A stretch of DNA of 64,000 bases from a virus. Numbering within the stretch: the stretch's first letter is position 1; every line of letters starts with the position of its first letter. Positions 1 through 64,000 of the stretch are shown here, piece by piece. The translations under genes were made by a program, and so were the position numbers. The stretch spans positions 1 through 64,000 of IMG/VR virus record IMGVR_UViG_3300016665_000824, one strand, 5' to 3'. The notes under the pieces are model-generated. The model had not been told where the DNA came from. It was given only the letters and a program-made list of their open reading frames with translations, and did no database searches.

Positions 1-252
1 TGCTTTTTTTATTGCCTTGTTTTTTTGTTTTTTTGTCCAAAAAGGTCAACTTTTTGAGGCTAGGATCACTTAGATCTTTCCTTATGGATCAAAAATTCAT
101 TGCCTGTGACTTCACCCGATCGCAGGCAAAATAAATGTACCTATAGATAATCAGGAGGTGATTTTATTCACGACATAGGGTGGCTTAAGCAGTATGCACC
201 CGAACTGCTTAAGCTTTATCAGGAAGTAGCGCAAGATCAATCTCCAGAATAC

Positions 253-462
253 TTGTATGACAGAGATATTCTGATCCCGCCTTCAATCGATACGGGTTGG
301 AAAGTGCTGACAAGCGATCGCCAGTTCAAGCTGTTTACTGGCACACTTGAAGCTTGCCAAAATTATGTGAGTTCGCTAGATCGATCTCAACCTTTAATCT
401 TGAGGGATGGTAGCGGCGATCGCCATATCGTCCCGTTCAAAATCATCATCACCCAAAGCTAA
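253..462 (+). CDS. hypothetical small protein
   Basis: 69-codon ORF with TTG start; frame is open back to 151 and an AGGAGG lies at about 153-158, so true start uncertain. Confidence 0.4.
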   Translation: MYDRDILIPPSIDTGWKVLTSDRQFKLFTGTLEACQNYVSSLDRSQPLILRDGSGDRHIVPFKIIITQS

Positions 463-552
463 CCCGTGAGTCCCGTGCGATCTACGGGTTGGCTTTTGTT
501 TGTCGCTGTTGCCGAGGCGTAGATGATCGGGTTTTTACTGGAGGCTGTTGCC

Positions 553-723
553 ATGACTATTAAAGAACTACATGAAAAGCTAAGATCCATCCAAAAGGAT
601 CTTTGGCAAAGTGAAGATCCAGAAGCTCCTTATTATGTGGAGCCTAAAAAAGCAGATCCCTCTTTGGCAGATCGTTTGTGCGATCAAGCCAACGAACGGT
701 ATTACGACTGTTTTACTGGTTAG
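553..723 (+). CDS. hypothetical small protein
   Basis: ORF; ATG at 553 preceded by GGAGG about 9 nt upstream (longer version from 523 possible). Confidence 0.5.
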   Translation: MTIKELHEKLRSIQKDLWQSEDPEAPYYVEPKKADPSLADRLCDQANERYYDCFTG

Positions 724-866
724 ACTTCAAACAATATCTACCAAACCCCTCAAGCTAGCTCTGGCTATAGCTTCTGGGGTTTCTTTAGATATTGCTATTT
801 ATTAGACTTTGGGTTTTACCCCATGTACCATAAGGGGCGTTACTCGCGATAAGAGATGGAGTTTTT

Positions 867-1169
867 GTGTTAGTTAAAAAAGAATATGCAAACGGCTCAA
901 CCGCGGTGTGGGTACAAGGGGTTGAGAAACCTCTCCGTATTGGCAAATCGATTCGCCAGCATTTCGGGGAAAACAGATCACTTGAGGATCTGCCAGATGG
1001 ATGGGAGTCGGATTTCCCTATCGACTACCAAATCACGAAATACGACTCGGATCTCCCTTGCTACTGTCATGAAGTCGAGATCGATCTTGACGGCTTAAAA
1101 GTGTCTGGCTTTATTGTAGGAGACCACGGCATAAGGACGGGAGCACACCCTATTCTAAAACTAGCCTAA
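867..1169 (+). CDS. hypothetical protein
   Basis: 100-codon ORF, GTG start with purine-rich SD-like sequence upstream. Confidence 0.5.
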   Translation: MLVKKEYANGSTAVWVQGVEKPLRIGKSIRQHFGENRSLEDLPDGWESDFPIDYQITKYDSDLPCYCHEVEIDLDGLKVSGFIVGDHGIRTGAHPILKLA

Positions 1170-1171
1170 CT

Positions 1172-1216
1172 TTTGTGGCAATATTGACGCAATCTTGCTA
1201 TAATATTGCCACAAAA
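1172..1216. promoter_or_regulatory. perfect 15-bp inverted repeat (TTTTGTGGCAATATT / AATATTGCCACAAAA) with 16-nt spacer containing a TATAAT hexamer; operator-like or terminator hairpin
   Basis: read directly in the intergenic gap between ORFs ending 1169 and starting 1233; arms contain the TTTGTGG/CCACAAA motif seen at other control regions. Confidence 0.5.
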
Positions 1217-1232
1217 CTAAGTTTCGAGCCTC

Positions 1233-1526
1233 ATGAAAATACACACAAACCTCAACCTGACTCTTTGCACTTACGAGAATGCTATTGAGCAGGTCGGGAT
1301 TGAATATCACAAAGCTACGCGATCGCATGGATTCTTTAGCTCCCCCCATGAGCTTAAAGCCGTGCTAGAGGAAGAATTAGATGAGTTTTGGGATTCGGTA
1401 AAAGCCAATGACCCCGATCCTCAAGAACTTATTCAAATTGCTGCTACCGCGATCGCTGGAGTTGTCTGGCTATCGCGCAAAGCATCCCAAGAACTAGAAC
1501 TAACTAGAACTAAAAAAGAAGGGTAA
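1233..1526 (+). CDS. hypothetical protein; weak resemblance to MazG-like all-alpha NTP pyrophosphohydrolase (EEELDE motif)
   Basis: 97-codon ORF; acidic EExxE/D cluster followed by a hydrophobic helix; motif-level only. Confidence 0.45.
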   Translation: MKIHTNLNLTLCTYENAIEQVGIEYHKATRSHGFFSSPHELKAVLEEELDEFWDSVKANDPDPQELIQIAATAIAGVVWLSRKASQELELTRTKKEG

Positions 1527-1529
1527 CAC

Positions 1530-1802
1530 ATGAGTAAAAAGCTCGCCTACAATATCTTCACCGAAGAGATGAATGATGCCTTACACGCTATGGAACCCCA
1601 CTTTCTAGCCGTGCTCCCCTTGTTAAACCCTTCTTACGATCCTAATGCTGCTCTTGAGCGAAAACAAGAAGAAGAGAAGGAGCGCCAGTTATATATTACG
1701 GCTGTAGACAACCTCAAAAAGAGGGGCGTACACCGTACTATGTCGGTCATGTCTGATGAATTTGAGGATTTGATCGACGCAGAGATGGATAGCTTAAGAT
1801 AG
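1530..1802 (+). CDS. hypothetical protein
   Basis: 90-codon ORF starting 4 nt after the previous stop. Confidence 0.55.
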   Translation: MSKKLAYNIFTEEMNDALHAMEPHFLAVLPLLNPSYDPNAALERKQEEEKERQLYITAVDNLKKRGVHRTMSVMSDEFEDLIDAEMDSLR

Positions 1803-1901
1803 CTGCCACAATAATCTTTTGAATCACAGTAGAGCAAGCAAGAGGCTTTGCTGTGGAAGTATTATGTGAATTAAATTTATTGTTATTGGAGAATTTTTGC
1901 C

Positions 1902-2114
1902 ATGACTACTATCAACAGCAACGATATCTATAAGCAGTCCGCCTTTGACGGCGGGATCTACGTCAAGCAGATTGACGTAGATTACTGGTACGCCGTCGCT
2001 GAACGCTACATGGGTAGCGGAAAAACAAAAGCAGAGGCGATCTCCTCTGCGAAGAATAACGTCGGTAACAACTTCTGGCTGGTACTGCCAGAGGAGGAGT
2101 TTATCACAGCCTAG
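1902..2114 (+). CDS. hypothetical small protein
   Basis: 70-codon ORF, ATG with GGAGAA upstream. Confidence 0.5.
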   Translation: MTTINSNDIYKQSAFDGGIYVKQIDVDYWYAVAERYMGSGKTKAEAISSAKNNVGNNFWLVLPEEEFITA

Positions 2115-2303
2115 TCACCCACACATCTGGAATGCTCATGAAAGATCATGGGCGACAGGGTTCGACTCCCTGAGTTTGTAGCGATCGCAGGTTCTTATGC
2201 CCTGCATCTAGGTTGAAGTCCTAGCGATCGCATTCCGTACATATCACGCTGGTACGGCAGCAAAAAACTATCGCCACAAGAATAATAGTGGCAGGACAGA
2301 ATC

Positions 2304-2621
2304 ATGACCGTTGTTGTAGCAGCACACAAACAAACTTATGCGACCCGCGAATACCCCTGCCACGAGCCTTTCGTGGTGGAAACCTACAGAGCCATCGCTC
2401 AGGATGGCTCTGTAGTGGGGATCTCCCCCGCAACATTCAACTCCTTCCAAGGAGATAGAGGGTATTTCCGAACCGAGCAAACAGGCTCGGAAGCCCCTGA
2501 AAGTTGGGGCACTCCCTTTGAGGAGTTCAAGGAAAGGATGATCCAGCAGGTACGCCCATGCACCTGCGGCTCTGGTGAGCCGTGGTCTTCCTGTGGAGCC
2601 AATTCGCAGTATTGCGGTTAG
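2304..2621 (+). CDS. hypothetical protein with C-terminal SEC-C-like metal-binding motif (C-x-C-G-S-G ... C-G)
   Basis: 105-codon ORF; C-terminus CTCGSGEPWSSCG resembles the SecA C-terminal zinc motif. Confidence 0.55.
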   Translation: MTVVVAAHKQTYATREYPCHEPFVVETYRAIAQDGSVVGISPATFNSFQGDRGYFRTEQTGSEAPESWGTPFEEFKERMIQQVRPCTCGSGEPWSSCGANSQYCG

Positions 2622-2627
2622 CTTCTG

Positions 2628-2653
2628 CGACATCATTCTCTTGAGTGATGTCG
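2628..2653 (+). terminator. 8-bp stem hairpin directly after the stop of ORF 2304-2621
   Basis: CGACATCA ... TGATGTCG inverted repeat; no U-tract, so weak. Confidence 0.3.
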
Positions 2654-2688
2654 TGTACTCCGATAATTCCTAAGCCTCCACGCGGCTC

Positions 2689-2706
2689 GGAGTGGGTAAC
2701 GCCAAT
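2689..2706. repeat. intergenic motif GGAGTGGGTAACGCCAAT (copy 1 of 2)
   Basis: near-identical 18-mer also at 3384-3401; both upstream of genes and preceded by CGCGG; reading frames differ, so not coding conservation. Confidence 0.5.
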
Positions 2707-2731
2707 ATAGGATCGCTCTCATCGCGGCGTA

Positions 2732-3094
2732 ATGAGCAGATATTTCTCAAAAATAATGGAGAAAAAGATGACAGTATTAACCCAAGACGGGCTAGATCCC
2801 GCGGCCATTGATCTTGCTCCCATTGGGCAAGAACTGATCTCCGCCTTTGCGGAGAATCGCGATCCTATCCTTCCCGAAGGGTGGAAAGTCTTTAGGTCTC
2901 TCAATTCCATTGCCGCCCATTATAGGGACGGCAACCCCCAAGAATGGGAGTACTTTGTTCCCGTTGTCACTCTATGGATCGGCACAGGCGAAGCTAGAAA
3001 CACTGGCTTCGTTCGCCATCCGCTTGGGACGTGCGGGTATTGCGGATACCCACATGACAACTGGGGTGAATGCCCTAGCTGTGGAGGATCGTAA
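2732..3094 (+). CDS. hypothetical Cys-rich protein (C-terminal CxxC...CxxC)
   Basis: 120-codon ORF; alternative in-frame ATGs at about 2756 and 2768; C-terminus CGYCGY...CPSCG. Confidence 0.5.
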   Translation: MSRYFSKIMEKKMTVLTQDGLDPAAIDLAPIGQELISAFAENRDPILPEGWKVFRSLNSIAAHYRDGNPQEWEYFVPVVTLWIGTGEARNTGFVRHPLGTCGYCGYPHDNWGECPSCGGS

Positions 3095-3313
3095 ATGAAA
3101 TACTCCGTAATCTGCGAAGATTCACGCCTCACTGAAGCCAAGTTTGATACTCGTGCCGAAGCTGAGGCGTGGCTTCAATCCACCGTCTACCCTGTGGGTC
3201 GGTGGATTGAAGTGTCCGACATCTGCGGATGGTGCGGACAAGACAATATCTTGTCAACTGGCGAGAGTTGTCGAGAGTCAGATGGCTGCTGCGGATACTG
3301 CGGCGCTAACTGA
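3095..3313 (+). CDS. hypothetical Cys-rich small protein
   Basis: 72-codon ORF immediately after previous stop; CGWCG ... CCGYCG motifs. Confidence 0.5.
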   Translation: MKYSVICEDSRLTEAKFDTRAEAEAWLQSTVYPVGRWIEVSDICGWCGQDNILSTGESCRESDGCCGYCGAN

Positions 3314-3383
3314 CCCTCCTGATCGCTGCCGTATCCAAACAGCGATCGCTATGCTCCACAGATCTCAAACCTTCTCGCGGTGT

Positions 3384-3401
3384 GGAGTGAGTAACGCTAA
3401 T
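3384..3401. repeat. intergenic motif GGAGTGAGTAACGCTAAT (copy 2 of 2)
   Basis: see 2689-2706. Confidence 0.5.
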
Positions 3402-3452
3402 TGAGACAATAAAAATATTAGCCGCAAAAATAATGGCGGCAAGGAGAACGTT

Positions 3453-4394
3453 ATGGAATTCGTATTGTTTGACCCCCGCCCCGCATCCTTGGCTTCCGAA
3501 CAAGCCAGAATCCTTGTTCTTCGTGAGCAAGGCTACACCATTGTCGGTGTAGAGGTTACAGTCCCCGCGCTTGCGGGATTGTGTGACGTAAACATTGACC
3601 CCCAGCACGGGACTGGGGGCGACTCTTCAATGTCAGCGATCGCCTTGATTGCCAAGCACGGAATCGACCTTATCCCCAAAGGGGCGCAAAAGGTGGCATT
3701 TGCCACCGTGCGTCCTGACTTGGACAGCTTCGGAGGGATCGCCCTCCTGTGGTGGGAGCTACAAGCTCCTTATTCTGTGCAGCAGCATAGCTCCTCGGCT
3801 ATGCGATCGCGCATTCAAGCCATTCACCTGAGCGACACGTTCGCTCGCGGGGAATGGCAACCCCGTGAGTTAGGTACGGGCGAGGATAGTTACCTCGCAG
3901 CGATCGCTCGTTGTGTGAGCGATTTTAAACTGCCGATGCGCGATCGCGTTGAAGCCGTCCAGCGCTGGCTGGAAAATGGGTTGGAGCCTATTGGCTACCG
4001 ATCCGCATACGAATTGGAGCAGACAGAAATTTCGTCTGCTCTTAACATGGGAGAGATTACTGTAGATCTCTCCGAGCGATACGGCTACCCCGCCGAGGGA
4101 AAAGTCGTAGTAGTTCAATCCCGCCATCGGGCAGGGACAACTATGGGCTATACACAGGCTCCTGTTGTAGTAGCGCTCAATCCAGCGCTCGAATTTCGGG
4201 GAGTTATGACCCGCAAGTTTACCGTCTGTCAGTACCGCACTGGCTATGTAAATCTTCCTGCTGTATTGCAGGAACTTGCCTCCCTTGAGGCTGGCTGGGG
4301 CGGTTCGCCCACGATCATCGGCTCTCCCCAAGGGTCGGATTCTAATCTGCCACTGGAAACGGTGGTGGAAATTGTGACTAAGCACCTGCTATAG
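3453..4394 (+). CDS. hypothetical protein (313 aa)
   Basis: long ORF; ATG preceded by AAGGAG 6-7 nt upstream; no domain recognised. Confidence 0.7.
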   Translation: MEFVLFDPRPASLASEQARILVLREQGYTIVGVEVTVPALAGLCDVNIDPQHGTGGDSSMSAIALIAKHGIDLIPKGAQKVAFATVRPDLDSFGGIALLWWELQAPYSVQQHSSSAMRSRIQAIHLSDTFARGEWQPRELGTGEDSYLAAIARCVSDFKLPMRDRVEAVQRWLENGLEPIGYRSAYELEQTEISSALNMGEITVDLSERYGYPAEGKVVVVQSRHRAGTTMGYTQAPVVVALNPALEFRGVMTRKFTVCQYRTGYVNLPAVLQELASLEAGWGGSPTIIGSPQGSDSNLPLETVVEIVTKHLL

Positions 4395-4397
4395 TCA

Positions 4398-4435
4398 CAA
4401 CCCTTTTAGTAAGCTTACGAATTTGCGTAGCTTAC
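4398..4435 (+). terminator. 16-bp perfect stem hairpin after ORF 3453-4394
   Basis: TTTTAGTAAGCTTACG aatttg CGTAGCTTACTAAAA read directly. Confidence 0.55.
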
Positions 4436-4475
4436 TAAAAGGTTGATTATCGTAAACATTAAATTAGTAATCATC

Positions 4476-4730
4476 ATGACAGAACAACAAAAAAATTGGC
4501 GAATTTCCATTGGTATTCATCGCGGTACGATGACGAGTCGCGACAACAATCTAGTGTACGAACACTTTGACGATCCGACAAAGCCCTTAATCTCTCTTGA
4601 GGAGTGTCGCGAGACAGCTAAAAAGTGGGAAGAAAGCTACCACTCTATGGGCTACTTCATCTGGTTTGGCACAGCCATCTCTCCAGATGGCGAACCTACA
4701 GACGTTTTGCAGGGTGCGCCATATCGTTAA
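4476..4730 (+). CDS. hypothetical protein
   Basis: ORF; ATG at 4476 chosen over upstream TTG 4443. Confidence 0.5.
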   Translation: MTEQQKNWRISIGIHRGTMTSRDNNLVYEHFDDPTKPLISLEECRETAKKWEESYHSMGYFIWFGTAISPDGEPTDVLQGAPYR

Positions 4731-4769
4731 TGGCAAATAATCAGCAAGTAAAGACAACAAGGGAAAACA

Positions 4770-5381
4770 ATGACTCACATTTATTCAATCTTTAACAACG
4801 ATCATTACGATCGCCTTCTAGAACAATTTGAATTTAAACCAAGACTCAAGCTCGCTAAGATTTCCGAGAAATATGGCTTTGAGTATTGGCTTGAGGTTCT
4901 CAAAATAGAGGTAAAAGATATCTGGTTCTTCTACCTCTTCGACGAGGCACTCGCCTATCACTGGTGCTCTCCGCAGACGTATCATGCTCTTGGGTATGTG
5001 GGATGCTGGTATGACGTAAACTCGCTAGTAGTCCCCCATACTATTACTCGTGACGGGGTGATTCTTGCTAACGGCGGAACTGTTCACCCAGAGTATCTTG
5101 AAGACGGAGAATTCCGATACCACAACTGGTTTGAAGATCAAATAGAAGTATCTGGCGCTGATAATGACGGGAACGCAGAGAGATCTATTCTCATCCATGA
5201 TTTTGCCACTCACGAAGGCGAGTTTTCGTTAGAAGAGCTTGGCGTTGACCAGCAAGATATCGAGTGTTTAACAGCCGCCGAGGTGCTATCAAAAGCCTAC
5301 GAAGCGGTGCTTGAGTATCGTAATGGATGGGGGCACGAAAGTTTGTTTAACTTATTCGAGAAGGAGGCGATCGCTGTATGA
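4770..5381 (+). CDS. hypothetical protein (203 aa)
   Basis: ORF with protein-like composition; no domain recognised. Confidence 0.6.
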   Translation: MTHIYSIFNNDHYDRLLEQFEFKPRLKLAKISEKYGFEYWLEVLKIEVKDIWFFYLFDEALAYHWCSPQTYHALGYVGCWYDVNSLVVPHTITRDGVILANGGTVHPEYLEDGEFRYHNWFEDQIEVSGADNDGNAERSILIHDFATHEGEFSLEELGVDQQDIECLTAAEVLSKAYEAVLEYRNGWGHESLFNLFEKEAIAV

Positions 5382-5569
5382 CTGACGCAGAAAGAATTGA
5401 GTTGCTAGAAAAACAGGTTGCCGAGCTTCAAGAGTTTGCGCGATCGCTTGTTGCTGAACTTAAATACGCCTATGTCAATCTCGAAAGCGACCGCACCTCC
5501 TACCTAGTAATGGAGAAGGATTACCTTTTCCAAGAAAAAGTTGAAACCTTTTCTAAGGAACCCGAATAG
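5378..5569 (+). CDS. hypothetical small coiled-coil-like protein
   Basis: ATGA start/stop overlap with upstream gene. Confidence 0.55.
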   Translation: MTDAERIELLEKQVAELQEFARSLVAELKYAYVNLESDRTSYLVMEKDYLFQEKVETFSKEPE

Positions 5570-5636
5570 GTGCGCTACATGAATCTCTGCTGCCTGTCGT
5601 GTCTGGTGGGCTGACTACGAACAACCAAACAAACCG

Positions 5637-5670
5637 AAAGCCACTGACTTCATATGGAAACAGTGGCTTT
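5637..5670 (+). terminator. hairpin (10-bp stem) followed by T-rich tract
   Basis: AAAGCCACTG ... CAGTGGCTTT then cttgtgc, downstream of ORF ending 5569. Confidence 0.5.
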
Positions 5671-5705
5671 CTTGTGCAAACAAATATTTACAGGAGAAAT
5701 CTATC

Positions 5706-5960
5706 ATGGCTAGTTACATTGTGTCCGTCGGCTCCAATAAGGAGCTAATCGTTCGCGCTCGTAATGCGGATCACGCAAACGAGAAGGCAGAATTGCGTCT
5801 TCTCCGTAGTGGCGATCGCTTAAACCCTGTACTCCCCCATCTAACTCGCAGGGTGTCCGAAGTCGAAGCCTTCAAGCTTCAGGTGTCAGGATACCTCGAC
5901 GACGTTGCCGAGGAAATCGAGGATCTTCTCGACGAAATCGGAGGTGAGTACGCATGGTAG
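5706..5960 (+). CDS. hypothetical protein
   Basis: ORF; AGGAG about 9 nt upstream of ATG. Confidence 0.55.
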   Translation: MASYIVSVGSNKELIVRARNADHANEKAELRLLRSGDRLNPVLPHLTRRVSEVEAFKLQVSGYLDDVAEEIEDLLDEIGGEYAW

Positions 5961-6166
5961 TCGCCACCATGTCAGATCGCGCCGCCCTCTTGGTTGGCGA
6001 TGTCTCCGACAGAGTCCTAAGTCAACTTCGACTCTACGGACTAGCGCCACAAGTCCAACAGGATTTGTGGGGATATAGACGCGAGTTTGTGGTAATATTG
6101 AACGATTCAGATCGGAAAGCCGCCTTTGCGATCGCCTGCAATAATCTCAAAATCCAAGTCAAATAA
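5954..6166 (+). CDS. hypothetical protein
   Basis: ORF overlapping previous stop by 7 nt. Confidence 0.5.
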   Translation: MVVATMSDRAALLVGDVSDRVLSQLRLYGLAPQVQQDLWGYRREFVVILNDSDRKAAFAIACNNLKIQVK

Positions 6167-6171
6167 TCAAT

Positions 6172-6204
6172 CGCCAAAGATCGCGGTCTAGGCAATCTTT
6201 GGCG
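6172..6204 (+). terminator. 10-bp stem hairpin after ORF 5954-6166
   Basis: CGCCAAAGAT ... ATCTTTGGCG; no U-tract. Confidence 0.3.
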
Positions 6205-6226
6205 CGTCCACATACCTGCAAAGAAT

Positions 6227-6478
6227 ATGAAGAACAGCATTAATTATTACATGAGTGAGGTCACAGCACCTCCTGAGATTGAAAGCTTAATGAGGGGCTT
6301 GGATCTCTATGATTTATCCGAGTTGATCCGATCCTTAGCCGAGGCGATCGCTACAAAGTATTTTGAGTTGCACAACAGAAACCTGTCTTACTCACCCGAA
6401 ATCGCTGACTGGCTTCGAGTTCAATCCTGCGACACATGGGTTCGGGTATTGCGCTGGCTAGCAATGGAGGTGATTTAG
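6227..6478 (+). CDS. hypothetical protein
   Basis: 83-codon ORF. Confidence 0.5.
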   Translation: MKNSINYYMSEVTAPPEIESLMRGLDLYDLSELIRSLAEAIATKYFELHNRNLSYSPEIADWLRVQSCDTWVRVLRWLAMEVI

Positions 6479-6790
6479 GTGAAGTTCACTCCATTGCTAC
6501 TGTCCCTAGCCCTGTTCCCTGCCCCCACATGGGCAACAAAAAACATCAATACCCCCATTGAAAGTCAGCCCTGTACGACTATCGCCATTCCAAACGGAGG
6601 AACAGCTTGTGTGCCTCCGAAGGTGTCGCAGCGATTCAATGCGGCTCCTCGGATTGTCAAGCTGGGAGACACGATTCGCACTTATTACGAGACAAATGCT
6701 CGCCGTATCTGTCATGGATGGGGTGGTACTTATATCATGCCTCGCCCTGACGAGGAGCGAGCTTGGGATTGTTTCAAGGTTCAAGATTAG
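6479..6790 (+). CDS. small secreted Cys-containing protein (predicted N-terminal signal peptide)
   Basis: GTG start with GGAGG upstream; N-terminus MKFTPLLLSLALFPAPTWA is signal-peptide-like; 4 Cys in mature part. Confidence 0.55.
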   Translation: MKFTPLLLSLALFPAPTWATKNINTPIESQPCTTIAIPNGGTACVPPKVSQRFNAAPRIVKLGDTIRTYYETNARRICHGWGGTYIMPRPDEERAWDCFKVQD

Positions 6791-6803
6791 AGGTTATTAG
6801 GGT

Positions 6804-7199
6804 ATGCACGAAATCAAATTTATAAGAAACCCTCTGTCTTCCAAAGACGAGAATGATTGGCAAAACACAGCCCACGAATGGCTATTAACTCTCAACGGAG
6901 TATCTTTTCGGTATTACACAGGTATAGGACATCGAACTCCACAAATGTCCTATACAGCTTCTCTTGTGGAGATCTTAAGAAGATCAAAACCTGTCACCCC
7001 AAAACTCGAAGATATTCTTGAGAGCCTTCGACTCGACGCAAGCGCAAGACTCATGTCCTTTCAAGACTGGTGTGATGAATTTGGCTACGACCAAGACTCA
7101 ATAAAAGCGTTAAACCTTTACACGCAATGTTCCAATACTTGGGATTTGCTTAAGAGGGCTGGGGTAGATCCACGAATTGTAAACACAGAGGAGGGCTAA
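6804..7199 (+). CDS. hypothetical protein
   Basis: 131-codon ORF. Confidence 0.55.
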   Translation: MHEIKFIRNPLSSKDENDWQNTAHEWLLTLNGVSFRYYTGIGHRTPQMSYTASLVEILRRSKPVTPKLEDILESLRLDASARLMSFQDWCDEFGYDQDSIKALNLYTQCSNTWDLLKRAGVDPRIVNTEEG

Positions 7200-7203
7200 C
7201 TCT

Positions 7204-7431
7204 ATGCACCTAGACACATCCGACGGGCAATACCTTGCTCAGCATCTTGCCGACAACATCATCAACGGCAACTGGAGCTATGTTCAAGAGGAATTTCAAA
7301 AGCTCAATGCCTTGCAAGCTGTTTATGTCTTCGGGCTTTTTGAGTCCGAGGAATATCTAGGCAAAGCAGATCGAGAGCGACTGGCAAGAGTTTTTTCGAG
7401 GGAGATGAATGATGTACAGCCGCAAGACTAG
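7204..7431 (+). CDS. hypothetical protein
   Basis: ORF; GAGGAGG upstream of ATG. Confidence 0.55.
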   Translation: MHLDTSDGQYLAQHLADNIINGNWSYVQEEFQKLNALQAVYVFGLFESEEYLGKADRERLARVFSREMNDVQPQD

Positions 7432-7588
7432 GGATGTCTACGTCATCCAATTCAAGTATCAAGATCAGCCTTGGGAGGACATCTCCGAGGCTGACACCCT
7501 AGCTGATAAAAACTACCAGCTACAAGAATATCGCTTAGCAGGCGGTGGTCAATACCGCGCAGTTAAGCGGCGAGTCTCAATCAATTAA
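7409..7588 (+). CDS. possible small ORF (59 aa)
   Basis: ATG-initiated ORF below the 60-aa track cutoff; overlaps end of 7204-7431 in another frame. Confidence 0.25.
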   Translation: MMYSRKTRDVYVIQFKYQDQPWEDISEADTLADKNYQLQEYRLAGGGQYRAVKRRVSIN

Positions 7589-7636
7589 TCAATTGCAACT
7601 CTTCGGAATCCGAAGGGTTGCTCTAGGAGAAAACAC

Positions 7637-8338
7637 ATGGATTTAACACAATTGCGCGGGATTGATTACCAAAGGCAAACAGCCATCAAGAAGATTATTC
7701 TGGGCTTAAACGATCCAGAAAAATACGAGGCTGTGCGTGAATGGCGCGATCGCTTACACAGCGAGCCGTTTAACTACGAATTAAAGCTCCGAGCTGTTGA
7801 CTCGATCATGGATGCTCATGGAGTAGAAGTCCTGATTGCTGACGAGACTGGTAAGGCGATCGCCTCCTACGTCAACACAGGCGACACCTATAGCGCCACA
7901 GTGTTGTACGACCACGAGGAAGAAGAGTTTCTCATCACCTCTTGGGGTGACTTCTACGAGGAGTGGAAAGCCGAAAACGTCATTGAGGTCAACTGCAAAG
8001 ATGTCGCTAAGTATATCCATAAAGTTTCTCATTCTGAGTATATCGAGTGGGCGGAGCTTGTTGAAGGCGGTCGCGACGAATATGACTCCGAAGAGGACTT
8101 TCTTGAAGACGCTTATCTTGACATCCGCCTTCAAATTATGGAAGACGGAAGATGGTCTCTGCCATACGGATCTTCGGACTTCGATCAAGACCACCGTGGT
8201 GCTTGGGGCAGCTCCAGCGTCGGCAAGTGTGTGTCGATGGAGAAGGCAATGGAAATCGCCAGAGATTTGATTGAGCAGGCTGCGGAGTCTGCTGGCTGCT
8301 GTTTGACTAAGACTGTGAGGGTTTACAACGATGACTAG
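7637..8338 (+). CDS. hypothetical acidic protein (233 aa)
   Basis: ORF; AGGAG upstream of ATG. Confidence 0.65.
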   Translation: MDLTQLRGIDYQRQTAIKKIILGLNDPEKYEAVREWRDRLHSEPFNYELKLRAVDSIMDAHGVEVLIADETGKAIASYVNTGDTYSATVLYDHEEEEFLITSWGDFYEEWKAENVIEVNCKDVAKYIHKVSHSEYIEWAELVEGGRDEYDSEEDFLEDAYLDIRLQIMEDGRWSLPYGSSDFDQDHRGAWGSSSVGKCVSMEKAMEIARDLIEQAAESAGCCLTKTVRVYNDD

Positions 8339-8540
8339 TATTGTCGGACTATCTACTGACGGAACGTTTGAGGGCGAACTGTATCGCACAGCAGAAATGC
8401 TTGTCGAAATTGCGGAGAAAGACGGCGTTTACTTCGCGATCGCCTTTATTCATGACTTGGGTTACACACATGAAGACCTTAAAAAATTATTACCTATCCT
8501 CCAAAGCACTAGTGGAGCTATCAAGAAGTATGACAACTAG
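8331..8540 (+). CDS. hypothetical protein
   Basis: ORF overlapping previous stop by 8 nt. Confidence 0.5.
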   Translation: MTSIVGLSTDGTFEGELYRTAEMLVEIAEKDGVYFAIAFIHDLGYTHEDLKKLLPILQSTSGAIKKYDN

Positions 8541-8763
8541 AACAAAAGCAGAGCGCGATCGCAGTATCGCCGCCAACTACGAGTTCTACAAACATAAGTT
8601 TGTGGGCAAGACGGATCAAGAGTTGAGAGAGTGGGCGAAGGCAGGTTTTGACGGAACTACGGATATCAATCTGTCCGAGTTCACAAAAACCATGATGGTA
8701 AACATAGCCTTTGCTATCGAAGAAGAATTAAACAAAAGAGGAGTTGCAGGTGTTTATGACTAA
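8530..8763 (+). CDS. hypothetical protein
   Basis: internal ATG at 8530 of track ORF 8341-8763; N-terminal part of the longer ORF looks like out-of-frame readthrough of 8331-8540. Confidence 0.45.
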   Translation: MTTRTKAERDRSIAANYEFYKHKFVGKTDQELREWAKAGFDGTTDINLSEFTKTMMVNIAFAIEEELNKRGVAGVYD

Positions 8764-9058
8764 TCCAACAACCGTAAAAACTGGGTGGATGGGAGATCCA
8801 TCTAGAGGTGCAGCAATGGGTCGCCCATCTAGAATCACCCATGTTTCTCAACTTCCACCTCGCAGTGTCTATCTGTCGCGAGTCAAGTTGATTGACGGCT
8901 ATGACGAAGGCGGGGCTTACTGGGGAGTTGGAGCGCCATTGTACTGCGCTTACTCCGACGACTATTGCGAGTACTGCGAGTATGTTCGCGCTTATTCTCG
9001 CGAGGATGCCGCTACTCAACTCGGATTGACTTCTCAACAACTTAAGAGGGCGCTATAA
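8756..9058 (+). CDS. hypothetical protein
   Basis: ATG 8756 overlapping previous stop by 8 nt (track gives 8744 TTG). Confidence 0.5.
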   Translation: MTNPTTVKTGWMGDPSRGAAMGRPSRITHVSQLPPRSVYLSRVKLIDGYDEGGAYWGVGAPLYCAYSDDYCEYCEYVRAYSREDAATQLGLTSQQLKRAL

Positions 9059-9061
9059 ATC

Positions 9062-9349
9062 ATGCTCCCTGAGTCAATCGCATTGATTTCAAGCTCAAAA
9101 GATCCCCTACTTTTGCAGTCCAACGTTTCTGTTCGTGAGGTTCATACCTCTCAAATATCGGTAGGAGATACTATTCTCTGCCCCGACGGGACTGTTAGGA
9201 CAGTATGTAATAGAAACATTCATCGCTGCCCTTCTATGGGGCGTTCAATATTTGGAGATACCTATCAACTCGGACATAAGCCTGTCCTTAGAGTCGTAAT
9301 CACTAGAACCATATACAGAGAGGGAAAACAATGCTTCGTAGAAGTTTGA
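9062..9349 (+). CDS. hypothetical protein
   Basis: 95-codon ORF. Confidence 0.5.
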   Translation: MLPESIALISSSKDPLLLQSNVSVREVHTSQISVGDTILCPDGTVRTVCNRNIHRCPSMGRSIFGDTYQLGHKPVLRVVITRTIYREGKQCFVEV

Positions 9350-9630
9350 TTGTCGCTTCATTATTCTTGGCAGAAAGCGCGATCGCCACTCCACTTCCAC
9401 TCGACCCACACCTCTGCTACATGCAGAAATCGAATGGGCAGGTAGTCAACCTCGGTCACTTGTGCGGCAAGGGAGAGATCGCTCTCCCAGTTATAGGAGT
9501 AGCGCCAACTACCGCGACAACATCTACTCGTGCCACCTCCTCTGGGAAGTGTACATTTAGTGGTGATCGCGATTCTCGTGGAAATTTATGTGGCGGACGC
9601 GCAAGTGTTCGTCGTAAAGGAGGTAGGTAA
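9331..9630 (+). CDS. small secreted Cys-containing protein (predicted signal peptide)
   Basis: N-terminus MLRRSLIVASLFLAESAIA is signal-peptide-like; 4 Cys; Thr/Ser-rich linker; basic C-terminus. Confidence 0.55.
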   Translation: MLRRSLIVASLFLAESAIATPLPLDPHLCYMQKSNGQVVNLGHLCGKGEIALPVIGVAPTTATTSTRATSSGKCTFSGDRDSRGNLCGGRASVRRKGGR

Positions 9631-9866
9631 TGCCTGATACTGAGAAGATTTGGGCTTGGTGCGATCGCCATCAAAACTTGACTGGTATTCCACACGCGCT
9701 TTTGGTTTTTAAAACTTCGCGAGTCAGTTTTTTTGAGCCCTATAACATTCCTATATGGATTGCCGTTGCTCAGGAATGCAGGGAGTATTGGGTTTGCATC
9801 CAAGACGCGGAGGGTTCAACCCCAGAAGAAGCGATCGCCAAGCTAGCGGAGACATTAGGGTTATGA
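9630..9866 (+). CDS. hypothetical protein; C-terminal segment resembles HicB/UPF0150-like fold
   Basis: strong AGGAGG upstream; TAATG overlap; C-terminus ...CIQDAEGSTPEEAIAKLAETL resembles the PGC-G-T-EEA core of UPF0150 proteins (weak). Confidence 0.5.
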   Translation: MPDTEKIWAWCDRHQNLTGIPHALLVFKTSRVSFFEPYNIPIWIAVAQECREYWVCIQDAEGSTPEEAIAKLAETLGL

Positions 9867-10324
9867 CTACAAGATATTGCGTTACAAAACAAGTTCAATA
9901 TCCCGATGGCGATCGCGTTGTCGAGATATCTACAGGTACATTCGACTACGCTAATCCCGATTGCTTGAGCGACGGGATTAAGGAGTGCGAGACAGCTACT
10001 GAGGCTGTCGAGTATGCCATTGAGCTAGCACAAAAGTGGCAGGCTGAATGCGGTGAAGAAGTATTCATTGGCAAGGGCTATACAGGTGGCAACACCATGC
10101 CTTTCGATCCTTGGGAGCTTTGCGAAAACACTTATTCTCGCTTCCGATCATGGGCAAGAGAACGCGATGCGGACTTGCTGCGCTGCGATCATTGCGGTGA
10201 GGTCGTGAATGAGAAATATACCCTTCATCACTACCCAGACTTTGTTTTTTGCCGCGAATATTGCGCCGAAGAGTTTTTAGCTCAACAAGAAGAAGATCTA
10301 GAAAAGGAGTTTGAATATGCTTAA
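9863..10324 (+). CDS. hypothetical Cys-rich protein
   Basis: ATG 9863 in ATGA overlap with previous stop (track ORF 9755-10324); C-terminal CDHCG...FCREYC. Confidence 0.55.
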   Translation: MTTRYCVTKQVQYPDGDRVVEISTGTFDYANPDCLSDGIKECETATEAVEYAIELAQKWQAECGEEVFIGKGYTGGNTMPFDPWELCENTYSRFRSWARERDADLLRCDHCGEVVNEKYTLHHYPDFVFCREYCAEEFLAQQEEDLEKEFEYA

Positions 10325-10925
10325 GCAGTTAGAGTTTGTCCCGTTATCTGATTACCACGAGCCTATCGTGGCAAAGATTGAGATTATTCAAGACCAAACG
10401 CCATCTAGTCCCCGCAAATGGGATAACCTCGGCGAGATGGTTATTCGCAGAGCTATGGATGGTCACTTCTGTGGCGATCGCCTAGTCAACGATGAAGAAA
10501 TGAGTGAACTTATTAATCGTTGCCGAGTACAAGAACTTGTGTGGCGACCCATCTACGCATTGATTCACTCAGGAGTATGGCTATCGACCACCGAAAGCTT
10601 CAATGGGTATACCTGCAACTATGACACCTCGTTTGCAGGTGTCATCTATGTCGAGAACGACAAGATGATCGAAGAATACGGGGACTTATCTATTCGTAAT
10701 CGTGGCTTAGCGATCGCCTGCCTTGAATCCGAAGTTAAAACTTATCACCAATACCTCACGGGTGATGTCTATGGCTATCGAATGCTCGACCCCGATGGCG
10801 AGGAGGTTGATTCTTGCTGGGGATTTTATGGTTTGGATGTTAGCGAGAACGGAATGTTGGGCGCGATCGATTCCAAATATCACGATTTATTGAAGCAAGC
10901 TGCGGAGAATATTAAATATGTCTAG
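10311..10925 (+). CDS. hypothetical protein (204 aa)
   Basis: ORF. Confidence 0.6.
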   Translation: MNMLKQLEFVPLSDYHEPIVAKIEIIQDQTPSSPRKWDNLGEMVIRRAMDGHFCGDRLVNDEEMSELINRCRVQELVWRPIYALIHSGVWLSTTESFNGYTCNYDTSFAGVIYVENDKMIEEYGDLSIRNRGLAIACLESEVKTYHQYLTGDVYGYRMLDPDGEEVDSCWGFYGLDVSENGMLGAIDSKYHDLLKQAAENIKYV

Positions 10926-11526
10926 ATCGATGCGTAATGCGCTTAGGATGTTTTCAGCCGAAGGCGTAGCCCTCTTAAACGAAGAGCAGGAGCTGATTAA
11001 AAACAGCTTGCTAAAGTTTAAGAAGTGTCCCTATCCAAATAACGAGAGTGGCTGGAAGAAAGGTTATAGGGCTTTCATTAGTGAGTGTGAGAACTATCTA
11101 TTGCTCGAAGACTCGGAAATTCACTTCAAAGACAACGGGCATGATGGGTATCGCCCAAATGGACAGCTCAAAATTTGGGTAAAAATCGACGACCGAGCTA
11201 AAGCTTGGGGTGTTTTCGATGGTATTCCCTACAAGGAAATTACAAGCCTACCCTACAACTACGTTCACGACGTAGAAGAGGCGATCTCGTTTATCGAAAG
11301 ATGGGAGAAAACTCAAGAAGTTGTTCTCTCTCCTTGTCGGGAATCGGGAATTCAGCTAGAGGACTGGTGGCTAGAGAAGGATCGATTCGCAAATCCTTTG
11401 CCTTCCTTCTTTGTGGGTTATTGCCGCCGATGCGGGAAAACGCATGGCTTAAACCTCGTCACTTCTGTTGGTGAAAGCGGAGTCTATTTTTCCAAAATTA
11501 TGTGCAAAGGATGTATGACTAAATGA
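10918..11526 (+). CDS. hypothetical protein (202 aa), C-terminal zinc-ribbon-like CRRCG...CKGC
   Basis: ORF. Confidence 0.6.
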   Translation: MSRSMRNALRMFSAEGVALLNEEQELIKNSLLKFKKCPYPNNESGWKKGYRAFISECENYLLLEDSEIHFKDNGHDGYRPNGQLKIWVKIDDRAKAWGVFDGIPYKEITSLPYNYVHDVEEAISFIERWEKTQEVVLSPCRESGIQLEDWWLEKDRFANPLPSFFVGYCRRCGKTHGLNLVTSVGESGVYFSKIMCKGCMTK

Positions 11527-11876
11527 AATACATCGTCAACGAAATCGAATTCAATGAGGATCGCATCGTCAATCCCGATGATCGCGACCCAGAGATTGTC
11601 GCAAGATATGGCTATCGCGGCTATATCTTGTCAACCATGTGCGGCAACTGGCCGCTAGTGATGGCAGTAGTCTTCGCGAGACATCTAGAAGAAGCCTTAG
11701 ATCTTGCCGCCGACGGTGAGTTCCTCAATGCGATTTCCGTGGACGCTGAGGATGTAGATCTAGAGACCCATGTAACTCTGGGTAACTACTGCAATTACTA
11801 CGACACAAGCTATTTAAGTATTACCCAGTTTGATATTGAGCACATGCAGGAGGTTGAGCCGTGTCTGATTCGTTAA
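11523..11876 (+). CDS. hypothetical protein
   Basis: ATGA overlap with previous gene. Confidence 0.55.
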   Translation: MKYIVNEIEFNEDRIVNPDDRDPEIVARYGYRGYILSTMCGNWPLVMAVVFARHLEEALDLAADGEFLNAISVDAEDVDLETHVTLGNYCNYYDTSYLSITQFDIEHMQEVEPCLIR

Positions 11877-12181
11877 ACTTCAAAGAATGGCTTACTGAAG
11901 CCGAAAAATACCGCAGCGATCGCAAGTTACTCCCATTGCTCCATCTTTGCAATGGCTGGAAAATCTCAATTCAAAACAGTGAAGGGCATCACTGTCTCAA
12001 TGGTTCAGGGTTTGAGGTGTTGTTCAGGGAAGGTTTTGCTCCTAACTATTGGAATCACATGTGTGAAGATCCTACCGACGAATACCTGAAGCACCTGTAT
12101 GTTAACGTCCAATTCTGGATGGTCGAAGTAGTTGTCCGCGAGTGTGGCGGAGCATTGTCAGTATTTGAAAAGGAGGAATGA
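11861..12181 (+). CDS. hypothetical protein
   Basis: GTG start with AGGAGG 8 nt upstream. Confidence 0.55.
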   Translation: MSDSLNFKEWLTEAEKYRSDRKLLPLLHLCNGWKISIQNSEGHHCLNGSGFEVLFREGFAPNYWNHMCEDPTDEYLKHLYVNVQFWMVEVVVRECGGALSVFEKEE

Positions 12182-12436
12182 ATGACAGTCATTCAGTATG
12201 CCAGGGCGGAAAACATGGTTGGTTATGCCGTTGCCCTTATAGAACGAGGAAGTGGTCGCATCATTACTCCGTACTGCGGCAGTTGGAGTTACTCCGACAA
12301 CGGCATGAGTAACGACGAGATTGAACAGCTAGAGATTGACGAGTACGCCGTTACACTCAACGGCAAGTACATGCTTCAGACCCATTCGGGTTGTTACGAA
12401 GAAGAGTTTTGGAGGCAAGAAAATGGACTTAACTAA
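12182..12436 (+). CDS. hypothetical protein
   Basis: ATG directly after previous stop, AAGGAGG upstream. Confidence 0.55.
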   Translation: MTVIQYARAENMVGYAVALIERGSGRIITPYCGSWSYSDNGMSNDEIEQLEIDEYAVTLNGKYMLQTHSGCYEEEFWRQENGLN

Positions 12437-12785
12437 GCCGAGCTGGAGATCGTGGAAGTATTGGGGAAGACTAGGTCATCCCTGCCAAGATAATATGCAC
12501 CTTAGAGTCAAAGGCACGGAGTTTCTTCGCTTGGTCGAGAGACTAACCTACGAAATTAGAGATCGGGATTTTGATGTTTATTTTGACTCCTCAACATCGA
12601 AGTGGATTTCAACTTGCATGGTCTGGATCATTGAGGAGTTCTCCTTTCTCCTAGAAGATAGGATTGACCGCATACCCGTAGAAGAATTCGCCTCAAGAAT
12701 CAGGGAATGGGGCGCAGTCAATGAAAGAGCGATATACGCCGCTTCAGTCCTTGAGGCTCTTGCCGAATTAGAACCCCAAGAGTAA
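12423..12785 (+). CDS. hypothetical protein
   Basis: ATG 12423 (track ORF starts 12336); overlaps previous stop. Confidence 0.5.
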   Translation: MDLTKPSWRSWKYWGRLGHPCQDNMHLRVKGTEFLRLVERLTYEIRDRDFDVYFDSSTSKWISTCMVWIIEEFSFLLEDRIDRIPVEEFASRIREWGAVNERAIYAASVLEALAELEPQE

Positions 12786-12832
12786 CCCTCGTGCTGCCTG
12801 CGAACAGCGTTAGCGATCGCCTATCAAACAAC

Positions 12833-12848
12833 AAAACCAAAACAAAAC
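12833..12848 (+). promoter_or_regulatory. conserved leader CAAAACCAAAACAAAA (copy 1) immediately upstream of ATG
   Basis: identical 16-mer at 13044-13059 upstream of the next gene; both preceded by a HIP1 site. Confidence 0.5.
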
Positions 12849-12849
12849 T

Positions 12850-13017
12850 ATGGATACAATCAGACAACTAATCGCTGCTCTCTTGGAAGGCGATCGCGCC
12901 GACGCTTCTTATCTCGCTGAATCCCTTGCCTCTTCGCTCAGTGGAGGTGAGAGTATCCCCAGTCAACAAGAAATTATTTCAACACTCGAAGATCTCTTGA
13001 ATCGTTACTCCGATTAG
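12850..13017 (+). CDS. hypothetical small protein (55 aa)
   Basis: ORF below track cutoff; same leader as, and weak N-terminal similarity to, 13063-13272. Confidence 0.45.
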   Translation: MDTIRQLIAALLEGDRADASYLAESLASSLSGGESIPSQQEIISTLEDLLNRYSD

Positions 13018-13043
13018 TGGCGATCGCCTTGCCTTGTAAACCA

Positions 13044-13059
13044 CAAAACCAAAACAAAA
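13044..13059 (+). promoter_or_regulatory. conserved leader CAAAACCAAAACAAAA (copy 2)
   Basis: see 12833-12848. Confidence 0.5.
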
Positions 13060-13062
13060 GAT

Positions 13063-13272
13063 ATGGACCCACTCATTTGCCTCAAACGCTTAATCACGTC
13101 CTACATGGATGGAGATGAAGCGCACACTATTGACTATGCTCGCGACCTCATTGGCTGGATTGAATCTGGCGGGTTTACTCCCCATAGAGTCAGGATCGCC
13201 ACGATGCTTGAGGCGATCGCGGAAGAAGAAGGTCGCGACGCAGAACTGCTCCACGGATTAGAGAAAGAATAA
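13063..13272 (+). CDS. hypothetical small protein
   Basis: 69-codon ORF. Confidence 0.5.
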   Translation: MDPLICLKRLITSYMDGDEAHTIDYARDLIGWIESGGFTPHRVRIATMLEAIAEEEGRDAELLHGLEKE

Positions 13273-13274
13273 TC

Positions 13275-13655
13275 ATGCACACCACCGTTCGCTTTCACCT
13301 TGCCCGTGGTGAGCATTACCGCCATTGGCAAGTAAAGCGAGGGTCAGAAGTTCACTACTACGACCCCTCGCTCTACAGCCTCATCCTATGGGGTTGTCGT
13401 CTTCAAAATCACGTAAAAACAGCACAAAAGATCCACGACGGCGCAAACAAGTCTGTCTGTGCATGGGTTGAATGCGAGATGGTCGAAGTTCACACCGACT
13501 ATCCGCAAGAAGTCATTGCGGCAGGCGAGATTACTTACAACCCGCGTGTTACACCGCACTGGATACGCGACGGCGAAGCCTGTGACAAGGCTGAGTTCCA
13601 TCAAATGATTACTTATCAAAACCGATTGTATTGGGTACAAGAAAATGAAGATTGA
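13275..13655 (+). CDS. hypothetical protein
   Basis: 126-codon ORF. Confidence 0.55.
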   Translation: MHTTVRFHLARGEHYRHWQVKRGSEVHYYDPSLYSLILWGCRLQNHVKTAQKIHDGANKSVCAWVECEMVEVHTDYPQEVIAAGEITYNPRVTPHWIRDGEACDKAEFHQMITYQNRLYWVQENED

Positions 13656-13821
13656 TATTTCGGAAGAGGTCACCCCTAACGGGTATCTCAAGTTGTCCAC
13701 GATTATTGACAACCAGTACTACAAGCGAATGTATGTCGGACACACTAAGCGCGAAGCGAAGTCAATGTTTCGCGCTTACATTCGAGGCGAGCTATCCAAG
13801 GTTTTTGTAAACAAGGTGTAA
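13645..13821 (+). CDS. possible small ORF (58 aa)
   Basis: ATG-initiated ORF below track cutoff filling the gap before 13824. Confidence 0.35.
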   Translation: MKIDISEEVTPNGYLKLSTIIDNQYYKRMYVGHTKREAKSMFRAYIRGELSKVFVNKV

Positions 13822-13823
13822 TT

Positions 13824-14120
13824 ATGGATTACCAACAAATTTCGCTAGAACAACAAATTGCCGACTATCAGCAGATGGTCGAGACTACTCGGCAAGATGG
13901 TCGCGCCTTGCGACGTAGACTTGAGAAGGAAGGGTGGAAAATTATCGACTCACTCCTTGATTTGAATCGAAATCCTTGCGCTGTCCACCCAAAGCTGTGG
14001 GCAGACCTTACTCACAGTGATTTGATATCTCTTGACCCAGACGACGAGTACTACAGGATCGACGTAGTGCTAACCCATGAGGAGTGGAAGCAAATTGTAG
14101 AACTACCAGTAATGGACTAA
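13824..14120 (+). CDS. hypothetical protein, paralogue family A (copy 1)
   Basis: shares DYQ ... LE-x-x-GW N-terminal pattern with 14257-14547 and 14557-14844. Confidence 0.6.
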   Translation: MDYQQISLEQQIADYQQMVETTRQDGRALRRRLEKEGWKIIDSLLDLNRNPCAVHPKLWADLTHSDLISLDPDDEYYRIDVVLTHEEWKQIVELPVMD

Positions 14121-14122
14121 TC

Positions 14123-14254
14123 ATGCGATCGCCTAAAACATTCGACGAATTCAAAGATCTCGTATACAACATGCGACCCCGCGATCGCTACGTCTTTGAA
14201 GTAATAGACCCCAGCGAGGACTGGGGCACTTATCTTATTACAGAGGAGGCTTAG
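14123..14254 (+). CDS. hypothetical small protein, paralogue family B (short copy, 43 aa)
   Basis: N-terminus MRSPKTFDEFKDLVY matches 14847-15134; its 3' end supplies GAGGAGG for the next gene. Confidence 0.5.
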   Translation: MRSPKTFDEFKDLVYNMRPRDRYVFEVIDPSEDWGTYLITEEA

Positions 14255-14256
14255 CC

Positions 14257-14547
14257 ATGAATCTTGAAGTCGATCAAATAGAGGCGATCGCCAATTACCA
14301 AGCAGCAAAACAGCACTTCGACAAAGCCACCACCGAAGCGCAAGAAACCTTAGAATCCCTCGGTTGGAAATGGGTTGTCAAAGATATTTCTGATTATAGC
14401 GAAGATACTCGCTACCAAGACTGGCTTATTTGTCCAGAAATGTTTGCGGCTATAGATCTGATTGACTGGGAGGATGAAACTCCAGAGATTGAAGATGAGC
14501 CAGATTATGAGATCTGGAAAGAGAGCATTCACTACATTTTGTTTTAG
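14257..14547 (+). CDS. hypothetical protein, paralogue family A (copy 2)
   Basis: see 13824. Confidence 0.6.
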   Translation: MNLEVDQIEAIANYQAAKQHFDKATTEAQETLESLGWKWVVKDISDYSEDTRYQDWLICPEMFAAIDLIDWEDETPEIEDEPDYEIWKESIHYILF

Positions 14548-14556
14548 GAGCTAACT

Positions 14557-14844
14557 ATGGAAGACACATTGCAAGAACAGATTACCGATTATCAAGCGAT
14601 CGCACAACAAGCAAAATCCGCAGGACGCAAGCTAGTCCAAAGGCTTGAATCCTTGGGCTGGACAATGTTTGAGCGGGTATTTGATTACGACGGCCCCGTA
14701 ATGATTAGCCCTGAGCTTATGGCTCACGAAGATTGGGAACTGGTTGGAATCAACCAAGAACTAGCCGATGATGATGTTTACGTCCTCTACGAGCTTCCTA
14801 GCACTTGGTCTGACCACATTATTGAAATCTCGGTAATCGACTAA
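14557..14844 (+). CDS. hypothetical protein, paralogue family A (copy 3)
   Basis: see 13824; AGGAG upstream. Confidence 0.6.
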   Translation: MEDTLQEQITDYQAIAQQAKSAGRKLVQRLESLGWTMFERVFDYDGPVMISPELMAHEDWELVGINQELADDDVYVLYELPSTWSDHIIEISVID

Positions 14845-14846
14845 CT

Positions 14847-15134
14847 ATGCGATCGCCAAAAACATTTGAAGATTTCAAGACTCTCATCTACGGAATGTCT
14901 CACCGTGAGCGTTTCGTATTTAAGGTTCTCAATCCTAGTGACGAAGAGGGTGTTGAGATTGAGATCTACACCACTGTTAGAAGAGATGCAGGGCGTGAGC
15001 CTCAAACCAATCTTTATTACCAGTGGAGAGATTCCCTCGGAGAATACCGAGAGGGCATGAACAAGGGCAACAAACGCCTCTCTCTTGTGACTGACAGCTA
15101 CCTGCAAACAATTTATTCTTGGTTAAAGAAATGA
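14847..15134 (+). CDS. hypothetical protein, paralogue family B (long copy)
   Basis: N-terminus MRSPKTFEDFKTLIY; codons 2-4 are encoded by a HIP1 site. Confidence 0.6.
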   Translation: MRSPKTFEDFKTLIYGMSHRERFVFKVLNPSDEEGVEIEIYTTVRRDAGREPQTNLYYQWRDSLGEYREGMNKGNKRLSLVTDSYLQTIYSWLKK

Positions 15135-15409
15135 TTCATTTACTACTGCCAATTACTCTCTATCGCCCCGAAGAGATGAGAGTGATTGAGCTTGTCGGGT
15201 ACAACATGGCAACTTACTACGTGGTTCAAACCTACAACCCAAAACTAAAGACTTGGATTTCGCAGGCTCAATGGATTAATTTGGCGGAAGCCGTTTCGGA
15301 TGCTATCAACTGGTATTCGATCTCCAATGCTTACGAGGTCGAGAAGGTGCGTAACAACTATAAAGATACCGAGATTCAAATCGTAGACAACTTGAAGATT
15401 AAACAATAA
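15131..15409 (+). CDS. hypothetical protein
   Basis: ATG 15131 in ATGA overlap (track gives TTG 15119). Confidence 0.5.
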   Translation: MIHLLLPITLYRPEEMRVIELVGYNMATYYVVQTYNPKLKTWISQAQWINLAEAVSDAINWYSISNAYEVEKVRNNYKDTEIQIVDNLKIKQ

Positions 15410-15421
15410 GAGCTTTAAATC

Positions 15422-15844
15422 ATGAGCAAAATCATCGAACATCCCGATCGCCTAATCGAATCCTTCGCCGCCGCTTTTGGCGAACACAACAGAGATATTA
15501 TCGAGAGATGTTTCTCGCGGTATATCAGCGACGCAGTGATTGCTGTTACTACTAATTGCATTGCTGCTCAGGCGATCGCATGGGCAAGCTCTCACAACGA
15601 GTTTTACTGCGATCCGATCGATATCGACGTAGACCCCAAGCGTTATACCGCTATCCACAATGCGCTGCTTGACAATCTTGATACTCGCTTTGTCTGCGAC
15701 TACATCGAGAAGAAGTGGGATGCAAACTCAACTACGTCTGGCGATGCTATCCACGAAGCCCTGTTTGAGAGGTATGAGGAGCATGCCTTGCTCAATCTGG
15801 TTAGTGCGATCGCTTCTGATTATGAGGAGGTGAACATTGGATAA
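15422..15844 (+). CDS. hypothetical protein (140 aa)
   Basis: ORF. Confidence 0.55.
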   Translation: MSKIIEHPDRLIESFAAAFGEHNRDIIERCFSRYISDAVIAVTTNCIAAQAIAWASSHNEFYCDPIDIDVDPKRYTAIHNALLDNLDTRFVCDYIEKKWDANSTTSGDAIHEALFERYEEHALLNLVSAIASDYEEVNIG

Positions 15845-16097
15845 GAACGTGACAAGAATCTTCTTCCCAAAATCTAACCTGTACCACGTTACAGCTATGG
15901 AGAAGAAGGCTATCAGGCAGGGCTTATTGTCTGGACTGACTCACTTTAAAACCCCACGAAAAGAGTTTCGAGTTGTCAGCGATGATGGCAATCAAATGAG
16001 TATAGAGATTAGCCAGCAAGAGAGTGACTTTTTTGGCCGCATTATCACTCAACTACACACCGTCCATGTGGAATACGAGGTAAACAACAATGGCTAA
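15837..16097 (+). CDS. hypothetical protein
   Basis: TTG start 7 nt after GAGGAGG. Confidence 0.5.
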   Translation: MDKNVTRIFFPKSNLYHVTAMEKKAIRQGLLSGLTHFKTPRKEFRVVSDDGNQMSIEISQQESDFFGRIITQLHTVHVEYEVNNNG

Positions 16098-16461
16098 AGT
16101 AATTACAGATGTCTGGGGCTTTGCCCATGCAATTCAACGGCAATTCGGATGCGATCGCGAAATTCTTGAACAACTAGTCGAGAGGTTCTCGGAAGATCGC
16201 GTCCTGACAGGCGATCGCTTCGAGATTGCAACCACCATTCTCCGTATCGCTAGGGAGGAAAATGGTGTAGACGACGAAGAGGAATGGGGTTCAGCCAGCT
16301 CTATTCTCGAAGATCCAGATATTGACTTTGACGAGATTTTTCGCCATTACAGCAATACCGACTGGGTTGAGGTTGGATTCTCCTACGAATCGCTCAAGGA
16401 AGCCGTCTTGAGAGTCTACACACCAGCGCAATGCGAAGAGTTTGTACAAAGGAGTCTTTAA
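16090..16461 (+). CDS. hypothetical acidic protein
   Basis: ORF overlapping previous stop by 8 nt. Confidence 0.55.
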   Translation: MAKVITDVWGFAHAIQRQFGCDREILEQLVERFSEDRVLTGDRFEIATTILRIAREENGVDDEEEWGSASSILEDPDIDFDEIFRHYSNTDWVEVGFSYESLKEAVLRVYTPAQCEEFVQRSL

Positions 16462-16748
16462 TGAACAGCAACTTAATCCCCGCAGCAAAATCCTTCAACT
16501 GCACCCACGGTCGCGTCGGAGTATTCCTGCTACGACTGGAGCGTACTCCAAGCCTGTGGCATTGGCACATGGTATTCGCAGGACACCCCGACGTATGCCC
16601 CGAACACCTGCAAGAAGTCCTCTCCTCACCTCAAGGTTTTGTCACAGCAGAAATCTGTCGAGTAGCTGCTGAGCAGCAAGCCTATGCGCTCACTGCGGCG
16701 CATGAGCAGTGGTATTTTACCAATCGCTCACTGTTGAAGATTGCTTAA
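16461..16748 (+). CDS. hypothetical protein
   Basis: ATG 16461 with GGAG upstream (track ORF from 16431). Confidence 0.5.
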   Translation: MNSNLIPAAKSFNCTHGRVGVFLLRLERTPSLWHWHMVFAGHPDVCPEHLQEVLSSPQGFVTAEICRVAAEQQAYALTAAHEQWYFTNRSLLKIA

Positions 16749-16864
16749 ATGAATTGACTTTTGAGCGCGATCGCTGCCATAATACTCCCACAAACTTATG
16801 TTAAATCGAATATTACTGGCAGGCGATCGCCTTAGCCTTGCTTTGAAAAACTTAGGAGAATCTT

Positions 16865-17071
16865 GTGAATTGGCAACCAATTGATACAGCCCCACAGGAC
16901 GGGAGTGACGTACTTGTTTACGACGGGTACGATGTCCACAAAGCCAAATACGAAGAAGGGCGTGGCTGGATGGAGTCGTCCTTCGATCAGAGCTACGCCC
17001 AAGACTTATTTCACGATCCGATACTTTGGATGTCTATCTCGGATCTGTTAAAACTTCTGGAGCATCTTTAA
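16865..17071 (+). CDS. hypothetical small protein
   Basis: GTG start after AGGAG. Confidence 0.5.
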   Translation: MNWQPIDTAPQDGSDVLVYDGYDVHKAKYEEGRGWMESSFDQSYAQDLFHDPILWMSISDLLKLLEHL

Positions 17072-17105
17072 GGCGATCGCTAACAATAAAACTTAGGAGG
17101 ATCTT

Positions 17106-17495
17106 ATGGCTAAAGACTGGCGCGAAGGCAATCTAACTGCTCTTAATTGTGGAGGTGAATGGAGATCTGACTGGGTTACGGGATCATTCCTCCTTGTCTC
17201 CGACAAGCCTTGTTATCAGCATTCCGTCACTGGTAAACTTGCTTATTTTGCTATGGCAGAGGTCAAGGATAAATACCGCATCTATGTAGTTCATGTTGGA
17301 GTGGACGGATCACAAGATGGATTTTGTTCTCCATATTGCGACCTAACTCCAGAAGAAAATATGACGCTTGTTAACCGATGGGAGTGGGCTGTAAAAGAGT
17401 TTAACGAGGTCTACGAAGAGTGTGCCGAAATGCACAGAACTCTTTACCCTCAATATCATGTGATCGCCAACAACCAACCACTACCACAGGAGTAA
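17106..17495 (+). CDS. hypothetical protein
   Basis: ATG after AGGAGG. Confidence 0.6.
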   Translation: MAKDWREGNLTALNCGGEWRSDWVTGSFLLVSDKPCYQHSVTGKLAYFAMAEVKDKYRIYVVHVGVDGSQDGFCSPYCDLTPEENMTLVNRWEWAVKEFNEVYEECAEMHRTLYPQYHVIANNQPLPQE

Positions 17496-17498
17496 CAC

Positions 17499-17915
17499 AT
17501 GCTATTAGGATTTTACGCAGGTAACGATCAGAACTTCTTAGTCGAGCTAAAGCCAGAAACAGCTAGAAAATGTGCGGGAGCCTTTAGAAAAATACAGTCT
17601 TTCTGTGGCAAGGACTCTTTTTCTCTTGAAGTCGAAGAGTTTGTTATGAGGGACTTCCCTTTAGATGGGGTATGGGAGCTTGATTTGGATGTCGAATTTC
17701 CCGAAGAATCCGATTTTGTCGAAGTTCCTCCAAAAACCGTGGAGAAAAAATCTTCCGAGTTCTTTTCTAGTAATTTAGTTTTAGGCGAGATGGGTGCTTA
17801 TTGGTATCTTAACCACCAATATTTCCCAAGCATTCAAACACCTGTACTAACGCGAGATCAGTTGGATGCAATCGCTATTTTAGGACAGCCGTATGATTTT
17901 AAAGGGCGAATCTAA
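17499..17915 (+). CDS. hypothetical protein
   Basis: ORF, CAGGAG upstream. Confidence 0.55.
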   Translation: MLLGFYAGNDQNFLVELKPETARKCAGAFRKIQSFCGKDSFSLEVEEFVMRDFPLDGVWELDLDVEFPEESDFVEVPPKTVEKKSSEFFSSNLVLGEMGAYWYLNHQYFPSIQTPVLTRDQLDAIAILGQPYDFKGRI

Positions 17916-18121
17916 TGACCTTAACCGATAATATTACGGACATCTGCGATCGCCTGATTGACACCCGCAATCCAAAGGCGATCGCGCAGGGACTAAAAGC
18001 CTTGCCCGATCAATCGAAAGCTGCTTTTGCCAGTATGTATATAGCTACCGAGCTATCCTTGACTGACGCAGGGTATAGACTGCTCGGACGCATTCAAGTC
18101 GAGTTATTGAAGGAGGAGTAA
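17915..18121 (+). CDS. hypothetical small protein
   Basis: TAATG overlap with previous gene. Confidence 0.5.
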   Translation: MTLTDNITDICDRLIDTRNPKAIAQGLKALPDQSKAAFASMYIATELSLTDAGYRLLGRIQVELLKEE

Positions 18122-18441
18122 TGCTAGACACCAGTAGGCTTGATTGGACGAAAGAAGACTCCGAACTTACTGCAAAATGCAAACGCATTGCAAAGCTTAG
18201 GTTGGAAGGCTTGGAGACGGAGGAGGAAGTTACGCGGCTTCGCGATGAAGCTGGCGATCGCGCAAATCGTTTTTGGCGGTCAAGGCAAGATAGCTTAACC
18301 GCTTCTACCTCTAATTACTGGCACGACCTATGGGAGGTAGAAGACATTGTTTGGAAGATGCTGACAGACTGTATCCATGAGTCTTTTTACAAGGAGGAGA
18401 TAAACGGCTTAAGGAAATTCTTGGCGGAGTTGGATAGCTGA
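18121..18441 (+). CDS. hypothetical protein
   Basis: TAATG overlap with previous gene. Confidence 0.55.
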   Translation: MLDTSRLDWTKEDSELTAKCKRIAKLRLEGLETEEEVTRLRDEAGDRANRFWRSRQDSLTASTSNYWHDLWEVEDIVWKMLTDCIHESFYKEEINGLRKFLAELDS

Positions 18442-18654
18442 ATGAAATTCAAAAAGTTTCGAGATCTCGTAGCAGGCGATCGCTTCTTAAACTCAACAAT
18501 CATGGACGACCTCAATGGCAGGTCGTCTTGGGAGGTCGCCGCCGACACTTCTGAGCCTTTAGATGACGACAAGCCCGATGGTTTGTGGAAGGTCTATACC
18601 AACGAAGGTAGGGCTTTTGCTTATCCTGATACTACTGTAACCGTGGAGGACTAA
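18442..18654 (+). CDS. hypothetical small protein
   Basis: ATG directly after previous stop. Confidence 0.5.
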   Translation: MKFKKFRDLVAGDRFLNSTIMDDLNGRSSWEVAADTSEPLDDDKPDGLWKVYTNEGRAFAYPDTTVTVED

Positions 18655-18782
18655 TGGCTAGAACAAAAGTGGCTCATGGAGAGAAGCGATCGCCTAATCG
18701 CTCAGCCCAATACCCCGTTCGTCGCAACGGGGTTACTGTTATCATCCGCAAATCATTCGACAAAAACAAGCAGGAGGCTTAG
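18654..18782 (+). CDS. possible micro-ORF (42 aa, basic)
   Basis: fits exactly between neighbours (TAATG at start, TAG immediately before next ATG); GGAGG upstream. Confidence 0.35.
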   Translation: MARTKVAHGEKRSPNRSAQYPVRRNGVTVIIRKSFDKNKQEA

Positions 18783-19097
18783 ATGTATTCAGAAGAATTA
18801 AATAGAGCTGCCCAAGAAATCATTGATCGACATAAAAAGGCGCAACAAGCTGACCTTGAGGCACTGGCTGAAAGCGTCCGACTATACCCTAACGGGTTTG
18901 AATTCTCTCGCAATAGAGGCGGTGATGTGGATAGGTTTCGGGTTTTGTCGGCTTTTATCTCTGGCACTGACATTCTTGATGCTCAGATTTTTTATCGTTG
19001 CAAAGTCTTAGGATGGAGCTCGTGGTCTGAACACTCGACTCCTATTTCTGAGATGGCGATCACTTCATTTATCAAGCATTTTTCGCAAGAGATCTAA
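18783..19097 (+). CDS. hypothetical protein
   Basis: ATG after CAGGAGG. Confidence 0.6.
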   Translation: MYSEELNRAAQEIIDRHKKAQQADLEALAESVRLYPNGFEFSRNRGGDVDRFRVLSAFISGTDILDAQIFYRCKVLGWSSWSEHSTPISEMAITSFIKHFSQEI

Positions 19098-19200
19098 TTT
19101 GGAGTTCCCTCCTAATATTTATGAGTAATAACTCGCGATCGCCACCCTATTACCTATGCCTTGAATAACACAAAACAACAACAAAAACAACAGGTAAGAA

Positions 19201-19536
19201 ATGACAGACGAAGAATTTGCAGAAAAACTTGACCGATATTTTGCCGTTCGAGCATCTCAGCAGCAACCCAAGAGAGGTCGCAAGAAGAAGGTGGTCGTTG
19301 AGACCGTAGAACCTGATTACGACAGCATGGACTTAGCAACCTTTGGCGATCACGTAAGCGACTCTATGGGTGATTGCACTGAACTGGCTATCAATGAGTT
19401 CATGAACATGGCGCGATCGCACAGAAAAGGCAACACCCTTAAAGCTGTTGGTCACGGAGCTAAGGGTGTTGTAGGTACAGGGCTTGTGGTTTACGGGGTT
19501 GTGGAGTTGCTTCGAGTGGCTCTAGGCTCGGATTAG
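19201..19536 (+). CDS. hypothetical protein with hydrophobic Gly-rich C-terminus
   Basis: ORF; C-terminus GVVGTGLVVYGVVELL suggests a membrane helix. Confidence 0.55.
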   Translation: MTDEEFAEKLDRYFAVRASQQQPKRGRKKKVVVETVEPDYDSMDLATFGDHVSDSMGDCTELAINEFMNMARSHRKGNTLKAVGHGAKGVVGTGLVVYGVVELLRVALGSD

Positions 19537-19606
19537 TTAGTTGCGATTCGTCTGTGTCAGGCGATCGCATATAAGATCAATCAAACTTTATTAACAGCAA
19601 AACAAA

Positions 19607-19951
19607 ATGCCAAATCTAGACGAGACAATGAATGCGATCGCGAAGGAATCTAACAAGAATTTCTTTCGCAGGTTGTTTGTTGACGATGTAACCGCAGATA
19701 TGGGGAATATCATTCTCAACACTATCAAGAGTAATAGTGGCAATCGTTTGACGAATCGCAAAGACTTTCTCCGTGCAGCAATCCCTGCCCTATGGGAGAG
19801 GCTTGGAGTTGAGCGTATTGATAAAGCTGTTGCTGACGCGATCGCCACACTACTCGACAACCACTTAATCGAAAAGTGGGAATACCAAGAGGACAATGGC
19901 ACAATGGTTGACTACTACGATTTGCCAGAGGAGGATGAAGATGAGATATAA
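19607..19951 (+). CDS. hypothetical protein
   Basis: 114-codon ORF. Confidence 0.55.
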   Translation: MPNLDETMNAIAKESNKNFFRRLFVDDVTADMGNIILNTIKSNSGNRLTNRKDFLRAAIPALWERLGVERIDKAVADAIATLLDNHLIEKWEYQEDNGTMVDYYDLPEEDEDEI

Positions 19952-20087
19952 GGTTTTTGTGTACGGAGAAGTTGTTGGCTCTTTCAATACTTTTGTCGAA
20001 GCGTGTGAGCTGTACGCAAAGCAGGCTAGCGGCTCTGGCTACATTCTTGATACTCAGCCAAGTCTCTCGCCTTGCTGGGGTTTATAG
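19941..20087 (+). CDS. hypothetical small protein (48 aa)
   Basis: ATG 19941 inside track ORF 19896-20087; overlaps previous gene by 11 nt. Confidence 0.4.
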   Translation: MRYKVFVYGEVVGSFNTFVEACELYAKQASGSGYILDTQPSLSPCWGL

Positions 20088-20132
20088 ATAGGCGATCGCA
20101 TTAACAATTCAAAACAACAAGCAGGAGATAAA

Positions 20133-20462
20133 ATGTTTATATCAGAGATTAAAGCCGATGCCCTAAAGAAGATTGAGTCGCTGTGGCTAGATGGCGTAGA
20201 ACCATTAATTGCCGAGCAAGTTGTTGAGACTCTACACAGTGTAGGCGTTCTTAGGGGAGGCGAACTTCAAGGTGCGGTCTGGAATAGCGTAGGTAGGTAT
20301 CCTTCTTCCGACTCATTTAGTACTGTTTACTACCAAGTCATCGCTACACTCTGCCTTAAATCCGTCATATCAAGAATAGCCTTTCCCGATGGTTCTAATG
20401 GCTACACACTCTATCGTTACCCCTCCCAAAAAACAATATCGAATCAGACAGATCCTGCCTAA
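20133..20462 (+). CDS. hypothetical protein
   Basis: ATG after AGGAG; stop followed by HIP1 as in neighbouring cassettes. Confidence 0.55.
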   Translation: MFISEIKADALKKIESLWLDGVEPLIAEQVVETLHSVGVLRGGELQGAVWNSVGRYPSSDSFSTVYYQVIATLCLKSVISRIAFPDGSNGYTLYRYPSQKTISNQTDPA

Positions 20463-20547
20463 CGGCGATCGCCTATATTCCAAATGCGCTACAGATAACA
20501 TCCGCATACTCAAGTGGAATCTGTGTCGCTTGCGGGATAAGGATGAT

Positions 20548-20712
20548 ATGTCCAAGTATGCGATTGTTGATGATGCGGGTAATTTGTATCCGCAGTTGTT
20601 GATAGACGCGATCGCTGAAGATCTCGCCCGTGAAGCTAACTGGCGGAAGCGGATGGAGGCTAAGGCGATCGCGGAGAAAGAAAGATGCAAATTATTGGTA
20701 AAAAGATTATGA
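20548..20712 (+). CDS. hypothetical small protein (54 aa)
   Basis: in-frame ATG of track ORF 20389-20712 lying after the HIP1-containing gap; AAGGA upstream. Confidence 0.4.
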   Translation: MSKYAIVDDAGNLYPQLLIDAIAEDLAREANWRKRMEAKAIAEKERCKLLVKRL

Positions 20713-21107
20713 CTCAACTACACCCTGACGACATCAACCCTCAAGATATCTTTTGGGATGACAACCCTTTTCACCTCCCGTCTATAGTTGTTGACGCAAT
20801 GCGGTTTGACAAGGATCGCGCTGGTGATGAGGAGTATTTCGCCAGCCGACCATTATGCTCTAAATGCAAGCATTATAGTGTCAGCGAGACTGGTGATGGA
20901 TGGAATGAACCTCGCGAGATTTGGGAAGACTGCTCTTTAAGGATCTGGGATACGGTCGATGAAGATGAAGTACCATCTATGGGTATAGAGCATTATGCTT
21001 CTAGGTGCGATCGCTATGAATATCTCCCTCCACAAGAGGAGGTCTATGAGATTTATGAAGACATGCCTCCTGGAGAATTGTTTGGTAGTGACGATATAGA
21101 TTTCTAG
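20709..21107 (+). CDS. hypothetical acidic protein
   Basis: ATG 20709 in ATGA overlap (track start 20685). Confidence 0.55.
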   Translation: MTQLHPDDINPQDIFWDDNPFHLPSIVVDAMRFDKDRAGDEEYFASRPLCSKCKHYSVSETGDGWNEPREIWEDCSLRIWDTVDEDEVPSMGIEHYASRCDRYEYLPPQEEVYEIYEDMPPGELFGSDDIDF

Positions 21108-21137
21108 GCGATCACACCACATTCACTGCACAAACCT

Positions 21138-21371
21138 ATGAAAGATCTAAAACAACTGCACCACGAATTTACACTTACCTCAGCCGCTTTTAGGAGTGCC
21201 GCGATCGCGCAAGGTCTTATCCGTACTGATATCGGCGAAGATTCAGATCGAATTTGGTGGCTGAGCAGGGCTGATCACGGCAAGGTTAGCGAGATGCTCA
21301 AAAACAATCAAGATCCTGAAGAATATTGTCTAGATCTTGCTTTTGAGGGCAAGGCATTTTTCGAGTATTAA
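21138..21371 (+). CDS. hypothetical protein
   Basis: ORF. Confidence 0.5.
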   Translation: MKDLKQLHHEFTLTSAAFRSAAIAQGLIRTDIGEDSDRIWWLSRADHGKVSEMLKNNQDPEEYCLDLAFEGKAFFEY

Positions 21372-21416
21372 CTAAGCGATCGCCACAATACTCATAATCA
21401 AAACAACGAGAAAAGA

Positions 21417-21608
21417 ATGAACGAAGAAACAATCCTTAACAAGCTAAGGGCAATCCTCCCGAACCTTGAAGTCTCTCGCTTGCTATCTCTCCTAGAAGCC
21501 AGAGATCAAACCCTGCTAGACCCGTCAAAGAGCGAGGACGAGAAGGCTGAAGCCCGACAGCTTAGAAGACAGATTCTTGCTAGGTTAGAAGAAATTGCTC
21601 AATCCTGA
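21417..21608 (+). CDS. hypothetical small helical protein
   Basis: ORF. Confidence 0.5.
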   Translation: MNEETILNKLRAILPNLEVSRLLSLLEARDQTLLDPSKSEDEKAEARQLRRQILARLEEIAQS

Positions 21609-21619
21609 ATAGGCGATCG

Positions 21620-21640
21620 CCCTGCAAGATTTTTGCAGGG
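21620..21640 (+). terminator. 8-bp stem hairpin followed by T-rich tract
   Basis: CCCTGCAA gattt TTGCAGGG then ttgtct, just after stop at 21608. Confidence 0.45.
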
Positions 21641-21695
21641 TTGTCTATGTACACTTAACTAACCCCAGATGCCGTTAGGCGATTGCTCGAAAGAG

Positions 21696-21723
21696 CGTAT
21701 GTAAAACAACGAGGAAACAATCA
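21696..21723 (+). promoter_or_regulatory. conserved 5' leader (GTATGTAAAACAACGAGGAAACAA), copy 1
   Basis: near-identical block at 21991-22025 upstream of the next gene; contains GAGGA SD-like core. Confidence 0.5.
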
Positions 21724-21990
21724 ATGTCGGAAAACAAATTCGTAAACGTGCAAATCAATGGTAAGGGTAAAGTTCTCCTTCGGGTTACTGACGACGACTC
21801 TAGATGGGGTTTTTACCTGACAGATGGAGAGTCAGTTTGGGACGGAGGCTTCGGAATTGCTGACAACCAAAAGACTGTCCCGACCAAGCGAACTTCAAAG
21901 GCTATTGAAGACGCTAAACACGCAATTATTAATGGTTACGGATACCCATGTTTTTCGCGCTACGAGTTTGTTAACGAAGCGGGTAGCTAA
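21724..21990 (+). CDS. hypothetical protein (88 aa)
   Basis: ORF behind conserved leader. Confidence 0.55.
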   Translation: MSENKFVNVQINGKGKVLLRVTDDDSRWGFYLTDGESVWDGGFGIADNQKTVPTKRTSKAIEDAKHAIINGYGYPCFSRYEFVNEAGS

Positions 21991-22025
21991 AAGATGTATG
22001 TAGAACAATAACGAGGAAACAACAA
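21991..22025 (+). promoter_or_regulatory. conserved 5' leader, copy 2
   Basis: see 21696-21723. Confidence 0.5.
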
Positions 22026-22292
22026 ATGCTAGTTCAATATTCGGAAATCAAACCCATCGGGTCAGAATGGCAGGCGATCGCATCGAATGATATTAATAAC
22101 ATTATGGATGATGCCGATATCTTAAATGGCACTGCGGCTAACTGGCTTGTATACGAGCTAGGAGAAGAAGATCTACCCGCAGGAGTTGAAGATATTCGGG
22201 GCAAGATTCAAAACGAGCCTTCAAGAGTCTTCGCTTATGTTGCCAATGACATAGTTATATATTTCGGTCTTGACGAGGTATTTGAAGAATAG
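22026..22292 (+). CDS. hypothetical acidic protein (88 aa)
   Basis: ORF behind conserved leader. Confidence 0.55.
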   Translation: MLVQYSEIKPIGSEWQAIASNDINNIMDDADILNGTAANWLVYELGEEDLPAGVEDIRGKIQNEPSRVFAYVANDIVIYFGLDEVFEE

Positions 22293-22323
22293 GTTTAGTG
22301 ATCGCACCCTCAACCCATCATCT

Positions 22324-22363
22324 AATACGTCACAGATCTAATTAGATCTGTGACGTATTTTTG
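22324..22363 (+). terminator. strong intrinsic terminator: 36-nt perfect palindrome (16-bp stem) followed by a T5 run
   Basis: AATACGTCACAGATCTAATTAGATCTGTGACGTATT + TTTT read directly. Confidence 0.75.
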
Positions 22364-22397
22364 TGGTAGTATTAATTCAAAGAATTTTCAAAAACCT

Positions 22398-22541
22398 ATG
22401 AAAATAACACAAAAAGCCCTTAGCTCAGCGCAAAAGCGGCAGAGGCGGCTATGTGCGAAACGCGCTGAGGAGCTGGCGAAGATTCCAACACCAGAGCTAA
22501 TCCCGATGGCTGCTAAAGCTAAGGAGTATTTCGATGTATGA
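22398..22541 (+). CDS. hypothetical small basic protein (47 aa)
   Basis: ATG 22398 chosen because track start 22350 lies inside the terminator hairpin. Confidence 0.4.
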   Translation: MKITQKALSSAQKRQRRLCAKRAEELAKIPTPELIPMAAKAKEYFDV

Positions 22542-22767
22542 CCCCTATCTCGATACTGACTGGGCGATCGCGTTAGCAAACCCAGAAATCAATTATTTGT
22601 TATACCTGACCGACGAAGAATTAAAACAGCAAAAGGAGAAATCGAATGAAAGATGTAGCTATAGAAGAGGTGTTGAGAGAGTTGCTGGTATTGATGGGAA
22701 CGCCTCCCCACGAGAGATCTTTAGGCAAAGGCTTTTGCAAGATTCCATCGGGTTCGAGTGCGCTTGA
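22534..22767 (+). CDS. hypothetical small protein; 3' third overlaps next gene
   Basis: ATG overlaps previous stop by 8 nt; extends about 120 nt past the well-supported start of 22646. Confidence 0.4.
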   Translation: MYDPYLDTDWAIALANPEINYLLYLTDEELKQQKEKSNERCSYRRGVERVAGIDGNASPREIFRQRLLQDSIGFECA

Positions 22768-23683
22768 GATAGCAATCGACCCTAGATCTAACTATGGCTG
22801 GCAGTACGATGATGGGAATGGAGGTGCATGGCCCAGCTTGGATGAGGAGTGCCTTGAAGCCACACTGATTAACTATCAAATTCGAGATATAGTCCCAAAG
22901 CCCGAAAAACTAGCCAAGATTAACGAGGCGATCGCAGAACTTGAAGACGATATTGCTGCCGCCAAAGATTCTAATCGTAGAGAAAGGAAACAGATCGACC
23001 TTGAGAAGAAGCACTCCGAGTTGATTGACTGTCACCATTATGTCTACCTCTATTTTAAGGATAGAGAAAGATCCTACAAGTTAAGAATGAAGCCCACCAA
23101 TAACTTCACGATGTCTCTCTTCAACCAGCTTTCCGTGCTAACCTCACGCTCCCCGAATAAGCTCAAATCGCCAATAAAAGTGGCTCCAGAAATGAGAGCT
23201 AGTAGTAGGGACTCAGAACGGAAAGTAACTTTTGCAAAAGTTTTTGTTGGGGATAACCCTGTCTGGGTTGGTGAGAGGAATCAAATAACTTCAAGGGAAT
23301 GGACTAAAGTTTGGAGGCAAAGAGTTGAGCAGGTTGGCAATATTATCCGAAAGCTGCATGGCACTCAACAGCCTTATAACTCACAAACCAGTCTTCCTGC
23401 TTACGAGGAAGATGATAGCGATCGCAGTCAATTAGCCTTGCCACATGGAGAGGATGCGATTGAGGCTGATTTTGAAGAGGTGGAAGATCCTAAAACCCTG
23501 CTCAATAAGAAAGTCATAGCCGAAGCTCAAGCGCTCTGGGCTGACAACTTCAAAGACAAGATAAGAGAGCATTCGGCAACACATTTTGACGGACTGTATC
23601 TTAAGGATATGACTGCCGCTCAGTTGCAGAAATATCTTGAAGATCTTAACGAGATTAAAAGTCAACAAAAAGGAGTGGCGTAA
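22646..23683 (+). CDS. hypothetical protein (345 aa)
   Basis: ATG with AAGGAG 7 nt upstream; largest ORF of the early region. Confidence 0.7.
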   Translation: MKDVAIEEVLRELLVLMGTPPHERSLGKGFCKIPSGSSALEIAIDPRSNYGWQYDDGNGGAWPSLDEECLEATLINYQIRDIVPKPEKLAKINEAIAELEDDIAAAKDSNRRERKQIDLEKKHSELIDCHHYVYLYFKDRERSYKLRMKPTNNFTMSLFNQLSVLTSRSPNKLKSPIKVAPEMRASSRDSERKVTFAKVFVGDNPVWVGERNQITSREWTKVWRQRVEQVGNIIRKLHGTQQPYNSQTSLPAYEEDDSDRSQLALPHGEDAIEADFEEVEDPKTLLNKKVIAEAQALWADNFKDKIREHSATHFDGLYLKDMTAAQLQKYLEDLNEIKSQQKGVA

Positions 23684-24132
23684 TGGCAGGTCTAGACAAG
23701 GTTTTTGGGACTGAGACTCAATATTGGGAGCTTCGCAAATGGACAGATGCCTACCTCCCCGAACTGAACGACTACCTGAACGATCCTACCGAATTTCGAT
23801 GCTACGAAGAGTATCCTGTGTCAAACCTACCCACGTGGGCGGATATGTATGTAGTTGCTCACTGCGAAGTCGAATGGTATCTGGGGTATATTGCGTTAAG
23901 ACAATATAGCCTTGACTTGAAGATTGAACAATATCAGCCTCTTGTAGCTGAGTACGCGGAGGAGGGTTATCAAAAGCAGCTTGAATACGATAAAGAGCAT
24001 GAGGATCTTGATGAGGGTGAGGAATATAGCGATCTGTGGGTTGCTTTTGAAAAATGGCGCGATCGCGGATATCCAGTCTCCCCCAAGTGCATAGAAATTG
24101 TCAGCAGACTCAAGATAGAAGACCTCGTATGA
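23683..24132 (+). CDS. hypothetical acidic protein
   Basis: TAATG overlap; AAGGAG upstream. Confidence 0.6.
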   Translation: MAGLDKVFGTETQYWELRKWTDAYLPELNDYLNDPTEFRCYEEYPVSNLPTWADMYVVAHCEVEWYLGYIALRQYSLDLKIEQYQPLVAEYAEEGYQKQLEYDKEHEDLDEGEEYSDLWVAFEKWRDRGYPVSPKCIEIVSRLKIEDLV

Positions 24133-24551
24133 ACCCAATAAAAATCATCACATGGCAATGTCCAATCTGCGGGAGTACCTATAGCGATGAGCAGGATGCG
24201 ATCGCCTGTTCAAATCTAGAAGCTCCACCACATCGATTTAAAGTCGGTGACACCGTTTACATCGAGGAGCGCTATCCCGACGATCCTAAGAAACCATTGG
24301 TGTCGGTCAAGATCTCCGAGGTATATGGATACTATAGGGATGATTATCCTGACAAGCATGTACCTCAATACCTACTCGAAGAAGCCATCCAAACAGGTAA
24401 GTACCGATGGTCTGGAAGCTCTCAAGCTGAATACAATGATGGTTGGGATAGCGTAGAGTATCACCCTGCCTATGAGTGGGAGATCTATGCACTAGGAGAT
24501 TCTTATGGTAGCGCGATCGTGACGGAAGACTTGGTTGGCGAACATTATTAA
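24129..24551 (+). CDS. hypothetical protein with N-terminal CPxCG zinc-ribbon motif
   Basis: ATG 24129 in ATGA overlap (track start 24054). Confidence 0.55.
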   Translation: MNPIKIITWQCPICGSTYSDEQDAIACSNLEAPPHRFKVGDTVYIEERYPDDPKKPLVSVKISEVYGYYRDDYPDKHVPQYLLEEAIQTGKYRWSGSSQAEYNDGWDSVEYHPAYEWEIYALGDSYGSAIVTEDLVGEHY

Positions 24552-24565
24552 TACTGGAGGAAACA

Positions 24566-24895
24566 ATGCTAGACCCAAAAACTTTAGAGCAAATCAAGCA
24601 GACATCTACCGCCGCCCAGCAAGTCCCAAAAGTCATTGCAATTGAAATCGGAATTGGATTTCGTTTTGGTAAGGTTGTTGTAGGCTCTCCAACTGAGAAG
24701 GAGCTTATTAAGGACTTGTCAACCCAGCTTGAGTGGGACTACAAGGAAGGAGGAACAACAGATGTTGAAGTGATGTACCGAACTCTGTGCGAGTTTAAAA
24801 ATCCTGAAGATGCCGTTTCCGTAGGAGATGCTATTAAGCGGGATCTTACAAGTAAAGGATATCAAATCAAGTCGAAAGACAAGACCTACCAATAA
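24566..24895 (+). CDS. hypothetical protein
   Basis: ATG after GGAGG; last + strand gene before the convergent terminator. Confidence 0.6.
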   Translation: MLDPKTLEQIKQTSTAAQQVPKVIAIEIGIGFRFGKVVVGSPTEKELIKDLSTQLEWDYKEGGTTDVEVMYRTLCEFKNPEDAVSVGDAIKRDLTSKGYQIKSKDKTYQ

Positions 24896-24896
24896 C

Positions 24897-24924
24897 AAAA
24901 GCCCGTCAATATTGACGGGCTTTT
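24897..24924. terminator. bidirectional intrinsic terminator between convergent gene blocks
   Basis: AAAA GCCCGTCAATATTGACGGGC TTTT: 20-nt perfect palindrome flanked by A4 and T4. Confidence 0.7.
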
Positions 24925-24942
24925 GTGCTATTCAGATCAGAA

Positions 24943-25341
24943 TTAAACGAGATAGCGACCCTTAGTTTCGTATACCAAGTCAGTCTTTTCAACGATCGCT
25001 TCAGAATCCACGGTCAGAGAACCTGAAGGTTTGACCGATCGCAAGAAGCATTTTTCGAGCAACAAGCCAGAAACATAGATGTCTGAGTAGGCGGGGTCGG
25101 TCTTCTTCACTAAGTTGCTGAGGTTGGTTTCAGCAGTAGATTGAAGGGTTGTAACCTCTGTTCCAGACAAGCCGCTAACAGAATACTGAATAGTTCTTTT
25201 CGCAGCGTTAAAAGGAGTGATATCTCCTGCATAGTTAACGTTGAAGGTAATCGAGTTGCCTTCGCCTAATGACAGTTCGTTTGGCTGACAGACTCTTCCA
25301 GGCAAATCTGGGATTGATTGGAGAGTAATAGCAATAGACAT
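24943..25341 (-). CDS. hypothetical virion-module protein (132 aa, Ser/Thr-rich)
   Basis: last gene of the minus-strand structural operon. Confidence 0.6.
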   Translation of the reverse strand: MSIAITLQSIPDLPGRVCQPNELSLGEGNSITFNVNYAGDITPFNAAKRTIQYSVSGLSGTEVTTLQSTAETNLSNLVKKTDPAYSDIYVSGLLLEKCFLRSVKPSGSLTVDSEAIVEKTDLVYETKGRYLV

Positions 25342-25416
25342 ATGGTAGCTACCAATAAGTTTCTCTCATCTTCACGAGATCTTTTGGAAAGCCACTACGG
25401 ATTGCGGTATTGGCGA

Positions 25417-25734
25417 CTATGTAATAACGTTGTAGGCGAGATACAACTTCGCATCAGTTGCGGAAGTATATCCGCCAACCAATGAATCTCCAGTCTCTAA
25501 CCTAATATCGGCAACCTCTCTAGGTTGGTTTTTGAACATAGAGGCAGTATTCCATAAATAAGAAGTAACACCCGTAGAAGTATCTGCCACGCCAATACTG
25601 ATTGTTCCGCCATCGGCGGATACCGTGGCGATCGCATGGATAATTTCAATAACTTCTCCACTACCCGCAGTTAACAGATTGGTGGTCAGTGTCGTGGTCA
25701 AATCAATGGACTTAGCTTTGCGTGTGATAGCCAT
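25417..25734 (-). CDS. hypothetical virion-module protein (105 aa)
   Basis: ORF immediately downstream of the fibre gene. Confidence 0.6.
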   Translation of the reverse strand: MAITRKAKSIDLTTTLTTNLLTAGSGEVIEIIHAIATVSADGGTISIGVADTSTGVTSYLWNTASMFKNQPREVADIRLETGDSLVGGYTSATDAKLYLAYNVIT

Positions 25735-25736
25735 AA

Positions 25737-28700
25737 TTACGAGAAAGGATAGGTTGTAAAGGAGCCTGAGTTGTAGATCAGCGCCATTTCTGGCAGCGTT
25801 AACCGAGCGTTGTAGAAACCAAGCTCGTCAATAGAAAGGTTGTAACCGTAAGAGCCGATAGAAAAACTGCCAGTAAAAGAACTGATGGTTTCTGCGCCGA
25901 TGCCAGTAAAAATCTCTACTGGATTGCCATCAATTTTCAAAGCAATGATGTCATTTGCTTTGTCGATCTGAACGACGATCGACACCCATGCCCCTTCAGG
26001 GAATACATGAGTGCTGGTCGCATAGAAAGGAGTTGAGCCAATTACAAGGCTAAGGTTCCCTGACCCGTCAATAATCATGTAGTACTGCCCAGAATCGATC
26101 AGAGTAAATCCATGTCCAGGATCGATATCTGTTAAGGCGACAATCTTGACGGCAAAGGAGAACGAAAGGACGTTACTCGAAACATCAAAACTGGATGGCA
26201 CTGAGGCAACTAAGGCTCCTGTATTATGAAATACCGCCGTGTTCCCTGCAACCCCCGTAGCAGAAGTTACAACACTAGAACCATCAACAAGAGAAACCCC
26301 AAACAGCGAATCAATGCGACTGCCACTTACCTCATTTAAGTTCCAGTAGGCGATTGTCTTCGATAACAGGGTATTAACTTGAGCTGCGCCGCCTGACCCC
26401 CATACCATGCAATCTAAGAGATCATCTCCCGCATCGTATGTGCAGGTAATCAAACTTCTCGTTGATGGAGTGACAGAAATATTGTCGCTGCCGACAAATC
26501 GGTACTTAGAATCAAAGGTTAATGCACATCCCCCTTCTACGGGTTGCTTGAATCGAAATGACAGCTCTTGCCCATCTAGTAGGTTAGTTGGGTTCCCTAA
26601 CATTCTGGTTGAGCCAACGGCTGTGGTCAGCAACGCTCGGAAGTTATTGCTTAAAGATGCGTCTACGGCAATTGTTGAAGCGTCTGTCAAGGCATTGGGC
26701 GCGATCGCCTGTCCTTTGCTAAAAGACTGAGCCTTGTCTAAAGTGGCGATTATTTCCGATGATCCGCTAGAAGCGTTTCGCAATTTTAAAGTGTTGCTGT
26801 CATTGTAGAGAGCAATCTGACTCCCCGTAGTGGTTGGAGTGCTACCAGAAGTAACGATCACTCCAGTATTAGTTCCAACCGTACCCGTCTCACCCTTATC
26901 TCCCGCAGCCCCAGTAAACCCTCTTAGTCCGCGCACCCCGCGAGGAATTGTTAAGTTTATATTCTGGATACCGCTACTGTCAGTAAGAGTCATGGCGTAG
27001 TCATACTCGTCCGCCCCTAGAGTCACCGAGCCTACGCCAAATCGCTGGAGCCGAATCCATCTACCTGCTTGGTAGGATTCCAAGTCATTTGGTTTTGCCG
27101 CATAGGAAGAGTCGGTAGTGTCGTCAACGAGATAGGAATCATTTTGATACTGATACTCCCATTTCAAGCTAGCAACAATACATTTCTGGAGGTTTGGCGT
27201 AGTTGTAGAGCTAACTGCACGAAGGGCTGCAAGATTTGTTACGGGGGCGCGATTATACCTAGTCTTCTCAAACAACTCGCCAATCGTGGAGTCGGCTTCA
27301 AGGATGCAGCCATCCAAGGACGAATGACTAATTGAAGTAACCCTGTCGTTGTAGACAAAGGCGATCGCCACCTCGTAATTAGCGGTAGTAAAAATACTGC
27401 TACCTGATACGGGAGTAATAGCGTAACTCGCATCAGTCGCACGATACAATCCAAAACTTGCCGCAGGGTTGCTAGGCAACGAACCAACAGTCGTTTCGGT
27501 TCCGCTCAAGCCAATTGAAAAAGTCTGTGACACTCCTGCTAAAACAACCCCGTCAAAATACCAGATCGTTCCACCTCCAACTGGGCGAACAAAAAATCGG
27601 ATGCCTGATGGGTTGAAGTATCCCGCGCCAGACCCCGCAATTACATCGGGATAGTCGGGGCTGATATTTAGAGGATAAGTGACAGTGATTTCAAGTAAGT
27701 TGCTAGAAGAAAGCCCATAACTGCCAGACCAACTCCGAATATGTCCCAAACCATTAACCGTACCAACGATCGCTCTTAATACTGCGCCCTCAATCGTTGA
27801 ACCAGCGACATACAGCGACCCATTAATCGCCATAAATACTTTTTGGTTTGCGGTGTTAGCTTCAAGTCCTACAACCGCAGATTCTGGAATGGCTTGGAAT
27901 GTATATCCACCCCCCGAAGACAAAGAAATCGTGCCAGAGCCTTTTAGGGCTTTAGCCGAGTTCGCGCCAGAACTGGGAACAATTCGACGGCGATCATATT
28001 CTGCGGCAATAAAAGATCCCAAGAGGCTTGAATCGGGATTGTATTGGGCAAAATCCGCATACAAGTATGGTGAAGCCCTAAGTACAGACCCTTGAACGGG
28101 ACGATTCTTTAGTTGGAAAGAGCGAAATTCAAGACGGACTTGCAAAAACACAGCGCTACCAACAGGTAACTCCTTCTGCAATACCATCCCCGTCTGCGCC
28201 CCTGAATAGGCGATCGCGGTGTTAACCACCATCCCCACAGTGTCGATCGCCCCAGTAGTCTTGTCCACATACCCCTGAAAGATGATTGAAGCAAGCCCCA
28301 CGAACTGGCTCGACACGTCAACATTATCAAGGTCGAATGACAGCCCGATCCGAGTACCGCTAGGAATGGGATTGGATTCGTTATTTACAAGCCAAAAGCC
28401 GATCGCCTTGCTTGCCGTACCATCTACCCCGTAGTCAGGAGTTAAAATTACTGCGGTATCGGTAATATCAACAATTGAAACGTCGCAGCCATTTAACTCG
28501 GTGGTGCTTGGCACGTAGGTAGAGAACACTTGAGGATAAACATCCTTCCACCCTGTTGGTGCAAATACCGCGTCGTAAGCAACAAAGCGACTGGATGGAG
28601 TGGCGATCGCCCGACGCATTCCATGTACAGGACTGGCGGGAAGAGAGGCTTCATCGGTAACAGTTAGTCCCGTAATCGCAAGGTGCTGATCTTGACTCAA

Positions 28701-29063
28701 CTCAATCACCGCAGGCAGTGCGTACGGAGTGCCGTCAGTTTGATATCCAGGGAATGAGGCGACGGTTACGGCGGTACTGACATCATTACTGACGGACATC
28801 AGTATCACATACTCGTGAATATCAGTGCCATTAATCCCCCCGACGCTAGCGGGTTTCGCGCCAGTCGGGATTGTAATTACAATCTTTTGCCCTGCCGCAA
28901 CGGTCGTTGAGGCGGATGTAGATACAGCGCTGTAACCCGCCCTATTACGGTATTGCAACCAAAAATACTTAGTTCCAGCCTTGTCGCTGGTAATGCTGCC
29001 GCTACCCAAGCTTAATTGTGGCGATGGCGGAGTAGCTGGAGTTCCCTGATATTGATATCGCAT
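25737..29063 (-). CDS. tail fibre / receptor-binding protein with collagen-like Gly-X-Y tract and C-terminal ConA/LamG-like domain
   Basis: 1108-aa ORF; G-X-Y x8 (GVRGLRGFTGAAGDKGETGTVG) at about 26880-26950; C-terminal ~180 aa has LamG-like beta-sandwich pattern. Confidence 0.8.
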   Translation of the reverse strand: MRYQYQGTPATPPSPQLSLGSGSITSDKAGTKYFWLQYRNRAGYSAVSTSASTTVAAGQKIVITIPTGAKPASVGGINGTDIHEYVILMSVSNDVSTAVTVASFPGYQTDGTPYALPAVIELSQDQHLAITGLTVTDEASLPASPVHGMRRAIATPSSRFVAYDAVFAPTGWKDVYPQVFSTYVPSTTELNGCDVSIVDITDTAVILTPDYGVDGTASKAIGFWLVNNESNPIPSGTRIGLSFDLDNVDVSSQFVGLASIIFQGYVDKTTGAIDTVGMVVNTAIAYSGAQTGMVLQKELPVGSAVFLQVRLEFRSFQLKNRPVQGSVLRASPYLYADFAQYNPDSSLLGSFIAAEYDRRRIVPSSGANSAKALKGSGTISLSSGGGYTFQAIPESAVVGLEANTANQKVFMAINGSLYVAGSTIEGAVLRAIVGTVNGLGHIRSWSGSYGLSSSNLLEITVTYPLNISPDYPDVIAGSGAGYFNPSGIRFFVRPVGGGTIWYFDGVVLAGVSQTFSIGLSGTETTVGSLPSNPAASFGLYRATDASYAITPVSGSSIFTTANYEVAIAFVYNDRVTSISHSSLDGCILEADSTIGELFEKTRYNRAPVTNLAALRAVSSTTTPNLQKCIVASLKWEYQYQNDSYLVDDTTDSSYAAKPNDLESYQAGRWIRLQRFGVGSVTLGADEYDYAMTLTDSSGIQNINLTIPRGVRGLRGFTGAAGDKGETGTVGTNTGVIVTSGSTPTTTGSQIALYNDSNTLKLRNASSGSSEIIATLDKAQSFSKGQAIAPNALTDASTIAVDASLSNNFRALLTTAVGSTRMLGNPTNLLDGQELSFRFKQPVEGGCALTFDSKYRFVGSDNISVTPSTRSLITCTYDAGDDLLDCMVWGSGGAAQVNTLLSKTIAYWNLNEVSGSRIDSLFGVSLVDGSSVVTSATGVAGNTAVFHNTGALVASVPSSFDVSSNVLSFSFAVKIVALTDIDPGHGFTLIDSGQYYMIIDGSGNLSLVIGSTPFYATSTHVFPEGAWVSIVVQIDKANDIIALKIDGNPVEIFTGIGAETISSFTGSFSIGSYGYNLSIDELGFYNARLTLPEMALIYNSGSFTTYPFS

Positions 29064-29138
29064 ATCTAAGTGATTTCTTTTTTACCACCCTTTCATGGGG
29101 GTAAAACAACTACTCAGAAATGGCTTTTTTCGCGATCG

Positions 29139-31127
29139 CTAAGCAATGTAAGCACTAGCATCTACCGCTACGAAGTCAACAGTAGGCTGGGTAATATCAA
29201 CAGTTTCTTTTGTTATTCCGAAAGGATTAGCAGCTAGATTGGTAATAAAAACATCGATTTTTTCGATCGGAATTTGCCTTTTAGGAGTCCCAGAATCCGT
29301 AGGGTCGTCCATCGTGAATGGCTTTAAGGGGATGCTAAACAAAGTTGCATCAACAAGATTGGGTCGAAAATATCTATCAAAAATATCTAAAAGGTTCTTG
29401 CCGTTACCTAATTCATCCCTGTCTAAAGCATTTTTAAATCTACTTCTGGGAAACTCGTTTGACTTGTTACCCACAACAAGAACGCCTTTAGGTATACCTT
29501 TACTGTCCTTTATCGATAATAGATACGACTCTCGCTTTGCCCCGATCGCGACAATAAATTCTAAGTCAGTCCCAAAGATAAAACCCTGTTGTGATGAGTT
29601 GGAAAAATAGCCAAGCGTCGTCCCAGCAGAAATAAACTCCGAAGCAGAGTAAAACATTTTTAATTTTGTTGGCAAAGGCTTTACCTCTTCATTAAGAATC
29701 TCAGGCTCTCCAAGGCTAATCCTTAAATCGACTTCAACAGACCCAGACAGAGAGCATGTACCCGTAGTTACGATCACAAGAAAACTCTCAAAACCCTCGT
29801 AGGTAAACCCCTTCCCAGTGACCTCAATCCCCGCAAAAGGATTTACTAGGTAGGCAAGTCTTATCCCGTCAGCAACATCTGAAGGAGTATTGCCTTCAAG
29901 TACTGTGTATGTATATGTTCTCGTCTCTTCTTCTAACAGTGAATTCAAGCCTGTCACAGAAAGAGTAACAACAGTACTTGGCGGGTTGTCGGTCATTTTC
30001 CCCAAAAATCCTTTCTTTCCCGTAACCGTTGGGGACGACGAAGATATAGAAAGCGAAAAGTCGTCAGCGTTATAGTCTCCCCGAACAACTATGGTTGATG
30101 GACTAGAAGTGGTTGAAGAGTAGAAACCAAACGAGAAAAGGTTCGAGTTTGTAGACAAGGCTAATATCAACCCCGCCACAACGTCCTGCTCCGAATTGTC
30201 CGACTCTACTACCGTGTAAGTCACCGAGTATGGTGTTGAAACAACAGAGCCTTCGGGAGATAGCGTTATCTTAGAGACAACAACCGTAATAGTTTCACCC
30301 GTTATGGGTTCAAAAGACCTTAGTGAGAATCTAATGCTTTTAACGTCTAGTTGCTGGTTGTCGGAATAGAGTAAAGCCCCCTTAACCCCAGTAGTCGTAT
30401 CTGCCCAATAGGAGGCGTATTTTGTAATTGCCGACTCTAAAAAACCAAAATCAGTTCGGACTCTTTTCTTAACCGCCAATTCAAATGCCGTATAAAACCC
30501 GTTCTGGAAGCAAGAAAGTGTAGGAAAGTTAAACAGGTTTTCAAACAAGAAGCCTTGGTTGTCGGGATAGCTAGGATCATCGACCCCAAACCCTGCATAA
30601 ACTCGCGGAACGTCAACATCTTTAACCATTTCCTCCCCAAGGGGGGATAACGTCACCAATGTAAGCTTGTCGGATTTTAGTAGTCTCACATTAACAAGCC
30701 AGTCGGACAACCCCGTACCCAAGTTGTTTATCGTCGGAGGTCCAAACAGCGCATAACCCTCTGGGATTGTGTAAACACTTGTAGGTTCAGCGCGATCGCC
30801 ACCTATATAGATTTCGGTTCCCTTGACATAAAGAATCTTTACTGGACCACCAGTGCCATCCGCAGAAGGCGGTTTATTCTTCCTCTTGTATATCGTCTTT
30901 TTTTGGATAGTACCTGATTCTCTTGCTGATACCGCATACCACTGTCCATCATCCGCTTGTAGGGCAACACAACTACCCGAAGATATTGGAGTCCCCGCGA
31001 TCGCACGAACTGTACCATCTTCGCTAACGACCGTACATTCATTGTTACTGTCTACGCCAATCGTATTCCCAAAAACAATCCTGTTTTGGGCTTTCAGCGC
31101 TGCAATTAATCTTTCTTCAGGTGTCAC
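29139..31127 (-). CDS. putative tail/baseplate structural protein (662 aa)
   Basis: large ORF in tail module, GTG start overlapping upstream micro-ORF (GTGA). Confidence 0.7.
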   Translation of the reverse strand: MTPEERLIAALKAQNRIVFGNTIGVDSNNECTVVSEDGTVRAIAGTPISSGSCVALQADDGQWYAVSARESGTIQKKTIYKRKNKPPSADGTGGPVKILYVKGTEIYIGGDRAEPTSVYTIPEGYALFGPPTINNLGTGLSDWLVNVRLLKSDKLTLVTLSPLGEEMVKDVDVPRVYAGFGVDDPSYPDNQGFLFENLFNFPTLSCFQNGFYTAFELAVKKRVRTDFGFLESAITKYASYWADTTTGVKGALLYSDNQQLDVKSIRFSLRSFEPITGETITVVVSKITLSPEGSVVSTPYSVTYTVVESDNSEQDVVAGLILALSTNSNLFSFGFYSSTTSSPSTIVVRGDYNADDFSLSISSSSPTVTGKKGFLGKMTDNPPSTVVTLSVTGLNSLLEEETRTYTYTVLEGNTPSDVADGIRLAYLVNPFAGIEVTGKGFTYEGFESFLVIVTTGTCSLSGSVEVDLRISLGEPEILNEEVKPLPTKLKMFYSASEFISAGTTLGYFSNSSQQGFIFGTDLEFIVAIGAKRESYLLSIKDSKGIPKGVLVVGNKSNEFPRSRFKNALDRDELGNGKNLLDIFDRYFRPNLVDATLFSIPLKPFTMDDPTDSGTPKRQIPIEKIDVFITNLAANPFGITKETVDITQPTVDFVAVDASAYIA

Positions 31128-31300
31128 GACTTAGCTAATGTTGATTTGGAGATACTAATACTCTGAGAGCTAAAAGGAATTTCAAAGGTCTTTCCATTCT
31201 GGGAGATCTGTAAGCCTGTCTGACTTTTAACAATGGATGGGGTTGCGTTCTTAATAAGCTCGGTAAACTTGGCGACAATTACATCTTCGGAAGTACTCAT
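31124..31300 (-). CDS. small ORF (58 aa) coupled between two tail genes
   Basis: not in track; start ATG overlaps stop of 819-aa gene (ATGA) and its stop overlaps GTG start of 662-aa gene (GTGA). Confidence 0.5.
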   Translation of the reverse strand: MSTSEDVIVAKFTELIKNATPSIVKSQTGLQISQNGKTFEIPFSSQSISISKSTLAKS

Positions 31301-33756
31301 GATCTAAAAGCCCTACGTTGTGATTCATTGTAAACAAAATTACCACGCAGACTTGAATCGAAACTTGATATTCGCACATCAGGAGCGATCGCGCCATCGC
31401 TGTTCCGACTGTAGGTTGATTGCGTGATATTCACTGTTCGGGCTTGGTCATAACTACATTCCACTTGCGTTCCCTCGGAAACCACAAATAAGCTGCCATT
31501 CTGCAAGCCTCGGTATTCAAGAGATTGGGAGACACTAGAGATTCTTAATTGCCCTGAACTAAAGGCAACGCGATCGCCTGATTTTAGAGACGGATAGTAC
31601 CATGCAAGTTTTTTAGACGCGATCGCATTCTGCATGGCGGTCATTCTCAAATCGGTCTCTAGGGTTGTTTTCGCTTCCGCGACAGTGCTCGCATAGGGCA
31701 AGTTAAGTTCGCTGCTATCGGTGTATTCCAGGATAATGTCTGCGGGGTACGCCCCAACCAAGTCGGAAGACGCATAGTACTTGTTATAGGCGTAAGATCT
31801 GTAGTCTGTTCGACCTTCGATTCTCGCCTTTTCTTTGGCGGTTCCCCATCGTTTTAGCATTACTTGCGCCGTAGGAGGTTTACCTTTCTTGACCTCCTTG
31901 ACCGCATCCTGAGACGCATCCAAAAAAGACTGCCCTTGGGCTGTGTCGTTGGTAATCAACTCTTCAAACTTCTCAGCTTTGTCCCTGCCTAACGGGGAAG
32001 ATATTGAGCTAAATACCTGTGGCTTGCTTGAATCGTAATCATAGACCTTTCGGATCACGCTGTTGTAAGCCTCTTCTCCCGCAAAAATAAATTCAGGACG
32101 ATTATCGCCAGCCTTCCTTGTTGTAGTTGGCAAATACGGGTTAAATACAGGGCTTTTAGCAAAAGTAAAACAGCTTTTAAAACTACTCTCACTCTTAATC
32201 CAAAAAGGTTCGGAGTCGGTCGGACTAGCAGTAATAATGCCTACAACATATTCAGGATCGATAACCGTAGTGCCATTTTGAGTGATATACGAGGGAGGAA
32301 TATTTCCCCTAGCCACAATGTCTTGGGGAATATCAGTGTATTTTTGGACTTCAATCTGAAATGGGAAAGGAGTAGATACGGGATACAGCGATCGTATAGG
32401 CGCAATCTCAAAGCCAGACCTCCCGTTAATTGGAATCTTTTTCCAGTCACAAAGCTCGGCTGCATAGCGAGATGTATTGTAAACATTGTCAGAAACTGCG
32501 GGTGGAGTACTGTATATGGACTCGTACTTACCTTCCGTCTCTTTTTGGAGTCGGACGTACTTCCATCCACGAATCGTTGTGCCAATTAAATATTTGGCAT
32601 TGTCAAGAATGGTCTGAAACCCATTCCCTTTCAGTACATTTGCCGAGTCTGGGTTAATATAAATTGGCGCTACTCTACCTGTGGAGGTGGCGTAAACATT
32701 GAAATAGGCAAGAATAGAAGAATATTCATAGGTTACTTCTTGTTCTTCAACCTGAGTCCACCATAAGCTAGGAGAACCATTTAGTTTTAAAACGGTTCTT
32801 TTACCCTCGATTGTCCCAAACTCAGCGACATCTACTGCCCTAAATTTATATCCGTAAATACGAGTTAATTCGCTCTGAACAACGCCATCGACAATTACGG
32901 TGCGAGTATAAACTTTCTTAGGTCCCGATACGTCAAAATTCATATCAAGCGACTTAAGCGTTCCACTTGCTTCTTTAGATGAAAGTTGACTAGCATCGTC
33001 CCCAGTGTCGCCACCTCCATTCTGGATAACAATTTCTGTTTGAGGGGAAATTGGTAAAAGCAATTTATCTTCTTGGTCGAAAGGATCTTTGGAGAACTTA
33101 CCTGTGATCGCCACGTTGTCGATAATTGGCAGTACAGGACTGCGCTTCCTGCTCCCGTCATCGACGACCAAGTAATCGGGGAAAGCCCAAGAGCCAACCC
33201 CATCTATAGGAAGCATCTTTACAGCATCAACATCAGAAAACCGAACAAAACATCCTAGTCTGCGGCAGTTAGTTTTTAAGATCTCTTCAAAGGTTGTTTC
33301 GAGATTATCTGGGGAGAAAAATATTGCAGGTCCAGAGTAGGCAATACCTAGAAACGCGGCGATCGCTGCCACATTTACGCCAGTGGCATATTTAAACCTT
33401 GAAAAATTATCAGGTTGCACGAACGGGCTAACACTAAACTTTCTCTGGCACTTGGCTTTCCACTTTGAATCAAGGTTGACCACAACCTCATAGGTTTCAA
33501 TATCTCCACGACCATGACGTGATCGCTTGATCGACACCCCACTCGGCATCACGATAAAGCCAATGCCTTCGATATTTACAGTCGTTAAGTTTGGGTATGC
33601 AGTGGCGATCGTATTGGCAAGATCTAAAGTACACCCCTTATAAGTGATCGTCCCCGAAGGATAGTCTTCTAGCTTGTCAGACCACTGCAAATTACCTACT
33701 TGTAGCGGGTAGGGCAATTGAGGGTAACTCGTAAGCTGTTGAGAGATCGTAGGCAT
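31297..33756 (-). CDS. putative tail/baseplate structural protein (819 aa)
   Basis: large ORF in tail module. Confidence 0.7.
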   Translation of the reverse strand: MPTISQQLTSYPQLPYPLQVGNLQWSDKLEDYPSGTITYKGCTLDLANTIATAYPNLTTVNIEGIGFIVMPSGVSIKRSRHGRGDIETYEVVVNLDSKWKAKCQRKFSVSPFVQPDNFSRFKYATGVNVAAIAAFLGIAYSGPAIFFSPDNLETTFEEILKTNCRRLGCFVRFSDVDAVKMLPIDGVGSWAFPDYLVVDDGSRKRSPVLPIIDNVAITGKFSKDPFDQEDKLLLPISPQTEIVIQNGGGDTGDDASQLSSKEASGTLKSLDMNFDVSGPKKVYTRTVIVDGVVQSELTRIYGYKFRAVDVAEFGTIEGKRTVLKLNGSPSLWWTQVEEQEVTYEYSSILAYFNVYATSTGRVAPIYINPDSANVLKGNGFQTILDNAKYLIGTTIRGWKYVRLQKETEGKYESIYSTPPAVSDNVYNTSRYAAELCDWKKIPINGRSGFEIAPIRSLYPVSTPFPFQIEVQKYTDIPQDIVARGNIPPSYITQNGTTVIDPEYVVGIITASPTDSEPFWIKSESSFKSCFTFAKSPVFNPYLPTTTRKAGDNRPEFIFAGEEAYNSVIRKVYDYDSSKPQVFSSISSPLGRDKAEKFEELITNDTAQGQSFLDASQDAVKEVKKGKPPTAQVMLKRWGTAKEKARIEGRTDYRSYAYNKYYASSDLVGAYPADIILEYTDSSELNLPYASTVAEAKTTLETDLRMTAMQNAIASKKLAWYYPSLKSGDRVAFSSGQLRISSVSQSLEYRGLQNGSLFVVSEGTQVECSYDQARTVNITQSTYSRNSDGAIAPDVRISSFDSSLRGNFVYNESQRRAFRS

Positions 33757-34124
33757 TAGCTAACTTCACCACCTGAAATCTTGACATCGGAAAAATATGC
33801 GTAGCCATGCCCAAGAAATCGACTATCCACAGAGTCAAAGGAATAATAGTCGTCCTGAACTTTATAGCTTGATATTTCTAGTTCAATCCCAGCTTGCCCC
33901 AACTGCTTTTTTTCTGGTACTAAAGCCTCGGAGTCTACTGGGTAGCGCTTAAGCTCGGTGTCCTTGAGTATTCTGAGTTTCAATTTATTTGATAGAGATC
34001 GCTGCATTGATGACCCCAAAATTCTCTTTACAGGCTTGCATATTATGACCACTGCTTTTCTCTTTGTGTCATTCTTGCGATCGCTAAGCATTGTAGGTAA
34101 TACTGCCAACCGTCTGCCTGCCAT
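33756..34124 (-). CDS. hypothetical tail-module protein
   Basis: ORF; alternative ATG at 34091 would reduce overlap with upstream gene to 8 nt. Confidence 0.5.
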   Translation of the reverse strand: MAGRRLAVLPTMLSDRKNDTKRKAVVIICKPVKRILGSSMQRSLSNKLKLRILKDTELKRYPVDSEALVPEKKQLGQAGIELEISSYKVQDDYYSFDSVDSRFLGHGYAYFSDVKISGGEVS

Positions 34125-34935
34125 TTACAGGGGAAGGCTGTTCAACCTGAGATCCCGCAAACAATGCCATTGGCATGTATAGCGTCACATATTTTTCATC
34201 GTCGGATAAAAATTCGTAGACTTCGGGCGATCGCATGTTTAAAGCCCTCAAATAAGTACGCCCCGCAAAGTCAGAAACGAGTGTAAATTCTGGTAGTTCA
34301 TAAGTAGCGATCGCGGCGACAGGCTCCAACGTTAAATCTTGATGTAAATGTAGCATTGTTGCGCCCGTAGGGAATGGGGCTGTCGGATAGACAAAGATTG
34401 CATCGGTATCAACACCATAGGTTCCTACTACGCCGAGAGTTGGCGAGTACGGGAACGAGATGCCGTCTACGGCAATGGGGCTGGGACTAGTGAATGTACC
34501 CCATGTCGAAGTGTCGATACGATATACGTTTGCATTGTTTGTGGCGATCGCAGTGGCAGACACTGCCATATCTACTGAGATACTGACTGCTTTACTGCCT
34601 TCATATATGTGGACAGTGTTGGAATCAGTATTGAACCAAAATGAATGCGGTACAGCGAGCTTTGGTTCAACTTCATTTGAGCCAGCCACCGATACCGCTT
34701 CGACGGTGAACGGGAAGGTATGGCGGTAGTGAACACCCGAATAAATAGGGTTGACTGCGTGATAAACGACAGGTTGCAACCCGATCGCATTGGCATAAAG
34801 TACGGTGTAGTTACAACTGGCGATCGGAGCCATGCTGCGTGATGAGCCTTGCCATAACCTCATGACACTAGTACTGGTTTGTGATGGACTAGGTAGTGCG
34901 GTAGTAGGCAAGTCGTTGGACACGAGTTTAAACAT
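34084..34935 (-). CDS. putative tail structural protein (283 aa)
   Basis: ORF in tail module. Confidence 0.65.
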   Translation of the reverse strand: MFKLVSNDLPTTALPSPSQTSTSVMRLWQGSSRSMAPIASCNYTVLYANAIGLQPVVYHAVNPIYSGVHYRHTFPFTVEAVSVAGSNEVEPKLAVPHSFWFNTDSNTVHIYEGSKAVSISVDMAVSATAIATNNANVYRIDTSTWGTFTSPSPIAVDGISFPYSPTLGVVGTYGVDTDAIFVYPTAPFPTGATMLHLHQDLTLEPVAAIATYELPEFTLVSDFAGRTYLRALNMRSPEVYEFLSDDEKYVTLYMPMALFAGSQVEQPSPVNGRQTVGSITYNA

Positions 34936-34951
34936 AATTCAGATCTGAATT

Positions 34952-36403
34952 TTAATAATTCCAGTCAAGGGATTCGTAAACCAGAGTCATCGACTCGATC
35001 AGCTTCTCCGCGCCGACAAAGTATTCCTTCCCAGACGGCGTAGCGCCAATCAGGTAACAGTTTCTCAGTGTCGCGCCAAGCAAGCTAATTGTTCTCACTG
35101 CGGGGGTAGATCCTTTTGACAGGGCGGTGCGAGATGCGTTAGCTAGCGATCGCCATGCAATCACATCACTCGCTTTAACCCCTGACAACCCCAATGTTAC
35201 TGATTGGCGAGCGAGGGCTACCTGTGTTTGCACTCCATTGCGATTAAGGAGGATCTGTGAGTTATCGGCATCGGCAAAAGAGATCGAATCAACCTCATAG
35301 CCATCGAAGAAGTTTGCTGCGCCCGCACCCGTTTGATCGTAAGACCAATATTTGCTGATAAATTCAAGCTGGGTTGATGCTCGTATTTCCCGCCCGCTTA
35401 CGGTTACGGTTTCTGAAGGAGTGACATTAGTAAGAATTGCCGAGGGGATTGTGTAGCCAGCAACAGTTAACGAGATGACTTCAGGATTAAGAGCATCGGC
35501 AACATTTTCGACCTTGTGGATATAGTTGACTGCATATTCTGCGGGTGTGCCAATTACCGAGAAGGATATCCGCCGCTTAAAGGTTGGGACTTCGCGACGA
35601 CCCGAACCTGCTTGGTTAATTACAAATATCTTTGTATCAGCGCCAACATTAATATTCGCGATCGGGTAGCCATCGAAAGTCCCCTGAGAGAATGGGACAT
35701 CATAATTTCGAGTTTCATATTCAAGCACCAGTGCATCACTAATTTTGCCCAGCCCCGTAGTAATCGAAGCGGTCGGTGTTACTGATGTCAGTACTGCATT
35801 ACTTAAAGTAATACCGCCAATAGTAATGTCTTCAGTTAGTGGCGCAAGCAGGTCTGTATTCAGTAAGTTTAAAAATTTCTGATAGTCGGCTGGTGAAGTA
35901 CCTTTCAGGGTAATCGTCACCTTGCGGCGCTTAACTACGGCAGTACGAACTATGCCTGCATCGGCATACTGGACGCTAATCGAATCACCATCACCGAACT
36001 GAACCCCGTCTAACTCGACCGTATAACCTTTAAAGTGGTCGAAGGCTACACCATGCGTCCAAGTATTACTTTCGTAGAGCAGTCTTAAAGTCTCAACTAT
36101 TTGAGCTTCACCTACCTGCAAAATACCCGTTATTTCTGCGGAGACAAGGCGACATCCCGACAAACTGCGTCCACCATAGGAGATACTGTCACGGAGATCA
36201 GATCCTGCTTCTGCTGCGGACTGATAGTAAAGAACGTCGGCATCTGAGACCCCAGTAATGGTTATCCCGATGTTTGGGCGATAAGCCTTGAATTTTTGGA
36301 GCGTAGACCCGTCCTGCTTGGTGAATTCCCTAGACTCCGCCTCGCCAAACTGAATACCATCTGGCGCGATCGCAAATCCATCAAATTGTAAAAGCGAAAT
36401 CAT
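34952..36403 (-). CDS. putative tail structural protein (483 aa)
   Basis: ORF in tail module. Confidence 0.7.
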   Translation of the reverse strand: MISLLQFDGFAIAPDGIQFGEAESREFTKQDGSTLQKFKAYRPNIGITITGVSDADVLYYQSAAEAGSDLRDSISYGGRSLSGCRLVSAEITGILQVGEAQIVETLRLLYESNTWTHGVAFDHFKGYTVELDGVQFGDGDSISVQYADAGIVRTAVVKRRKVTITLKGTSPADYQKFLNLLNTDLLAPLTEDITIGGITLSNAVLTSVTPTASITTGLGKISDALVLEYETRNYDVPFSQGTFDGYPIANINVGADTKIFVINQAGSGRREVPTFKRRISFSVIGTPAEYAVNYIHKVENVADALNPEVISLTVAGYTIPSAILTNVTPSETVTVSGREIRASTQLEFISKYWSYDQTGAGAANFFDGYEVDSISFADADNSQILLNRNGVQTQVALARQSVTLGLSGVKASDVIAWRSLANASRTALSKGSTPAVRTISLLGATLRNCYLIGATPSGKEYFVGAEKLIESMTLVYESLDWNY

Positions 36404-36409
36404 TGGCGC

Positions 36410-36455
36410 ATCAAAAAGGCGATCGCTTTATTTAATGTGCGATCGCCTTTTTGAT
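36410..36455 (-). terminator. 17-bp perfect stem hairpin built from two HIP1 sites (attenuator/terminator candidate)
   Basis: ATCAAAAAGGCGATCGC ... GCGATCGCCTTTTTGAT between the 80-aa and 483-aa genes. Confidence 0.45.
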
Positions 36456-36472
36456 ATTTAATTGTTGCGGAA

Positions 36473-36715
36473 TTAGGAAGCCTTGAGACCCTCCAATACG
36501 ATCTGAGATTCTTCGAGCATCTGACGATCGCCTGTTCGCTGGCAGATATAAAAATAGCTGTCAGCATCATAATCATATAAACGCCGCTTGATCGTATAAG
36601 ACTTATTGGCGTACAAAATCCTTGTTCCTAGTTGGTATTTGGGAATTCCAATCGCGTAGCTTGCACTTTTTGCTGTCATATTGTGTTCGTGGGGATATCG
36701 CCACAAATCTACCAC
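36473..36715 (-). CDS. hypothetical small protein (80 aa; 68 aa if ATG 36679 is used)
   Basis: GTG start lies inside the CCACAAA motif pair; internal ATG may be the real start. Confidence 0.45.
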   Translation of the reverse strand: MVDLWRYPHEHNMTAKSASYAIGIPKYQLGTRILYANKSYTIKRRLYDYDADSYFYICQRTGDRQMLEESQIVLEGLKAS

Positions 36716-36718
36716 AAA
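36701..36718. promoter_or_regulatory. CCACAAA-N4-CCACAAA direct-repeat motif (operator candidate)
   Basis: same architecture at 59935-59952 and, reverse-complemented, at 63679-63696. Confidence 0.5.
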
Positions 36719-36787
36719 AATAGGTTAAAATAATTTATTCGCCGCAGCGTTGTAGCGCTCGGCGTGTGAATCACCAACCATAACTTA

Positions 36788-37321
36788 GTGACTACACATA
36801 TGATACGAGCAATTCGTGCAATCGTCGAGCTTGATGATTTTTCTTTCGATGCGTACCAAATGCCAGACGGTGAAAAGCGCATTGGGTTTTTGGGAGCTTC
36901 CAACGTTTTAGGCTATGCTGACAACTGGTTGGGCAGGTTACATAAAGGCGATTCTCGGCAGCTAAAGGCTATACAGGGTATGGGTTATAGCGGCTTACAA
37001 ACCGAGGTCGAAATCATTCAACGGGGTAGGGAGATTAGCGCCTACGGGACTCGTGCAAATACTATCTCTCTTCGGGATTTTATTAAACTTGTAACTTATG
37101 AGGCTATCAAGAAAACAAATACCCGCGCAATTACTATTCTTGCCTCAATGGCTGAGTTTGGTTTTGAGCAAGTCATTGACATGGCTTTTGCTGGCAACCC
37201 AATGGATGAAATCCTTTCAAAGATCGTTCACTTTAGTCTATGGACTCAAGAAGAATGGGAGCAAGCTTTGGCGGATAACAGGGAAGACTTAGCTAATTTG
37301 CGACTTGGGATGTGGCGATAA
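36788..37321 (+). CDS. opposite-strand moron gene inside tail module; hypothetical protein (177 aa)
   Basis: only + strand gene within the 35-kb minus operon; bracketed by bidirectional terminator and the CCACAAA motif region; start GTG 36788 or ATG 36800. Confidence 0.6.
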   Translation: MTTHMIRAIRAIVELDDFSFDAYQMPDGEKRIGFLGASNVLGYADNWLGRLHKGDSRQLKAIQGMGYSGLQTEVEIIQRGREISAYGTRANTISLRDFIKLVTYEAIKKTNTRAITILASMAEFGFEQVIDMAFAGNPMDEILSKIVHFSLWTQEEWEQALADNREDLANLRLGMWR

Positions 37322-37351
37322 GGTAACAAGGACTTGAGTCCTTGTTACCTT
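37320..37351. terminator. bidirectional terminator hairpin (14-bp stem) between convergent moron and tape-measure genes
   Basis: AAGGTAACAAGGAC ttga GTCCTTGTTACCTT; both stop codons lie in or at the stem. Confidence 0.65.
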
Positions 37352-40300
37352 ACTCCGCTAGTAACACCCGCTACTCGTCTCAAGACATTATTAAGCGTGT
37401 CATTAACAGCCTTCTGGACATCATTGCCCACACCCGCCGCAGAACTAATGTTGCTTTGAGTATTGATAGCGATCGGGGCATTAACCGTAATATTTCCACT
37501 TGTACCCAGAGCCGCACCCGTAGGATTGCCCTGTTGCTGAGGAACAAGATCTTTACCGCCAAGACTACCGAAAGCCTGCGCCAATGCCTCCGCTCTTTGA
37601 AGTTGTCCTTCGTCAAGCAAGGCGATCGGCTTGTCGAGTTTCTTCTGGGCTTCCTCAAATGCCTTGTCGTCGATCTTCAATGTCACGGGGTTCTCGGAGA
37701 TTTGCTTCGACACACGGTTAAATTCCGCTTCCAGTCCTGCGGTTAAATCTTTAACCTTGAGATCTGGGGCAACCAACACCTTGGAGAAGCCTTCATCGAT
37801 TTGCTGAGTTAACTTGTCGAACGAAGACGCGATCGCCTGTTCTGGCTTTGCTTCCTCCGTAGGTTTGCCACCGTACTTAGCGTTAAGCTCCTCAAACGAG
37901 TTGGCTTGAGCAGGATACTTCTTGTTAAGCTCCTCAAAGCTGCCTGCCATGCCCTTGTCGGGATATTTCTTGGCTAACTCCTCAAAGCTAGTAGCGAACG
38001 GTGCGTTATCAGGCTTTGGTTCGGGTGCAGCCGTAAATACTCCGCCCTGCTCAACCTGCCCAAGCAATGCCGAGGTGGGGTTCTTAAACGAAGCACCGCG
38101 AACATTAACAGGTTGGCTTGCCGCAGCCACAGCATTACTTACATCCGTGGTAGTCAATGCTGCTGTACCCGTATTTTGAGTTAAGCGAGCAAGCTGCTCT
38201 CGTTGTAGGCGCTCTTGCAGCGCAGGATCTCTAGTTGCGCCAATAACATCGCCGATCGCCGTATTAGTTTCGCCTTGCTGTTTATTGGCAAGAGCTTGAC
38301 GATCATTCTTGTTGACAATCTCGTTAACCTTGGCTTCGTCGGCAATGAAACCCTTTTCTTGCTGCAATCCACCCAATTCAAGAAAGTTCTTCTCCTGTCC
38401 AAGCTTGGCTTGAGCAAGTTTAAGCTTCGCCTCTTCGGACTGGGGACGTAGTTTAACCTCCAACTCGGCGGCTTTGATAGCAGCATCCTGTGAGGCAATG
38501 TCCACCTTCTTCTTGGCGATCGCGATTTCATTTTCGACCTTCTTGCGTTCAAGCAATAGGTCACGCTTCTGGATTTCCCGCTCCAAGGACTCGGCTTCAA
38601 ACTTTTGCTGTTGCTTGAGGGAATTAAGCTTAAGAACGGCAAGTTTTTCCGCAAGAATCAGCTTTTTCTCTTCGAGTTCGAGATCGGCAAAGTTGCCCTG
38701 ACCACCTGCGGCACGGATGGCAGCTTGTTGGCGATCGTAGATCTTGTTGAGAGCAGCAAACTCTGACTCGCGTAATGCCACTGTAGACTGGGCAAGTTTA
38801 TTTGCCGACTCGGATAGGCGGCTTTGATTCTCAAGCCCCTTTTCTAGTGCGGTGAATAATAGTTTTTGACGTTCAAGCTTGAGGTTTTGCTGCTCAATCG
38901 TGACCGCATACTTTTGTGATTCCAAGACTAGGCGATCGCGCACTGCGGAAACTAATCCTTCAATCGCCGCGAGTTCGGCTTCAGCGAGCTGTTTGGATAG
39001 TTCAGCAACCTTGATTAGATTAGCGTTCTTAGTTTCCTTGCTAACACCAACGCCCTTCTTCTCAAGATCGGCGATCGCCTTCTGCTTTTGTTGTTCGAGT
39101 TGCAGCTCTAAAGTGATACTGCGTTTACGTTCGGCAGTTTCTTGAAGCTTAATTTCAGATTCAAGCTTAATTCCCGACTTGCGGAGTTGAGCTATCTGAG
39201 CAAGACGCTGAGTCTCGCCAACCTTTTCGGCGGCAAGGGTCTCCTTAATCTGTGCATCCAATCCCTTAACAAAGCGCTCGGAACGGGCTTTGGCTATTTT
39301 TGCCTCAGCGTCCTTCCGTTTGTTGTCGGCATCCTCTTCTAATCGCGCTTTCTGGGCGGCGGTAGCCTTAACTAGATCAAGCTCTTTTTTGTTTGCGTCA
39401 GCAATAGAGTTTTTCGCCAAGTTTTGACGTTCGGCATCTGGCTTTGCGATTGAGGAAAGTTGATCCCTCTTTGTCTGCAACGTCCGAAGTTCAGACTCTT
39501 TCTTGGCGATCGCGTCCTGTTCCGCCTTGATCTGTGCGGTGTACTCCGAGGAATTAAAAAATGGCGCGTCTTTTACGGTGTTGAATCGCTGTAATGTCTC
39601 CGCATTCCCAGCTTTCAGACTAGACAAGGCTTTTTCCCCATCTTCAATCTGCTTCGTAATTCCCTCTAGCTGTCCCTGAGTATCCTCTGACAACTTTAAG
39701 GTGCTATCCAAGGTTCCTTTCTGGCTCTGGAGGCTATTAAGTCTTGATTGCAACACAGCAAGCTCGTCCGTTACTTTCTTAACGTCCTCGGCAGCGTTAT
39801 CTCCCGCAACACCCGTACTTATAGACTCTTGGAGAGCCTTCTTCCTTGCCTCTGCATCTTTGATCTGTTGACTGGTATCGTCGATCTTTCCTTGCAAGAC
39901 AGGAGCTTGAGCTTCCCTGACCTGCCGTATCTTTGAAGGATCTCCAGTTGCAGCAGCTAACTGCGCTTCCGCCAACTCGCGATCGCGCTTAATCTGTTGT
40001 TTCTGCTCATTAGCGTTGGTCTCCAAGATCTGCTGTCTTGCTCTTAGAGCCTTTTGATCGGCTTCAGACTGGGCTTGAATCTTCTTCTCCTCTAATTGTC
40101 CAGAGAGGGCGATCGATTCAGACTCAGAGATTCGCCCCGTGGCGAGCAAAGCTTGAATCTGGGAAAGTTGAGCGTCATAAATAGCTATGCGGCGATCCGC
40201 CTCCTTTTTGTACGCGGCAGTAATCGCTTCTTGAGCCTTTATCTGTAAATCGCGATCGGCAGAGACATTCGTAGCTACTTTTTGAAACGCTCCCGCAACT

Positions 40301-43300
40301 TCGTCTGCACGGAGAATCCCTGCATCTTGAAGGGCGTTAGCCGTTTCAAGCAACTCGCCCAACTTCGCCTTAAATAGCGCAGGATCTCCCGCAGACTTGT
40401 TTAAAGCGTCAAGGGCTGCATTATATTTTGAAGTTGCCTGCTCGATCGCATTACCAATACGAGGAAGATCAATAGCCTGAATTTGCAGGTTTACCGACTT
40501 GTAGGATTCTTGAAGTTTTCTAAGGGCTTCAAGTTCTCGATCTCTTTCTGCGTCTAAACCTTCTACAGCTTGAACCTGATTAATGATTGCCTCGATATTG
40601 TTGTTTCTTTCGGCGATCTCCTTCTTCTTATTCTCGATCTGAATATCAAAACGCGCAGCACCATCTTTGTCGCTTAGCGCTTCCGCCTTGGACTTTTCCT
40701 GCTCTAATTTAATTAAATCCTCTTGGAGTTTCTTCTGAGCAGACAGTCCTATTCCTAGATCAACCCGCCGAGAAGCTGACTGATTTAAGACGTTTTTATT
40801 ATCTTGCAATCTTATTTGGACGGCTTTCTCTTCAAGATTTCCTGCGCGATCGCCTAGACCTAACTTGTCGGAAGCGCCAAACGTTACCGTTCTTAGCCCC
40901 TCTCTTGCCGCGTCACCTGTAAGAGCAAAACCTTCTGTAACGCGAGTACCAATATTGTCTCTCTCTTTTTTAACCTTCTCCCTCAACGCGTCTTCGGAGT
41001 TGGTTGGTTTGCTTTGTAATCCCCTCAACTCTTTGAGTTTTGCGAGCTGTTGATCATACAGCTTTAAAGTGGGGTCATCTTGGAGGATGCTCTTGTCTTG
41101 GATTGAGGCAACATATTTTTCGCGTTCTGAGGTTAGGTTTGCTAGCTCAGAAGCGGCATCCTTTCCTTGCGATTTGTTTAGGATCGCAACCCTTGCGTCA
41201 CTATCTTTGAGCGCATCGTTGAGTTTGTCTACATTGGCTGTAGCTGCTTTTGTTTCCTGATCGACGTAGCCAACCAAGGTTGTTATTGCGGCGAAAGCTG
41301 CGCTTAACAATAATGTAGGACCAATTTCTGCGGCGAGGGCGGCGAAGGATTTGCTGATACCTTTGACATTCTCGGAAATAAACGAGGTAGCGCCTACAGC
41401 ACCCTTTTTGAGGTTTGAATAAAGTCCACCGACACTAACGTTCGCGTTTTGAGTGAAATCAGCAAAGCTAGACTTAGCTCGCGAGCCAAAATCTTTGACA
41501 CCAGAAAGAGCATCTTGGAAACCTGTCTTTAACCCAGCACCTAAATTTTTGAGGCTTAAATCGGGGAGAGAAATAGACTTGACTTGATTGACAAACTTAT
41601 CTATAGCGATACGAGAATTAGCCAAAGAAGCGGGAATATTTAGCTCTCTAAAGAACTTATCGAGTCCCAGTCTCGCGTTTGCAAGAGAGGTAGGGACGTT
41701 GATCTGGGAAAATGCTTTTTCAACCCCGTTGCGGAGGTTTACCAGCGAGGCAGGAATGTTGATATTTGCAAAGGCGTTCCGAATGCTAGCTTTAGTATTC
41801 TCAATTTGCGCGGGGAGATTTGCAAAGATACCAGTTTTTTGACTCGAATCCTGACTGAACCTTCCCTTAATGTCAGATATAAAACTACCAATAGAGTCGC
41901 CCAAGGACTTCAAAGAAGTTTTTGTCTTTGTGGCGATCGCTCCAATATCTTCTGCGAACTGTTTTGTGAACGGGACGGGAATTGGATTGGCAATAATCTG
42001 ACTTCGGAGCGACTTGATTCTGTCGGTAGTCTCCTGATAACTTTTAAGAGCCGCCGCACGAGCTTCGGGGGTTAACGACAGATCTGTAGAGTCTTTTTGG
42101 CTCACGATCGCCTGCTGTTTTAGTCCAGAGACCTCTCGTTTAGCGGCGACAACCTGAGTAGGATTTAGAGTCGTTGACTGAACTGGCTTGCCCCCAAGTA
42201 TTTCTCGAACACTATCGTTTAGCTTCTTGATGCGCCCAAAGGTTTCGCCAATACTGGCTCCAGCACCGCTAATTCCCGTGTTAATTGTCTTAAATACATT
42301 GGAGATTGTGCCACCAAACAGCTTGGTAACAGCGATCGCGATTAGCAATCCGCCAACTACTTTTTGAAAAGGATTGGAGTTCTCGCCAAAAGTAAAGAAC
42401 GGCAATATCGTGTCTGCAACCACCTTAATTACTGGTGCTAATACCGACCCTACCGTATCCGCAAACTTACGAATAGCTGCGGTTACATCCTGAATGATTT
42501 TTTGTAGACCTTTGTTCTTCAGGATTAACTGATCGAAGAAGACAAAACCAACAAATGTTCCAGCACCCAACAAGGCTGTTGATACGGCAAAAGACCTTGC
42601 CGCAGCTCCTGCCGCTTTTAATGAATTAGAGAAGATGCTGTTTACTTTCTCGGTATTTGTAGCGACATCGGCAAACTTGCCCAAGCTCTTGGCTGCGTCC
42701 GCAATCAACGGGCTAAACGAGCCAAATAGTTGGGACTTACCAACAATGCCTGAGAAAGCTGTTAAGGCGATCGGCGCTGCCTTCGTAAATCCTTGCAGTG
42801 CGGTTCCTAGCGCAGGAAATGCTTGAGTAAGTCCAATCAGTTTTACCCCAAAGCCACCTAGTGTTGGCAAAGCGGCAGTTATAACTCCCGCGAATGGCGA
42901 GAACGCACCGAGAACTTTGCCCAACTCTTTTTGGACTAAGCCAGCAGCACCAGGGATCTTGTTTAGATTCTCCGCCAACAACAGGAATCCAGCAGACCCT
43001 CGACCGACAACCGAACTTAAATTAGCAAAAGTGTTGACAACCCCGTTAGTACGCTTGTCAAGCAGGAAGAGAACTTCTCCCAAACCTGGTACAAGATTAA
43101 ACATCAACGAGAAGCCTTTGTTTAATGCCCCGATCGCGCCCGAAAGAACTTTTGCGCCGACGGAGATGCCGATCCAAATCCCTCCAAGAGGACCTACAAC
43201 ACCTGCAATTTGTTCAAACACATTAATAGCTGGCTGAACAACAGCAAGAGTAAGGCTCATCGCATCGGAAAAAGCCTTTACTGCGCCAGCGAGAGACTTG

Positions 43301-45780
43301 AATAGGTATTCTGGAACCTGCCCAAAGATCTGGAAGAATGGCCCCGCGAGACTTTTTAGGGTCGCAATCACGTTCTTGAATACGTCAAACAGTATTCCTG
43401 CGAGACTCCCTACTTGAGCAGCGATCGCGTCTTTATTCTTTGAGAAATACTGGTAAAACCCGTCAAGTTCCGCTACTAAAGGTGCGAGGAATTTCTCCCC
43501 AGCGAGTCTGCCGATCTCATCAACTAGCTCTTGAATATTGCTAACAATCCCACCCACGGACTGAGCAGCTAGCTTGTTTCCAGACTTAAATGCTTCTAAT
43601 CGACCTAAAAGCTCTTTGACGAAGGTTCCTTGAGACTTCCACTTAGCCACCATCTCATTGTTGAGGTTAAGCGATTTGGCAAGAGCTGAGTTTTGGTCAA
43701 TAGTTCCCGAAGTTATACTAACAACCTCTTGACGGGCTTGATATAAAGGTATGCCAAGCGTTCCGAGTGCGGCGGCGAACGAGGTTGTAATATTAGCAGC
43801 GTCATTCAAGGACGCGCCAATGTTGCTTGCCTGCCCAGCAACGATCTGAAAAACCCCGACAAGATCTTTACTGGTTACGCCGACCAGCTCTAACGAGTCT
43901 TTACGAATTTTATCGATCGCCCCTTCAACCGCAGGGCCAACCGCCTTGATCGCTTGAGTTGGATCTGATACGCGATCGCCATTAACTACGATTCTATTGG
44001 TTGCCGCTAAGCTCGCCTGAGTAGAGAGTAGTTGCTCTTGGAGCCTGATGTTTTGCCCAATCAACAGATCGAAAGGGCCGTTTTGTACAAATCCTTGGAG
44101 TGCCTGCAATCCCAATCCCAAGAAAGCAAGTCTCTGAGATACTTCAAAGATCGCGTTGGTTGCCTTGCCAGCACCTTCGCTAATTAGATTGAATACTTCT
44201 AGTGGTTCCGTCGCCCCCGCCACTGGAGCAACCACTGCGGCGGCAATATCTACAGGTTCTTGCAGCTTCGGGGCTATCTCTTGAGTCTTTTGAAACCCCT
44301 TAACGATAACATCATCAACACTATCGATGACAGTACCGACTTCGGCAAGGATTGTTGATCTCAGTCCATCAACAAAATTCTTACCTGCGATCGCGCCAGT
44401 ATCTTTTAAAAGCGAACTAAATGTTCCGCCAAAAAACTCGTCAATCTTGGTTGCAAGTTTTTGCAGTGAGCCATCCCCGCTTCCGATAGAATCAATCGCC
44501 GCGCCCAACCCTCCGTCAATAGCATCGACAGCTTTTAGGGCTAAATTCCTGAGAGGCGCAAGGATGCTAGTATCTTCTACGCTAAACAAGCTATTGAGAG
44601 CCTGTCCAACGCCTCCCTTTTGAGTCTCTATTAAAGGGCGGAGGATGGCAAAAGCGGATCTTAAATCCTCTGGAATTGCTTTTTCTAGTCCATTAAATAA
44701 CTGTCCAGACAACGCATTTCCAAAATCTTGCAACTCATTAGAGGCAACAATCGACCCCAAATTTGCCACCCCGATCTTGTTGGCAATCAGTTTTGCTAGT
44801 GGTGGTAGTGGCAACTTATCTACAAGCTGAGGGATTCGCCCCGCTAGGCGGTTGATCAGCTCAGATACAGAGCCGCCTAACTGTTCGTCAAGAATTTTAA
44901 ATTGATCGGTCGCCTCAGATCTGCTGCCGACGATTGCCCTGCCGACCGATCCTCCTAAAGCGCTAGATAAGCGCCCTACAACTCTTTGTCCGTCCTCAAC
45001 GTTTGGCGCGATTGCGTTAACGGCAAAAGCTTTAGCAGCACCCGATACCGACCCACCAGCCAACTGCTTCGACACTTCCGACAGCAATCCAGTTTTTGCC
45101 GCAGTCCGAAATGAGTTGGCGACAATTGAGGTTAAATCCGCCCCGAAAGCTTGGTTAACAATACCTTTTAAAGCGTCGGGGAGTCCTCCCCCAACAACGC
45201 CCGAAATGAGTGAGTCGGCGATCGCGTTATCTAGCGTTCCAGTAAAAGCCTCAACTCCCACTCCAAGCTTGCGCTGAATTTCTTGATTTAGCTTTGAAGC
45301 CCTAACATTTGCTTCTAACGCTTTACCGAAACTGTTTGCAGAATCGCTAAGTATCTGCGTAATTCTCTTGCCGTTATCCGAAAATATTGCAGACTGAGCT
45401 TGCTCTGCCGACTGCTTAGATAAGAATCCTCCTCCGACATCTTTTCCTGCAGAGGTAATCCCCTTGATTACCTTTGAGAGCGGAGCTAGTTTTGAAACTG
45501 CACTGTCGGCGACATTCGAGATCTGTTCTAAAAATATTTTGCCCGACTGCGTATCTAGTACATCTCGAACCGACTGAATTGCGTCTCTCAGCCCTCCAAA
45601 CGTGCCAATCGCGGTTGCCCCTACCGTGCTGATCGTTCCGCCAAGGGCTTGTACAGATCCCTTTGTTACGTCCGCAACAACACCAACACTTTTTAGACCA
45701 GCAGCTATCTCCGAAACTTGTTTGCTTGCTTGATCTTTCGCCTGTATTAAGATCTCAACAATATTGGTTTGCGGAGCCAT
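37345..45780 (-). CDS. tape measure protein (2811 aa)
   Basis: giant ORF with Gly/Ala-rich hydrophobic N-terminal half and ~1000-aa coiled-coil (Q/E/K/A-rich) half, upstream of baseplate/fibre genes. Confidence 0.75.
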   Translation of the reverse strand: MAPQTNIVEILIQAKDQASKQVSEIAAGLKSVGVVADVTKGSVQALGGTISTVGATAIGTFGGLRDAIQSVRDVLDTQSGKIFLEQISNVADSAVSKLAPLSKVIKGITSAGKDVGGGFLSKQSAEQAQSAIFSDNGKRITQILSDSANSFGKALEANVRASKLNQEIQRKLGVGVEAFTGTLDNAIADSLISGVVGGGLPDALKGIVNQAFGADLTSIVANSFRTAAKTGLLSEVSKQLAGGSVSGAAKAFAVNAIAPNVEDGQRVVGRLSSALGGSVGRAIVGSRSEATDQFKILDEQLGGSVSELINRLAGRIPQLVDKLPLPPLAKLIANKIGVANLGSIVASNELQDFGNALSGQLFNGLEKAIPEDLRSAFAILRPLIETQKGGVGQALNSLFSVEDTSILAPLRNLALKAVDAIDGGLGAAIDSIGSGDGSLQKLATKIDEFFGGTFSSLLKDTGAIAGKNFVDGLRSTILAEVGTVIDSVDDVIVKGFQKTQEIAPKLQEPVDIAAAVVAPVAGATEPLEVFNLISEGAGKATNAIFEVSQRLAFLGLGLQALQGFVQNGPFDLLIGQNIRLQEQLLSTQASLAATNRIVVNGDRVSDPTQAIKAVGPAVEGAIDKIRKDSLELVGVTSKDLVGVFQIVAGQASNIGASLNDAANITTSFAAALGTLGIPLYQARQEVVSITSGTIDQNSALAKSLNLNNEMVAKWKSQGTFVKELLGRLEAFKSGNKLAAQSVGGIVSNIQELVDEIGRLAGEKFLAPLVAELDGFYQYFSKNKDAIAAQVGSLAGILFDVFKNVIATLKSLAGPFFQIFGQVPEYLFKSLAGAVKAFSDAMSLTLAVVQPAINVFEQIAGVVGPLGGIWIGISVGAKVLSGAIGALNKGFSLMFNLVPGLGEVLFLLDKRTNGVVNTFANLSSVVGRGSAGFLLLAENLNKIPGAAGLVQKELGKVLGAFSPFAGVITAALPTLGGFGVKLIGLTQAFPALGTALQGFTKAAPIALTAFSGIVGKSQLFGSFSPLIADAAKSLGKFADVATNTEKVNSIFSNSLKAAGAAARSFAVSTALLGAGTFVGFVFFDQLILKNKGLQKIIQDVTAAIRKFADTVGSVLAPVIKVVADTILPFFTFGENSNPFQKVVGGLLIAIAVTKLFGGTISNVFKTINTGISGAGASIGETFGRIKKLNDSVREILGGKPVQSTTLNPTQVVAAKREVSGLKQQAIVSQKDSTDLSLTPEARAAALKSYQETTDRIKSLRSQIIANPIPVPFTKQFAEDIGAIATKTKTSLKSLGDSIGSFISDIKGRFSQDSSQKTGIFANLPAQIENTKASIRNAFANINIPASLVNLRNGVEKAFSQINVPTSLANARLGLDKFFRELNIPASLANSRIAIDKFVNQVKSISLPDLSLKNLGAGLKTGFQDALSGVKDFGSRAKSSFADFTQNANVSVGGLYSNLKKGAVGATSFISENVKGISKSFAALAAEIGPTLLLSAAFAAITTLVGYVDQETKAATANVDKLNDALKDSDARVAILNKSQGKDAASELANLTSEREKYVASIQDKSILQDDPTLKLYDQQLAKLKELRGLQSKPTNSEDALREKVKKERDNIGTRVTEGFALTGDAAREGLRTVTFGASDKLGLGDRAGNLEEKAVQIRLQDNKNVLNQSASRRVDLGIGLSAQKKLQEDLIKLEQEKSKAEALSDKDGAARFDIQIENKKKEIAERNNNIEAIINQVQAVEGLDAERDRELEALRKLQESYKSVNLQIQAIDLPRIGNAIEQATSKYNAALDALNKSAGDPALFKAKLGELLETANALQDAGILRADEVAGAFQKVATNVSADRDLQIKAQEAITAAYKKEADRRIAIYDAQLSQIQALLATGRISESESIALSGQLEEKKIQAQSEADQKALRARQQILETNANEQKQQIKRDRELAEAQLAAATGDPSKIRQVREAQAPVLQGKIDDTSQQIKDAEARKKALQESISTGVAGDNAAEDVKKVTDELAVLQSRLNSLQSQKGTLDSTLKLSEDTQGQLEGITKQIEDGEKALSSLKAGNAETLQRFNTVKDAPFFNSSEYTAQIKAEQDAIAKKESELRTLQTKRDQLSSIAKPDAERQNLAKNSIADANKKELDLVKATAAQKARLEEDADNKRKDAEAKIAKARSERFVKGLDAQIKETLAAEKVGETQRLAQIAQLRKSGIKLESEIKLQETAERKRSITLELQLEQQKQKAIADLEKKGVGVSKETKNANLIKVAELSKQLAEAELAAIEGLVSAVRDRLVLESQKYAVTIEQQNLKLERQKLLFTALEKGLENQSRLSESANKLAQSTVALRESEFAALNKIYDRQQAAIRAAGGQGNFADLELEEKKLILAEKLAVLKLNSLKQQQKFEAESLEREIQKRDLLLERKKVENEIAIAKKKVDIASQDAAIKAAELEVKLRPQSEEAKLKLAQAKLGQEKNFLELGGLQQEKGFIADEAKVNEIVNKNDRQALANKQQGETNTAIGDVIGATRDPALQERLQREQLARLTQNTGTAALTTTDVSNAVAAASQPVNVRGASFKNPTSALLGQVEQGGVFTAAPEPKPDNAPFATSFEELAKKYPDKGMAGSFEELNKKYPAQANSFEELNAKYGGKPTEEAKPEQAIASSFDKLTQQIDEGFSKVLVAPDLKVKDLTAGLEAEFNRVSKQISENPVTLKIDDKAFEEAQKKLDKPIALLDEGQLQRAEALAQAFGSLGGKDLVPQQQGNPTGAALGTSGNITVNAPIAINTQSNISSAAGVGNDVQKAVNDTLNNVLRRVAGVTSGVR
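37840..37995 (-). repeat. three tandem ~45-nt repeats encoding SFEEL-x-KKYP inside the tape measure gene
   Basis: GCTCCTCAAA recurs three times on + strand; protein repeats SFEELAKKYP / SFEELNKKYP / SFEELNAKYG. Confidence 0.6.
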
Positions 45781-45823
45781 AAGAATAACCGAGAGAGAGT
45801 CTTCTCAGTTATTCTTGTGGGGT

Positions 45824-46171
45824 TTACTTTTGCTTTAGCTTTTCTGGCTCATATCGCGACACCAAGGCGATAAGCAGATCTTGAGACGGCTTTATTTCTG
45901 AGTCAGCCCATTCTTTGAAATACTTGTGATATCTAGAACAGCTAGCCTCGGCTTTAGCGGTTTGCTCTAGGGCTAGCTGCTTCGTGGGGTCGCTATCAGG
46001 GAGGGTCTTTAACCCCTCCTCTTTTCCTAGCAGACTATACGAAGTCGAGCAATACCTGTAATCTTCGGCGATCGCTGTCGCTGCCGACTTGGACTGAAAA
46101 GACCTTACAGCGCCAACTGAAAGCAACGCTAGCACGACTACCGCCCCTAATGTGATTGGATTAAGCTTCAT
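45824..46171 (-). CDS. hypothetical protein with N-terminal signal peptide/membrane anchor (115 aa)
   Basis: internal ATG 46171 of track ORF 45824-46288; N-terminus MKLNPITLGAVVVLALLSVGAV. Confidence 0.5.
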   Translation of the reverse strand: MKLNPITLGAVVVLALLSVGAVRSFQSKSAATAIAEDYRYCSTSYSLLGKEEGLKTLPDSDPTKQLALEQTAKAEASCSRYHKYFKEWADSEIKPSQDLLIALVSRYEPEKLKQK

Positions 46172-46220
46172 TGATTTTTGTGATTTCTTCACGAAGATTA
46201 TAGCGCGATCGCCTCGCAAT

Positions 46221-48428
46221 TTATCCCTTACCGTTACTGGGTTTTGAGGTTGGCTTATAGACATCATAGAGAGAGCCAATCTTCCCATTCTTCTTAGAGG
46301 CGTATAAAATCATAGGATCTTGACCCTCCATAGGGGCGAAGCCAGCCTTTTCGTAAATACTCTTACGCTTACTGCCAGCCCCATCTTTGTCATAAGCCCC
46401 AGCCGTAAGAATAGAGTTGTCGGGCATAGCCTCAATATGCTTGGCAAACGAAGCCTTTGTCATGCGAATAATTTGTTTTGCTCCAGAAGCCCCAAGGTTG
46501 GCGGACTCCTCCTTGTTATTGGATTCGTTTATGGCGAAAGAAACCTCGTAGACACTTCCTCCAGAAGCTTCTTTTTTGTACACAGTCGTAAAGGTGTACA
46601 AGGCTGGTCCAACAGAAGCTACAGTATAAACCCCACCATTCTTTCTATCCCTGTAAGTGAAGCTGTTCGATTCTTTGTCTACGTCAATAAGATCCCGACC
46701 CTTAATAGACTGAGTTTTTCTTGCCAAGGCGAGCTTGGTCATTCCGATAAGACCTTTTGCTTTGTCTTTAAGGGCTGGGCTTAAATCAGATCTATCCAAA
46801 GCCCGATCCGCCACTTTCCCCAAGGCTAAACTCTGCTTGTAGGTCATAATCAGTGCAACATCTGAAATCTTGTAATCTTTTGTCGCTTGAATATTGCCAA
46901 TACCGACGACTCCAGCTACCACTGAACCTACGCTACCTGCGACGATCGCTGCCTTGCGAGCGCCTTTGTTAGAAAGTAGTCCGATAGCCTTGTCTACTGG
47001 TGTCTCCTTTTTTTGTAGGGGCGGCTGAGGTATAGAGAATTCCGTTTTTGGTTGTTGTGACTCGCTTGGATTACCCCCTTTTGTTGACTTGCCTCGGTTT
47101 GCAGCGATCGCCGCCGCACCACCAACTAAGGCAGCAGCACCTAAACCAGTACCAACATTTCGGGCTAAATTATTCTCGCTTTTTTTCTCGCCGATCTTTT
47201 GACAGGCGTTTCCACGCTGGACATAGCCTTCCTTGCATTTGAGCGTTCTACCCTTGTCGTAGCGCAAAGATACCGACATACGCCCCTCAAGATAAGACGA
47301 ATCATTCTGTAGATCGGCATCAGTCCGCCTTGTAGTTGCACTTTGATAGATGTTGCTAAATAGGTAAAGAACTTCGATATCCTCGTCATCCTCAACCGAG
47401 TCTCCCCTCTTCTCATTTATCTGGGATATCTTCTCGTTTGTTTTAGCCTCTACGTTTTCTCTAAAGTCCTTGAGTCCACCCCTCTTTGTTGCGAGGGTGA
47501 GAGCAGTGCCAAGAAGAATGGTGTCTCGCTCAGCTCTTCTTAGAACCTTCTGAAAAGGAGATAAGGTAGATTCATTCTTACCACCCGAAATCGACTTGGA
47601 CACATATTCTCCCGCAATGCGTTGAATTTCAGGATCTTTAGACCACTCGGAAGCTACGGATGAGCCATATTTCAAGGCTGCGCTACGAGCTTTTGGATTG
47701 GTCAGCACCTCTTTTGCGATAACCATAGAGGCTTTTTTCTTTGCTTCAACTAAGTTTGTTTCGTTACTAAATTCAGGAGCGACAAAAGTTCCGACAGCGC
47801 TGGCTACTTCTGGCTTTTCCGCAAGAATACTCAAAATTGCGGTAGCTTTATCTCTGTAAGCAGGATTGTTTAAATCCTTGATGCGCCTTTTAATCAATAC
47901 TTGAGATAAATTGTCTCCCTCACTTTTGATTTCACCTTTCTTCTCTTTTGACAAAAGGTTTGCCACTACAGAGACAGTCTTGTTCACCGCCACCGAAGCC
48001 GCCTTTTTCGTTGCGCCCAATATAATCTGATTCTTTTTCTGAGAGATCGCAGCCCCAGTTACCGCAACAACGGTACTGGCTCCAGCCGCCAAATACCTCT
48101 TCGCCAGAGGAAGTCCTTTCTCCCCTTTTTTGGAGGCAGTAGAACTCGAAAGAAGGGCAACAGGGGCGGGATCTACGGCTCTGTTTTCTTGCGGAGATCT
48201 TCTCGATGCGATCGCCGCCACACCGCCGACTAAAGCCGCAGCCCCTAGCCCTGCGCTAATATTTCGAGCTAAATCACCCCCAGCCTTCTTCTCGCCAATC
48301 TTCTGGCAAGCAGCCCCGCGCTGTACATAACCTTGCTTACACTTAATCTTCTTCCCCGCATCTTGACGTAGAGCGACAGACACCTGCCCCTCAAGATAAG
48401 CTAAGTCACTGGCTAAATCTCTCGTCAT
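46221..48428 (-). CDS. large modular protein with duplicated Cys-motif + Gly/Ala-zipper module (735 aa); function unknown
   Basis: two copies of YLEG..SV.LR.D.G...KCK.GYVQRG.ACQKIGEKK ... GLGAAALVGG.AAIA. Confidence 0.8.
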   Translation of the reverse strand: MTRDLASDLAYLEGQVSVALRQDAGKKIKCKQGYVQRGAACQKIGEKKAGGDLARNISAGLGAAALVGGVAAIASRRSPQENRAVDPAPVALLSSSTASKKGEKGLPLAKRYLAAGASTVVAVTGAAISQKKNQIILGATKKAASVAVNKTVSVVANLLSKEKKGEIKSEGDNLSQVLIKRRIKDLNNPAYRDKATAILSILAEKPEVASAVGTFVAPEFSNETNLVEAKKKASMVIAKEVLTNPKARSAALKYGSSVASEWSKDPEIQRIAGEYVSKSISGGKNESTLSPFQKVLRRAERDTILLGTALTLATKRGGLKDFRENVEAKTNEKISQINEKRGDSVEDDEDIEVLYLFSNIYQSATTRRTDADLQNDSSYLEGRMSVSLRYDKGRTLKCKEGYVQRGNACQKIGEKKSENNLARNVGTGLGAAALVGGAAAIAANRGKSTKGGNPSESQQPKTEFSIPQPPLQKKETPVDKAIGLLSNKGARKAAIVAGSVGSVVAGVVGIGNIQATKDYKISDVALIMTYKQSLALGKVADRALDRSDLSPALKDKAKGLIGMTKLALARKTQSIKGRDLIDVDKESNSFTYRDRKNGGVYTVASVGPALYTFTTVYKKEASGGSVYEVSFAINESNNKEESANLGASGAKQIIRMTKASFAKHIEAMPDNSILTAGAYDKDGAGSKRKSIYEKAGFAPMEGQDPMILYASKKNGKIGSLYDVYKPTSKPSNGKG
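47080..47330 (-). repeat. intragenic duplicated module, copy B (approximate bounds)
   Basis: DNA and protein similarity to 48190-48428. Confidence 0.5.
48190..48428 (-). repeat. intragenic duplicated module, copy A (approximate bounds)
   Basis: see 47080-47330. Confidence 0.5.
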
Positions 48429-48763
48429 TTCTTGCTCCGCTTTTTAATCATCTTGCTAATAGCTTCAGCTCCATTAGCCACTTTAGACTCAACCTTGCCC
48501 GTAGCTCGACCCGTGTTAAAGATTGCCTTACCAGTATTAAAATCCTCTTTCAATCCTGTTTTACCTTTATCGGCAAGTTTGGCGATCGCCACAGCAGTCA
48601 GTCCCGCGATCACGCCACGACCAACTGCGCCAGCAACACTCTTAATCGCTGTTTTAAGTTTGCCTTTACCACAAGTAGCGCCTTGAGGGATGCAGTAGGT
48701 TTTACCATCTTCTCCTTGGCAGGGTTTGCCGCGATCGCACGTTGTGTCTAGTCTAATCTTCAT
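48425..48763 (-). CDS. small Cys-knot + Gly-zipper membrane-helix protein (112 aa)
   Basis: TTCDRGKPCQGEDGKTYCIPQGATCG then AIKSVAGAVGRGVIAGLTAVAIA; ATGA coupling to downstream gene. Confidence 0.7.
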   Translation of the reverse strand: MKIRLDTTCDRGKPCQGEDGKTYCIPQGATCGKGKLKTAIKSVAGAVGRGVIAGLTAVAIAKLADKGKTGLKEDFNTGKAIFNTGRATGKVESKVANGAEAISKMIKKRSKK

Positions 48764-50468
48764 ACTTATTTTTCACCGCTTTTTCCACCGCAAGTCTGGC
48801 TGCAATACCAATCGCGATCTTAACTATGGGATGAGAACCTTCTGCGTAAGAAGGAGAGGCTTTTTGTAACGCTGCAAATGAAGCTTTCGTGCCTACATAT
48901 TGCGTTGCCGCGTCAGAAAACATCAATAGCGCAGTTTTTTCTGTCTGACCTAACGAGGAGTCGGACAACGTTCTCTCTGTCGCATCACGAGCAACTTTAC
49001 CTCCAAAGGCTCCAACCAAACTAGAACCAATCTCATATCCAAGCATCTTGAGTTTGTCTTTTTCTTGCCTCCCAATCGATTTTAAGGTGACAAAATCGCC
49101 CACTTGCTGGACAAAGTTCTTTTTCGCTTGCGGAGTTTGAATCATGGCTTGGAGGCTTCTGCCTGCGCTTGAATTGCGGAGTTTTCCAATAGAGCGGGTT
49201 AAGCGATCTCCTAGTCCGCCCCTTCCTTTTACTGTGGATAGAATAGCCTCCCCGACCTGCATCCCGTCCCTAGCCTTCTGCCTTAAGTCGTGTTGCTTCC
49301 CCTTAGGGGCATTAGCGATTAGGGCTAGCGTAGTCGCCGAGGCTGCTGCTACCCCTATTGTTGCCAAGGTTCTTGAGGAAATAAAAGGTTTTCTCTTTTC
49401 TGACCCGCAGGTTGCGTTTTTTGGGATACAGTAAGTCTGACCGTCCTCGCCCTTGCACGGCTTTCCGCGATCGCAGGTAGAATCTATTCTATTTTGAATA
49501 GATCTTGTTTTTTTGTAGATGTATCCGCTAGTCCTCCCCGTCTTAGATCTCAAAAAAGAATCTGTTTCTGTACTGATTTTGCGTGCAAACCCCTGATAAT
49601 CCTGAAAACGATCGGTCACAGTTCTGGGTTGCTTGTCCTGCCATTTTTCTGTTAATTGCCTGTTTAGATTGGCGTGAACGTCAGCCAACTCTTTAGCTAG
49701 TGAGCTACTAGGAGAAAATGCCCCCTCTCTTTTAGCCTGTAATACAGAGGTGGTTTCCGCTCCAGTCGCACGAATTTCTTTGATGTTACTAAAAAACGCT
49801 CCTACTTTTAAGTCGGCGGGACTAAAGGCTGACGTATCTCCAACCCCAGCAATATCTGGGTGATTGTGAGTCATCAGTACTGTGTTTTTTGCGGCTTTTT
49901 GATTATACGCATCGGTTATTCCAAGAGAGACCGAGCCTATCTGCCCTTTTCTGATCAGTGAAGGCTTGCCATCCACGTCAAAAGCAAAAAGAGTCTCGAA
50001 ATCATTATGCTGGATCTTTCTTTCTGCCGCGTAAACACTAATTGCAAGTTCTTTGGGGAGGTGGCTATATGCAGGAGCATCTCTTGCGGGAATGCCATTC
50101 TTGGCTACGTCTTCTCGTTCTTTCGCAAACTCCTTATAGGTTTCAACATCATCAAGCTTCTCTCTTATAACCTTATTGGCAATCATGGCTCCCACCCCCA
50201 GCGCTAAAAACTTAGCCGCCGCCTGAGGATCTTTAGAAGCTAATGCGGCTCCTGCCGCTAGTACAGTCAGTTTTGCAAGAGTTCCAGTTCCATCGCCCTT
50301 ACTAGCTGTGGATAGGGAACCAGTTCTAGATATCGGATGACAGGCGGAGCCTCTTTGGACATAACCTTGCCGACAATTGATTTTTTTGTACTCATCCCGC
50401 CTCTCCACATATCGCGATCGCGACAGTAGATACCCCATTTCGTACTCGTTCTTGTTATCTAGTCTCAC
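48753..50468 (-). CDS. large modular protein (571 aa) with N-terminal Cys/Gly-zipper module, a second 4-Cys motif, and an HNHP...SPAD motif
   Basis: GTG start in GTGA overlap with upstream stop; shares modules with 735-aa and 112-aa proteins. Confidence 0.75.
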   Translation of the reverse strand: MRLDNKNEYEMGYLLSRSRYVERRDEYKKINCRQGYVQRGSACHPISRTGSLSTASKGDGTGTLAKLTVLAAGAALASKDPQAAAKFLALGVGAMIANKVIREKLDDVETYKEFAKEREDVAKNGIPARDAPAYSHLPKELAISVYAAERKIQHNDFETLFAFDVDGKPSLIRKGQIGSVSLGITDAYNQKAAKNTVLMTHNHPDIAGVGDTSAFSPADLKVGAFFSNIKEIRATGAETTSVLQAKREGAFSPSSSLAKELADVHANLNRQLTEKWQDKQPRTVTDRFQDYQGFARKISTETDSFLRSKTGRTSGYIYKKTRSIQNRIDSTCDRGKPCKGEDGQTYCIPKNATCGSEKRKPFISSRTLATIGVAAASATTLALIANAPKGKQHDLRQKARDGMQVGEAILSTVKGRGGLGDRLTRSIGKLRNSSAGRSLQAMIQTPQAKKNFVQQVGDFVTLKSIGRQEKDKLKMLGYEIGSSLVGAFGGKVARDATERTLSDSSLGQTEKTALLMFSDAATQYVGTKASFAALQKASPSYAEGSHPIVKIAIGIAARLAVEKAVKNKYED

Positions 50469-53083
50469 TGGCTTTGCTTCCTCGCTTTACGGCGTTGAGT
50501 TAATGTTGCATTGAGTTTTTTGGCGATCGCGTCAGCAGCATTTACCGACAGGTAATCCACTGCGCTGCCGTTAGTTCCTGAGAAGCTATCGGGGTTTTTG
50601 CCCTTGAATGGAGTTCGACTCCAGAGATCGCCGTCCGACCACAGATCGGTCTTTGGAGTTTTTAGCAGATCTGTATCTACTTTTTTCTTATCTACCTTCT
50701 CTCCCCCAAAACCCAGCTCAGGAGTTCCCAAAGTAACAAGGTGAATTTGTTTAGCAATATAAGTCCCAGCAACATTTCCTTGCGAACCTGTTTTTTGCAT
50801 TGACTCCAAGATGTCCAAAGCCCTTTTTGCTGTTTCTCCACCTTGCTTTAGCCCAATAACAGAAATAGCTGGGTATTCAGTTGAGCTTCCCTCGTATGAG
50901 CTGTTTCCGATAGCGTAAAGTTCCGCAGCCAACTTTACAGCTTCAGGGTCTCGTCCCGCTTTGAGGGTCTTACTCATCACGGCTTCGTAGCTTCTTGCCA
51001 TAGTGTCAATAACACCCATAACCCTGCCCCTAGACTGAGGCGGGAGGGTTCGATCAAAAGAAACCACGTCGCTTTGATCGTAGAAGTCTTTCTCTGCTTG
51101 AGACTGAAGCTTTGATCCGTTACTTTTAATTGATTTGCCCAGAACATCGCTAGGAGTTTCTCCATCTCCTATTGCGATAATGACGCTGGGATTTATTGGG
51201 GTAGGCAAAGTCGTTCGTCCACTTGCTACAATCTCTTGAGCCTCAAGAGCAGACTTCGCTATATTGTTGTTGTATTTAACCCTCGCAGCCACAGCAGCAG
51301 TCACCGTTACTTGACCAAGTACGGCTACAGTATTAATCGCTGCTGCTGTGGGATTGTCTTGATATTTATCCTTGATCGCAGAAACCAGATTCCACGTCTT
51401 TCCTAGCGTTGGGTTTACCGCAGTGATCGCCGCCGCTATTTCTTTTGCCCCCTTGTCGCTAGACTTGCTTCCCGCAACAGAATTAGAGAAAAATCCAAAC
51501 GTCTCGCGGATTTTATCTCTGACCGTGCTATCGGTTAAGTAGTCCTCAATCTCATGCCCCTTGACCGAGCTGACAAACTGCGAAAACCTCTTAGGCAGGA
51601 TTGAGAAAGGATCGTTTTTGGAGGTAATAGTGCGGTTGTTAATGTTCGCCCAGTTCTTGTCGTCTTGAGTTGTGCCACCCGTCAAACCGAAGGATGCACC
51701 GCCAAGTCTGGCGATATTGAGGCGCTTCAGAACTTCTCCACCATCAAGCCCCCTAGCAGGCTTGATCCGACTCAAAATTTCGGCAGCTTCATCAACAACG
51801 TTGCCCCCAGAACCGTGACTAACTACGTTCAAAGGCTTGTCACGATACTTAGAGCCATAAGCATACAATTTAGAAGCCAGATCCACCGCAGCTTCGTTTC
51901 TGCCACCGACAATATTGCTTAGATATTTGCCAAAACTTTCTTTAGCTACATACCCCAGATACAAGGGATTGTAGTTCCCGTTTTTATCCTTTGGGAGAAT
52001 ATCGGTTGGAGGAACATTAAACTCCGAATTGTTGAAGGGGATGACCTGCTGGGTCTTGTTAAACCACTGTTCCCGTTTTGAAGTGTCAAGCGGAGTTTTT
52101 AAATATTCAGCGAGCTTATCACCAGAAGAGCCAAGGTTGGAAAATCCTCCTACAGCAAAAGTTAGTTGAGGTTTGGAGGTTGGCTCGACAGGAGTAGTTT
52201 GTGCTCTTTGGTACGCCATTAGCGCCGATTCAGGCAAGCCTTCTTTGTAGCGATCGCGAGCGGTCATCATTACCGATGAGGGAATGCCCAGCAGTACGCT
52301 TGCCGCTAATATGCCTGCCGCAGGGCGATTGTCTCCAAAAAACTTGCTAATCTTTTCGATATCTTTCCATGCGCCAGCAACGGGTTGGGGTAGCAAACTC
52401 TTAAGAGCTTTCTTGCTAGACTCTGCGCGATTCAAGCCTTCACGAACAATCTTCTGGCGATCGGGATTGGCTTTTTGCAGGCGAATTGATTCTCGCAATT
52501 GAGCCTGACTCATATACGAGTAGCGATACACGCCTCGTTTGCGAGCTTCTTCCTTTAATTCCCGAATATTCTTGTTATCAAGATCGTCCTCAACTGGGGC
52601 AACGCCAACAAATTTCGCTTTTTGAACTTGGTTTACCGCATCATTCAGATCGGAAATCTCTTGTCTATTTAAAGCTTCAGGAACGTCAATACGGCAGGTG
52701 TCCGTCTTTGCAATACAAGCGCCTTTGCAGGATAGTCCAACCTTACAGTTCTTGGGCTTAGAAATTTTATCGGTACGTTGACCGATATTGTTTGCATAAG
52801 CAAGTAAGTACTGATCTGCGTCAGTATCTACTGCATCAGTGCGACCATCCTGTACCTGCTTATACTCAATGCGATCTCCTAATTCCAGCCGAATCAGCTT
52901 TTGATCCTTGTCATCATCACGAAACAGACAAGTGATAAGCCCGTCATTACCGATATTGATATTAAGGATCTGATCGATACTCCCGTAGGCGCGAGAAATA
53001 ATGCGAGTTAATAGCCTCGCAATCGTTCTTCTTGCGGCGAGAGGATCTGTGGTTTGAATTGGTGGTGGTGCGATCGCGTACAT
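50465..53083 (-). CDS. large modular protein (872 aa) with N-terminal Cys motif; function unknown
   Basis: N-terminus ...NCKVGLSCKGACIAKTDTCRID; Ala/Val-rich hydrophobic segment; VSHGSGG motif mid-protein. Confidence 0.75.
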   Translation of the reverse strand: MYAIAPPPIQTTDPLAARRTIARLLTRIISRAYGSIDQILNINIGNDGLITCLFRDDDKDQKLIRLELGDRIEYKQVQDGRTDAVDTDADQYLLAYANNIGQRTDKISKPKNCKVGLSCKGACIAKTDTCRIDVPEALNRQEISDLNDAVNQVQKAKFVGVAPVEDDLDNKNIRELKEEARKRGVYRYSYMSQAQLRESIRLQKANPDRQKIVREGLNRAESSKKALKSLLPQPVAGAWKDIEKISKFFGDNRPAAGILAASVLLGIPSSVMMTARDRYKEGLPESALMAYQRAQTTPVEPTSKPQLTFAVGGFSNLGSSGDKLAEYLKTPLDTSKREQWFNKTQQVIPFNNSEFNVPPTDILPKDKNGNYNPLYLGYVAKESFGKYLSNIVGGRNEAAVDLASKLYAYGSKYRDKPLNVVSHGSGGNVVDEAAEILSRIKPARGLDGGEVLKRLNIARLGGASFGLTGGTTQDDKNWANINNRTITSKNDPFSILPKRFSQFVSSVKGHEIEDYLTDSTVRDKIRETFGFFSNSVAGSKSSDKGAKEIAAAITAVNPTLGKTWNLVSAIKDKYQDNPTAAAINTVAVLGQVTVTAAVAARVKYNNNIAKSALEAQEIVASGRTTLPTPINPSVIIAIGDGETPSDVLGKSIKSNGSKLQSQAEKDFYDQSDVVSFDRTLPPQSRGRVMGVIDTMARSYEAVMSKTLKAGRDPEAVKLAAELYAIGNSSYEGSSTEYPAISVIGLKQGGETAKRALDILESMQKTGSQGNVAGTYIAKQIHLVTLGTPELGFGGEKVDKKKVDTDLLKTPKTDLWSDGDLWSRTPFKGKNPDSFSGTNGSAVDYLSVNAADAIAKKLNATLTQRRKARKQSQ

Positions 53084-53085
53084 GA

Positions 53086-54492
53086 CTATTTTTTAGCTTG
53101 CTTCTGGTTTTCTTCTTCCGCCTTGTTTATGGCGTGGGCTGCGAGAGCTAGAGATCCAGCAGTTGCCGCAACGTTCGCTCCGATCGCGCCAGCAACAGAT
53201 GCTCCGCGACCATGACCACGCGATCGTAAAGCTCTGTAAGTGCCGCTACCGATCGGCCCAGCCAGCGCCTGTACCGCCCCCTTTCCAAAAGCTTTGGCAG
53301 TCTCCCCAGCACAATTCTTTTCTTGAGGAATACAGATCTTTCCGCAAGGCTTAGTACCTGAACCGCACTTTGCGTCTTCACGAAGCTGCTCGACGAATGA
53401 GTCGATGCGCTCATCTAAGGATTCGTATCGACGACTTGTTTTATTCCACACTCTATTTGTAGTCATATTCGCTCTTCTAATTCGTTTTGGCATCTCCCTC
53501 CGAGTTGTTTTAACCTCAGATGCTTTTACGTCTACCGTATTATTCTTGTCAACAAAAGTCTGCATAAAACTTCTAGCGAAATTGTCTACGGCGTTAAGAG
53601 TTGATCGGGTGGTAGATCCCGCCTTTTTTGCCGCCTCGTTTAGGTCGATAGTTTTGTCGGCAAGATTCTTCCTCGCGACGCGATCGCGTTCTAGCCTTTC
53701 TTTTGTTTTTCGATACAACTTACCCGCCGCCGCACCTGCGGAACCAGCAGCTCTTGTTAATAGTGGCTTCTGAGGTTCGGCGATCGCACTACCACTACTC
53801 TTGCCCGATTCACTCGCAGCAATAGTTAATCCACCAGTAGATACCTTGGAAGCAGGAGGGTTGTATGGCAGTCGAGTTGGAGGTGGGGGTGTAGGAGTTT
53901 CAGGTTTATTGACGGGGACTAGTGCTCCACCGATTTCTGGCTTGGGCTTGGGTGATGGAAGGCGATCGGGCGGGGCTAGCCTCCTGCTTTCTATCTCGCC
54001 TTGCCGAGCTGCTTCTCGCTCAAGATCTTTCTTAGCCTTATATCGAAAATACTCCTCTTCTGCCGCAGCTTCCTCTGCTCTCCACCGCGCCCTCCGAGTT
54101 TCGCTATCCTTTTCGCCAGCCTTGTTTGCGCCCTTCTCGATAATGGGGCGAAGACCTACGGTGATGGCTTTATTCGCAATTACACCTGCGCCGAGTGATG
54201 CGGCAGTTCCACCGACCTTGATCGCCGCTTTCTTAGCAAACTCACCAACCTTATTGGGAGGTGACTGAGGAAGTATAGAAGCAGGCTCCGTCACAGGGAT
54301 AGGCTTCTGTTCTTCTGGCTTCTTCCTTAGCGCGATCGCTGCTGCCCCCAACCCACCCAAGGCAAGTGCAGCGCCAACACCCGCAGCCCCTTTCTTTGCT
54401 GCACTGGCATTGCGGAAGTATGAATAAGCCTTACGTCCATTTTGCGCTGGGACTTTAACTTCTACCTGTGCGTCCTGTCTTTCAGTACTCAT
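53086..54492 (-). CDS. modular protein (468 aa) with Gly/Ala-zipper helix, Pro-rich linker and C-terminal Cys motif
   Basis: GAAGVGAALALGGLGAAAIA near N-terminus; PSPKPKPE...PETPTPPPPTRLP linker; CGSGTKPCGKICIPQEKNCAG; ATGA coupling. Confidence 0.75.
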   Translation of the reverse strand: MSTERQDAQVEVKVPAQNGRKAYSYFRNASAAKKGAAGVGAALALGGLGAAAIALRKKPEEQKPIPVTEPASILPQSPPNKVGEFAKKAAIKVGGTAASLGAGVIANKAITVGLRPIIEKGANKAGEKDSETRRARWRAEEAAAEEEYFRYKAKKDLEREAARQGEIESRRLAPPDRLPSPKPKPEIGGALVPVNKPETPTPPPPTRLPYNPPASKVSTGGLTIAASESGKSSGSAIAEPQKPLLTRAAGSAGAAAGKLYRKTKERLERDRVARKNLADKTIDLNEAAKKAGSTTRSTLNAVDNFARSFMQTFVDKNNTVDVKASEVKTTRREMPKRIRRANMTTNRVWNKTSRRYESLDERIDSFVEQLREDAKCGSGTKPCGKICIPQEKNCAGETAKAFGKGAVQALAGPIGSGTYRALRSRGHGRGASVAGAIGANVAATAGSLALAAHAINKAEEENQKQAKK

Positions 54493-54875
54493 CTGTTTGG
54501 CATCCTCGTTAAAATAATTTCCCAGCTAAAACTTTTGTTCTCAATAGTCCCCATTACCTCATTACACTTGATCGAACCATCGACAATGTAATACTTGCCC
54601 TTGCCCGTAAGCTGAGCCTCGGTGTATGCCGCAGATATACCGCTCACCTGATAGTCGTCAATACCAACCTTGATATTAGTGCTTTCAAACAAGGCGACAG
54701 TACGAGGGTTAACCCGTAGAATCGTGGGGTGAGGCAATATCTCTAGCCTTGTTTCTCCCGACGTAGTGCGAGTCACTACTGTTAATGGCAGCACATTAGG
54801 CGCACCGATCGCATCTCCTGCTAGGCGATCGCGCAGTGGTTGAAGTTTGGCAATAATCTTTGAGGCTAGTGACAT
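54489..54875 (-). CDS. hypothetical head-tail region protein (128 aa)
   Basis: ORF. Confidence 0.6.
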   Translation of the reverse strand: MSLASKIIAKLQPLRDRLAGDAIGAPNVLPLTVVTRTTSGETRLEILPHPTILRVNPRTVALFESTNIKVGIDDYQVSGISAAYTEAQLTGKGKYYIVDGSIKCNEVMGTIENKSFSWEIILTRMPNR

Positions 54876-54902
54876 ATCGCTATTGTTTGATGCTCACAAG
54901 CA

Positions 54903-54939
54903 AACAGGCGATCGCTTGATGAATTAGCGATCGCCTGTT
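54903..54939 (-). terminator. 13-bp perfect stem hairpin built from two HIP1 sites (intra-operon attenuator candidate)
   Basis: AACAGGCGATCGC ttgatgaatta GCGATCGCCTGTT. Confidence 0.45.
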
Positions 54940-54968
54940 AGATCTCCTTGTACACATGGCACATGAGG

Positions 54969-55388
54969 CTAGAAGGCAATGAATGGTGGCACGGCAGGGA
55001 TACTGTCACCCATAAAACCGCCCGTTAGAACCAATTCCTTAAGCATTAGAAATTGCTGCCCATAGGTGGTTCGAGATAGATACACATCGGAGAATCTGCC
55101 ATTACCGTTTGCGGGGGTGGAGGTTCTCCGATTAGACATAGACTCACCAGTGTCGATCGCCTTAGCATTTGACACAGTGACAGTACCTTCCTCGGTATTG
55201 AGCGCCAAATAGTGAGCAGTCAGCAACATTACCGCCATTTCCGCATTGTCACCCCACTCTTCAATCGAGCAAAACCGCGAATAGAAATTCAGCCAGTTCT
55301 GGATAAAGATCAGCGACTCCCCAACAAAGTCAGAGAATGCTGCCTCGGAAGTGAAAGTATCTGCGGAAACGACGGGGTATGTTGCCAT
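54969..55388 (-). CDS. putative head-tail connector/adaptor-like protein (139 aa)
   Basis: size and position; ...MAVMLLTAHYLAL segment resembles phage head-tail adaptor families (weak). Confidence 0.55.
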   Translation of the reverse strand: MATYPVVSADTFTSEAAFSDFVGESLIFIQNWLNFYSRFCSIEEWGDNAEMAVMLLTAHYLALNTEEGTVTVSNAKAIDTGESMSNRRTSTPANGNGRFSDVYLSRTTYGQQFLMLKELVLTGGFMGDSIPAVPPFIAF

Positions 55389-55392
55389 GTAT

Positions 55393-56019
55393 TTAGACTG
55401 TTTCTACGTGAGCTCGTTCAGCACTGCGGAGGCTTTCCAGTTCATCATTCTTGATCTCTTCGAGTCTCGCCTTAATTGCACGGGCAATCTCTGGACGGGC
55501 TTGAGATTCACGACCATGCCAAAGCTCCAACTCAGCCTTGTCGTAGGAAGCCTTAATCAGAGCCTTCGCCTTTTCGGGGGTGAAGTGAATCGACATTGCC
55601 GTATCGTTGGCAATACCTTCAATATCTGCGCGATCGGGGGTAAGGATTTCTAGAACACCTTCTTTAATGAGGCGTTCAAGGTGCTCGGCGCTAGGACGAT
55701 GAGATTGGATGGCGCGAGCTGTTTCGAGAGGGATTTGATTGGGGCCAAAGTTAATCCAGATATCAGTCAAGGGCAAGGAACTCATTCCCTTGGGCACGTT
55801 AATATCGGCAAGAATATCCTTGGCGCGATCGGTTGGAGGGTATTGGAGATTGATTGGCGCGTTATTGCGAGTTTCATTGTGCTTAAACGACCAAACCACA
55901 TAAGCATAGGGATCTTCGGTCTTGTATTCTGGCTCTGCGACAGAAGGGTCCAAGACGGCGGTTGTAGATTTTGCCTTGGGAACCTTAATTTCGGTTGTTG
56001 GAGTAATATCTTCTGGCAT
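55393..56019 (-). CDS. hypothetical head-tail region protein (208 aa; major tail protein candidate)
   Basis: position only. Confidence 0.55.
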   Translation of the reverse strand: MPEDITPTTEIKVPKAKSTTAVLDPSVAEPEYKTEDPYAYVVWSFKHNETRNNAPINLQYPPTDRAKDILADINVPKGMSSLPLTDIWINFGPNQIPLETARAIQSHRPSAEHLERLIKEGVLEILTPDRADIEGIANDTAMSIHFTPEKAKALIKASYDKAELELWHGRESQARPEIARAIKARLEEIKNDELESLRSAERAHVETV

Positions 56020-56029
56020 GATTTCTTCT

Positions 56030-56467
56030 TTAAGCTGGGAGGTAAAGGATATCTGATTTTGGTTTTTGAAGAGCGTTGCTTTTGGCTACATACTCATAAA
56101 GCTTGGTAATGGGCACTGCTTCGGCATGGGATTGACTATCCCAACCAACGTGCATCACCACGATCGCCTCAGATGGGTTGTAGCTACTTAGCGCTGTATG
56201 AGCTTCGCCCTGAACACCATCTGCCTGCTCTCGTAGTGCTTCTGGGTACATAAACCTTGCAATTACACCGAACTGATCGCTAATGCAGGACATAACAATG
56301 CCCTTCTCGCCAATATGGTTTCTATTGGCGTGGAGCAGGGTTTCAGCGTGGTTCTTGATTACAACATCGAATTCATCGGCGATCGTGCCGACAATTACGC
56401 GATCGCAATAGGCAAAGTTCCGCAGAAGCGGTGCGTTGAGGAGGAGATGATCAGGGTTTTGTTTCAT
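56030..56467 (-). CDS. hypothetical head-tail joining protein (145 aa)
   Basis: ORF. Confidence 0.6.
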   Translation of the reverse strand: MKQNPDHLLLNAPLLRNFAYCDRVIVGTIADEFDVVIKNHAETLLHANRNHIGEKGIVMSCISDQFGVIARFMYPEALREQADGVQGEAHTALSSYNPSEAIVVMHVGWDSQSHAEAVPITKLYEYVAKSNALQKPKSDILYLPA

Positions 56468-56478
56468 AATTCAATAGA

Positions 56479-56518
56479 TATAAAAATATCGAGCGCAGGT
56501 ATTCCCACGCTCGATATT
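56479..56518 (-). terminator. intrinsic terminator/attenuator immediately downstream of putative major capsid gene
   Basis: 11-bp perfect stem (AATATCGAGCG / CGCTCGATATT), 12-nt loop, then TTTTTATA on the transcribed strand. Confidence 0.65.
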
Positions 56519-56528
56519 GGCGATCGCC

Positions 56529-57440
56529 TTACAATCCGTGCAACCAGAGTACGGAGTAGGGACGCTTGATAATCAAGCCGCCGTACTTCATACGGGCGGT
56601 GCGCTGCATCCCACGAGGAAGCTCAATCCACTTCTTGAAGGAGAAAGGCTCGGTAATGCGGAACTTGATTTTGTTCGGATCGCGCTTGTAGTAACAAGCA
56701 ACGTTAGAACCGCCATCACCAACACCTTCGAGAGGGAGTAAGGGGAAGTAATCCTTAATGTAAGTTGCCTTACTCAAGTAGTAATCAAGAACAGAATCAC
56801 TGTTGAAGTCACTGAGACGACGGAAGCTGATTTCATCGTGAGTTGCCTGAGCAAACAAGATCGTGTCAGGGGTCTCAATATTGCGGGTCAAACGACGCAT
56901 GGCGTTGCCAGTGTTGTTCAATACCGCAAGAAGCTGAGCTACCGTAGCATTGCTGTCAAAAGCGTATGCAGAGTAGGACTTCAAAGTATCAGGATGGTTG
57001 AAGAAACCGCGCAATTGACCGTCACCCAAGAACACCATCTTGTCGAGGTATTGTTGACCTGCTTCAAGCACGATCTGGACTTTTTCCGCCTCAATGCCAG
57101 TACCAAACTTTTGAGAAAGTTCGATTTCTTTGTCATTAAGGGTATAAGCACCAATATGCTCAGAAACTCTTTGGCGGAATTCTCTCGACACGATCTCGAC
57201 GTTAGGAACGTGAGTGGTGTAGTCGCGAGCAGCTTCCCACCGACCGATACCAGTTACCTTGCGATAGCCAGTTTCTTCGAGTTCAGGTTTGTTCCAATCT
57301 TCGCGAGGAAGGAGAGTGCCGTTAGCCCAGTAAAGCTGTTCGTACTCTTCTTTTTCGAGAGACTGTTCTAGTTCGACGAGCTGCTCTTTGAAGTAGCCCA
57401 CCGACCAATCATCATTCTTAATTTCAGTAGCTGTGGTCAT
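56529..57440 (-). CDS. putative major capsid protein (303 aa)
   Basis: start refined to ATG 57440 (GGAGGAG upstream); track ORF N-terminal 96 aa is readthrough overlapping the upstream gene; abundance terminator follows. Confidence 0.6.
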   Translation of the reverse strand: MTTATEIKNDDWSVGYFKEQLVELEQSLEKEEYEQLYWANGTLLPREDWNKPELEETGYRKVTGIGRWEAARDYTTHVPNVEIVSREFRQRVSEHIGAYTLNDKEIELSQKFGTGIEAEKVQIVLEAGQQYLDKMVFLGDGQLRGFFNHPDTLKSYSAYAFDSNATVAQLLAVLNNTGNAMRRLTRNIETPDTILFAQATHDEISFRRLSDFNSDSVLDYYLSKATYIKDYFPLLPLEGVGDGGSNVACYYKRDPNKIKFRITEPFSFKKWIELPRGMQRTARMKYGGLIIKRPYSVLWLHGL

Positions 57441-57450
57441 TGGACTCCTC

Positions 57451-58323
57451 CTAGAAGTTCGCGTAAACTTTGACAACCCTGTTGTTGTTGATGTCGATAA
57501 CAACATCGGAGCGGAAACTGGCGCGGGTCGAAGCGTCGATCGCGCTGTTCGCATTGGTCTTTTGGGCATAACCCTTAGAGCCAGCAGCAACAGAGATATA
57601 AACGGTGTCGGACTCGGCGATACTGGTTTCCAAAGTAGGAACCCAAATACCAGAGAGATCACCCAATCGTCGTTGAACATCAACCGCCAACTGGTTAGCT
57701 TCGTATCCAGCAGTCGCCGCTTCGCCAACCACGTCTTTTTGAACGGAGGTGTTTAGGCGGGTGATGCCGCAGATAGCGGAGATTGCGTCACCACTGTTAG
57801 GAAGGCGAATGCTGCCACCATTGAGAGTTCCAGTCACACGAGGAGTTGTGCCTGCGACCTTGGTGACAAACAATCCAAAGCCAATGCGAGATGGGGCTGC
57901 GGCTGCGGTAGTTGGAGTGGTAGGCACGGTTAAAGGTGCTGCACCGCCACCACTGACGCTCACAAACATCGGGGTATTATCCTTGCGATGAGTGAAGACC
58001 AAAGTTGAGGTGTTATTTACCACCGAGGCAATCTGGCTGGCGCGAAGGTTAGCGCGGAACGCTGCGTACAAGCCTGCGGCAAGGTCGGCGCGAACAGTTG
58101 AAGCGGTGGTAAAAGAGAAGGTGATTGGGTTATCGGAGGTATCAGCATCATAGATAGTGATGCTGTACACAGTGGCTGTAACGGGAGTTGCAGGAGTTGT
58201 AACCGTCCAAACTTCCTTAACGTAGCCACTGTCATTGTGATAGGCTTCAACAGAGCCAACACCCATGCCCTCAACCATTCCAGCGAGAGCCTGTGTGTAA
58301 TACTGGCGATAATTCTTTTGCAT
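57451..58323 (-). CDS. putative head protein (290 aa; Thr/Ala/Val-rich, decoration or second capsid component)
   Basis: ORF between protease/scaffold-like and capsid-like genes. Confidence 0.6.
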   Translation of the reverse strand: MQKNYRQYYTQALAGMVEGMGVGSVEAYHNDSGYVKEVWTVTTPATPVTATVYSITIYDADTSDNPITFSFTTASTVRADLAAGLYAAFRANLRASQIASVVNNTSTLVFTHRKDNTPMFVSVSGGGAAPLTVPTTPTTAAAAPSRIGFGLFVTKVAGTTPRVTGTLNGGSIRLPNSGDAISAICGITRLNTSVQKDVVGEAATAGYEANQLAVDVQRRLGDLSGIWVPTLETSIAESDTVYISVAAGSKGYAQKTNANSAIDASTRASFRSDVVIDINNNRVVKVYANF

Positions 58324-58336
58324 TGTTTAGTTGCTC

Positions 58337-59827
58337 CTATTTTCTAGTGGAACGAGCTAAGGGTTTGGAGTAGTTCTTGCCGTAGCGCTCGTTATTGCGT
58401 TCTGCGGCATCCTTCTTCTCCTCGGAATCTTTACGCTCAGTGCGACCAACCTTTACGGCGGTCTCTAGGCGATCTGCGTAGCTAGGCGCAGGAACAAGAG
58501 TTGCGTACTCAGCCGCGCTATCGAAACGGGCTTCGATGTAGCTATCGTTGCGATCGCTTAAATCAACTTCAGGATGAATAGCCTTCAGTGCAGCGCGACG
58601 AATCTCGGTGGAGTCCATCGTGGTTTCGATACCTGCATCCTCGATGTTGATACCCTTAGAGGTAAGAAGGTCGTGAGCCTTGCCAATTGCATCGAGGCGA
58701 TCGGCAGTCTGGCGATTGATTTCTTCAGCGAGGAATTCACGGACTTCATCGGAGTCAAGAACGACTGCCAACTCAGAAGAGTCCATCTTCTTGCCCTTCT
58801 TCATCTTTTTCTTGATGAAGTCAGGCATCTTGCTTTCACCCTCGGATTCCTCATCGTCAGGCTCGCCTTCGCCGTCTTCCTTGTCACCACAAGAAGCATC
58901 CTGACGGATAGTTTCGAGTTGAGTTAGGGTTTCGGTTAGCTCATCTTCAAGAGCGTCAGCACGACCCTTGGTGCGATTAACTTCGGAAGTAAGGTCGGCG
59001 ATCGCGTCAGCCTTCTCTTTGAGTTCAGCCTCAAGAGAATCCACGCGAGACTTATATTTAGATAGTTCTTCGAGTTTTTGCGACAGGGGGTAGAGCGCGA
59101 TGTCCTCCACCTGAAACTCGCCAGCGCCATCCACGCGCAATGTTTTTGTTTTCAAATCGGACATAGCGGAGCTACCCTCATTTTTAATTGTTGGAATAAC
59201 GACAACGCTGTTCGGAGCAGAGGCTTTAACTTGGATCGAGTCAAAGCGAACTAGCTCAACAACCTCATCCCCATCGGCATCGGCACTATCGAGGTGCATC
59301 CTCACAGTGCTCCCCCCGCGTGGGTTGTCAGTTGCGGCGCAATGGTCTGGTCGAATCTTGGTTTGAACACGGTCAAAATCGCCCCGATAGGTGATCTGGT
59401 CGATCGCGTCGAACCATTCGCCATTCGGGGCTTCTACGATTTCGCATTCATATCCAAGAGAAAGACCGTTCTTTTTGCCTGCCTTTACGGACTGGGCAAA
59501 ATCGGGGTTAGAGATTCGGGCAATATTCTGTACAACCCCCTCGTTATCGTTGTACTCACCCGCCCTTGTTAATTCACCAACAGCGCTATCTCGTTTTCCC
59601 CGCAATAGCGAAGATGGATGCTCGACAGTCATCGGCAATCCTTTTAGGGACTCAAGGAAATCGCGATCGCGGTTTGCCGAAGCAGGTCGCAATTCACGAA
59701 CTCGCTTTCCGTCACCTCGAAAGTATGTCAATATGCCGTCTCGACAAACCGTGCTGTACGCATACAGCCCGTCCGCACGTTCTTCAGTGCGGGTCGCGAA
59801 ACTTACGTCATCAAAACGAAATGCCAT
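58337..59827 (-). CDS. putative prohead protease / scaffolding fusion protein (496 aa)
   Basis: globular N-terminal ~190 aa, then acidic coiled-coil region (EELSKYKSRVDSLEAELKEK..., DKEDGEGEPDDEESEGE); first gene of the operon. Confidence 0.55.
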   Translation of the reverse strand: MAFRFDDVSFATRTEERADGLYAYSTVCRDGILTYFRGDGKRVRELRPASANRDRDFLESLKGLPMTVEHPSSLLRGKRDSAVGELTRAGEYNDNEGVVQNIARISNPDFAQSVKAGKKNGLSLGYECEIVEAPNGEWFDAIDQITYRGDFDRVQTKIRPDHCAATDNPRGGSTVRMHLDSADADGDEVVELVRFDSIQVKASAPNSVVVIPTIKNEGSSAMSDLKTKTLRVDGAGEFQVEDIALYPLSQKLEELSKYKSRVDSLEAELKEKADAIADLTSEVNRTKGRADALEDELTETLTQLETIRQDASCGDKEDGEGEPDDEESEGESKMPDFIKKKMKKGKKMDSSELAVVLDSDEVREFLAEEINRQTADRLDAIGKAHDLLTSKGINIEDAGIETTMDSTEIRRAALKAIHPEVDLSDRNDSYIEARFDSAAEYATLVPAPSYADRLETAVKVGRTERKDSEEKKDAAERNNERYGKNYSKPLARSTRK

Positions 59828-59934
59828 TGGCTAATTCAACTTAGGTCAATGGCATTACTTTCTTGTTTTGTCAAGATGAATATTCGGTTTTATGGAAATT
59901 AGCGATCGCTTTTCTTTAAATACGCTCAATACCG

Positions 59935-59952
59935 CCACAAATCCACCACAAA
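59935..59952. promoter_or_regulatory. CCACAAA-N4-CCACAAA motif in divergent control region
   Basis: CCACAAATCCACCACAAA between the virion operon start (59827) and + strand regulator (59991). Confidence 0.5.
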
Positions 59953-59990
59953 GCCACGTTTCAATGCGAAAATCCGAGTAGAGTTACCAG

Positions 59991-60554
59991 TTGAATATGG
60001 CAGTAAAAAGTAAAGTCAAGCTCGGCGCGTATATCGGGCGAAGGCTGGAGCAGGAACGTACCGATGCCGATTACGGTCAGCAAGAAGTCATTAATGAGAT
60101 CCACAGAATAACGTCATCCCCAGAAGTTATTGCTGCGCTAGAGATATCTGTCGCCGCAAACCTAACCAAGTTTCGAGAGTTTCGAGGCAAACGCCAGAAA
60201 GATTTAGCCGCAGATCTAAACAACTTGCGCGATACCTTGCATGGCGTAGGTATAGATACTGAAGTGTCTGGCGATGTGTCTTGGATGTCTAAGGTTGAGA
60301 ATAGCGATCGCATCATGCAGGCGGTCGAACTACGACTCTTTAGCCTTGCTTTGGGTGTTCCGATGGAGGCATTTTTCCCTAATGAGTTAAACGTACTAGC
60401 AGAAAGTAATGACCCGTTCGCCCCTTACCGATATCTGGGACGCAGTATCGAGGGTATTCAAAAGTATCGACATGTCAGCGATCGCAACAAAATTGCGATC
60501 GTTTATTGTTCAGAAGGGTTGTCTTTACCTGATGGTGTGGGGAAATATCTATGA
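59991..60554 (+). CDS. putative HTH (XRE-like) DNA-binding regulator (187 aa)
   Basis: divergent from virion operon; segment LTKFREFRGKRQKDLAADLNNLRDTL resembles an XRE-type helix-turn-helix; start TTG 59991 or ATG 59997. Confidence 0.5.
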   Translation: MNMAVKSKVKLGAYIGRRLEQERTDADYGQQEVINEIHRITSSPEVIAALEISVAANLTKFREFRGKRQKDLAADLNNLRDTLHGVGIDTEVSGDVSWMSKVENSDRIMQAVELRLFSLALGVPMEAFFPNELNVLAESNDPFAPYRYLGRSIEGIQKYRHVSDRNKIAIVYCSEGLSLPDGVGKYL

Positions 60555-60784
60555 GTGTTTATTCAAGCCCCGAATTCACTGGTACAATCATTCGAGAAAG
60601 CCATGAGAGTGGCGTTTTGCTAGTCACGGTCGTAGAGTTACCAGGGCTAGTCTTAGTGCTCAACTCCCATAGCGAAGAAGAAATCGTATTGCCCCAAGCT
60701 ATTAGATCGTATCTAAGTCTTGAGGAGCAATTGAAGATTAAGCGATCGCGACCCAAAGTCACAGCAGTAAAAATATCCATCTAA
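60551..60784 (+). CDS. HicB/UPF0150-like protein (77 aa)
   Basis: ATGA coupling to upstream gene; ...GVLLVTVVELPGLVLVLNSHSEEEIVLPQAIRSYL matches the DLPGC...T.EEA...A...Y pattern of HicB-type domains. Confidence 0.55.
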   Translation: MSVYSSPEFTGTIIRESHESGVLLVTVVELPGLVLVLNSHSEEEIVLPQAIRSYLSLEEQLKIKRSRPKVTAVKISI

Positions 60785-60812
60785 TTCCGATCTGAATCAC
60801 CACGAAGAAATC

Positions 60813-62786
60813 ATGTCCTATGAAGCCCTGCCGTCGGGAAGCTTAGTCAAAGCTCCCATCGATCTGATCGAAACTCATCCACAGAACCCCGCCCCTACAT
60901 CACAGAGGTATAGCGAAATATTGGGGTATCCCGTCAGGGTTGAGGATGCTCAGGTCGAGTCCCTGATTGAACTACTAAGGGCGGAGGGCTACAACCCCAA
61001 TAAGCCTATGCTGCTCAGACCAGTTGGCGATCGCCTCCAAGCCGTTGAGGGCAACCACCGTTTTGTGGCAATGTGGATGCTCACCAAGGTACTCAGAGAG
61101 TTTGAACAGGACTATATTCCCGCGATCGTGGATGAAGATCTATCCGAAGAGGACGCTCTGATTAAGTTGAGTACTCTTAATACTCAGCGCAGGATGGAGG
61201 GTTGGCGGTTAGCTCGATTGGCTTACTACACTTGCGTTGAGAAAGGCATGTCTCAGCCTGAGTATGCGGCAAAGGTGGGATACGTCCTTGAGGGTGGAAA
61301 GCCAAATGGTCCACGGATTTCTAAGTTGATTCAAGCCTGTCGATTTGTTGACTATATTGCTGCCAACTCACCGATTGAAGAACTGCAAGACGTTGAGGCT
61401 TTAACCGAACCTAAGAACGGTTTGTTTAGGTCAGTTGATCGCGTCGTTGAGTTTATGTACCTCGACCAAGAGGACTGGTTATGGATTGCAGAGTTCTACC
61501 TCCGTCATCACATGCAGATCTCGGCAAAACAACGAGTCAACCTAGCCAAGGCGATCAAAGATACAAAGGATTTGCTCAACAGATCTACCTCGTATCCCGA
61601 TCGCTGGAGTCAATGGTTGCGCTGGGAGTATATACGCGGAGAGGTCGCTAGTCAGTGTGCGGCAAACGAGGAGTCCCAATTAGCCAAGAGTTTATTACCC
61701 CAACTAATTTCTGAGGCGAATAAAACCTACGAGTCGGACGACTTGCCATTCATTCACAACTATCACGAAGTTACTGGTAACAGGGTTGAAGAGAAAACTG
61801 CCAATCTCAAGGAGGAATTTCGTGCTGAGTTAATCAAGCAGATCGAAGGGCGTAGTGCCAAGTTTTACAGGCTTGTTGATGTTGCTGAAGCTGCGCGGAC
61901 TGTGATCGATCGCTATGCGTTTATCGATCAGAAGTACGAAAACTTCAAAAAGATCGAAAACACGGTACATATCGAGCAAGAGATTGTTGCGATCGCACCT
62001 CCGACGACCTCAAAGTCAAAATCTACGCCAACAACATCTACGCGATCGCCTGTTGCAGAAACAAAGCCCAAGCTTGATACCGAAAAGCGAGTGTGGATTG
62101 AGGAACAATATCAGCCAAAAGGCATGGTTTCTTCTCTAGAAGATTATGCTTTCCACGGCGGCAAACAGTACGGGCTGATATTCTCCCGTCTTGGCAATAG
62201 CGGCATGGAGGACTTCTTTCAAAATACCGACTATATCTATAGAACGCTTACCGAAGATGGAGTATTCGCACTGATATTGCCGCATAAATATTCCTTCGCG
62301 GTAATTGAGGAGCTTGAGTATAAGGTAGCTAACTCTAGTCGCTTACACCTTCGAGGGTTGGATGGCGGCATATATTCCGATGATGAAAAGCCGAGATTGG
62401 CGATCGCCGCATCAAACCGTACATTGATTCATCAAGAGTACGAAGAATTATTATTGTTCACCACTCAAGACGATACTCCTCTGCCATTGCGATCGCCTCT
62501 CCCTCGGATGGCGCTGGAGCCAGTTCACGATATTCTGACCGCTTTTGGCGACCTGAGCGAGCCGTTCTTAGATCCGTTCGCCTTCAGTGGTGAGGTCGTA
62601 GTCGCAGCAAAAAGTCTTGGGTATCGGTGCGACTATCTCGTACAGACTCCAAACCAGTTGGACTTGGTTACGCGCTGGTGCGATCGGACTGAGTTTCCTG
62701 AGAGTCTACTTAGATTTGCGGAAGAGTTTACTCATTTTGATGAGGCACTGTTTAGTGATCGAGCAACTACTCGTGCAAGATCCTGA
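60813..62786 (+). CDS. ParB-like N-terminal domain protein with C-terminal degenerate N6/N4 DNA methyltransferase-like motif (657 aa)
   Basis: N-terminus ...LLRPVGDRLQAVEGNHRFVAM (ParB/Srx-like); C-terminus FLDPFAFSGEVVVAAKSLGYR resembles MTase motif I with G to A/F changes; no clean DPPY. Confidence 0.6.
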   Translation: MSYEALPSGSLVKAPIDLIETHPQNPAPTSQRYSEILGYPVRVEDAQVESLIELLRAEGYNPNKPMLLRPVGDRLQAVEGNHRFVAMWMLTKVLREFEQDYIPAIVDEDLSEEDALIKLSTLNTQRRMEGWRLARLAYYTCVEKGMSQPEYAAKVGYVLEGGKPNGPRISKLIQACRFVDYIAANSPIEELQDVEALTEPKNGLFRSVDRVVEFMYLDQEDWLWIAEFYLRHHMQISAKQRVNLAKAIKDTKDLLNRSTSYPDRWSQWLRWEYIRGEVASQCAANEESQLAKSLLPQLISEANKTYESDDLPFIHNYHEVTGNRVEEKTANLKEEFRAELIKQIEGRSAKFYRLVDVAEAARTVIDRYAFIDQKYENFKKIENTVHIEQEIVAIAPPTTSKSKSTPTTSTRSPVAETKPKLDTEKRVWIEEQYQPKGMVSSLEDYAFHGGKQYGLIFSRLGNSGMEDFFQNTDYIYRTLTEDGVFALILPHKYSFAVIEELEYKVANSSRLHLRGLDGGIYSDDEKPRLAIAASNRTLIHQEYEELLLFTTQDDTPLPLRSPLPRMALEPVHDILTAFGDLSEPFLDPFAFSGEVVVAAKSLGYRCDYLVQTPNQLDLVTRWCDRTEFPESLLRFAEEFTHFDEALFSDRATTRARS

Positions 62787-62823
62787 TCGGTTAAGCGTGG
62801 GTAGCCACGACGCTTGTTCAAGG

Positions 62824-62862
62824 CAATAAAAAAGGAGTCCAATTGAGACTCCTTTTTTATTG
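62824..62862. terminator. bidirectional terminator (16-bp perfect stem with A6/T6 tracts) between convergent genes
   Basis: CAATAAAAAAGGAGTC caattga GACTCCTTTTTTATTG. Confidence 0.7.
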
Positions 62863-62869
62863 CTGTAGT

Positions 62870-63595
62870 TTAATCAAAGAATTTTCTAACCGCCGCTTCT
62901 ACATCCTTGTTTGGCATCGGGTAGCACCAAATCGGCATCATCCGACCATTGCAAATCCTTTCTTCTTGTTTGCCAAGAGCCTCGCAAGTAGCTTTGACAA
63001 ATTTTCCTAATGTGGTGCGGTTTTTAGCTGTTACGGGCAAACTCAAAGATTCAGCAATTTCTACGGCTCCCATCCACTTTGTCTCCGAGGCTGGAGCGAT
63101 CGCCTTGATAACAGCCATTGCGTCGTTGATCGCAACATCTACAAGCATTTGACATAAGCGAGGGTCGGAATCAGCAAGCATATCCTTGATCTCAAAGACT
63201 GACTTCGCTGTTTCGAGTGCTATTACACGAGAGGGCAATGCGGGAACAGGAGTGGGGGTAGTAGGCACTGATTGTAACAATGCCTTCGCCTTAGAGAAGG
63301 CTTCAACCAGATCGAGCTTGCTCTGAACAACGGCTACCGTGTTTCGGCTCAGGGTCATTAAAGCGGTCGCTTGGTCTTCGTTGAGTAGCGCAAATTTAGG
63401 AGGGTTCCCTGTCGCCTTTTCGGGGACTCCGATTTTAAATCGGATACCCGCGAACCTTGCTTCAATCATGTCTTGGTACTTCTTGATGTTCCGCATAAAG
63501 CTCTCGTGATCAATCCCAAGTCGCTCGGCAATCAGTCGAGAGTCAACAAGCAATTCGCCATCTTCATTGATGATTGGTACAATACTTTCGGACAT
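62870..63595 (-). CDS. phage regulatory protein, Rha/ORF6N-like (241 aa)
   Basis: N-terminus ...LLVDSRLIAERLGIDHESFMRNIKKYQDMIE... matches the Rha-type DNA-binding pattern. Confidence 0.6.
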   Translation of the reverse strand: MSESIVPIINEDGELLVDSRLIAERLGIDHESFMRNIKKYQDMIEARFAGIRFKIGVPEKATGNPPKFALLNEDQATALMTLSRNTVAVVQSKLDLVEAFSKAKALLQSVPTTPTPVPALPSRVIALETAKSVFEIKDMLADSDPRLCQMLVDVAINDAMAVIKAIAPASETKWMGAVEIAESLSLPVTAKNRTTLGKFVKATCEALGKQEERICNGRMMPIWCYPMPNKDVEAAVRKFFD

Positions 63596-63678
63596 ATAAT
63601 CTACCTTTTCTAGGTTATGTGTTACGCGATCGCACCTTCAAAAACTTGCGATCGCTATCCTTAATATTATACCTTGAT

Positions 63679-63696
63679 CTTGTGGCGATTTTGTGG
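63679..63696. promoter_or_regulatory. TTGTGG-N4-TTTGTGG motif (reverse-complement form of the CCACAAA pair) upstream of the final partial gene
   Basis: CTTGTGGCGATTTTGTGG in the gap between the Rha-like gene and ORF starting 63727. Confidence 0.45.
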
Positions 63697-63726
63697 GAGT
63701 ATTAATAAACGTCACAGGAATTTTTT

Positions 63727-64000
63727 ATGTCTGAATACTATTTATACGGCGATCGCGAAGGTAATGCTCTTGATCGGTTAAAAGCTTCTCGCCCTCAGCT
63801 AATCAATAAGCTTTACTACTGGGCTGGCAAACGGCTTGACTATCGGGTTAAGCATTCGCTTATGGCGGAGCAGGATGTTTCCAAGCAGGTTGATCGATAT
63901 CTAGAGGCGATTGCATTTGCTTCGTCGGAAAAGGATCTGCTAAACACGCTCAACAGTTGGAACCTCCTGTCACCTCAAGAGAAGGCGATTATGGCAAAGC
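63727..64000 (+). CDS. hypothetical protein, 5' partial (runs off window end)
   Basis: ATG 63727, open frame to the window edge; absent from track because no stop codon. Confidence 0.4.
   Translation, partial: MSEYYLYGDREGNALDRLKASRPQLINKLYYWAGKRLDYRVKHSLMAEQDVSKQVDRYLEAIAFASSEKDLLNTLNSWNLLSPQEKAIMAK

Follow-up and report, generated by a model that had tools for sequence, protein, structure and literature searches.

Why would a phage equip several consecutive genes, whose products differ in their C-terminal parts, with the same short segment rich in cysteine and glycine? This question is raised by the 64,000-nt window analyzed here, namely the whole stretch from position 1 to 64,000 of the record IMGVR_UViG_3300016665_000824, which comes from a cyanophage whose relatives include CL131 and PaV-LD. 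The segment, hereafter the module, is carried by five consecutive genes encoding proteins of 468, 872, 571, 112 and 735 aa (p468, p872, p571, p112 and p735), located, like every feature described below, on the minus strand. Immediately downstream of them lies the gene of a 2811-aa tape-measure-like protein (37345..45780) that contains no cysteine. The latter matches the PHROG 305 tape measure protein weakly (E 3e-4, aa 16-493 only) and occupies the same syntenic position as gp049 of CL131 and ORF088 of PaV-LD, which are annotated as tape measure proteins. On the other, upstream side, where the head-completion genes lie, PHROG and Pfam matches delineate a head module (54489..59827) that encodes a protease-like protein of 496 aa, a 290-aa protein, the major capsid protein (33-34% identity to its CL131 and PaV-LD counterparts), a 208-aa protein, a DUF4054 adaptor and p128. 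An equivalent block of module genes is found in CL131 and PaV-LD, again between head-completion genes and a tape-measure-like gene, and the block is also kept in a 140-kb relative. Homologue searches with p735 and p571 yielded four close relatives each and no more. Besides, tblastn of p735, two motif contexts and P0041 against 50,697 isolated-phage records gave no match, a BFVD structure search with p735 returned uncharacterized phage proteins only, and profile searches found no zincin metallopeptidase or MuF domain in the block.

The initial annotation had noticed a segment of about 75 aa present twice in p735 (46221..48428), with DNA copies placed at roughly 48190-48428 and 47080-47330. Alignment confirmed the repeat and needed only to sharpen its limits: copy 1 spans aa 4-77 (48198..48419) and copy 2 aa 372-445 (47094..47315). 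These two copies of 74 aa align without any gap at 65% identity and reach a score of 262, against 29 +/- 5 for shuffled sequences (z=44). Copy 1 is made of a helix (DLAYLEG..LRQD), a hairpin with two cysteines (KCKQGYVQRGAAC) and a Gly/Ala helix (GLGAAALVGGVAAIA). The AF2 model places in copy 1, with low confidence, a helix at residues 5-21 and a beta-hairpin at 34-37/40-43, and in copy 2 a hairpin at 402-405/408-411. Cysteines are conserved between the copies (C30/C41 and C398/C409) and the similarity is therefore not one of low complexity. At the DNA level, the copies lie 1104 nt apart and are 68% identical, with 47% identity at third codon positions. The comparison of dN and dS between them, which had been put forward as a check, gave a dN of about 0.22 and a saturated dS: the repeat is an old duplication maintained by purifying selection.

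Each copy opens a larger unit. Unit 1 of p735 consists of the module, a TM-like helix and a helical middle domain, and unit 2 of the module, a TM-like helix, a helical region and a GNAT-like domain. This two-module layout is kept in three homologues (P0002-P0004) despite differences in the middle domain. In addition, stand-alone homologues of unit 2, of about 350 aa (P0010, P0011, P0013 and P0014), begin exactly at the module, which shows that an autonomous unit starts there. In our preferred reading, two cargo units of a cyanophage virion protein set have been fused in the 735-aa gene.

The presence of the module on two neighbours, p571 and p872, had also been pointed out. This was real and yet an undercount, as we found seven copies across the five genes; those overlooked were an internal copy in p571, the N-terminus of p112 and a copy near the C-terminus of p468. 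As first described, p571 opens with the same module: sequence comparison delimits a 2-Cys copy at aa 10-82 (50223..50441) that matches both p735 copies by blastp with E values around 1e-8, in addition to an internal 4-Cys copy with its TM-like helix at aa 308-388 (49305..49547). The module that p872 was said to begin with is indeed a related one, of the 4-Cys form (CKVGLSCKGACIAKTDTC), but it does not stand at the N-terminus: sequence comparison places it at aa 89-136 (52676..52819), behind a region of about 90 aa. With its 4-Cys module (C9, C15, C24 and C31; spacing 5, 8, 6), a TM-like helix of Gly/Ala type (aa 42-65) and a short tail, p112 (48425..48763) represents a minimal unit and shares 44% identity with aa 327-417 of p571 (E 2e-20). 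Finally, the C-terminal copy of p468 (53128..53439) combines a 4-Cys module (aa 352-400, CGSGTKPCGKICIPQEKNC) with a Gly/Ala TM-like helix (aa 431-455). Altogether, 22 of the 23 cysteines of the five proteins fall within modules.

The module is a composite of three elements: a helix that terminates in R-x-D, a Cys beta-hairpin whose consensus is C-x5-7-C-G-x2-C-I-x5-C, and a Gly/Ala-rich transmembrane-like helix. The p735 copies are a 2-Cys derivative of the hairpin that retains C1 and C3. At least 90% of aligned modules have the R and the D that precede C1, and in an AF2 model of the p468 module (50-sequence alignment) the Cys core forms a beta-hairpin with a pLDDT of 84-85. The third element is an add-on specific to this cyanophage clade. 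A hydrophobic helix is present in only 37 of 219 instances of the motif. Behind each module of the window, the Kyte-Doolittle 19-mer maximum reaches 1.5-2.0, and the seven helices contain 4-14 small-xxx-small pairs per segment with a G+A fraction of 0.25-0.51. By these sequence criteria they are glycine-zipper-like and predicted to be transmembrane, the latter assignment being one of hydropathy only; the AF2 model of p735 gave no such helices.

The distribution of cysteines is informative about the hairpin. All four are present in 277 instances (CCCC), whereas 55 are of the xCxC and 20 of the CxCx form. The 2-Cys forms retain only the (C1,C3) or the (C2,C4) pair, although this complementary loss goes back to no more than a few independent events. 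Outside the motif, cysteine accounts for 0.22% of residues in motif-bearing proteins, against 1.27% in other long ORFs. Because the four cysteines are near-invariant, are lost pairwise and are purged from the rest of the protein, this usage points to paired, protected cysteines, and the hairpin probably contains C1-C3 and C2-C4 disulfides. A symmetric pairing (C1-C4 and C2-C3) was rejected, since the 2-Cys forms retain (1,3) or (2,4). The motif is also found in small secreted proteins, where it follows a signal peptide, and after lipoprotein boxes; its occurrence behind signal peptides fits an oxidative fold.

A comparison can be made here with the class A (LA) modules of the LDL receptor, which contain six cysteines forming C1-C3, C2-C5 and C4-C6 disulfides. 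The module profile retrieved LA modules of LDLR, LRP and the relaxin receptor from the PDB (best E 8e-4), and 16 of 50 module segments matched the Pfam family Ldl_recept_a (PF00057), all below threshold (best E 0.0092); no match to PF00057 at E<=1 was obtained with the whole window proteins. The likeness concerns the N-lobe pattern C-x2-G-x-F-x-C-G..-C-I-P-x2-W-x-C, the beta-hairpin between C2 and C3, and the C1-C3 pairing, which is a disulfide in the LA fold and is consistent with the pair-loss pattern of the module. On the other hand, the module has four cysteines (two in p735 and at the p571 N-terminus) and not six, is devoid of the C-terminal lobe, reaches about half the length, and occurs in a phage and bacterial setting. 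In two module alignments, no conserved acidic cluster corresponding to the D-x-S-D-E calcium cage follows C4, and Foldseek with the module model gave nothing significant (best match a conotoxin, E=5). The module weakly resembles the LA N-lobe, which is its closest structural analogue rather than an established homologue.

A different chemistry can also be considered, in which the four cysteines bind metal in the manner of a zinc knuckle and the basic-flanked module binds the packaged DNA or its end, the cargo then travelling with the genome. The four near-invariant cysteines would suit such a site, as would the strongly basic flanks (KRKK-C.., RAKN-C.., C..-RK). Moreover, C3 is often replaced by His in xCxC forms, with a second His nearby (CGASHIPKAHEC), which hints at metal binding instead of disulfides in these proteins, and synthesis takes place in the reducing cytoplasm, an observation that counts against disulfides. 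However, the spacing shows no CxxC knuckle, many other xCxC forms have Tyr or Phe and not His at C3, and the retention of (1,3) or (2,4) pairs only, which fits two disulfides, would destroy a Cys4 site. Since the motif also follows signal peptides and lipoprotein boxes and has a disulfide-bonded lobe as its best sequence analogue, we consider metal binding as the general function of the module to be rather unlikely.

The Cys hairpin is covered by no family model in Pfam, NCBIfam or PHROG, and a word-indexed homologue search with the module alignment returned one fragment only, the query being too short for the index. We searched IMG/VR with a strict DNA pattern of the motif (TGYAARNNNGGNNNNNNNTGYGGNNNNNNNTGYATHNNNNNNNNNNNNNNNTGY). 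At least 120 contigs matched, a number well beyond chance, whereas a control pattern lengthened by one codon between C3 and C4 gave a single match. An iterated HMM of the motif collected 280 domains in 142 loci, and over 180 unique instances conservation is seen at the Cys, Gly, Arg and Asp columns. The motif is located at most 60 aa from the first Met in 111 of 219 instances; the remainder lie at domain junctions. In the loci examined it flags more than 250 ORFs, and the domains that follow it are ADP-ribosyltransferase, kinase-like, ParB-like, HNH, DnaJ, GNAT-like, JAB-like or lipase-like. The initial annotation had seen in the module a common targeting or anchoring domain with swappable cargo. 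The swapping of cargo behind it is strongly supported and reaches far beyond the window; what precedes the cargo is one Cys module that belongs to a composite, and not a single entity, and its role in targeting or anchoring is putative.

Among the cargo domains, the ADP-ribosyltransferase is found in PaV-LD ORF079 and in L061, the lipase-like alpha/beta-hydrolase in CL131 gp047/gp048 and in p872, and the JAB-like domain in p571 and CL131 gp044. For p735, the C-terminal domain (aa 576-720, 46269..46703; AF2 pLDDT 60-76) had nearly only GNAT structures as top Foldseek matches in the PDB, the best being TacT2 (E=0.027, prob 0.97) and none reaching E<1e-3. It gave no Pfam match and no significant PDB profile match, and belongs to a family of 149 cluster representatives, a majority of which have the Cys motif upstream. 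Its model weakly suggests a GNAT-like fold. The domain of p571 (aa 130-320, 49509..50081) displays THNHP followed by SFSPAD. THNHP is invariant among aligned relatives and common to p571, CL131 gp044 and IMG/VR sequences, with S-x-x-D following in most of them, and in an hhalign comparison with E. coli YicR the strands and HNHP were in register at a probability of only 8.8%. Searches of Pfam, NCBIfam and the PDB gave no match, and we tentatively describe this domain as JAB/RadC-like from its motifs.

In p872, two putative alpha/beta-hydrolase-like domains (aa 300-540 and 620-860, 50504..52186) lie on either side of a TM-like helix (aa 579-604). Jackhmmer ties them to the domains of CL131 gp048, which score above threshold for the Pfam families DUF676, Lipase_3 and DUF900; p872 itself had no Pfam match. 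Where gp048 has the elbow GHSAGG, p872 has SHGSGG and GLKQGG, and therefore no serine at the canonical nucleophile position. Consequently, p872 displays neither the Pfam match nor the G-x-S-x-G elbow that define an alpha/beta-hydrolase. Multi-domain proteins of the window are p735 (helical and GNAT-like), p571 (JAB-like and a C-terminal domain) and p872, the enzyme assignments being weak in all three.

Virion proteomics of CL131 bears on the location of these proteins. ORF044-049 of this phage were detected by LC-MS/MS in CsCl-purified virions (PMC6293099 Table S5), and these include the module-bearing ORF044, 045, 047 and 048. By analogy, we propose that the module would be the leader and boundary module of cargo units packaged in virions for delivery into the host, a reading to which we give a probability of roughly 0.55. 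The five genes and the giant cysteine-free tape-measure-like protein would then constitute a block packaged in the particle and delivered at infection, each unit being opened by a leader of about 75 aa in which an amphipathic helix running to R-x-D is followed by a Cys-stapled hairpin and a glycine-zipper-type membrane helix. The hairpin, probably closed by C1-C3 and C2-C4 disulfides, would be a stable knob by which each unit is marked and held at its N-terminal end within the particle. Fusion and splitting of units, and probably their processing, would take place at this knob. Once ejected, the unit would be anchored in the host membrane by its Gly/Ala helix, and the enzyme-like cargo (GNAT-like, JAB-like or lipase-like) would then face the cell.

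A bolder hypothesis, which we advance with more reserve, is that the hairpin is an unrecognized leader and boundary domain widespread in tailed phages. This LDL-receptor-A-like disulfide knob would define exchangeable cassettes of cargo packaged beside the portal and injected, acting both as an address or processing mark and as a breakpoint for swapping, and the CL131/PaV-LD-like clade would have added a glycine-zipper helix to obtain membrane-anchored effectors. Supporting a boundary function, the motif sits exactly at the junction between portal and cargo in L061 (portal, motif, Alt-like ADP-ribosyltransferase), L065 (portal, motif, ParB-like) and L064. In these fusions the portal domain itself secures incorporation, and therefore a boundary or processing role fits as well as targeting; the motif may have there a role different from that of a targeting tag.

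One would then wonder whether the module could chiefly be a signal for proteolytic processing. Cleavage would occur near the R-x-D / hydrophobic-D-F/A-A element upstream of the hairpin, by the head maturation protease or by the JAB-like peptidase of the block, and would leave the hairpin as the new N-terminus of the cargo. Such a function would explain why the motif stands precisely at portal/cargo junctions, where injection needs release, and why the upstream R and D are so well conserved. Stand-alone units begin at or near this same element (MRLD.., MKIRLD.., MIKYRED.., MKKPQC), a protein with a JAB-like domain is conserved in the block, and polyvalent phage proteins are thought to undergo processing (PMC5512222). 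Nevertheless, in many proteins the module lies at the extreme N-terminus, where there is nothing to remove, it occurs in small secreted proteins that have no polyprotein context, and four invariant cysteines with a confidently predicted hairpin exceed the needs of a protease site. The CL131 mass spectrometry, in which fully tryptic peptides only were allowed, does not speak for cleavage either. As the chief function of the module, processing seems to us improbable, to about the same degree as metal binding; it is compatible with a leader and boundary role and does not exclude it.

Much less probable is a role in the structure or assembly of the tail, in which the five proteins would remain with the particle as tube, chaperones or tape-measure accessories and the module would serve oligomerization or binding to the tape measure protein rather than delivery. 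The genes do occupy the place, directly upstream of the tape-measure-like gene, where siphophages have their tail tube and chaperones, CL131 is without an identified tail tube gene, its virions contain ORF045 in large amounts (123 peptide-spectrum matches) and p112 has a weak TMP_2 match. However, the cargo is enzyme-like and varies from phage to phage, and unrelated phages have the same motif joined to portals, ADP-ribosyltransferases, kinase-like, ParB-like and DnaJ domains. Furthermore, PaV-LD, described as tailless or short-tailed, retains the block, and tube proteins seldom have hydrophobic helices. As for the objection that the similarity is a matter of chance or of low-complexity Gly/Ala stretches with no conserved cysteine, to which the composition of the seven helices could lend itself, it is refuted by the z=29 obtained for the p735 copies once the Gly/Ala helix is excluded, by the columns conserved in the 180 instances and by the single match of the shifted control pattern.

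If the module is indeed a leader and boundary element of delivered units, it could be of practical value. Phage proteins that are packed and injected ahead of or with the DNA represent a major and poorly mapped arsenal against host defences, and are hard to recognize from sequence. A short searchable tag before the cargo would allow a direct search of metagenomes for injected effectors, and would offer an experimental handle on the addressing, processing and release of cargo. For bloom-forming cyanobacteria, the five-gene block is a candidate set of membrane-anchored effectors of their phages. In addition, the near-invariant cysteines of the motif, in proteins otherwise free of cysteine, suggest a redox-dependent step of infection that can be tested.

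A parallel can be drawn with the polyvalent proteins (Iyer et al. 2017, PMC5512222), which are virion-associated and combine unrelated enzymatic domains (ADP-ribosyltransferase, ParB, kinase, peptidase, acetyltransferase-like). They have been reported to be scarce in cyanobacteria, and the text of that study, which cites T4 Alt, mentions neither cysteine nor disulfide nor transmembrane and does not describe the motif (PMC5512222). Like polyvalent proteins, L061, L065 and L159 clearly join two or more disparate activities. In contrast, the units of the window are distributed over five genes, each unit being opened by the Cys hairpin and, in this clade, by a predicted membrane helix. The MuF polymorphic toxins are phage effectors linked to MuF or portal domains and injected. 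With polyvalent and MuF/portal-linked effectors, the present proteins share the swapping of cargo among relatives, the fusion to head or portal domains, and a presumed delivery with the DNA and processing.

The internal proteins IPI-III and Alt of phage T4 are directed to the capsid by an N-terminal targeting sequence, a linear leader of about 10-20 aa that is removed by the prohead protease and has neither cysteines nor a membrane helix. Here also a short N-terminal leader precedes otherwise unrelated proteins that would be packaged and injected, with an ADP-ribosyltransferase among the cargo. The T4 leader shares no sequence similarity with the module, which is a Cys hairpin to which a predicted membrane helix is added in this clade.

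Ejection, internal virion or tape measure proteins with membrane segments are known from T7 (gp14-16), P22 (gp7/20/16) and T5 (Pb2). The position of the genes, next to head-completion genes and a giant internal or tape-measure-like protein, is alike, and so are the hydrophobic segments, fit to insert into the envelope of the host, and the enzyme domains that would be carried into this envelope. These proteins, however, are not known to share a Cys leader or to make up a swappable set of cargo, and no sequence or profile match was found between them and the proteins of the block.

Finally, polymorphic toxins have junction motifs, such as VENN in CdiA and PxxxxDPxGL in Rhs. They too are short conserved boundary elements placed before a variable cargo, at points of fusion, recombination and processing. 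They belong to different secretion systems, contain no cysteines and are unrelated in sequence, whereas the element described here is predicted to be a small folded hairpin at the N-terminus of each unit. By its sequence, the Cys hairpin is an uncatalogued mini-domain placed ahead of many cargo domains in many phages.

The 735-aa protein p735 (46221-48428, minus strand) carries the module, a unit of about 75 residues, twice. A gapless alignment of residues 4-77 with residues 372-445 (about 65% identity) scores 262, whereas shuffled sequences score 29 +/- 5 (z=44), so the internal duplication claimed in the initial annotation is real. Low complexity does not account for it, since z=29 remains after removal of the Gly/Ala-rich helix. 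The DNA copies (48198-48419 and 47094-47315, minus strand, offset by 1104 nt) are 68% identical overall and just 47% identical at third codon positions; with a dN of about 0.22 and a saturated dS, the duplication is old and under purifying selection, and is neither a recent repeat nor a low-complexity artefact. The initial annotation was also right that the 571-aa protein p571 opens with this module, which matches both p735 copies in blastp (E about 1e-8). A related module is present in the 872-aa p872, at residues 89-136 and not at the extreme N-terminus as had been proposed. The initial annotation had missed an internal second copy in p571 (residues 308-388), one at the start of the 112-aa p112 and one at the end of the 468-aa p468, which brings the total to seven copies in five consecutive genes (p468, p872, p571, p112 and p735).

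The anatomy of the module was derived from an alignment of the window copies with those of two related cyanophages, Aphanizomenon phage vB_AphaS-CL131 (CL131) and Planktothrix phage PaV-LD. A helix with an aromatic residue and a near-invariant R-x-D at its end comes first. A basic linker leads from it into the core with its four cysteines, C-x5-7-C-G-x2-C-I-x5-C, behind which, in the CL131/PaV-LD-like clade only, lies a Gly/Ala-rich hydrophobic segment in which small-xxx-small spacing is common. In both p735 copies and the N-terminal copy of p571 the core is degenerate: C1 and C3 are kept, C2 is replaced by Arg ('QRG' where others have 'xCG') and C4 is lost.

A profile of p735 and three relatives, searched against 1.84 billion proteins, returned 149 cluster representatives, most of which match the C-terminal half; the motif occurs in 110 of the 157 proteins gathered after this search. 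A large group of 850-1500 aa proteins (e.g. P0041 and P0056) shares the p735 plan, with an N-terminal 4-Cys motif, a helix, a domain of about 450 aa, an internal 2-Cys motif, a second helix and a p735-type C-terminal domain. Stand-alone homologues of about 350 aa (P0010, P0011, P0013 and P0014) consist of module, helix and C-terminal domain and begin with 'M..DL..DLAYLEG', the exact start point of both p735 copies. Since these homologues start exactly at the module, it marks the N-terminus of an autonomous unit, and p735 is two units fused. In the best-supported reading, the module serves as leader and boundary element for cargo units that would be carried in the particle and delivered to the host.

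The Cys core, a mini-domain found widely, is uncatalogued: no model in Pfam, NCBIfam or PHROG covers it. The strict back-translated pattern C-K-x-G-x2-C-G-x2-C-I-x5-C matched at least 120 IMG/VR stretches, whereas the same pattern with one extra codon, which gives the empirical chance level, matched one. Within the fetched loci, an iterated HMM recovered 280 domains in 255 ORFs from 142 loci. In about half of 219 instances the motif is no more than 60 aa from the first Met, and in the others it falls at internal domain junctions; only 37 of the 219 are followed by a hydrophobic helix. Motifs were found N-terminal to kinase-like, HNH and DnaJ domains, and also within portal fusions: in L061 (6915-9104, minus) a portal (residues 47-473) is joined by the motif (438-478) to an Alt-like ADP-ribosyltransferase (470-685), in L065 (876-3581, minus) a lambda-family portal is followed by the motif and a ParB-like region, and in L064 (5150-9295, plus) the motif links a portal to cargo. 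The fusion genes of L061 and L064 directly adjoin the terminase gene. These fusions and the conserved R-x-D would also fit a module acting purely as a protease-processing signal, an explanation compatible with the leader and boundary role. Some small proteins have the 4-Cys motif immediately after a signal peptide or lipoprotein box (L059, 6773-7204, plus; L062; L093, 1244-1372, minus; L137, 5166-5342, minus). Extra Cys pairs (CCKV-C...GCACQG) are seen in some of them.

Of the unique aligned instances, 277 have the cysteine pattern CCCC, 55 xCxC and 20 CxCx; the remainder are truncated sequences save for one single substitution (CxCC, L104). Two-cysteine forms thus keep only C1 and C3 or C2 and C4, as two independent disulfides, C1-C3 and C2-C4, would predict, although the statistical weight of this pattern is modest because few independent events probably lie behind it. 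Cysteine is otherwise scarce in motif-bearing proteins (0.22% outside the motif; other long ORFs in these loci have 1.27%). In the five window proteins, 22 of 23 cysteines lie inside modules, leaving one in about 2600 non-module residues against about 0.6% in other structural proteins; at the latter rate about 16 would be expected in the 2811-aa tape-measure-like protein (37345-45780, minus), which has none. An AlphaFold2 model of the core from a 50-sequence module alignment (pLDDT 84-85) shows a beta-hairpin with strands at 36-39 and 42-45 of the p468 segment, C2 ending the first strand and C3 lying in the second. In the full-length p735 model, which is of poor quality (mean pLDDT 39), both copies show this hairpin in matching register, at low confidence. 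Foldseek returned no significant structural neighbour for the core model. Searched against the PDB, the module profile matches LDL-receptor class A modules (best E 8e-4; 'C-K-x-G-x-F-x-C-G...C-I-P-x2-W-x-C'), and Pfam Ldl_recept_a gives sub-threshold matches in 16 of 50 module segments. C1-C3 is a disulfide in the LDL-receptor class A fold. Compared with that fold, the phage module has no C-terminal lobe and no calcium cage and is short of the last two cysteines; the fold is therefore its closest structural analogue and not its family. One point favours metal binding instead: many xCxC forms have a His at the C3 position and a second His near C4. A DNA-binding zinc knuckle would agree with these Cys-to-His changes and with the basic flanks, but neither with the pair-loss pattern nor with the secreted occurrences.

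The idea that one shared leader precedes many different cargoes, put forward in the initial annotation, is well supported. For the window cargo domains all alignments are shallow, and individual enzyme identities are tentative. Residues 576-720 of p735 (pLDDT 60-76; 'KR..IYEK.GF' motif) are GNAT-like, the leading Foldseek PDB matches being nearly all GNAT acetyltransferases with a best E of 0.027, which is not significant. Residues 130-320 of p571 are RadC/JAB-like, with an invariant THNHP followed in most relatives by S-x-x-D, and align in register with E. coli YicR at low probability (8.8%). The two alpha/beta-hydrolase-like domains of p872 (50504-52186, minus) are homologous to domains of CL131 gp048 that score above the DUF676, Lipase_3 and DUF900 thresholds. 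CL131 gp048 keeps GHSAGG in two of three elbow motifs; in p872 the canonical GHSxG serine is lost in both domains (SHGSGG, GLKQGG), which may be catalytically dead or have a shifted nucleophile. PaV-LD ORF079 carries an ADP-ribosyltransferase domain (Pfam ART, above threshold). A weak Rho_N/SAP-like helix-extended-helix motif separates the Cys module of p872 from its first hydrophobic helix (residues 167-196; 52496-52585, minus; Pfam E 0.17), and a similar stretch is visible in L117 and in the last unit of CL131 gp048. The roughly 90 residues before the p872 module (residues 1-88; 52820-53083, minus; 'G.F.D....F.F.I....I.Y'-like), which recur in a subset only (L002 ORF078/079, L061, L117 and L159), may form a separate small domain.

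The window is a cyanophage or prophage. The palindromic cyanobacterial HIP1 octamer GCGATCGC is present in 135 copies, where shuffles predict 1.2, and the phage genome bears this oligonucleotide signature of its host throughout. Coding strand and GC skew switch near 25-26 kb (about 25000-26000): genes before this point are on the plus strand, those between 25.7 and 59.8 kb on the minus strand. On the minus strand, a protease-like protein and a 290-aa protein come first, then the major capsid protein (PHROG 264; at 33-34% identity to its counterparts in CL131 and PaV-LD), a 208-aa protein, a DUF4054 head-tail adaptor, p128, the five module genes with a small membrane protein, the tape-measure-like protein and large tail or host-recognition proteins. 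An equivalent module-gene block is present in CL131 (motif in gp044, gp045, gp047 and the 1811-aa gp048, which has six, five of them of the 4-Cys form) and in PaV-LD (ORF078, 079, 080, 081 and 085, and further upstream ORF061 and ORF065). A 140-kb metagenomic relative (L179) keeps the order 419-875-570-112-671-120-2940 aa; its 120-aa gene is syntenic with the 154-aa p154 (45824-46288, minus), which separates p735 from the tape-measure-like gene, shares 68 nt with the end of p735, probably starts at an internal Met, and has one strong hydrophobic helix (residues 38-68) and no Cys module. An IS605 OrfB/TnpB (Cas12f-like) gene (2350-3576, plus) sits within the head genes of L179 as an insertion that separates the capsid gene from the module block. 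The window also encodes a Rha/Ant-like anti-repressor or regulator (62870-63595, minus; PHROG 2657/373); together with a Bro-N/ANT gene behind the L179 tape-measure-like gene, it hints at a temperate or regulator-rich lifestyle.

All products of CL131 ORF044 to ORF049 were found by LC-MS/MS in CsCl-purified particles, with 123 peptide-spectrum matches for ORF045 and 175 for ORF048 (PMC6293099, Table S5); these data are uninformative on processing, because fully tryptic peptides alone were allowed (PMC6293099). We found no experiments on module-bearing proteins beyond this proteomics. The module proteins could also be tail or assembly components that are not delivered, which would suit their gene position but not the diversity of their cargo. 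Under packaging and delivery, the hairpin would be a small and stable knob, probably stapled by disulfides, at the N-terminal end of every unit, a handle at which units get fused, split and probably processed, and the Gly/Ala helix would act in this clade as the anchor of the ejected unit in the host membrane. Chance similarity of the module copies is refuted by the z=29 without the helix and the at least 120 pattern matches against one for the control.

A survey of polyvalent proteins reports their paucity in cyanobacteria, and a word search of it found no mention of the Cys leader (PMC5512222). In function, the module proteins resemble polyvalent injected phage effectors and the capsid-targeted internal proteins of T4, and in architecture the module resembles the junction motifs of polymorphic toxins. 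Unlike in those systems, the leader is here a folded Cys element absent from domain libraries, which in this clade is joined to a glycine-zipper helix and distributed across five genes.

What the first reader, a model, noticed from the sequence alone, without database searches (positions are those of the whole stretch)
48425..49500. Conserved 4-Cys motif CDRGKPC-x-GEDG-x-TYCIP-x3-ATCG shared by the 112-aa and 571-aa proteins
The 112-aa protein is essentially this motif plus one Gly-zipper helix; the 571-aa protein has the same motif near residue 330 followed by a similar helix; the 468-aa protein has a variant (CGSGTKPCGKICIPQEKNCAG). The CDR codons are written with a HIP1 site (TGCGATCGC) in both copies. 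Four cysteines at fixed spacing next to a membrane helix suggest a small disulfide- or metal-stabilised knob at a membrane surface.
Basis: seen in the sequence. Interest (0 to 1): 0.6.

Follow-up and report, generated by a model that had tools for sequence, protein, structure and literature searches.

The report
Four-cysteine mini-domain of phage virion proteins
The shared four-cysteine motif is real and belongs to a widespread but uncatalogued ~20-residue, strongly basic mini-domain that starts each module of the large virion-borne proteins of a cyanophage lineage and also occurs in small secreted bacterial proteins.

Summary
The window has four copies of one 4-Cys motif, in the 112-, 571-, 468- and also the 872-aa proteins. 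There are three copies of a related 2-Cys motif (571-aa N-terminus, 735-aa twice). CDRGKPC-x-GEDG-x-TYCIP is the canonical form C-x2-G-x2-C-G-x2-C-I-P-x4-C with a 5-residue loop insertion. All copies lie in a phage structural operon between the head genes and a 2811-aa tape-measure-like protein. The nearest isolates, Aphanizomenon phage CL131 and Planktothrix phage PaV-LD, carry 7 and 5 copies in the syntenic genes. The CL131 proteins were detected in purified virions by published mass spectrometry. DNA-pattern scans found the motif in 35 viral and 89 genome stretches. Phage contexts are multi-module proteins and portal fusions carrying hydrolase, kinase, ART, RadC-JAB and J domains. Cellular contexts are small lipoproteins and secreted proteins. 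In phage proteins it usually follows an R-x-D and precedes a Gly/Ala-rich hydrophobic helix. Cysteines occur as four or as C2+C4 only, never an odd number, which favours two disulfides (C1-C3, C2-C4) over a Zn(Cys)4 site. No Pfam, NCBIfam or PHROG model covers it. The only structural resemblance is to the N-terminal lobe of LDL-receptor class A modules. The function is inferred, not shown.

The parts
48425..48763 (-). 112-aa protein: R-L-D, then the 4-Cys motif (res 9-31), a Gly/Ala hydrophobic helix (res ~40-63) and a basic amphipathic C-terminal helix
   Evidence: pI 10.0; 4 Cys, all in the motif; 12 homologues at 75-97% identity with invariant Cys.
48671..48739 (-). 4-Cys motif of the 112-aa protein, CDRGKPCQGEDGKTYCIPQGATC (canonical motif with a 5-aa insertion in the C2-C3 loop)
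48575..48646 (-). TM-like Gly/Ala-rich helix of the 112-aa protein (res 40-63)
   Evidence: hydropathy 1.77; helix 51-63, low confidence
48753..50468 (-). 571-aa protein, in order: 2-Cys motif, hydrophobic helix, RadC-like JAB domain, 4-Cys motif, hydrophobic helix, helical C-terminal region
49407..49475 (-). 4-Cys motif of the 571-aa protein, CDRGKPCKGEDGQTYCIPKNATC (res 332-354)
   Evidence: (invariant Cys in 4 homologues)
49314..49376 (-). TM-like helix after the 571-aa 4-Cys motif (res 365-385)
50340..50375 (-). 2-Cys motif CRQGYVQRGSAC of the 571-aa protein (res 32-43), followed by hydrophobic helices (res ~64-101)
   Evidence: predicted hairpin E36-39/E42-45
49689..50072 (-). RadC-like JAB/MPN domain of the 571-aa protein (res ~133-260; E158, H201-N-H203-P, S216-x-x-D219)
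   Evidence: A profile of 5 sequences hits the RadC homologue PDB 2QLC at E=0.003, with the Glu, HNHP and S-x-x-D positions aligned.
53086..54492 (-). 468-aa protein: N-terminal hydrophobic helix (37-55), long charged region, 4-Cys motif (376-394), Gly-rich stretch, hydrophobic helix (433-455)
   Evidence: P0017-P0022 are relatives
53311..53367 (-). 4-Cys motif of the 468-aa protein, CGSGTKPCGKICIPQEKNC (one extra residue in the C1-C2 loop)
50465..53083 (-). 872-aa protein: 4-Cys motif (res 113-130), hydrophobic helices at 255-273 and 580-598, each followed by an alpha/beta-hydrolase-like region (SHGSGG)
   Evidence: homologous to CL131 gp048, 25.6% identity, E=6e-17; gp048 hits DUF676/Lipase_3.
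52694..52747 (-).
46221..48428 (-). 735-aa protein with two [2-Cys motif + Gly/Ala helix] units (motifs at 48306-48341 and 47202-47237). Its C-terminus looks GNAT-like by eye only.
   Evidence: The GNAT idea was not confirmed. P0046 fuses an 872-like and a 735-like protein.
37345..45780 (-). 2811-aa tape-measure-like protein immediately downstream of the motif-bearing genes; zero Cys, many hydrophobic segments
   Evidence: The syntenic gene is annotated as tape measure in CL131 and PaV-LD.
56529..59827 (-). Head genes that place the cluster in a virion structural operon: DUF2213-type protease/scaffold (496 aa), a 290-aa protein, and the major capsid protein (399 aa)

Best explanation
The motif is one instance of an uncatalogued, autonomous mini-domain of about 20 residues (about 35 with its R-x-D lead-in). 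Its canonical form is C-x2-G-x2-C-G-x2-C-I-P-x4-C and it is strongly basic. It most likely folds as a beta-hairpin stapled by two disulfides, C1-C3 and C2-C4.

In this window it belongs to a set of virion-borne, probably ejected proteins of a CL131/PaV-LD-like siphovirus-type cyanophage. These proteins are encoded between the head-completion genes and the tape-measure gene. They are built from repeated units: [R-x-D]-[4-Cys or 2-Cys knot]-[Gly/Ala-rich hydrophobic helix]-[effector or enzyme domain]. The domains here are a RadC-JAB domain in the 571-aa protein and alpha/beta-hydrolase-like regions in the 872-aa protein. The 112-aa protein is a bare unit without a cargo domain.

Proposed mechanism (inferred, not shown): the proteins travel in the virion and leave it with the DNA. 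The hydrophobic helix inserts into, or assembles in, the host membrane. The rigid cationic knot stays on the extracytoplasmic side, where all cellular homologues live. There it acts as a stable cap or anchor on anionic envelope surfaces and tethers the attached domain.
For: Shown:
- Cys and Gly are invariant across 42 diverse instances, and the window variant aligns as a loop insertion.
- Cysteine occupancy in ~235 distinct instances: 226 have four Cys and 7 have C2+C4 only. No single-Cys losses were seen. More C2+C4 variants, with C3 replaced by F/H/Y/W, are visible.
- The region is a structural operon syntenic with relatives.
- CL131 gp044, 045, 047 and 048 carry 7 copies. ORF044-049 were all found in purified virions by LC-MS/MS; ORF045 gave 123 PSMs and ORF048 175, against 86 for the capsid protein (PMC6293099 Table S5).
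- PaV-LD ORF078R-081R and 085R each start with the motif.
- Scans found 35 IMG/VR and 89 GTDB stretches, against about 13 expected by chance in GTDB by my calculation.
- In 134 phage instances: a hydrophobic helix downstream in 61/123 versus upstream in 6/89; R-x-D within 13 aa upstream in 79/120 versus a 6% background; net charge about +4; Cys frequency outside the motifs 0.23%.
- Cellular homologues are exported. One is a 46-aa Sphingobium lipoprotein that is little more than the motif. Caulobacteraceae and Bdellovibrio signal-peptide proteins end in ...CHK. One is a secreted thermonuclease.
- Relatives are multi-module proteins with hydrolase, kinase, ART, J-domain, JAB and zincin modules separated by the unit.
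- The 571-aa protein has a RadC-JAB domain.
- The motif profile matches the N-lobe of LDL-receptor module LA2, whose C1-C3 are disulfide-bonded according to established knowledge of that family.
Against: - No direct evidence exists for disulfides, for virion location of the window's own proteins, for ejection, or for membrane insertion.
- Phage proteins are made in a reducing cytoplasm, so disulfides would have to form after lysis or in the periplasm.
- Many attached domains (kinase, ART, J-domain, RadC, ParB-like) should act in the cytoplasm. This is awkward for a knot that stays outside.
- The flanks of the hydrophobic helix show no charge asymmetry (+1.9 before, +1.3 after). The helices are 56% Gly/Ala/Ser and only moderately hydrophobic.
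- About half of the phage instances, and all PaV-LD copies, lack the helix.
- Both AlphaFold models are of low confidence (pLDDT 52 and 39).
- The LA resemblance rests on a single module at 23 bits.
Confidence: 0.5

Rival explanations
1. The four cysteines bind one Zn2+ (or another metal). The basic knuckle binds the packaged DNA, so the attached proteins are carried in the capsid and leave with the genome.
For: - Four invariant Cys lie in about 18 residues, with net charge about +4.
- The proteins are synthesised in the cytoplasm, where Zn sites are usual and disulfides are not.
- The motif occurs on portal C-terminal extensions and ahead of cytoplasm-acting effectors.
- Cellular versions often have His directly after C4.
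- One cellular host protein is a nuclease.
Against: - The motif has no CxxC knuckles.
- Variants lose exactly C1+C3 and keep C2+C4 under strong conservation. That fits two independent pairs and does not fit a tetrahedral site.
- Cellular homologues are lipoproteins or signal-peptide proteins in the oxidising periplasm.
- The only structural match is to a disulfide module.
Confidence: 0.22
2. The unit is a virion-incorporation or docking signal. It binds the scaffold, portal or tape-measure complex so that varied cargo domains are packaged, by analogy with the T4 capsid-targeting sequence.
For: - The same short unit precedes many unrelated domains, in several consecutive genes next to the tape-measure gene.
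- The proteins carrying it are abundant in CL131 virions.
- The 112-aa protein is a cargo-less unit conserved in all relatives.
Against: - The same domain sits at the C-terminus of ordinary secreted bacterial proteins, which have no virion to enter.
- Portal fusions need no targeting signal.
- One protein can carry up to 5 copies.
Confidence: 0.15
3. The R-x-D plus knot marks a proteolytic processing site. The prohead protease cuts the multi-module proteins into single modules there.
For: - R-x-D is enriched more than ten-fold just upstream of the motif (79/120 versus 6%).
- The units sit at module boundaries in 1000-2200-aa proteins.
- A DUF2213-type protease is encoded in the same operon.
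- Polyvalent proteins are predicted to be processed (PMC5512222).
- The same modules occur as separate genes in the window and fused in relatives (P0046).
Against: - In the 112-aa protein and in PaV-LD ORF080R the motif is already at the N-terminus, with nothing useful to remove.
- Cellular copies are terminal.
- No processed fragments are documented; the CL131 tables list only full-length masses.
Confidence: 0.08

Closest known systems
LDL-receptor class A (LA) module, N-terminal lobe (Pfam PF00057; e.g. LDLR module 2, PDB 1LDR)
   Same: The framework of the first four Cys is nearly the same, and so is the hallmark C-I-P after C3: [22 protein letters not shown] versus CKxGKxCGxxCIPxxxxC. The profile match is E=3.7e-4, 23 bits. 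In LA modules C1-C3 is a disulfide across a beta-hairpin (established knowledge of the family). This agrees with the C1/C3 co-loss seen here.
   Different: It lacks C5 and C6 and the acidic Ca2+ cage (D-x-S-D-E). It is basic, not acidic. Only LDLR module 2 sequences matched significantly (the Relaxin receptor 1 chimera scored E=0.034). Pfam Ldl_recept_a scores 7.6 bits against a cut-off of 24.1 on one cellular protein, and gives nothing on the window proteins.
Polyvalent proteins of phages and conjugative elements (Iyer, Burroughs, Anand, de Souza, Aravind 2017, PMC5512222)
   Same: Large phage proteins string together several effector domains (RadC-JAB, ART, kinase, zincin, ParB-like, GNAT-like) and are presumed to be delivered with the DNA.
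   Different: That paper's main text has no occurrence of 'cysteine', 'Cys', 'transmembrane' or 'linker'. No LPD-type Pfam family hits these proteins. In the window the modules are mostly split into separate genes, and a Cys knot plus a hydrophobic helix delimits them.
Internal or ejection proteins and tape-measure proteins with membrane-inserting segments (T7 gp14/15/16, P22 gp7/gp16/gp20, lambda gpH, T5 pb2; from general knowledge)
   Same: They are virion-carried proteins with hydrophobic, Gly-rich segments, encoded next to tail or tape-measure genes, and thought to enter the host envelope at infection.
   Different: No sequence similarity was found. Those proteins have no cysteine knot. 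The proteins here carry enzymatic cargo domains and repeated units.
Small extracytoplasmic add-on domains of secreted bacterial enzymes (e.g. the Excalibur domain on secreted nucleases; from general knowledge)
   Same: In cells the motif is a terminal add-on of exported proteins, including a thermonuclease.
   Different: The sequence pattern is different (no DxDxDGxxCE) and there is no Pfam hit.

Membership tests
LDL-receptor class A module (PF00057) | Six cysteines forming three disulfides (C1-C3, C2-C5, C4-C6) | tested here: not met
   Only four Cys per unit in all ~226 four-Cys instances; no C5 or C6.
LDL-receptor class A module (PF00057) | Acidic Ca2+-binding cage (C-D-G-x-x-D-C-x-D-x-S-D-E) after C4 | tested here: not met
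   The residue after C4 is R/K/H and the segment is basic, with net charge about +4.
LDL-receptor class A module (PF00057) | Score above the Pfam gathering threshold | tested here: not met
   No hit on any window protein. 7.6 bits against 24.1 on one Bdellovibrio protein.
LDL-receptor class A module (PF00057) | N-lobe framework C-x5-6-C-x3-6-C-I-P-x4-C | tested here: met
   The profile of 42 instances aligns over the whole core to LDLR LA2, E=3.7e-4.
Polyvalent proteins (Iyer et al. 2017) | Several unrelated effector or enzyme domains in one polypeptide of a phage or conjugative element | tested here: inconclusive
   Relatives meet it: P0027, P0029, P0031, P0039, P0043, L009 and CL131 gp048. 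The window proteins carry one recognisable domain type each: RadC-JAB in the 571-aa protein and hydrolase-like regions in the 872-aa protein.
Polyvalent proteins (Iyer et al. 2017) | Carried in the particle and delivered to the host with the DNA | not testable with these tools
   Virion presence is shown only for the CL131 counterparts, by published LC-MS/MS. Delivery is untested.
Zinc ribbon / zinc knuckle | Two CxxC (or CxxH) knuckles supplying four ligands | tested here: not met
   The spacing is C-x5-C-x3-C-x6-C with variable loops. Variants with only C2+C4 are conserved.
Zinc ribbon / zinc knuckle | Bound metal | not testable with these tools
   Needs biochemistry.
Siphovirus tape-measure or tail-chaperone gene set | Position directly upstream of, or as, the tape-measure gene, with matches to TMP families | tested here: inconclusive
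   The position is met. The only family signal is a sub-threshold TMP_2 hit on the 112-aa protein, 17.1 bits against 30.2.

The most novel reading that the evidence does not exclude
The [R-x-D]-[Cys knot]-[Gly/Ala helix] unit is a general, portable adaptor for crossing the host envelope. A whole lineage of long-tailed cyanophages, and in knot-only form other phages, would use it to carry arbitrary enzymes in the virion and install them in or across the host membrane at infection. The knot itself would have been borrowed from, or lent to, a family of bacterial periplasmic mini-proteins. This would be a new delivery principle for phage effectors and a new extracytoplasmic domain family.
Probability: 0.2. 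Interest if true: 0.75.

Novelty: new variant of a known kind. Interest (0 to 1): 0.5.

Why it matters
- It gives a simple sequence handle, C-x2-G-x2-C-G-x2-C-I-P-x4-C. This handle picks out a large set of 'hypothetical' virion proteins in bloom-forming-cyanobacteria phages (CL131, PaV-LD and many metagenomic relatives). It also shows those proteins to be modular carriers of hydrolases, kinases, ADP-ribosyltransferases, J-domains and RadC-JAB domains.
- It defines a domain family that is missing from Pfam, NCBIfam and PHROGs and that links phage virion proteins with tiny bacterial lipoproteins.
- It yields a directly testable prediction: disulfides pair C1-C3 and C2-C4.
- If the unit proves to be an anchoring or delivery device, it would explain how long-tailed cyanophages bring enzymes to the host envelope. 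It could also be reused as a tag.
- If not, it remains a useful annotation marker of ordinary interest.

Tried and rejected
- Pfam, PHROGs and NCBIfam scans of the window proteins and of 25 further motif-bearing proteins found no family covering the motif.
An earlier attempt failed on a length limit.
- The exhaustive HMM search had to use a two-sequence window profile. It gave only 35 hits at E<=1e-3, which is a floor and not a census. One hit (P0033) is an unrelated repeat protein.
- AlphaFold models of the 112-aa protein (pLDDT 52) and the 571-aa protein (pLDDT 39) were too poor for fold searches. Only the hairpin secondary structure was used.
- tblastn of motif segments against isolate phages found only CL131. 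Megablast of the region found nothing.
- A literature string search for motif cores found no paper. The polyvalent-protein paper does not mention it. The PaV-LD paper is not held.
- The GNAT idea for the 735-aa C-terminus was not confirmed.
- Gene neighbourhoods of eight cellular homologues showed no shared partner.
- Charge asymmetry around the hydrophobic helix, tested as a clue to topology, was absent.
- The exact 2-Cys motif is confined to the close clade, with 4 viral stretches.
- Rejected: a recent duplication or gene conversion as the cause of the shared motif, because synonymous sites are diverged.
- Rejected: HIP1 as a motif-specific feature, because it is genome-wide.
- Rejected: holin or lysis-cassette identity for the 112-aa protein, because it sits inside the structural operon in all relatives.

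Full report
**1. Checking the observation**

- 112-aa protein (48425-48763): CDRGKPCQGEDGKTYCIPQGATC at 48671-48739.
- 571-aa protein (48753-50468): CDRGKPCKGEDGQTYCIPKNATC at 49407-49475.
- 468-aa protein (53086-54492): CGSGTKPCGKICIPQEKNC at 53311-53367.

A six-frame scan added two things:
- A fourth copy in the 872-aa protein: CKVGLSCKGACIAKTDTC at 52694-52747.
- Three copies of a shorter 2-Cys motif, C[KR]xGYVQRGxxC. One is at the 571-aa N-terminus and two are in the 735-aa protein. Each is followed by a Gly/Ala-rich hydrophobic helix.

Both C-D-R triplets are written TGCGATCGC. That 9-mer occurs 47 times in the window against 0.48 expected. The HIP1 site is therefore a genome-wide property, not a feature of the motif.

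The two CDRGKPC copies share 19 of 23 residues, but 12 of those 19 codons differ synonymously (my count). The peptide is under selection and the similarity is not a recent duplication.

Cysteine is almost confined to the motifs: 468 aa 4/4, 112 aa 4/4, 571 aa 6/6, 735 aa 4/4, 872 aa 4/5. The adjacent 2811-aa protein has no Cys. All of the motif-bearing proteins have pI above 9.

**2. The canonical motif**

Homologues of the 112-aa protein number 12, at 75-97% identity, and keep all four Cys. The 571-aa protein has only four relatives.

Bringing in more distant instances shows the general form: C-x2-G-x2-C-G-x2-C-I-P-x4-C, embedded in Lys/Arg. In an alignment of 42 diverse instances the only invariant columns are C, G, C, C, C. 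The window's CDRGKPC-x-GEDG-x-TYCIP form aligns as the same motif with five extra residues in the C2-C3 loop. The 468-aa form has one extra residue in the C1-C2 loop.

**3. Genomic setting**

The genes lie in a phage structural operon, in this order:
- DUF2213-type protease/scaffold, a 290-aa protein and the major capsid protein.
- Small head-tail genes.
- The 468-, 872-, 571-, 112-, 735- and 154-aa genes.
- A 2811-aa tape-measure-like protein, followed by large tail proteins.

Metagenomic relatives keep this order but vary the set between the head genes and the giant gene.

The nearest isolates are Aphanizomenon phage vB_AphaS-CL131 and Planktothrix phage PaV-LD.
- In CL131 the syntenic genes gp044, gp045, gp047 and gp048 carry 7 copies, four of them in gp048.
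- The published LC-MS/MS of purified CL131 particles lists ORF044-049 as virion proteins. ORF045 gave 123 PSMs and ORF048 175, against 86 for the capsid protein, and their pI values are 9.1-10.2 (PMC6293099 Table S5).
- In PaV-LD, ORF078R, 079R, 080R, 081R and 085R each begin with KKKPQCVKPTAYNCGxACINxxxxC. These are essentially their only Cys, and the tape-measure protein again has none.

Virion location is therefore shown for the CL131 counterparts. For the window's proteins it is inferred from synteny and homology (872 aa versus gp048: 25.6% identity, E=6e-17).

**4. Distribution**

I scanned with a back-translated pattern for the strict canonical motif.
- It found 35 stretches in IMG/VR, often several per contig.
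- It found 89 stretches in one-genome-per-species GTDB.
- Under equal base frequencies I calculate about 1.1e-11 per position, which gives roughly 13 chance hits in GTDB. Nine GTDB hits are broken by stop codons and a further handful look spurious, which matches that estimate. About 70 sit in intact, Lys-rich ORFs.

Phage contexts:
- CL131-like multi-module proteins.
- Proteins from 100-280-kb contigs that begin KLKRKKCKKGKSCGASCIPGYHVCMVDIPW, followed by an Ala/Lys/Pro linker and a protein kinase or an R-S-E ADP-ribosyltransferase.
- Portal proteins (Phage_portal_3) extended by the motif plus a kinase or a GNAT-like domain.
- An 1828-aa protein with ParB-like, GNAT-like and ART modules.

Cellular contexts:
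- A 46-aa Sphingobium lipoprotein that is a lipobox plus the motif.
- Caulobacteraceae, Sphingomonad and Bdellovibrio signal-peptide proteins that end in the motif followed by H-K.
- A secreted thermonuclease ending in an 8-Cys version.
- 45 of 98 cellular instances end within 12 residues of the stop codon.

The exhaustive search of 1.84 billion representatives could only use a weak two-sequence profile. It returned 35 proteins at E<=1e-3, many with 3-5 copies.

**5. Architecture of the phage unit**

Across 134 distinct phage-context instances:
- A 19-residue segment with mean hydropathy of at least 1.4 follows within 70 aa in 61 of 123, against 6 of 89 upstream.
- R-x-D lies within 13 aa upstream in 79 of 120, against 6% of random windows.
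- The net charge of the motif is about +4.
- Cys frequency outside the motifs is 0.23% (108 Cys in 46,970 residues), while 564 Cys lie inside motifs.

The spacer from C4 to the helix has a median of 20 aa. The helix core is 56% Gly/Ala/Ser, and both flanks are positively charged (+1.9 and +1.3). No topology can be read from charge.

The sequences fetched show the unit standing before each module of 1000-2200-aa proteins. The modules include:
- alpha/beta hydrolases (GHSGGG);
- PI3/4-kinase-like kinases (GNWDRK);
- J-domains (HPD);
- R-S-E ARTs and a RelA/SpoT-like region;
- NlpC/P60-like regions and HExxH zincins;
- RadC-JAB domains.

One protein (P0046) fuses an 872-like and a 735-like protein. 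The same modules are therefore sometimes separate genes and sometimes fused.

In the window:
- The 571-aa protein has a RadC-like JAB domain. A five-sequence profile hits PDB 2QLC at E=0.003, with the Glu, H-N-H-P and S-x-x-D positions aligned.
- The 872-aa protein is hydrolase-like, through its homology to gp048, which hits DUF676/Lipase_3.
- The 112-aa protein is a unit with no cargo domain.

**6. How the cysteines are probably used**

With a local HMM I tabulated Cys occupancy in about 235 distinct instances.
- 226 have four Cys. This counts loop-length variants in which C1 is shifted by one residue or the C2-C3 or C3-C4 loop is longer.
- 7 have only C2 and C4.
- None has lost a single Cys.

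Further C2+C4 variants, always with C3 replaced by F, H, Y or W, occur in at least eight lineages, phage and cellular. Examples are GKPCGESFISAGKEC, GRKCGESHIPKKFKC, GKPCGKGYISAKLKC, GKRCGKGWIPSDATC and ECGRGYISMAKTC. Single losses would score better than double losses, so their absence is not a detection artefact.

Paired loss of C1+C3 with retention of C2+C4 is what two independent disulfides (C1-C3, C2-C4) predict. A tetrahedral Cys4 metal site does not predict it.

Three further points agree with disulfides:
- The cellular homologues are exported.
- The motif has no CxxC knuckles.
- The only solved structures matched by the motif profile are LDL-receptor class A module 2 (1LDR and others; E=3.7e-4, 23 bits). 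In that family C1-C3 is a disulfide across an N-terminal hairpin (established knowledge).

Both AlphaFold runs place the motifs in beta-hairpins, but at low confidence. The window's 2-Cys motif shares the K-C-K-x-G start and a C...C distance close to C1-C3. It may be the complementary C1-C3-only form. This is an inference.

**7. Most likely mechanism and rivals**

My best reading is as follows.
- The motif is a small, rigid, cationic, disulfide-stapled knot.
- In this phage lineage it is coupled to a membrane-active Gly/Ala helix.
- Together they form a repeated unit that heads each module of virion-carried proteins.
- At infection the helix enters or assembles in the host membrane. The knot stays on the extracytoplasmic side as a cap or anchor on anionic envelope surfaces.

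What is shown: conservation, distribution, architecture, and virion presence of the CL131 counterparts. What is inferred: disulfides, ejection, membrane insertion and the anchoring role.

Weak points:
- The proteins are synthesised in the cytoplasm.
- Many cargo domains act in the cytoplasm.
- Half of the phage instances have no helix.

Rivals are a Zn/DNA-binding knuckle that rides on the packaged genome, a virion-incorporation signal, and a protease-processing delimiter marked by R-x-D. Each is set out with its evidence and refutation test in the rival section.

**8. Comparison with what is known**

- *LA module.* The motif resembles the N-lobe of LA modules but fails the family's defining features: six Cys, the acidic calcium cage and the Pfam threshold.
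- *Polyvalent proteins.* The proteins behave like the polyvalent proteins of Iyer et al. 2017, which include RadC-JAB. That paper does not mention a cysteine motif or hydrophobic delimiters.
- *Family libraries.* None of Pfam, NCBIfam or PHROGs has a model covering the motif in the 35 proteins tested.
- *Literature.* A search for motif cores found nothing.

I therefore rate it as a new variant of a known kind: an undescribed small cysteine domain used in an undescribed way inside polyvalent-type virion proteins.

**9. Limits**

- The census from the exhaustive search is only a lower bound.
- The structure predictions are poor.
- The GNAT idea for the 735-aa protein is unconfirmed.
- Cellular gene neighbourhoods were uninformative.
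- No experiment bears directly on the window's own proteins.

Noticed in passing
window 1-64000: The extended HIP1 site TGCGATCGC occurs 47 times against 0.48 expected. This phage-like region carries the HIP1 signature of its cyanobacterial host at chromosome-like density.
   Followed up: partly
window 37345-45780 (-): The 2811-aa tape-measure-like protein has no cysteine at all. The same holds for the PaV-LD tape-measure protein (1584 aa). The neighbouring proteins keep Cys almost only in the motifs.
   Followed up: partly
window, 4-13 aa upstream of each motif (e.g. 48746-48754, 49482-49490); also L006, P0027-P0043: An R-x-D tripeptide (RLD, RID, RED, RQD...) precedes 79 of 120 phage motif instances, against 6% of random windows. 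It could be part of the domain or a processing site; this is unresolved.
   Followed up: partly
L001-L004 3821-4069; L005 4363-5589 (equivalent to the window gap ~54875-54969): At the same spot between head-tail genes, relatives carry either a Tad2-like gene (Pfam PF11195, an anti-Thoeris family) or an IS605 OrfB/TnpB (Cas12f-like) gene. The window has neither.
   Followed up: no
L030 1483-4146 (-); L035 1-3024 (+): Portal proteins (Phage_portal_3) have an acidic linker, the 4-Cys motif and then a C-terminal domain. In L035 that domain is a protein kinase confirmed by Pfam. In L030 it is GNAT-like by eye only.
   Followed up: partly
L067, L115, L117, L120, L122 (Caulobacteraceae genome contigs): Secreted proteins combine one or two copies of a different 2-Cys motif (CKDAKGKFIKCP) with an Ala/Lys/Pro-rich linker and a C-terminal 4-Cys motif ending CHK. 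This parallels the phage's mix of 2-Cys and 4-Cys motifs.
   Followed up: no
L104, L061, L076, L128 (Rhodospirillales/Acetobacteraceae contigs): ~600-aa membrane proteins carry a 4-Cys motif immediately followed by the C2+C4 variant (CGRGYISMAKTC). L061 and L104, the two read in full, have a Tyr/Arg-rich Y-x-R-x-D/N-G-T-x-V motif near the C-terminus.
   Followed up: no
P0046 (1281 aa) versus window 46221-48428 and 50465-53083: A relative fuses an 872-like N-terminal half with a 735-like C-terminal half that includes both 2-Cys units. This shows gene fusion or fission at unit boundaries.
   Followed up: no
L011 332-2062 and 2148-3560: Two adjacent ORFs in a 130-kb viral contig both match terminase large-subunit families. 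They lie next to a PhoH-like gene and the motif-bearing kinase genes.
   Followed up: no
window 45824-46288 (-): The 154-aa ORF overlaps the end of the 735-aa gene by 68 nt. Relatives-120 aa here, so the real start is probably the internal MKLNPITLG..., which gives a small protein with an N-terminal hydrophobic helix just upstream of the tape-measure gene.
   Followed up: no

Follow-up and report, generated by a model that had tools for sequence, protein, structure and literature searches.

JAB domains are known in phages, as is RadC in polyvalent proteins. In lambda, the tail protein K, which combines a JAB/MPN with an NlpC/P60 domain, is encoded in the siphovirus tail-gene region. A survey of polyvalent proteins lists RadC only in those of the conjugative-element type and describes cyanobacteria as poor in polyvalent proteins (Iyer et al., 2017; PMC5512222), and for JAB domains of the RadC type an action on nucleic acids or nucleotides has been proposed (PMC5512222). 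In a survey of MuF toxins, JAB is not mentioned (Jamet et al., 2017; PMC5576092). In the literature we found no paper describing the JAB family reported here or a phage-encoded JAB counter-defence enzyme. What is new in the present window, i.e. the whole stretch of 64,000 nucleotides that was analysed, is a RadC-related JAB family which is not covered by library models and which occurs in a split, tag-headed virion cargo system.

The window belongs to a siphovirus-like phage whose relatives infect filamentous cyanobacteria. Its major capsid protein shares 33% identity with the counterparts in Aphanizomenon phage CL131 and Planktothrix phage PaV-LD. The protein of interest, with a length of 571 aa, is encoded by the third of five genes (Table 1) that are separated by 2-nt gaps or overlap by 4 – 11 nt (GTGA, ATGA), which suggests that the whole set is translationally coupled, and the tape measure homologue follows immediately downstream. 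There is a 4-nt overlap between the start of the 571-aa gene and the stop of the 872-aa gene upstream of it, and the same start is found in four homologues (68 – 100% identity). A syntenic phage contig shows the same gene order as the window. In the syntenic relative L002, an inserted TnpB/IS605-type gene (4363-5589) separates the head-tail connector genes from the module set, and no TnpB-sized ORF is listed at the matching position in the window.

Table 1. Location of the 571-aa gene, its parts and its neighbours in the window.
Feature	Position	Strand	Remarks
571-aa ORF	48753..50468	-	GTG start; module 1 with JAB-like domain, module 2 with conserved helical C-terminal part
N-terminal leader of module 1, residues 1-43	50340..50468	-	R-L-D and 2-Cys element CRQGYVQRGSAC
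Ala/Gly-rich hydrophobic helix 1, residues about 62-101	50166..50285	-	Kyte-Doolittle scan; predicted helices 60-103
JAB/MPN-fold domain (predicted), residues 136-262	49683..50063	-	new RadC-related family
E149, helix 1	50022..50024	-	second, family-specific conserved Glu; 34/36 members
E158	49995..49997	-	predicted general-base Glu of JAMM motif; invariant (36/36)
H201-N202-H203-P204	49857..49868	-	invariant (36/36); aligned to RadC HNHP by hhalign; His pair predicted Zn ligands
Variable insertion loop between HNHP and SxxD, residues 205-215	49824..49856	-	family length range; pLDDT dip in model
S216-P-A-D219, JAMM S-x-x-D	49812..49823	-	D219 invariant, S216 35/36; D219 predicted third Zn ligand
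Internal module junction, residues 326-354	49407..49493	-	N-R-I-D-S-T, then 4-Cys element CDRGKPCKGEDGQTYCIPKNATC
Hydrophobic helix 2, residues 366-388	49305..49373	-	hydrophobicity of sequence
C-terminal helical module, residues 389-571	48756..49304	-	best-conserved part among close homologues
Gene set 468 > 872 > 571 > 112 > 735 aa	46221..54492	-	between head genes and tape measure gene
872-aa protein	50465..53083	-	
735-aa protein	46221..48428	-	
RxD-Cys elements	53311-53367, 52694-52747, 50340-50375, 49407-49475, 48671-48739, 48306-48341, 47202-47237	-	recurrent sequence element
Tape measure homologue, 2811 aa	37345..45780	-	tblastn to CL131, PaV-LD and Nodularia phage TMPs, E down to 2e-114; PHROG TMP match
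Head module: DUF2213 protein, cement-like protein, major capsid protein	56529..59827	-	Pfam matches

A recurrent sequence element, in the following referred to as RxD-Cys element, heads every module of the 468-, 872-, 571-, 112- and 735-aa proteins in the form R-x-D(A)...K-C-x2-G-x2-C-G-x2-C-I-P-x4-C or in one of its variants, namely a version with two cysteines (CxQGYxQRGxAC) and a long one (CDRGKPCxGEDGxTYCIP). Nearly all cysteines of the five-gene set fall within these elements, which are usually followed by an Ala/Gly-rich hydrophobic helix. As such, module 1 of the 571-aa protein consists of leader, helix and JAB domain, and module 2 of leader, helix and a conserved helical C-terminus. 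The leader in residues 1-43 is paralogous to both the N-terminus and an internal junction of the 735-aa protein (BLASTP E 1.6e-7 and 3e-6), and the junction between the two modules of the 571-aa protein shares 69% identity with the N-terminus of the 112-aa protein encoded downstream. The element, for which no library model exists that covers it, was also found in the loci L001, L002, L005, L006 and L012-L017, where cargo such as JAB, ART, NUDIX or phosphatase domains follows it in relatives, and at the head of the CL131 virion proteins gp044, 045, 047 and 048; it is absent from the control loci. It may represent a tag for virion loading or processing.

Several features of the neighbouring proteins deserve mention on their own. 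The 872-aa protein, a homologue of the CL131 virion protein ORF048, contains an internal duplication that became visible through the relative P0006, with residues of about 390-535 resembling 707-846, and an SHGSGG motif that loosely recalls a serine-hydrolase signature; this hydrolase-like motif was unsupported by PDB sequence searches. The 735-aa protein is composed of two modules whose leaders, in residues 1-75 and 368-443, are almost the same, and within its C-terminal 160 residues or so the stretch '...KRKSIYEKAGFAP...' resembles the acetyl-CoA-binding motif of GNAT proteins, a likeness for which Pfam and PDB sequence searches gave no support. The tape measure homologue, with 11 hydrophobic segments clustered in residues 510-1510, does not contain a single cysteine, in contrast to the Cys-tagged modular proteins encoded upstream.

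In the initial annotation, an HNHP...SPAD motif at 49790-49880, corresponding to residues of about 200-219 of the 571-aa island protein, had been proposed as a possible JAB/RadC-like signature of longer than canonical spacing. The position is borne out by the translation of 49812-49871 on the minus strand, which reads THNHPDIAGVGDTSAFSPAD and equals residues 200-219, and so is the spacing, with 12 residues from the second His to the Ser as compared to 7. When the 64-kb window is translated in six frames and all stop-free stretches are scanned, the pattern HxH-x(6-13)-SxxD occurs a single time, and it is present in 0.4% of the shuffles of the 571-aa protein; by itself it is moderately unlikely to arise by chance and no more than suggestive. 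The decisive evidence for a genuine motif comes from conservation and fold.

Close homologues are scarce, as only four (68 – 100% identity) were found in an index of 5.8 billion proteins, all of which keep THNHP and S-x-A-D. An exhaustive phmmer search with residues 100-330 against 1.84 billion representatives (E ≤ 1e-3) returned 36 proteins with 21 – 40% identity to the query. In this family not only HNHP and D219 but also E158, G167 and G175 are invariant, and E149, T200, S216, E231 and R233 are conserved in at least 90% of the members. The upstream Glu of the JAMM motif, for which the initial annotation had advised to look, is hence found in the invariant E158, with E149 being nearly invariant in the family as well, and the conservation in homologues on which the motif had been made to depend is evident. 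The JAMM set E...HxH...SxxD is thus complete and differs from the canonical E-x(n)-H-x-H-x(7)-S-x-x-D in its spacing. Between E158 and H201 there are 42 residues (35 – 45 across the family), and the loop from the second His to the Ser comprises 6 – 19 residues with a mode of 6 (12 of the 36 members), the members with the shortest loop reading THNHPSGSSFSPAD. The long gap between HNHP and SPAD is therefore explained by an insertion in a loop whose length varies freely within the family. Other searches were less productive: a word-indexed protein search with the domain profile yielded two proteins only, no relatives of the full-length 571-aa protein were found in IMG/VR, and tblastn of the 571-aa protein against isolate phages gave no match. 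The family is so far known almost only from metagenomes.

With regard to the fold, an AF2 model of the whole 571-aa protein from four sequences was unusable (pLDDT 39). The structure prediction that had been suggested as a check was obtained for residues 136-262 on the 36-sequence alignment (pLDDT 87, pTM 0.82) and gave a JAB-like fold, i.e. the alpha/beta fold of the JAB/MPN (JAMM) superfamily, which opens with a helix and two strands, continues with helices and a strand that ends in H-N-H and, after a loop, closes with a helix from S..D onwards and two strands. SPAD is placed at the beginning of the model helix 82-88. In the fold comparison, the domain model scored 8.1 with PfJAMM1, 7.9 with Sst2/AMSH, 7.7 with BilC, 7.6 with Cap3, 7.4 with RadC 2QLC (20% identity), 7.0 with AfJAMM and 6.8 – 6.4 with Abraxas 2, Npl4, BRCC36 and Rpn11; cytidine deaminase made its first appearance at rank 11 with 6.3. 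A Foldseek search against the PDB returned chains of RadC 2QLC as the best four matches, with a probability of up to 0.99. In a viral structure library, the best matches were uncharacterised or "minor capsid" proteins of uncultured phages (≤31% identity, TM-score 0.71), followed by phage proteins that carry RadC, MPN or metalloprotease annotations. No JAB structure was recovered when PDB chains were searched by sequence, with one non-significant match in the single-sequence search; matches of the profile search to designed "Pizza" beta-propeller repeats were spurious and arose via a short D-x-x-G-x-V motif. We are highly confident that residues of about 136-262 adopt a JAB fold and are homologous to JAB domains.

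The relation to RadC, which the initial annotation had named alongside JAB, is supported and can be narrowed down further. The 571-aa protein has no match in Pfam, NCBIfam, PHROGs or PADLOC even at E ≤ 1, and the Pfam RadC model PF04002 matches neither the whole protein nor the domain at that threshold. Among the isolated domains of the 36 relatives, three are weakly touched by the RadC model (best E 0.0095), and the tandem-copy relatives P0009 and P0039 (three or four copies) exceed its gathering score by summed scores, the matched stretches falling on the HNHP region. For a profile comparison, a RadC alignment was built from proteins retrieved with the JAB domain of E. coli YicR, a query that is 99% identical to database RadC proteins carrying PF04002. 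Using hhalign, the family aligned to it with 88.5% probability and an E-value of 2.7e-6 over only 51 columns, with HNHP and S..D in register. Of the residues conserved in RadC (PF04002; 2QLC; YicR), namely HNHPSG, P-S-x-x-D, P-R-E and a D-H on the strand after the helix, the 571-aa domain shares only HNHP and S..D. The RadC alignment has invariant P58, R59 and H111 and nearly invariant E60 and D110, and none of them has a counterpart in the 571-aa domain, whose family has its own E149, E231-x-R233 and a G-W motif instead of the P-R-E and D-H of RadC. Whereas the spacing from HxH to S is fixed at 7 in the RadC alignment, it ranges from 6 to 19 in the family, and whereas RadC is fused to an HhH N-domain, family members have MuF, ART or leader modules as fusion partners and are encoded in structural regions of phages. 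The domain is hence a homologue of RadC but not a demonstrable member of it, and as it goes unrecognised by Pfam, NCBIfam, PHROGs and PADLOC, we regard it as a new family inside the JAB superfamily with RadC as the nearest relative.

The relatives provide information on where such domains reside. MuF is present in nine of the 36, and ART, DRAT or an XkdF protease occurs in others. In P0006, the JAB module is fused to a part homologous to the 872-aa protein next to the 571-aa one (32% identity, E 3e-81), and the next gene encodes a giant protein of 3129 aa; P0007, encoded next to a related head module and amid genes for MuF, InPase, NUDIX and His_Phos proteins, combines JAB with an ADP-ribosyltransferase; and P0009, encoded near a portal gene, carries MuF, DRAT and four tandem JAB copies. 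The most informative relative is gp044 of phage CL131, which was recovered only with the family HMM (E 1.5e-31) and in which a Cys element is directly followed by a JAB-like domain that is 27% identical to that of the window. In CsCl-purified CL131 virions, ORF044 (9 peptides, 46% coverage) as well as ORF045-049 were detected by LC-MS/MS (PMC6293099, Table S5). Six CL131-like IMG/VR contigs keep the CL131 gene order, with the JAB gene first, followed by Cys-element proteins, among them giants that have as many as five elements.

Not all family members belong to structural modules, as some are encoded by free-standing genes elsewhere. An odd, non-phage context was encountered on a 206-kb metagenomic contig, where the free-standing 176-aa protein P0040 (L003, 8001-8531; E 2e-25 to the profile) is encoded inside a ribosomal-protein operon between an 85-aa C-terminal fragment of L5 and S14. 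On a 9.6-kb contig (L004, 8001-8780), P0017 unites a weak MuF match with a JAB-like domain, and the same contig shows a match to a filamentous-phage coat protein and a rolling-circle Rep gene, which hints at an occurrence of the family in inovirus-like elements as well. In L008, a free-standing JAB-like gene of 190 aa (8001-8573) lies after a ParB_N/DUF4417 gene and just upstream of an intein-containing terminase, a non-structural and possibly early-gene context; a second, uncharacterised gene of equal length (8866-9438) has no match to the JAB profile.

From our point of view, the 571-aa protein probably provides a virion-borne zinc hydrolase module, encoded upstream of the tape measure gene, for which a peptide or isopeptide is the most probable substrate. 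The JAB domain would be the enzymatic cargo of module 1, with each of the two modules opening with the conserved RxD-Cys element and the Ala/Gly-rich hydrophobic helix; E158 would activate the water as a base, zinc would be bound by H201, H203 and D219, and S216 would stabilise the intermediate. The protein would be built into the virion and released together with the DNA, upon which the JAB domain could act as a zinc-dependent hydrolase, most probably cutting a peptide or isopeptide bond of a host protein or of the modular proteins of the phage itself. The individual parts of this reading differ in strength. Judged from its residues, the domain is likely to be catalytically active, as the invariant catalytic set points to an active zinc hydrolase and not to a degenerate MPN scaffold, and the suggestion that an enzymatic domain resides inside the island protein thereby gains support as a prediction from the full JAMM residue set. 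MuF fusions, effector-type partners, the position in a structural operon and the gp044 proteomics together argue that the domain travels in the virion, and by analogy with a 27%-identical domain found in virions, that of CL131 gp044, there is a good chance that the 571-aa protein is virion-associated. The assignment of a peptide or isopeptide as substrate, taken on its own, is tentative.

It is in the choice of substrate that the most serious rival differs. According to this alternative, fold and active site are the same, and the substrate would be nucleic acids or nucleotides and not proteins, as proposed for the RadC-type JAB; the domain would then be delivered early, and DNA or RNA of host or phage, or else a nucleotide signal, would be processed by it. 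The nearest sequence relative of the domain is RadC, and its best structural matches are isopeptidases. We rank the delivered peptide or isopeptide hydrolase as most likely and the nucleic-acid- or nucleotide-processing enzyme, which appears unlikely, second.

One could further imagine that the JAB protein is the maturation peptidase of the module set, cutting at or near the RxD-Cys junctions during assembly or after ejection in a role as proposed for zincin-like peptidases in polyvalent proteins. At least one JAB-like gene is indeed present in every examined RxD-Cys locus (the window, L002, L005, L006, CL131 and L012-L017), and both the JAB-like domain and the element are absent from the examined stretches of PaV-LD and a Nodularia phage. 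In addition, the internal junctions repeat the N-termini of free-standing modules, as expected if modules are separated, and no other peptidase domain was seen in the five-gene set. However, the co-occurrence is biased because most loci were found through the JAB domain itself, and the family is also present in phages without the Cys element (L004, L008, L009). JAMM enzymes moreover characteristically cut after the C-terminal Gly-Gly of a beta-grasp protein, none of which was seen here, and a homologue of a head maturation protease is already present. A junction peptidase is hence an attractive special case towards which the sampled loci are biased, and we consider it doubtful. At a similarly low level of probability, one could speculate that cyanosiphophages use the RxD-Cys element as a new tag for virion loading and processing, which packs interchangeable cargo (JAB, ADP-ribosyltransferase, NUDIX, phosphatase or 872-type) beside the tape measure protein, with JAB as the releasing or activating, or else deconjugating, zinc peptidase that would free or activate modules in the host or strip ubiquitin-like modifications such as those of Bil and type II CBASS. 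If true, phages would thereby have a new system for effector delivery, and this in a group of hosts so far regarded as poor in polyvalent proteins.

That the domain is a catalytically dead MPN scaffold, serving as a structural or protein-binding part of the virion, is very improbable, as all catalytic residues are invariant or nearly so in 36 sequences of only 21 – 40% identity, which is the opposite of what degenerate MPN domains show. A chance match or a different fold, for which the shortness of the motif, its rating as a motif-level hint in the initial annotation and the missing Pfam match could be put forward, is effectively refuted by conservation, fold and the hhalign match to the RadC profile; as for specific candidates, an HNH endonuclease was rejected because the HNH letters stand side by side and the fold does not fit, and a cytidine deaminase because a zinc motif of that type is absent.

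With a virion-borne zinc hydrolase as the preferred reading, an anonymous protein from a wholly unannotated gene block becomes an enzyme candidate that can be tested, and a JAB family is defined that four curated libraries miss. As CL131 is cultured and gp044 is present in its virions, activity, substrate and a possible counter-defence role are directly accessible to experiments. The findings further extend the theme of polyvalent proteins by tying a RadC-related family to phage head and tail modules and to cyanophages, which have been described as lacking such proteins.

The sequence identity of the domain to PfJAMM1 (5LD9), AfJAMM (1R5X), CBASS Cap3 (9ILD) and BilC (8TYY) amounts to only 7 – 13%, the PADLOC models of defence-system proteins do not match the 571-aa protein, and prokaryotic JAMM isopeptidases act with a ubiquitin-like partner and E1/E2-like genes, none of which was seen in the window. 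Lambda gpK shares with the 571-aa protein a JAB domain in the surroundings of phage structural genes, in its case the siphovirus tail-gene region. However, gpK is encoded among the tail-tip genes downstream of the tape measure gene and carries a C-terminal NlpC/P60 peptidase domain, whereas the 571-aa gene lies upstream of the tape measure gene and its product has no match to NlpC/P60.

Parallels are also found among polyvalent proteins and MuF toxins. Like these, the relatives of the 571-aa protein combine their domain with MuF, ADP-ribosyltransferases, a kinase-like domain and a protease, in a single polypeptide encoded beside portal or head genes, and modules are shuffled between proteins. 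While P0006, P0007 and P0009 combine domains, the 571-aa protein has a single recognisable enzymatic one, and by Pfam it contains no MuF domain. In the window, the system is split over several genes upstream of the tape measure gene, and the RxD-Cys element and the hydrophobic helix take the place of MuF. What polyvalent and MuF proteins and the relatives of the 571-aa protein are predicted to have in common is the underlying logic of packaging and injection.
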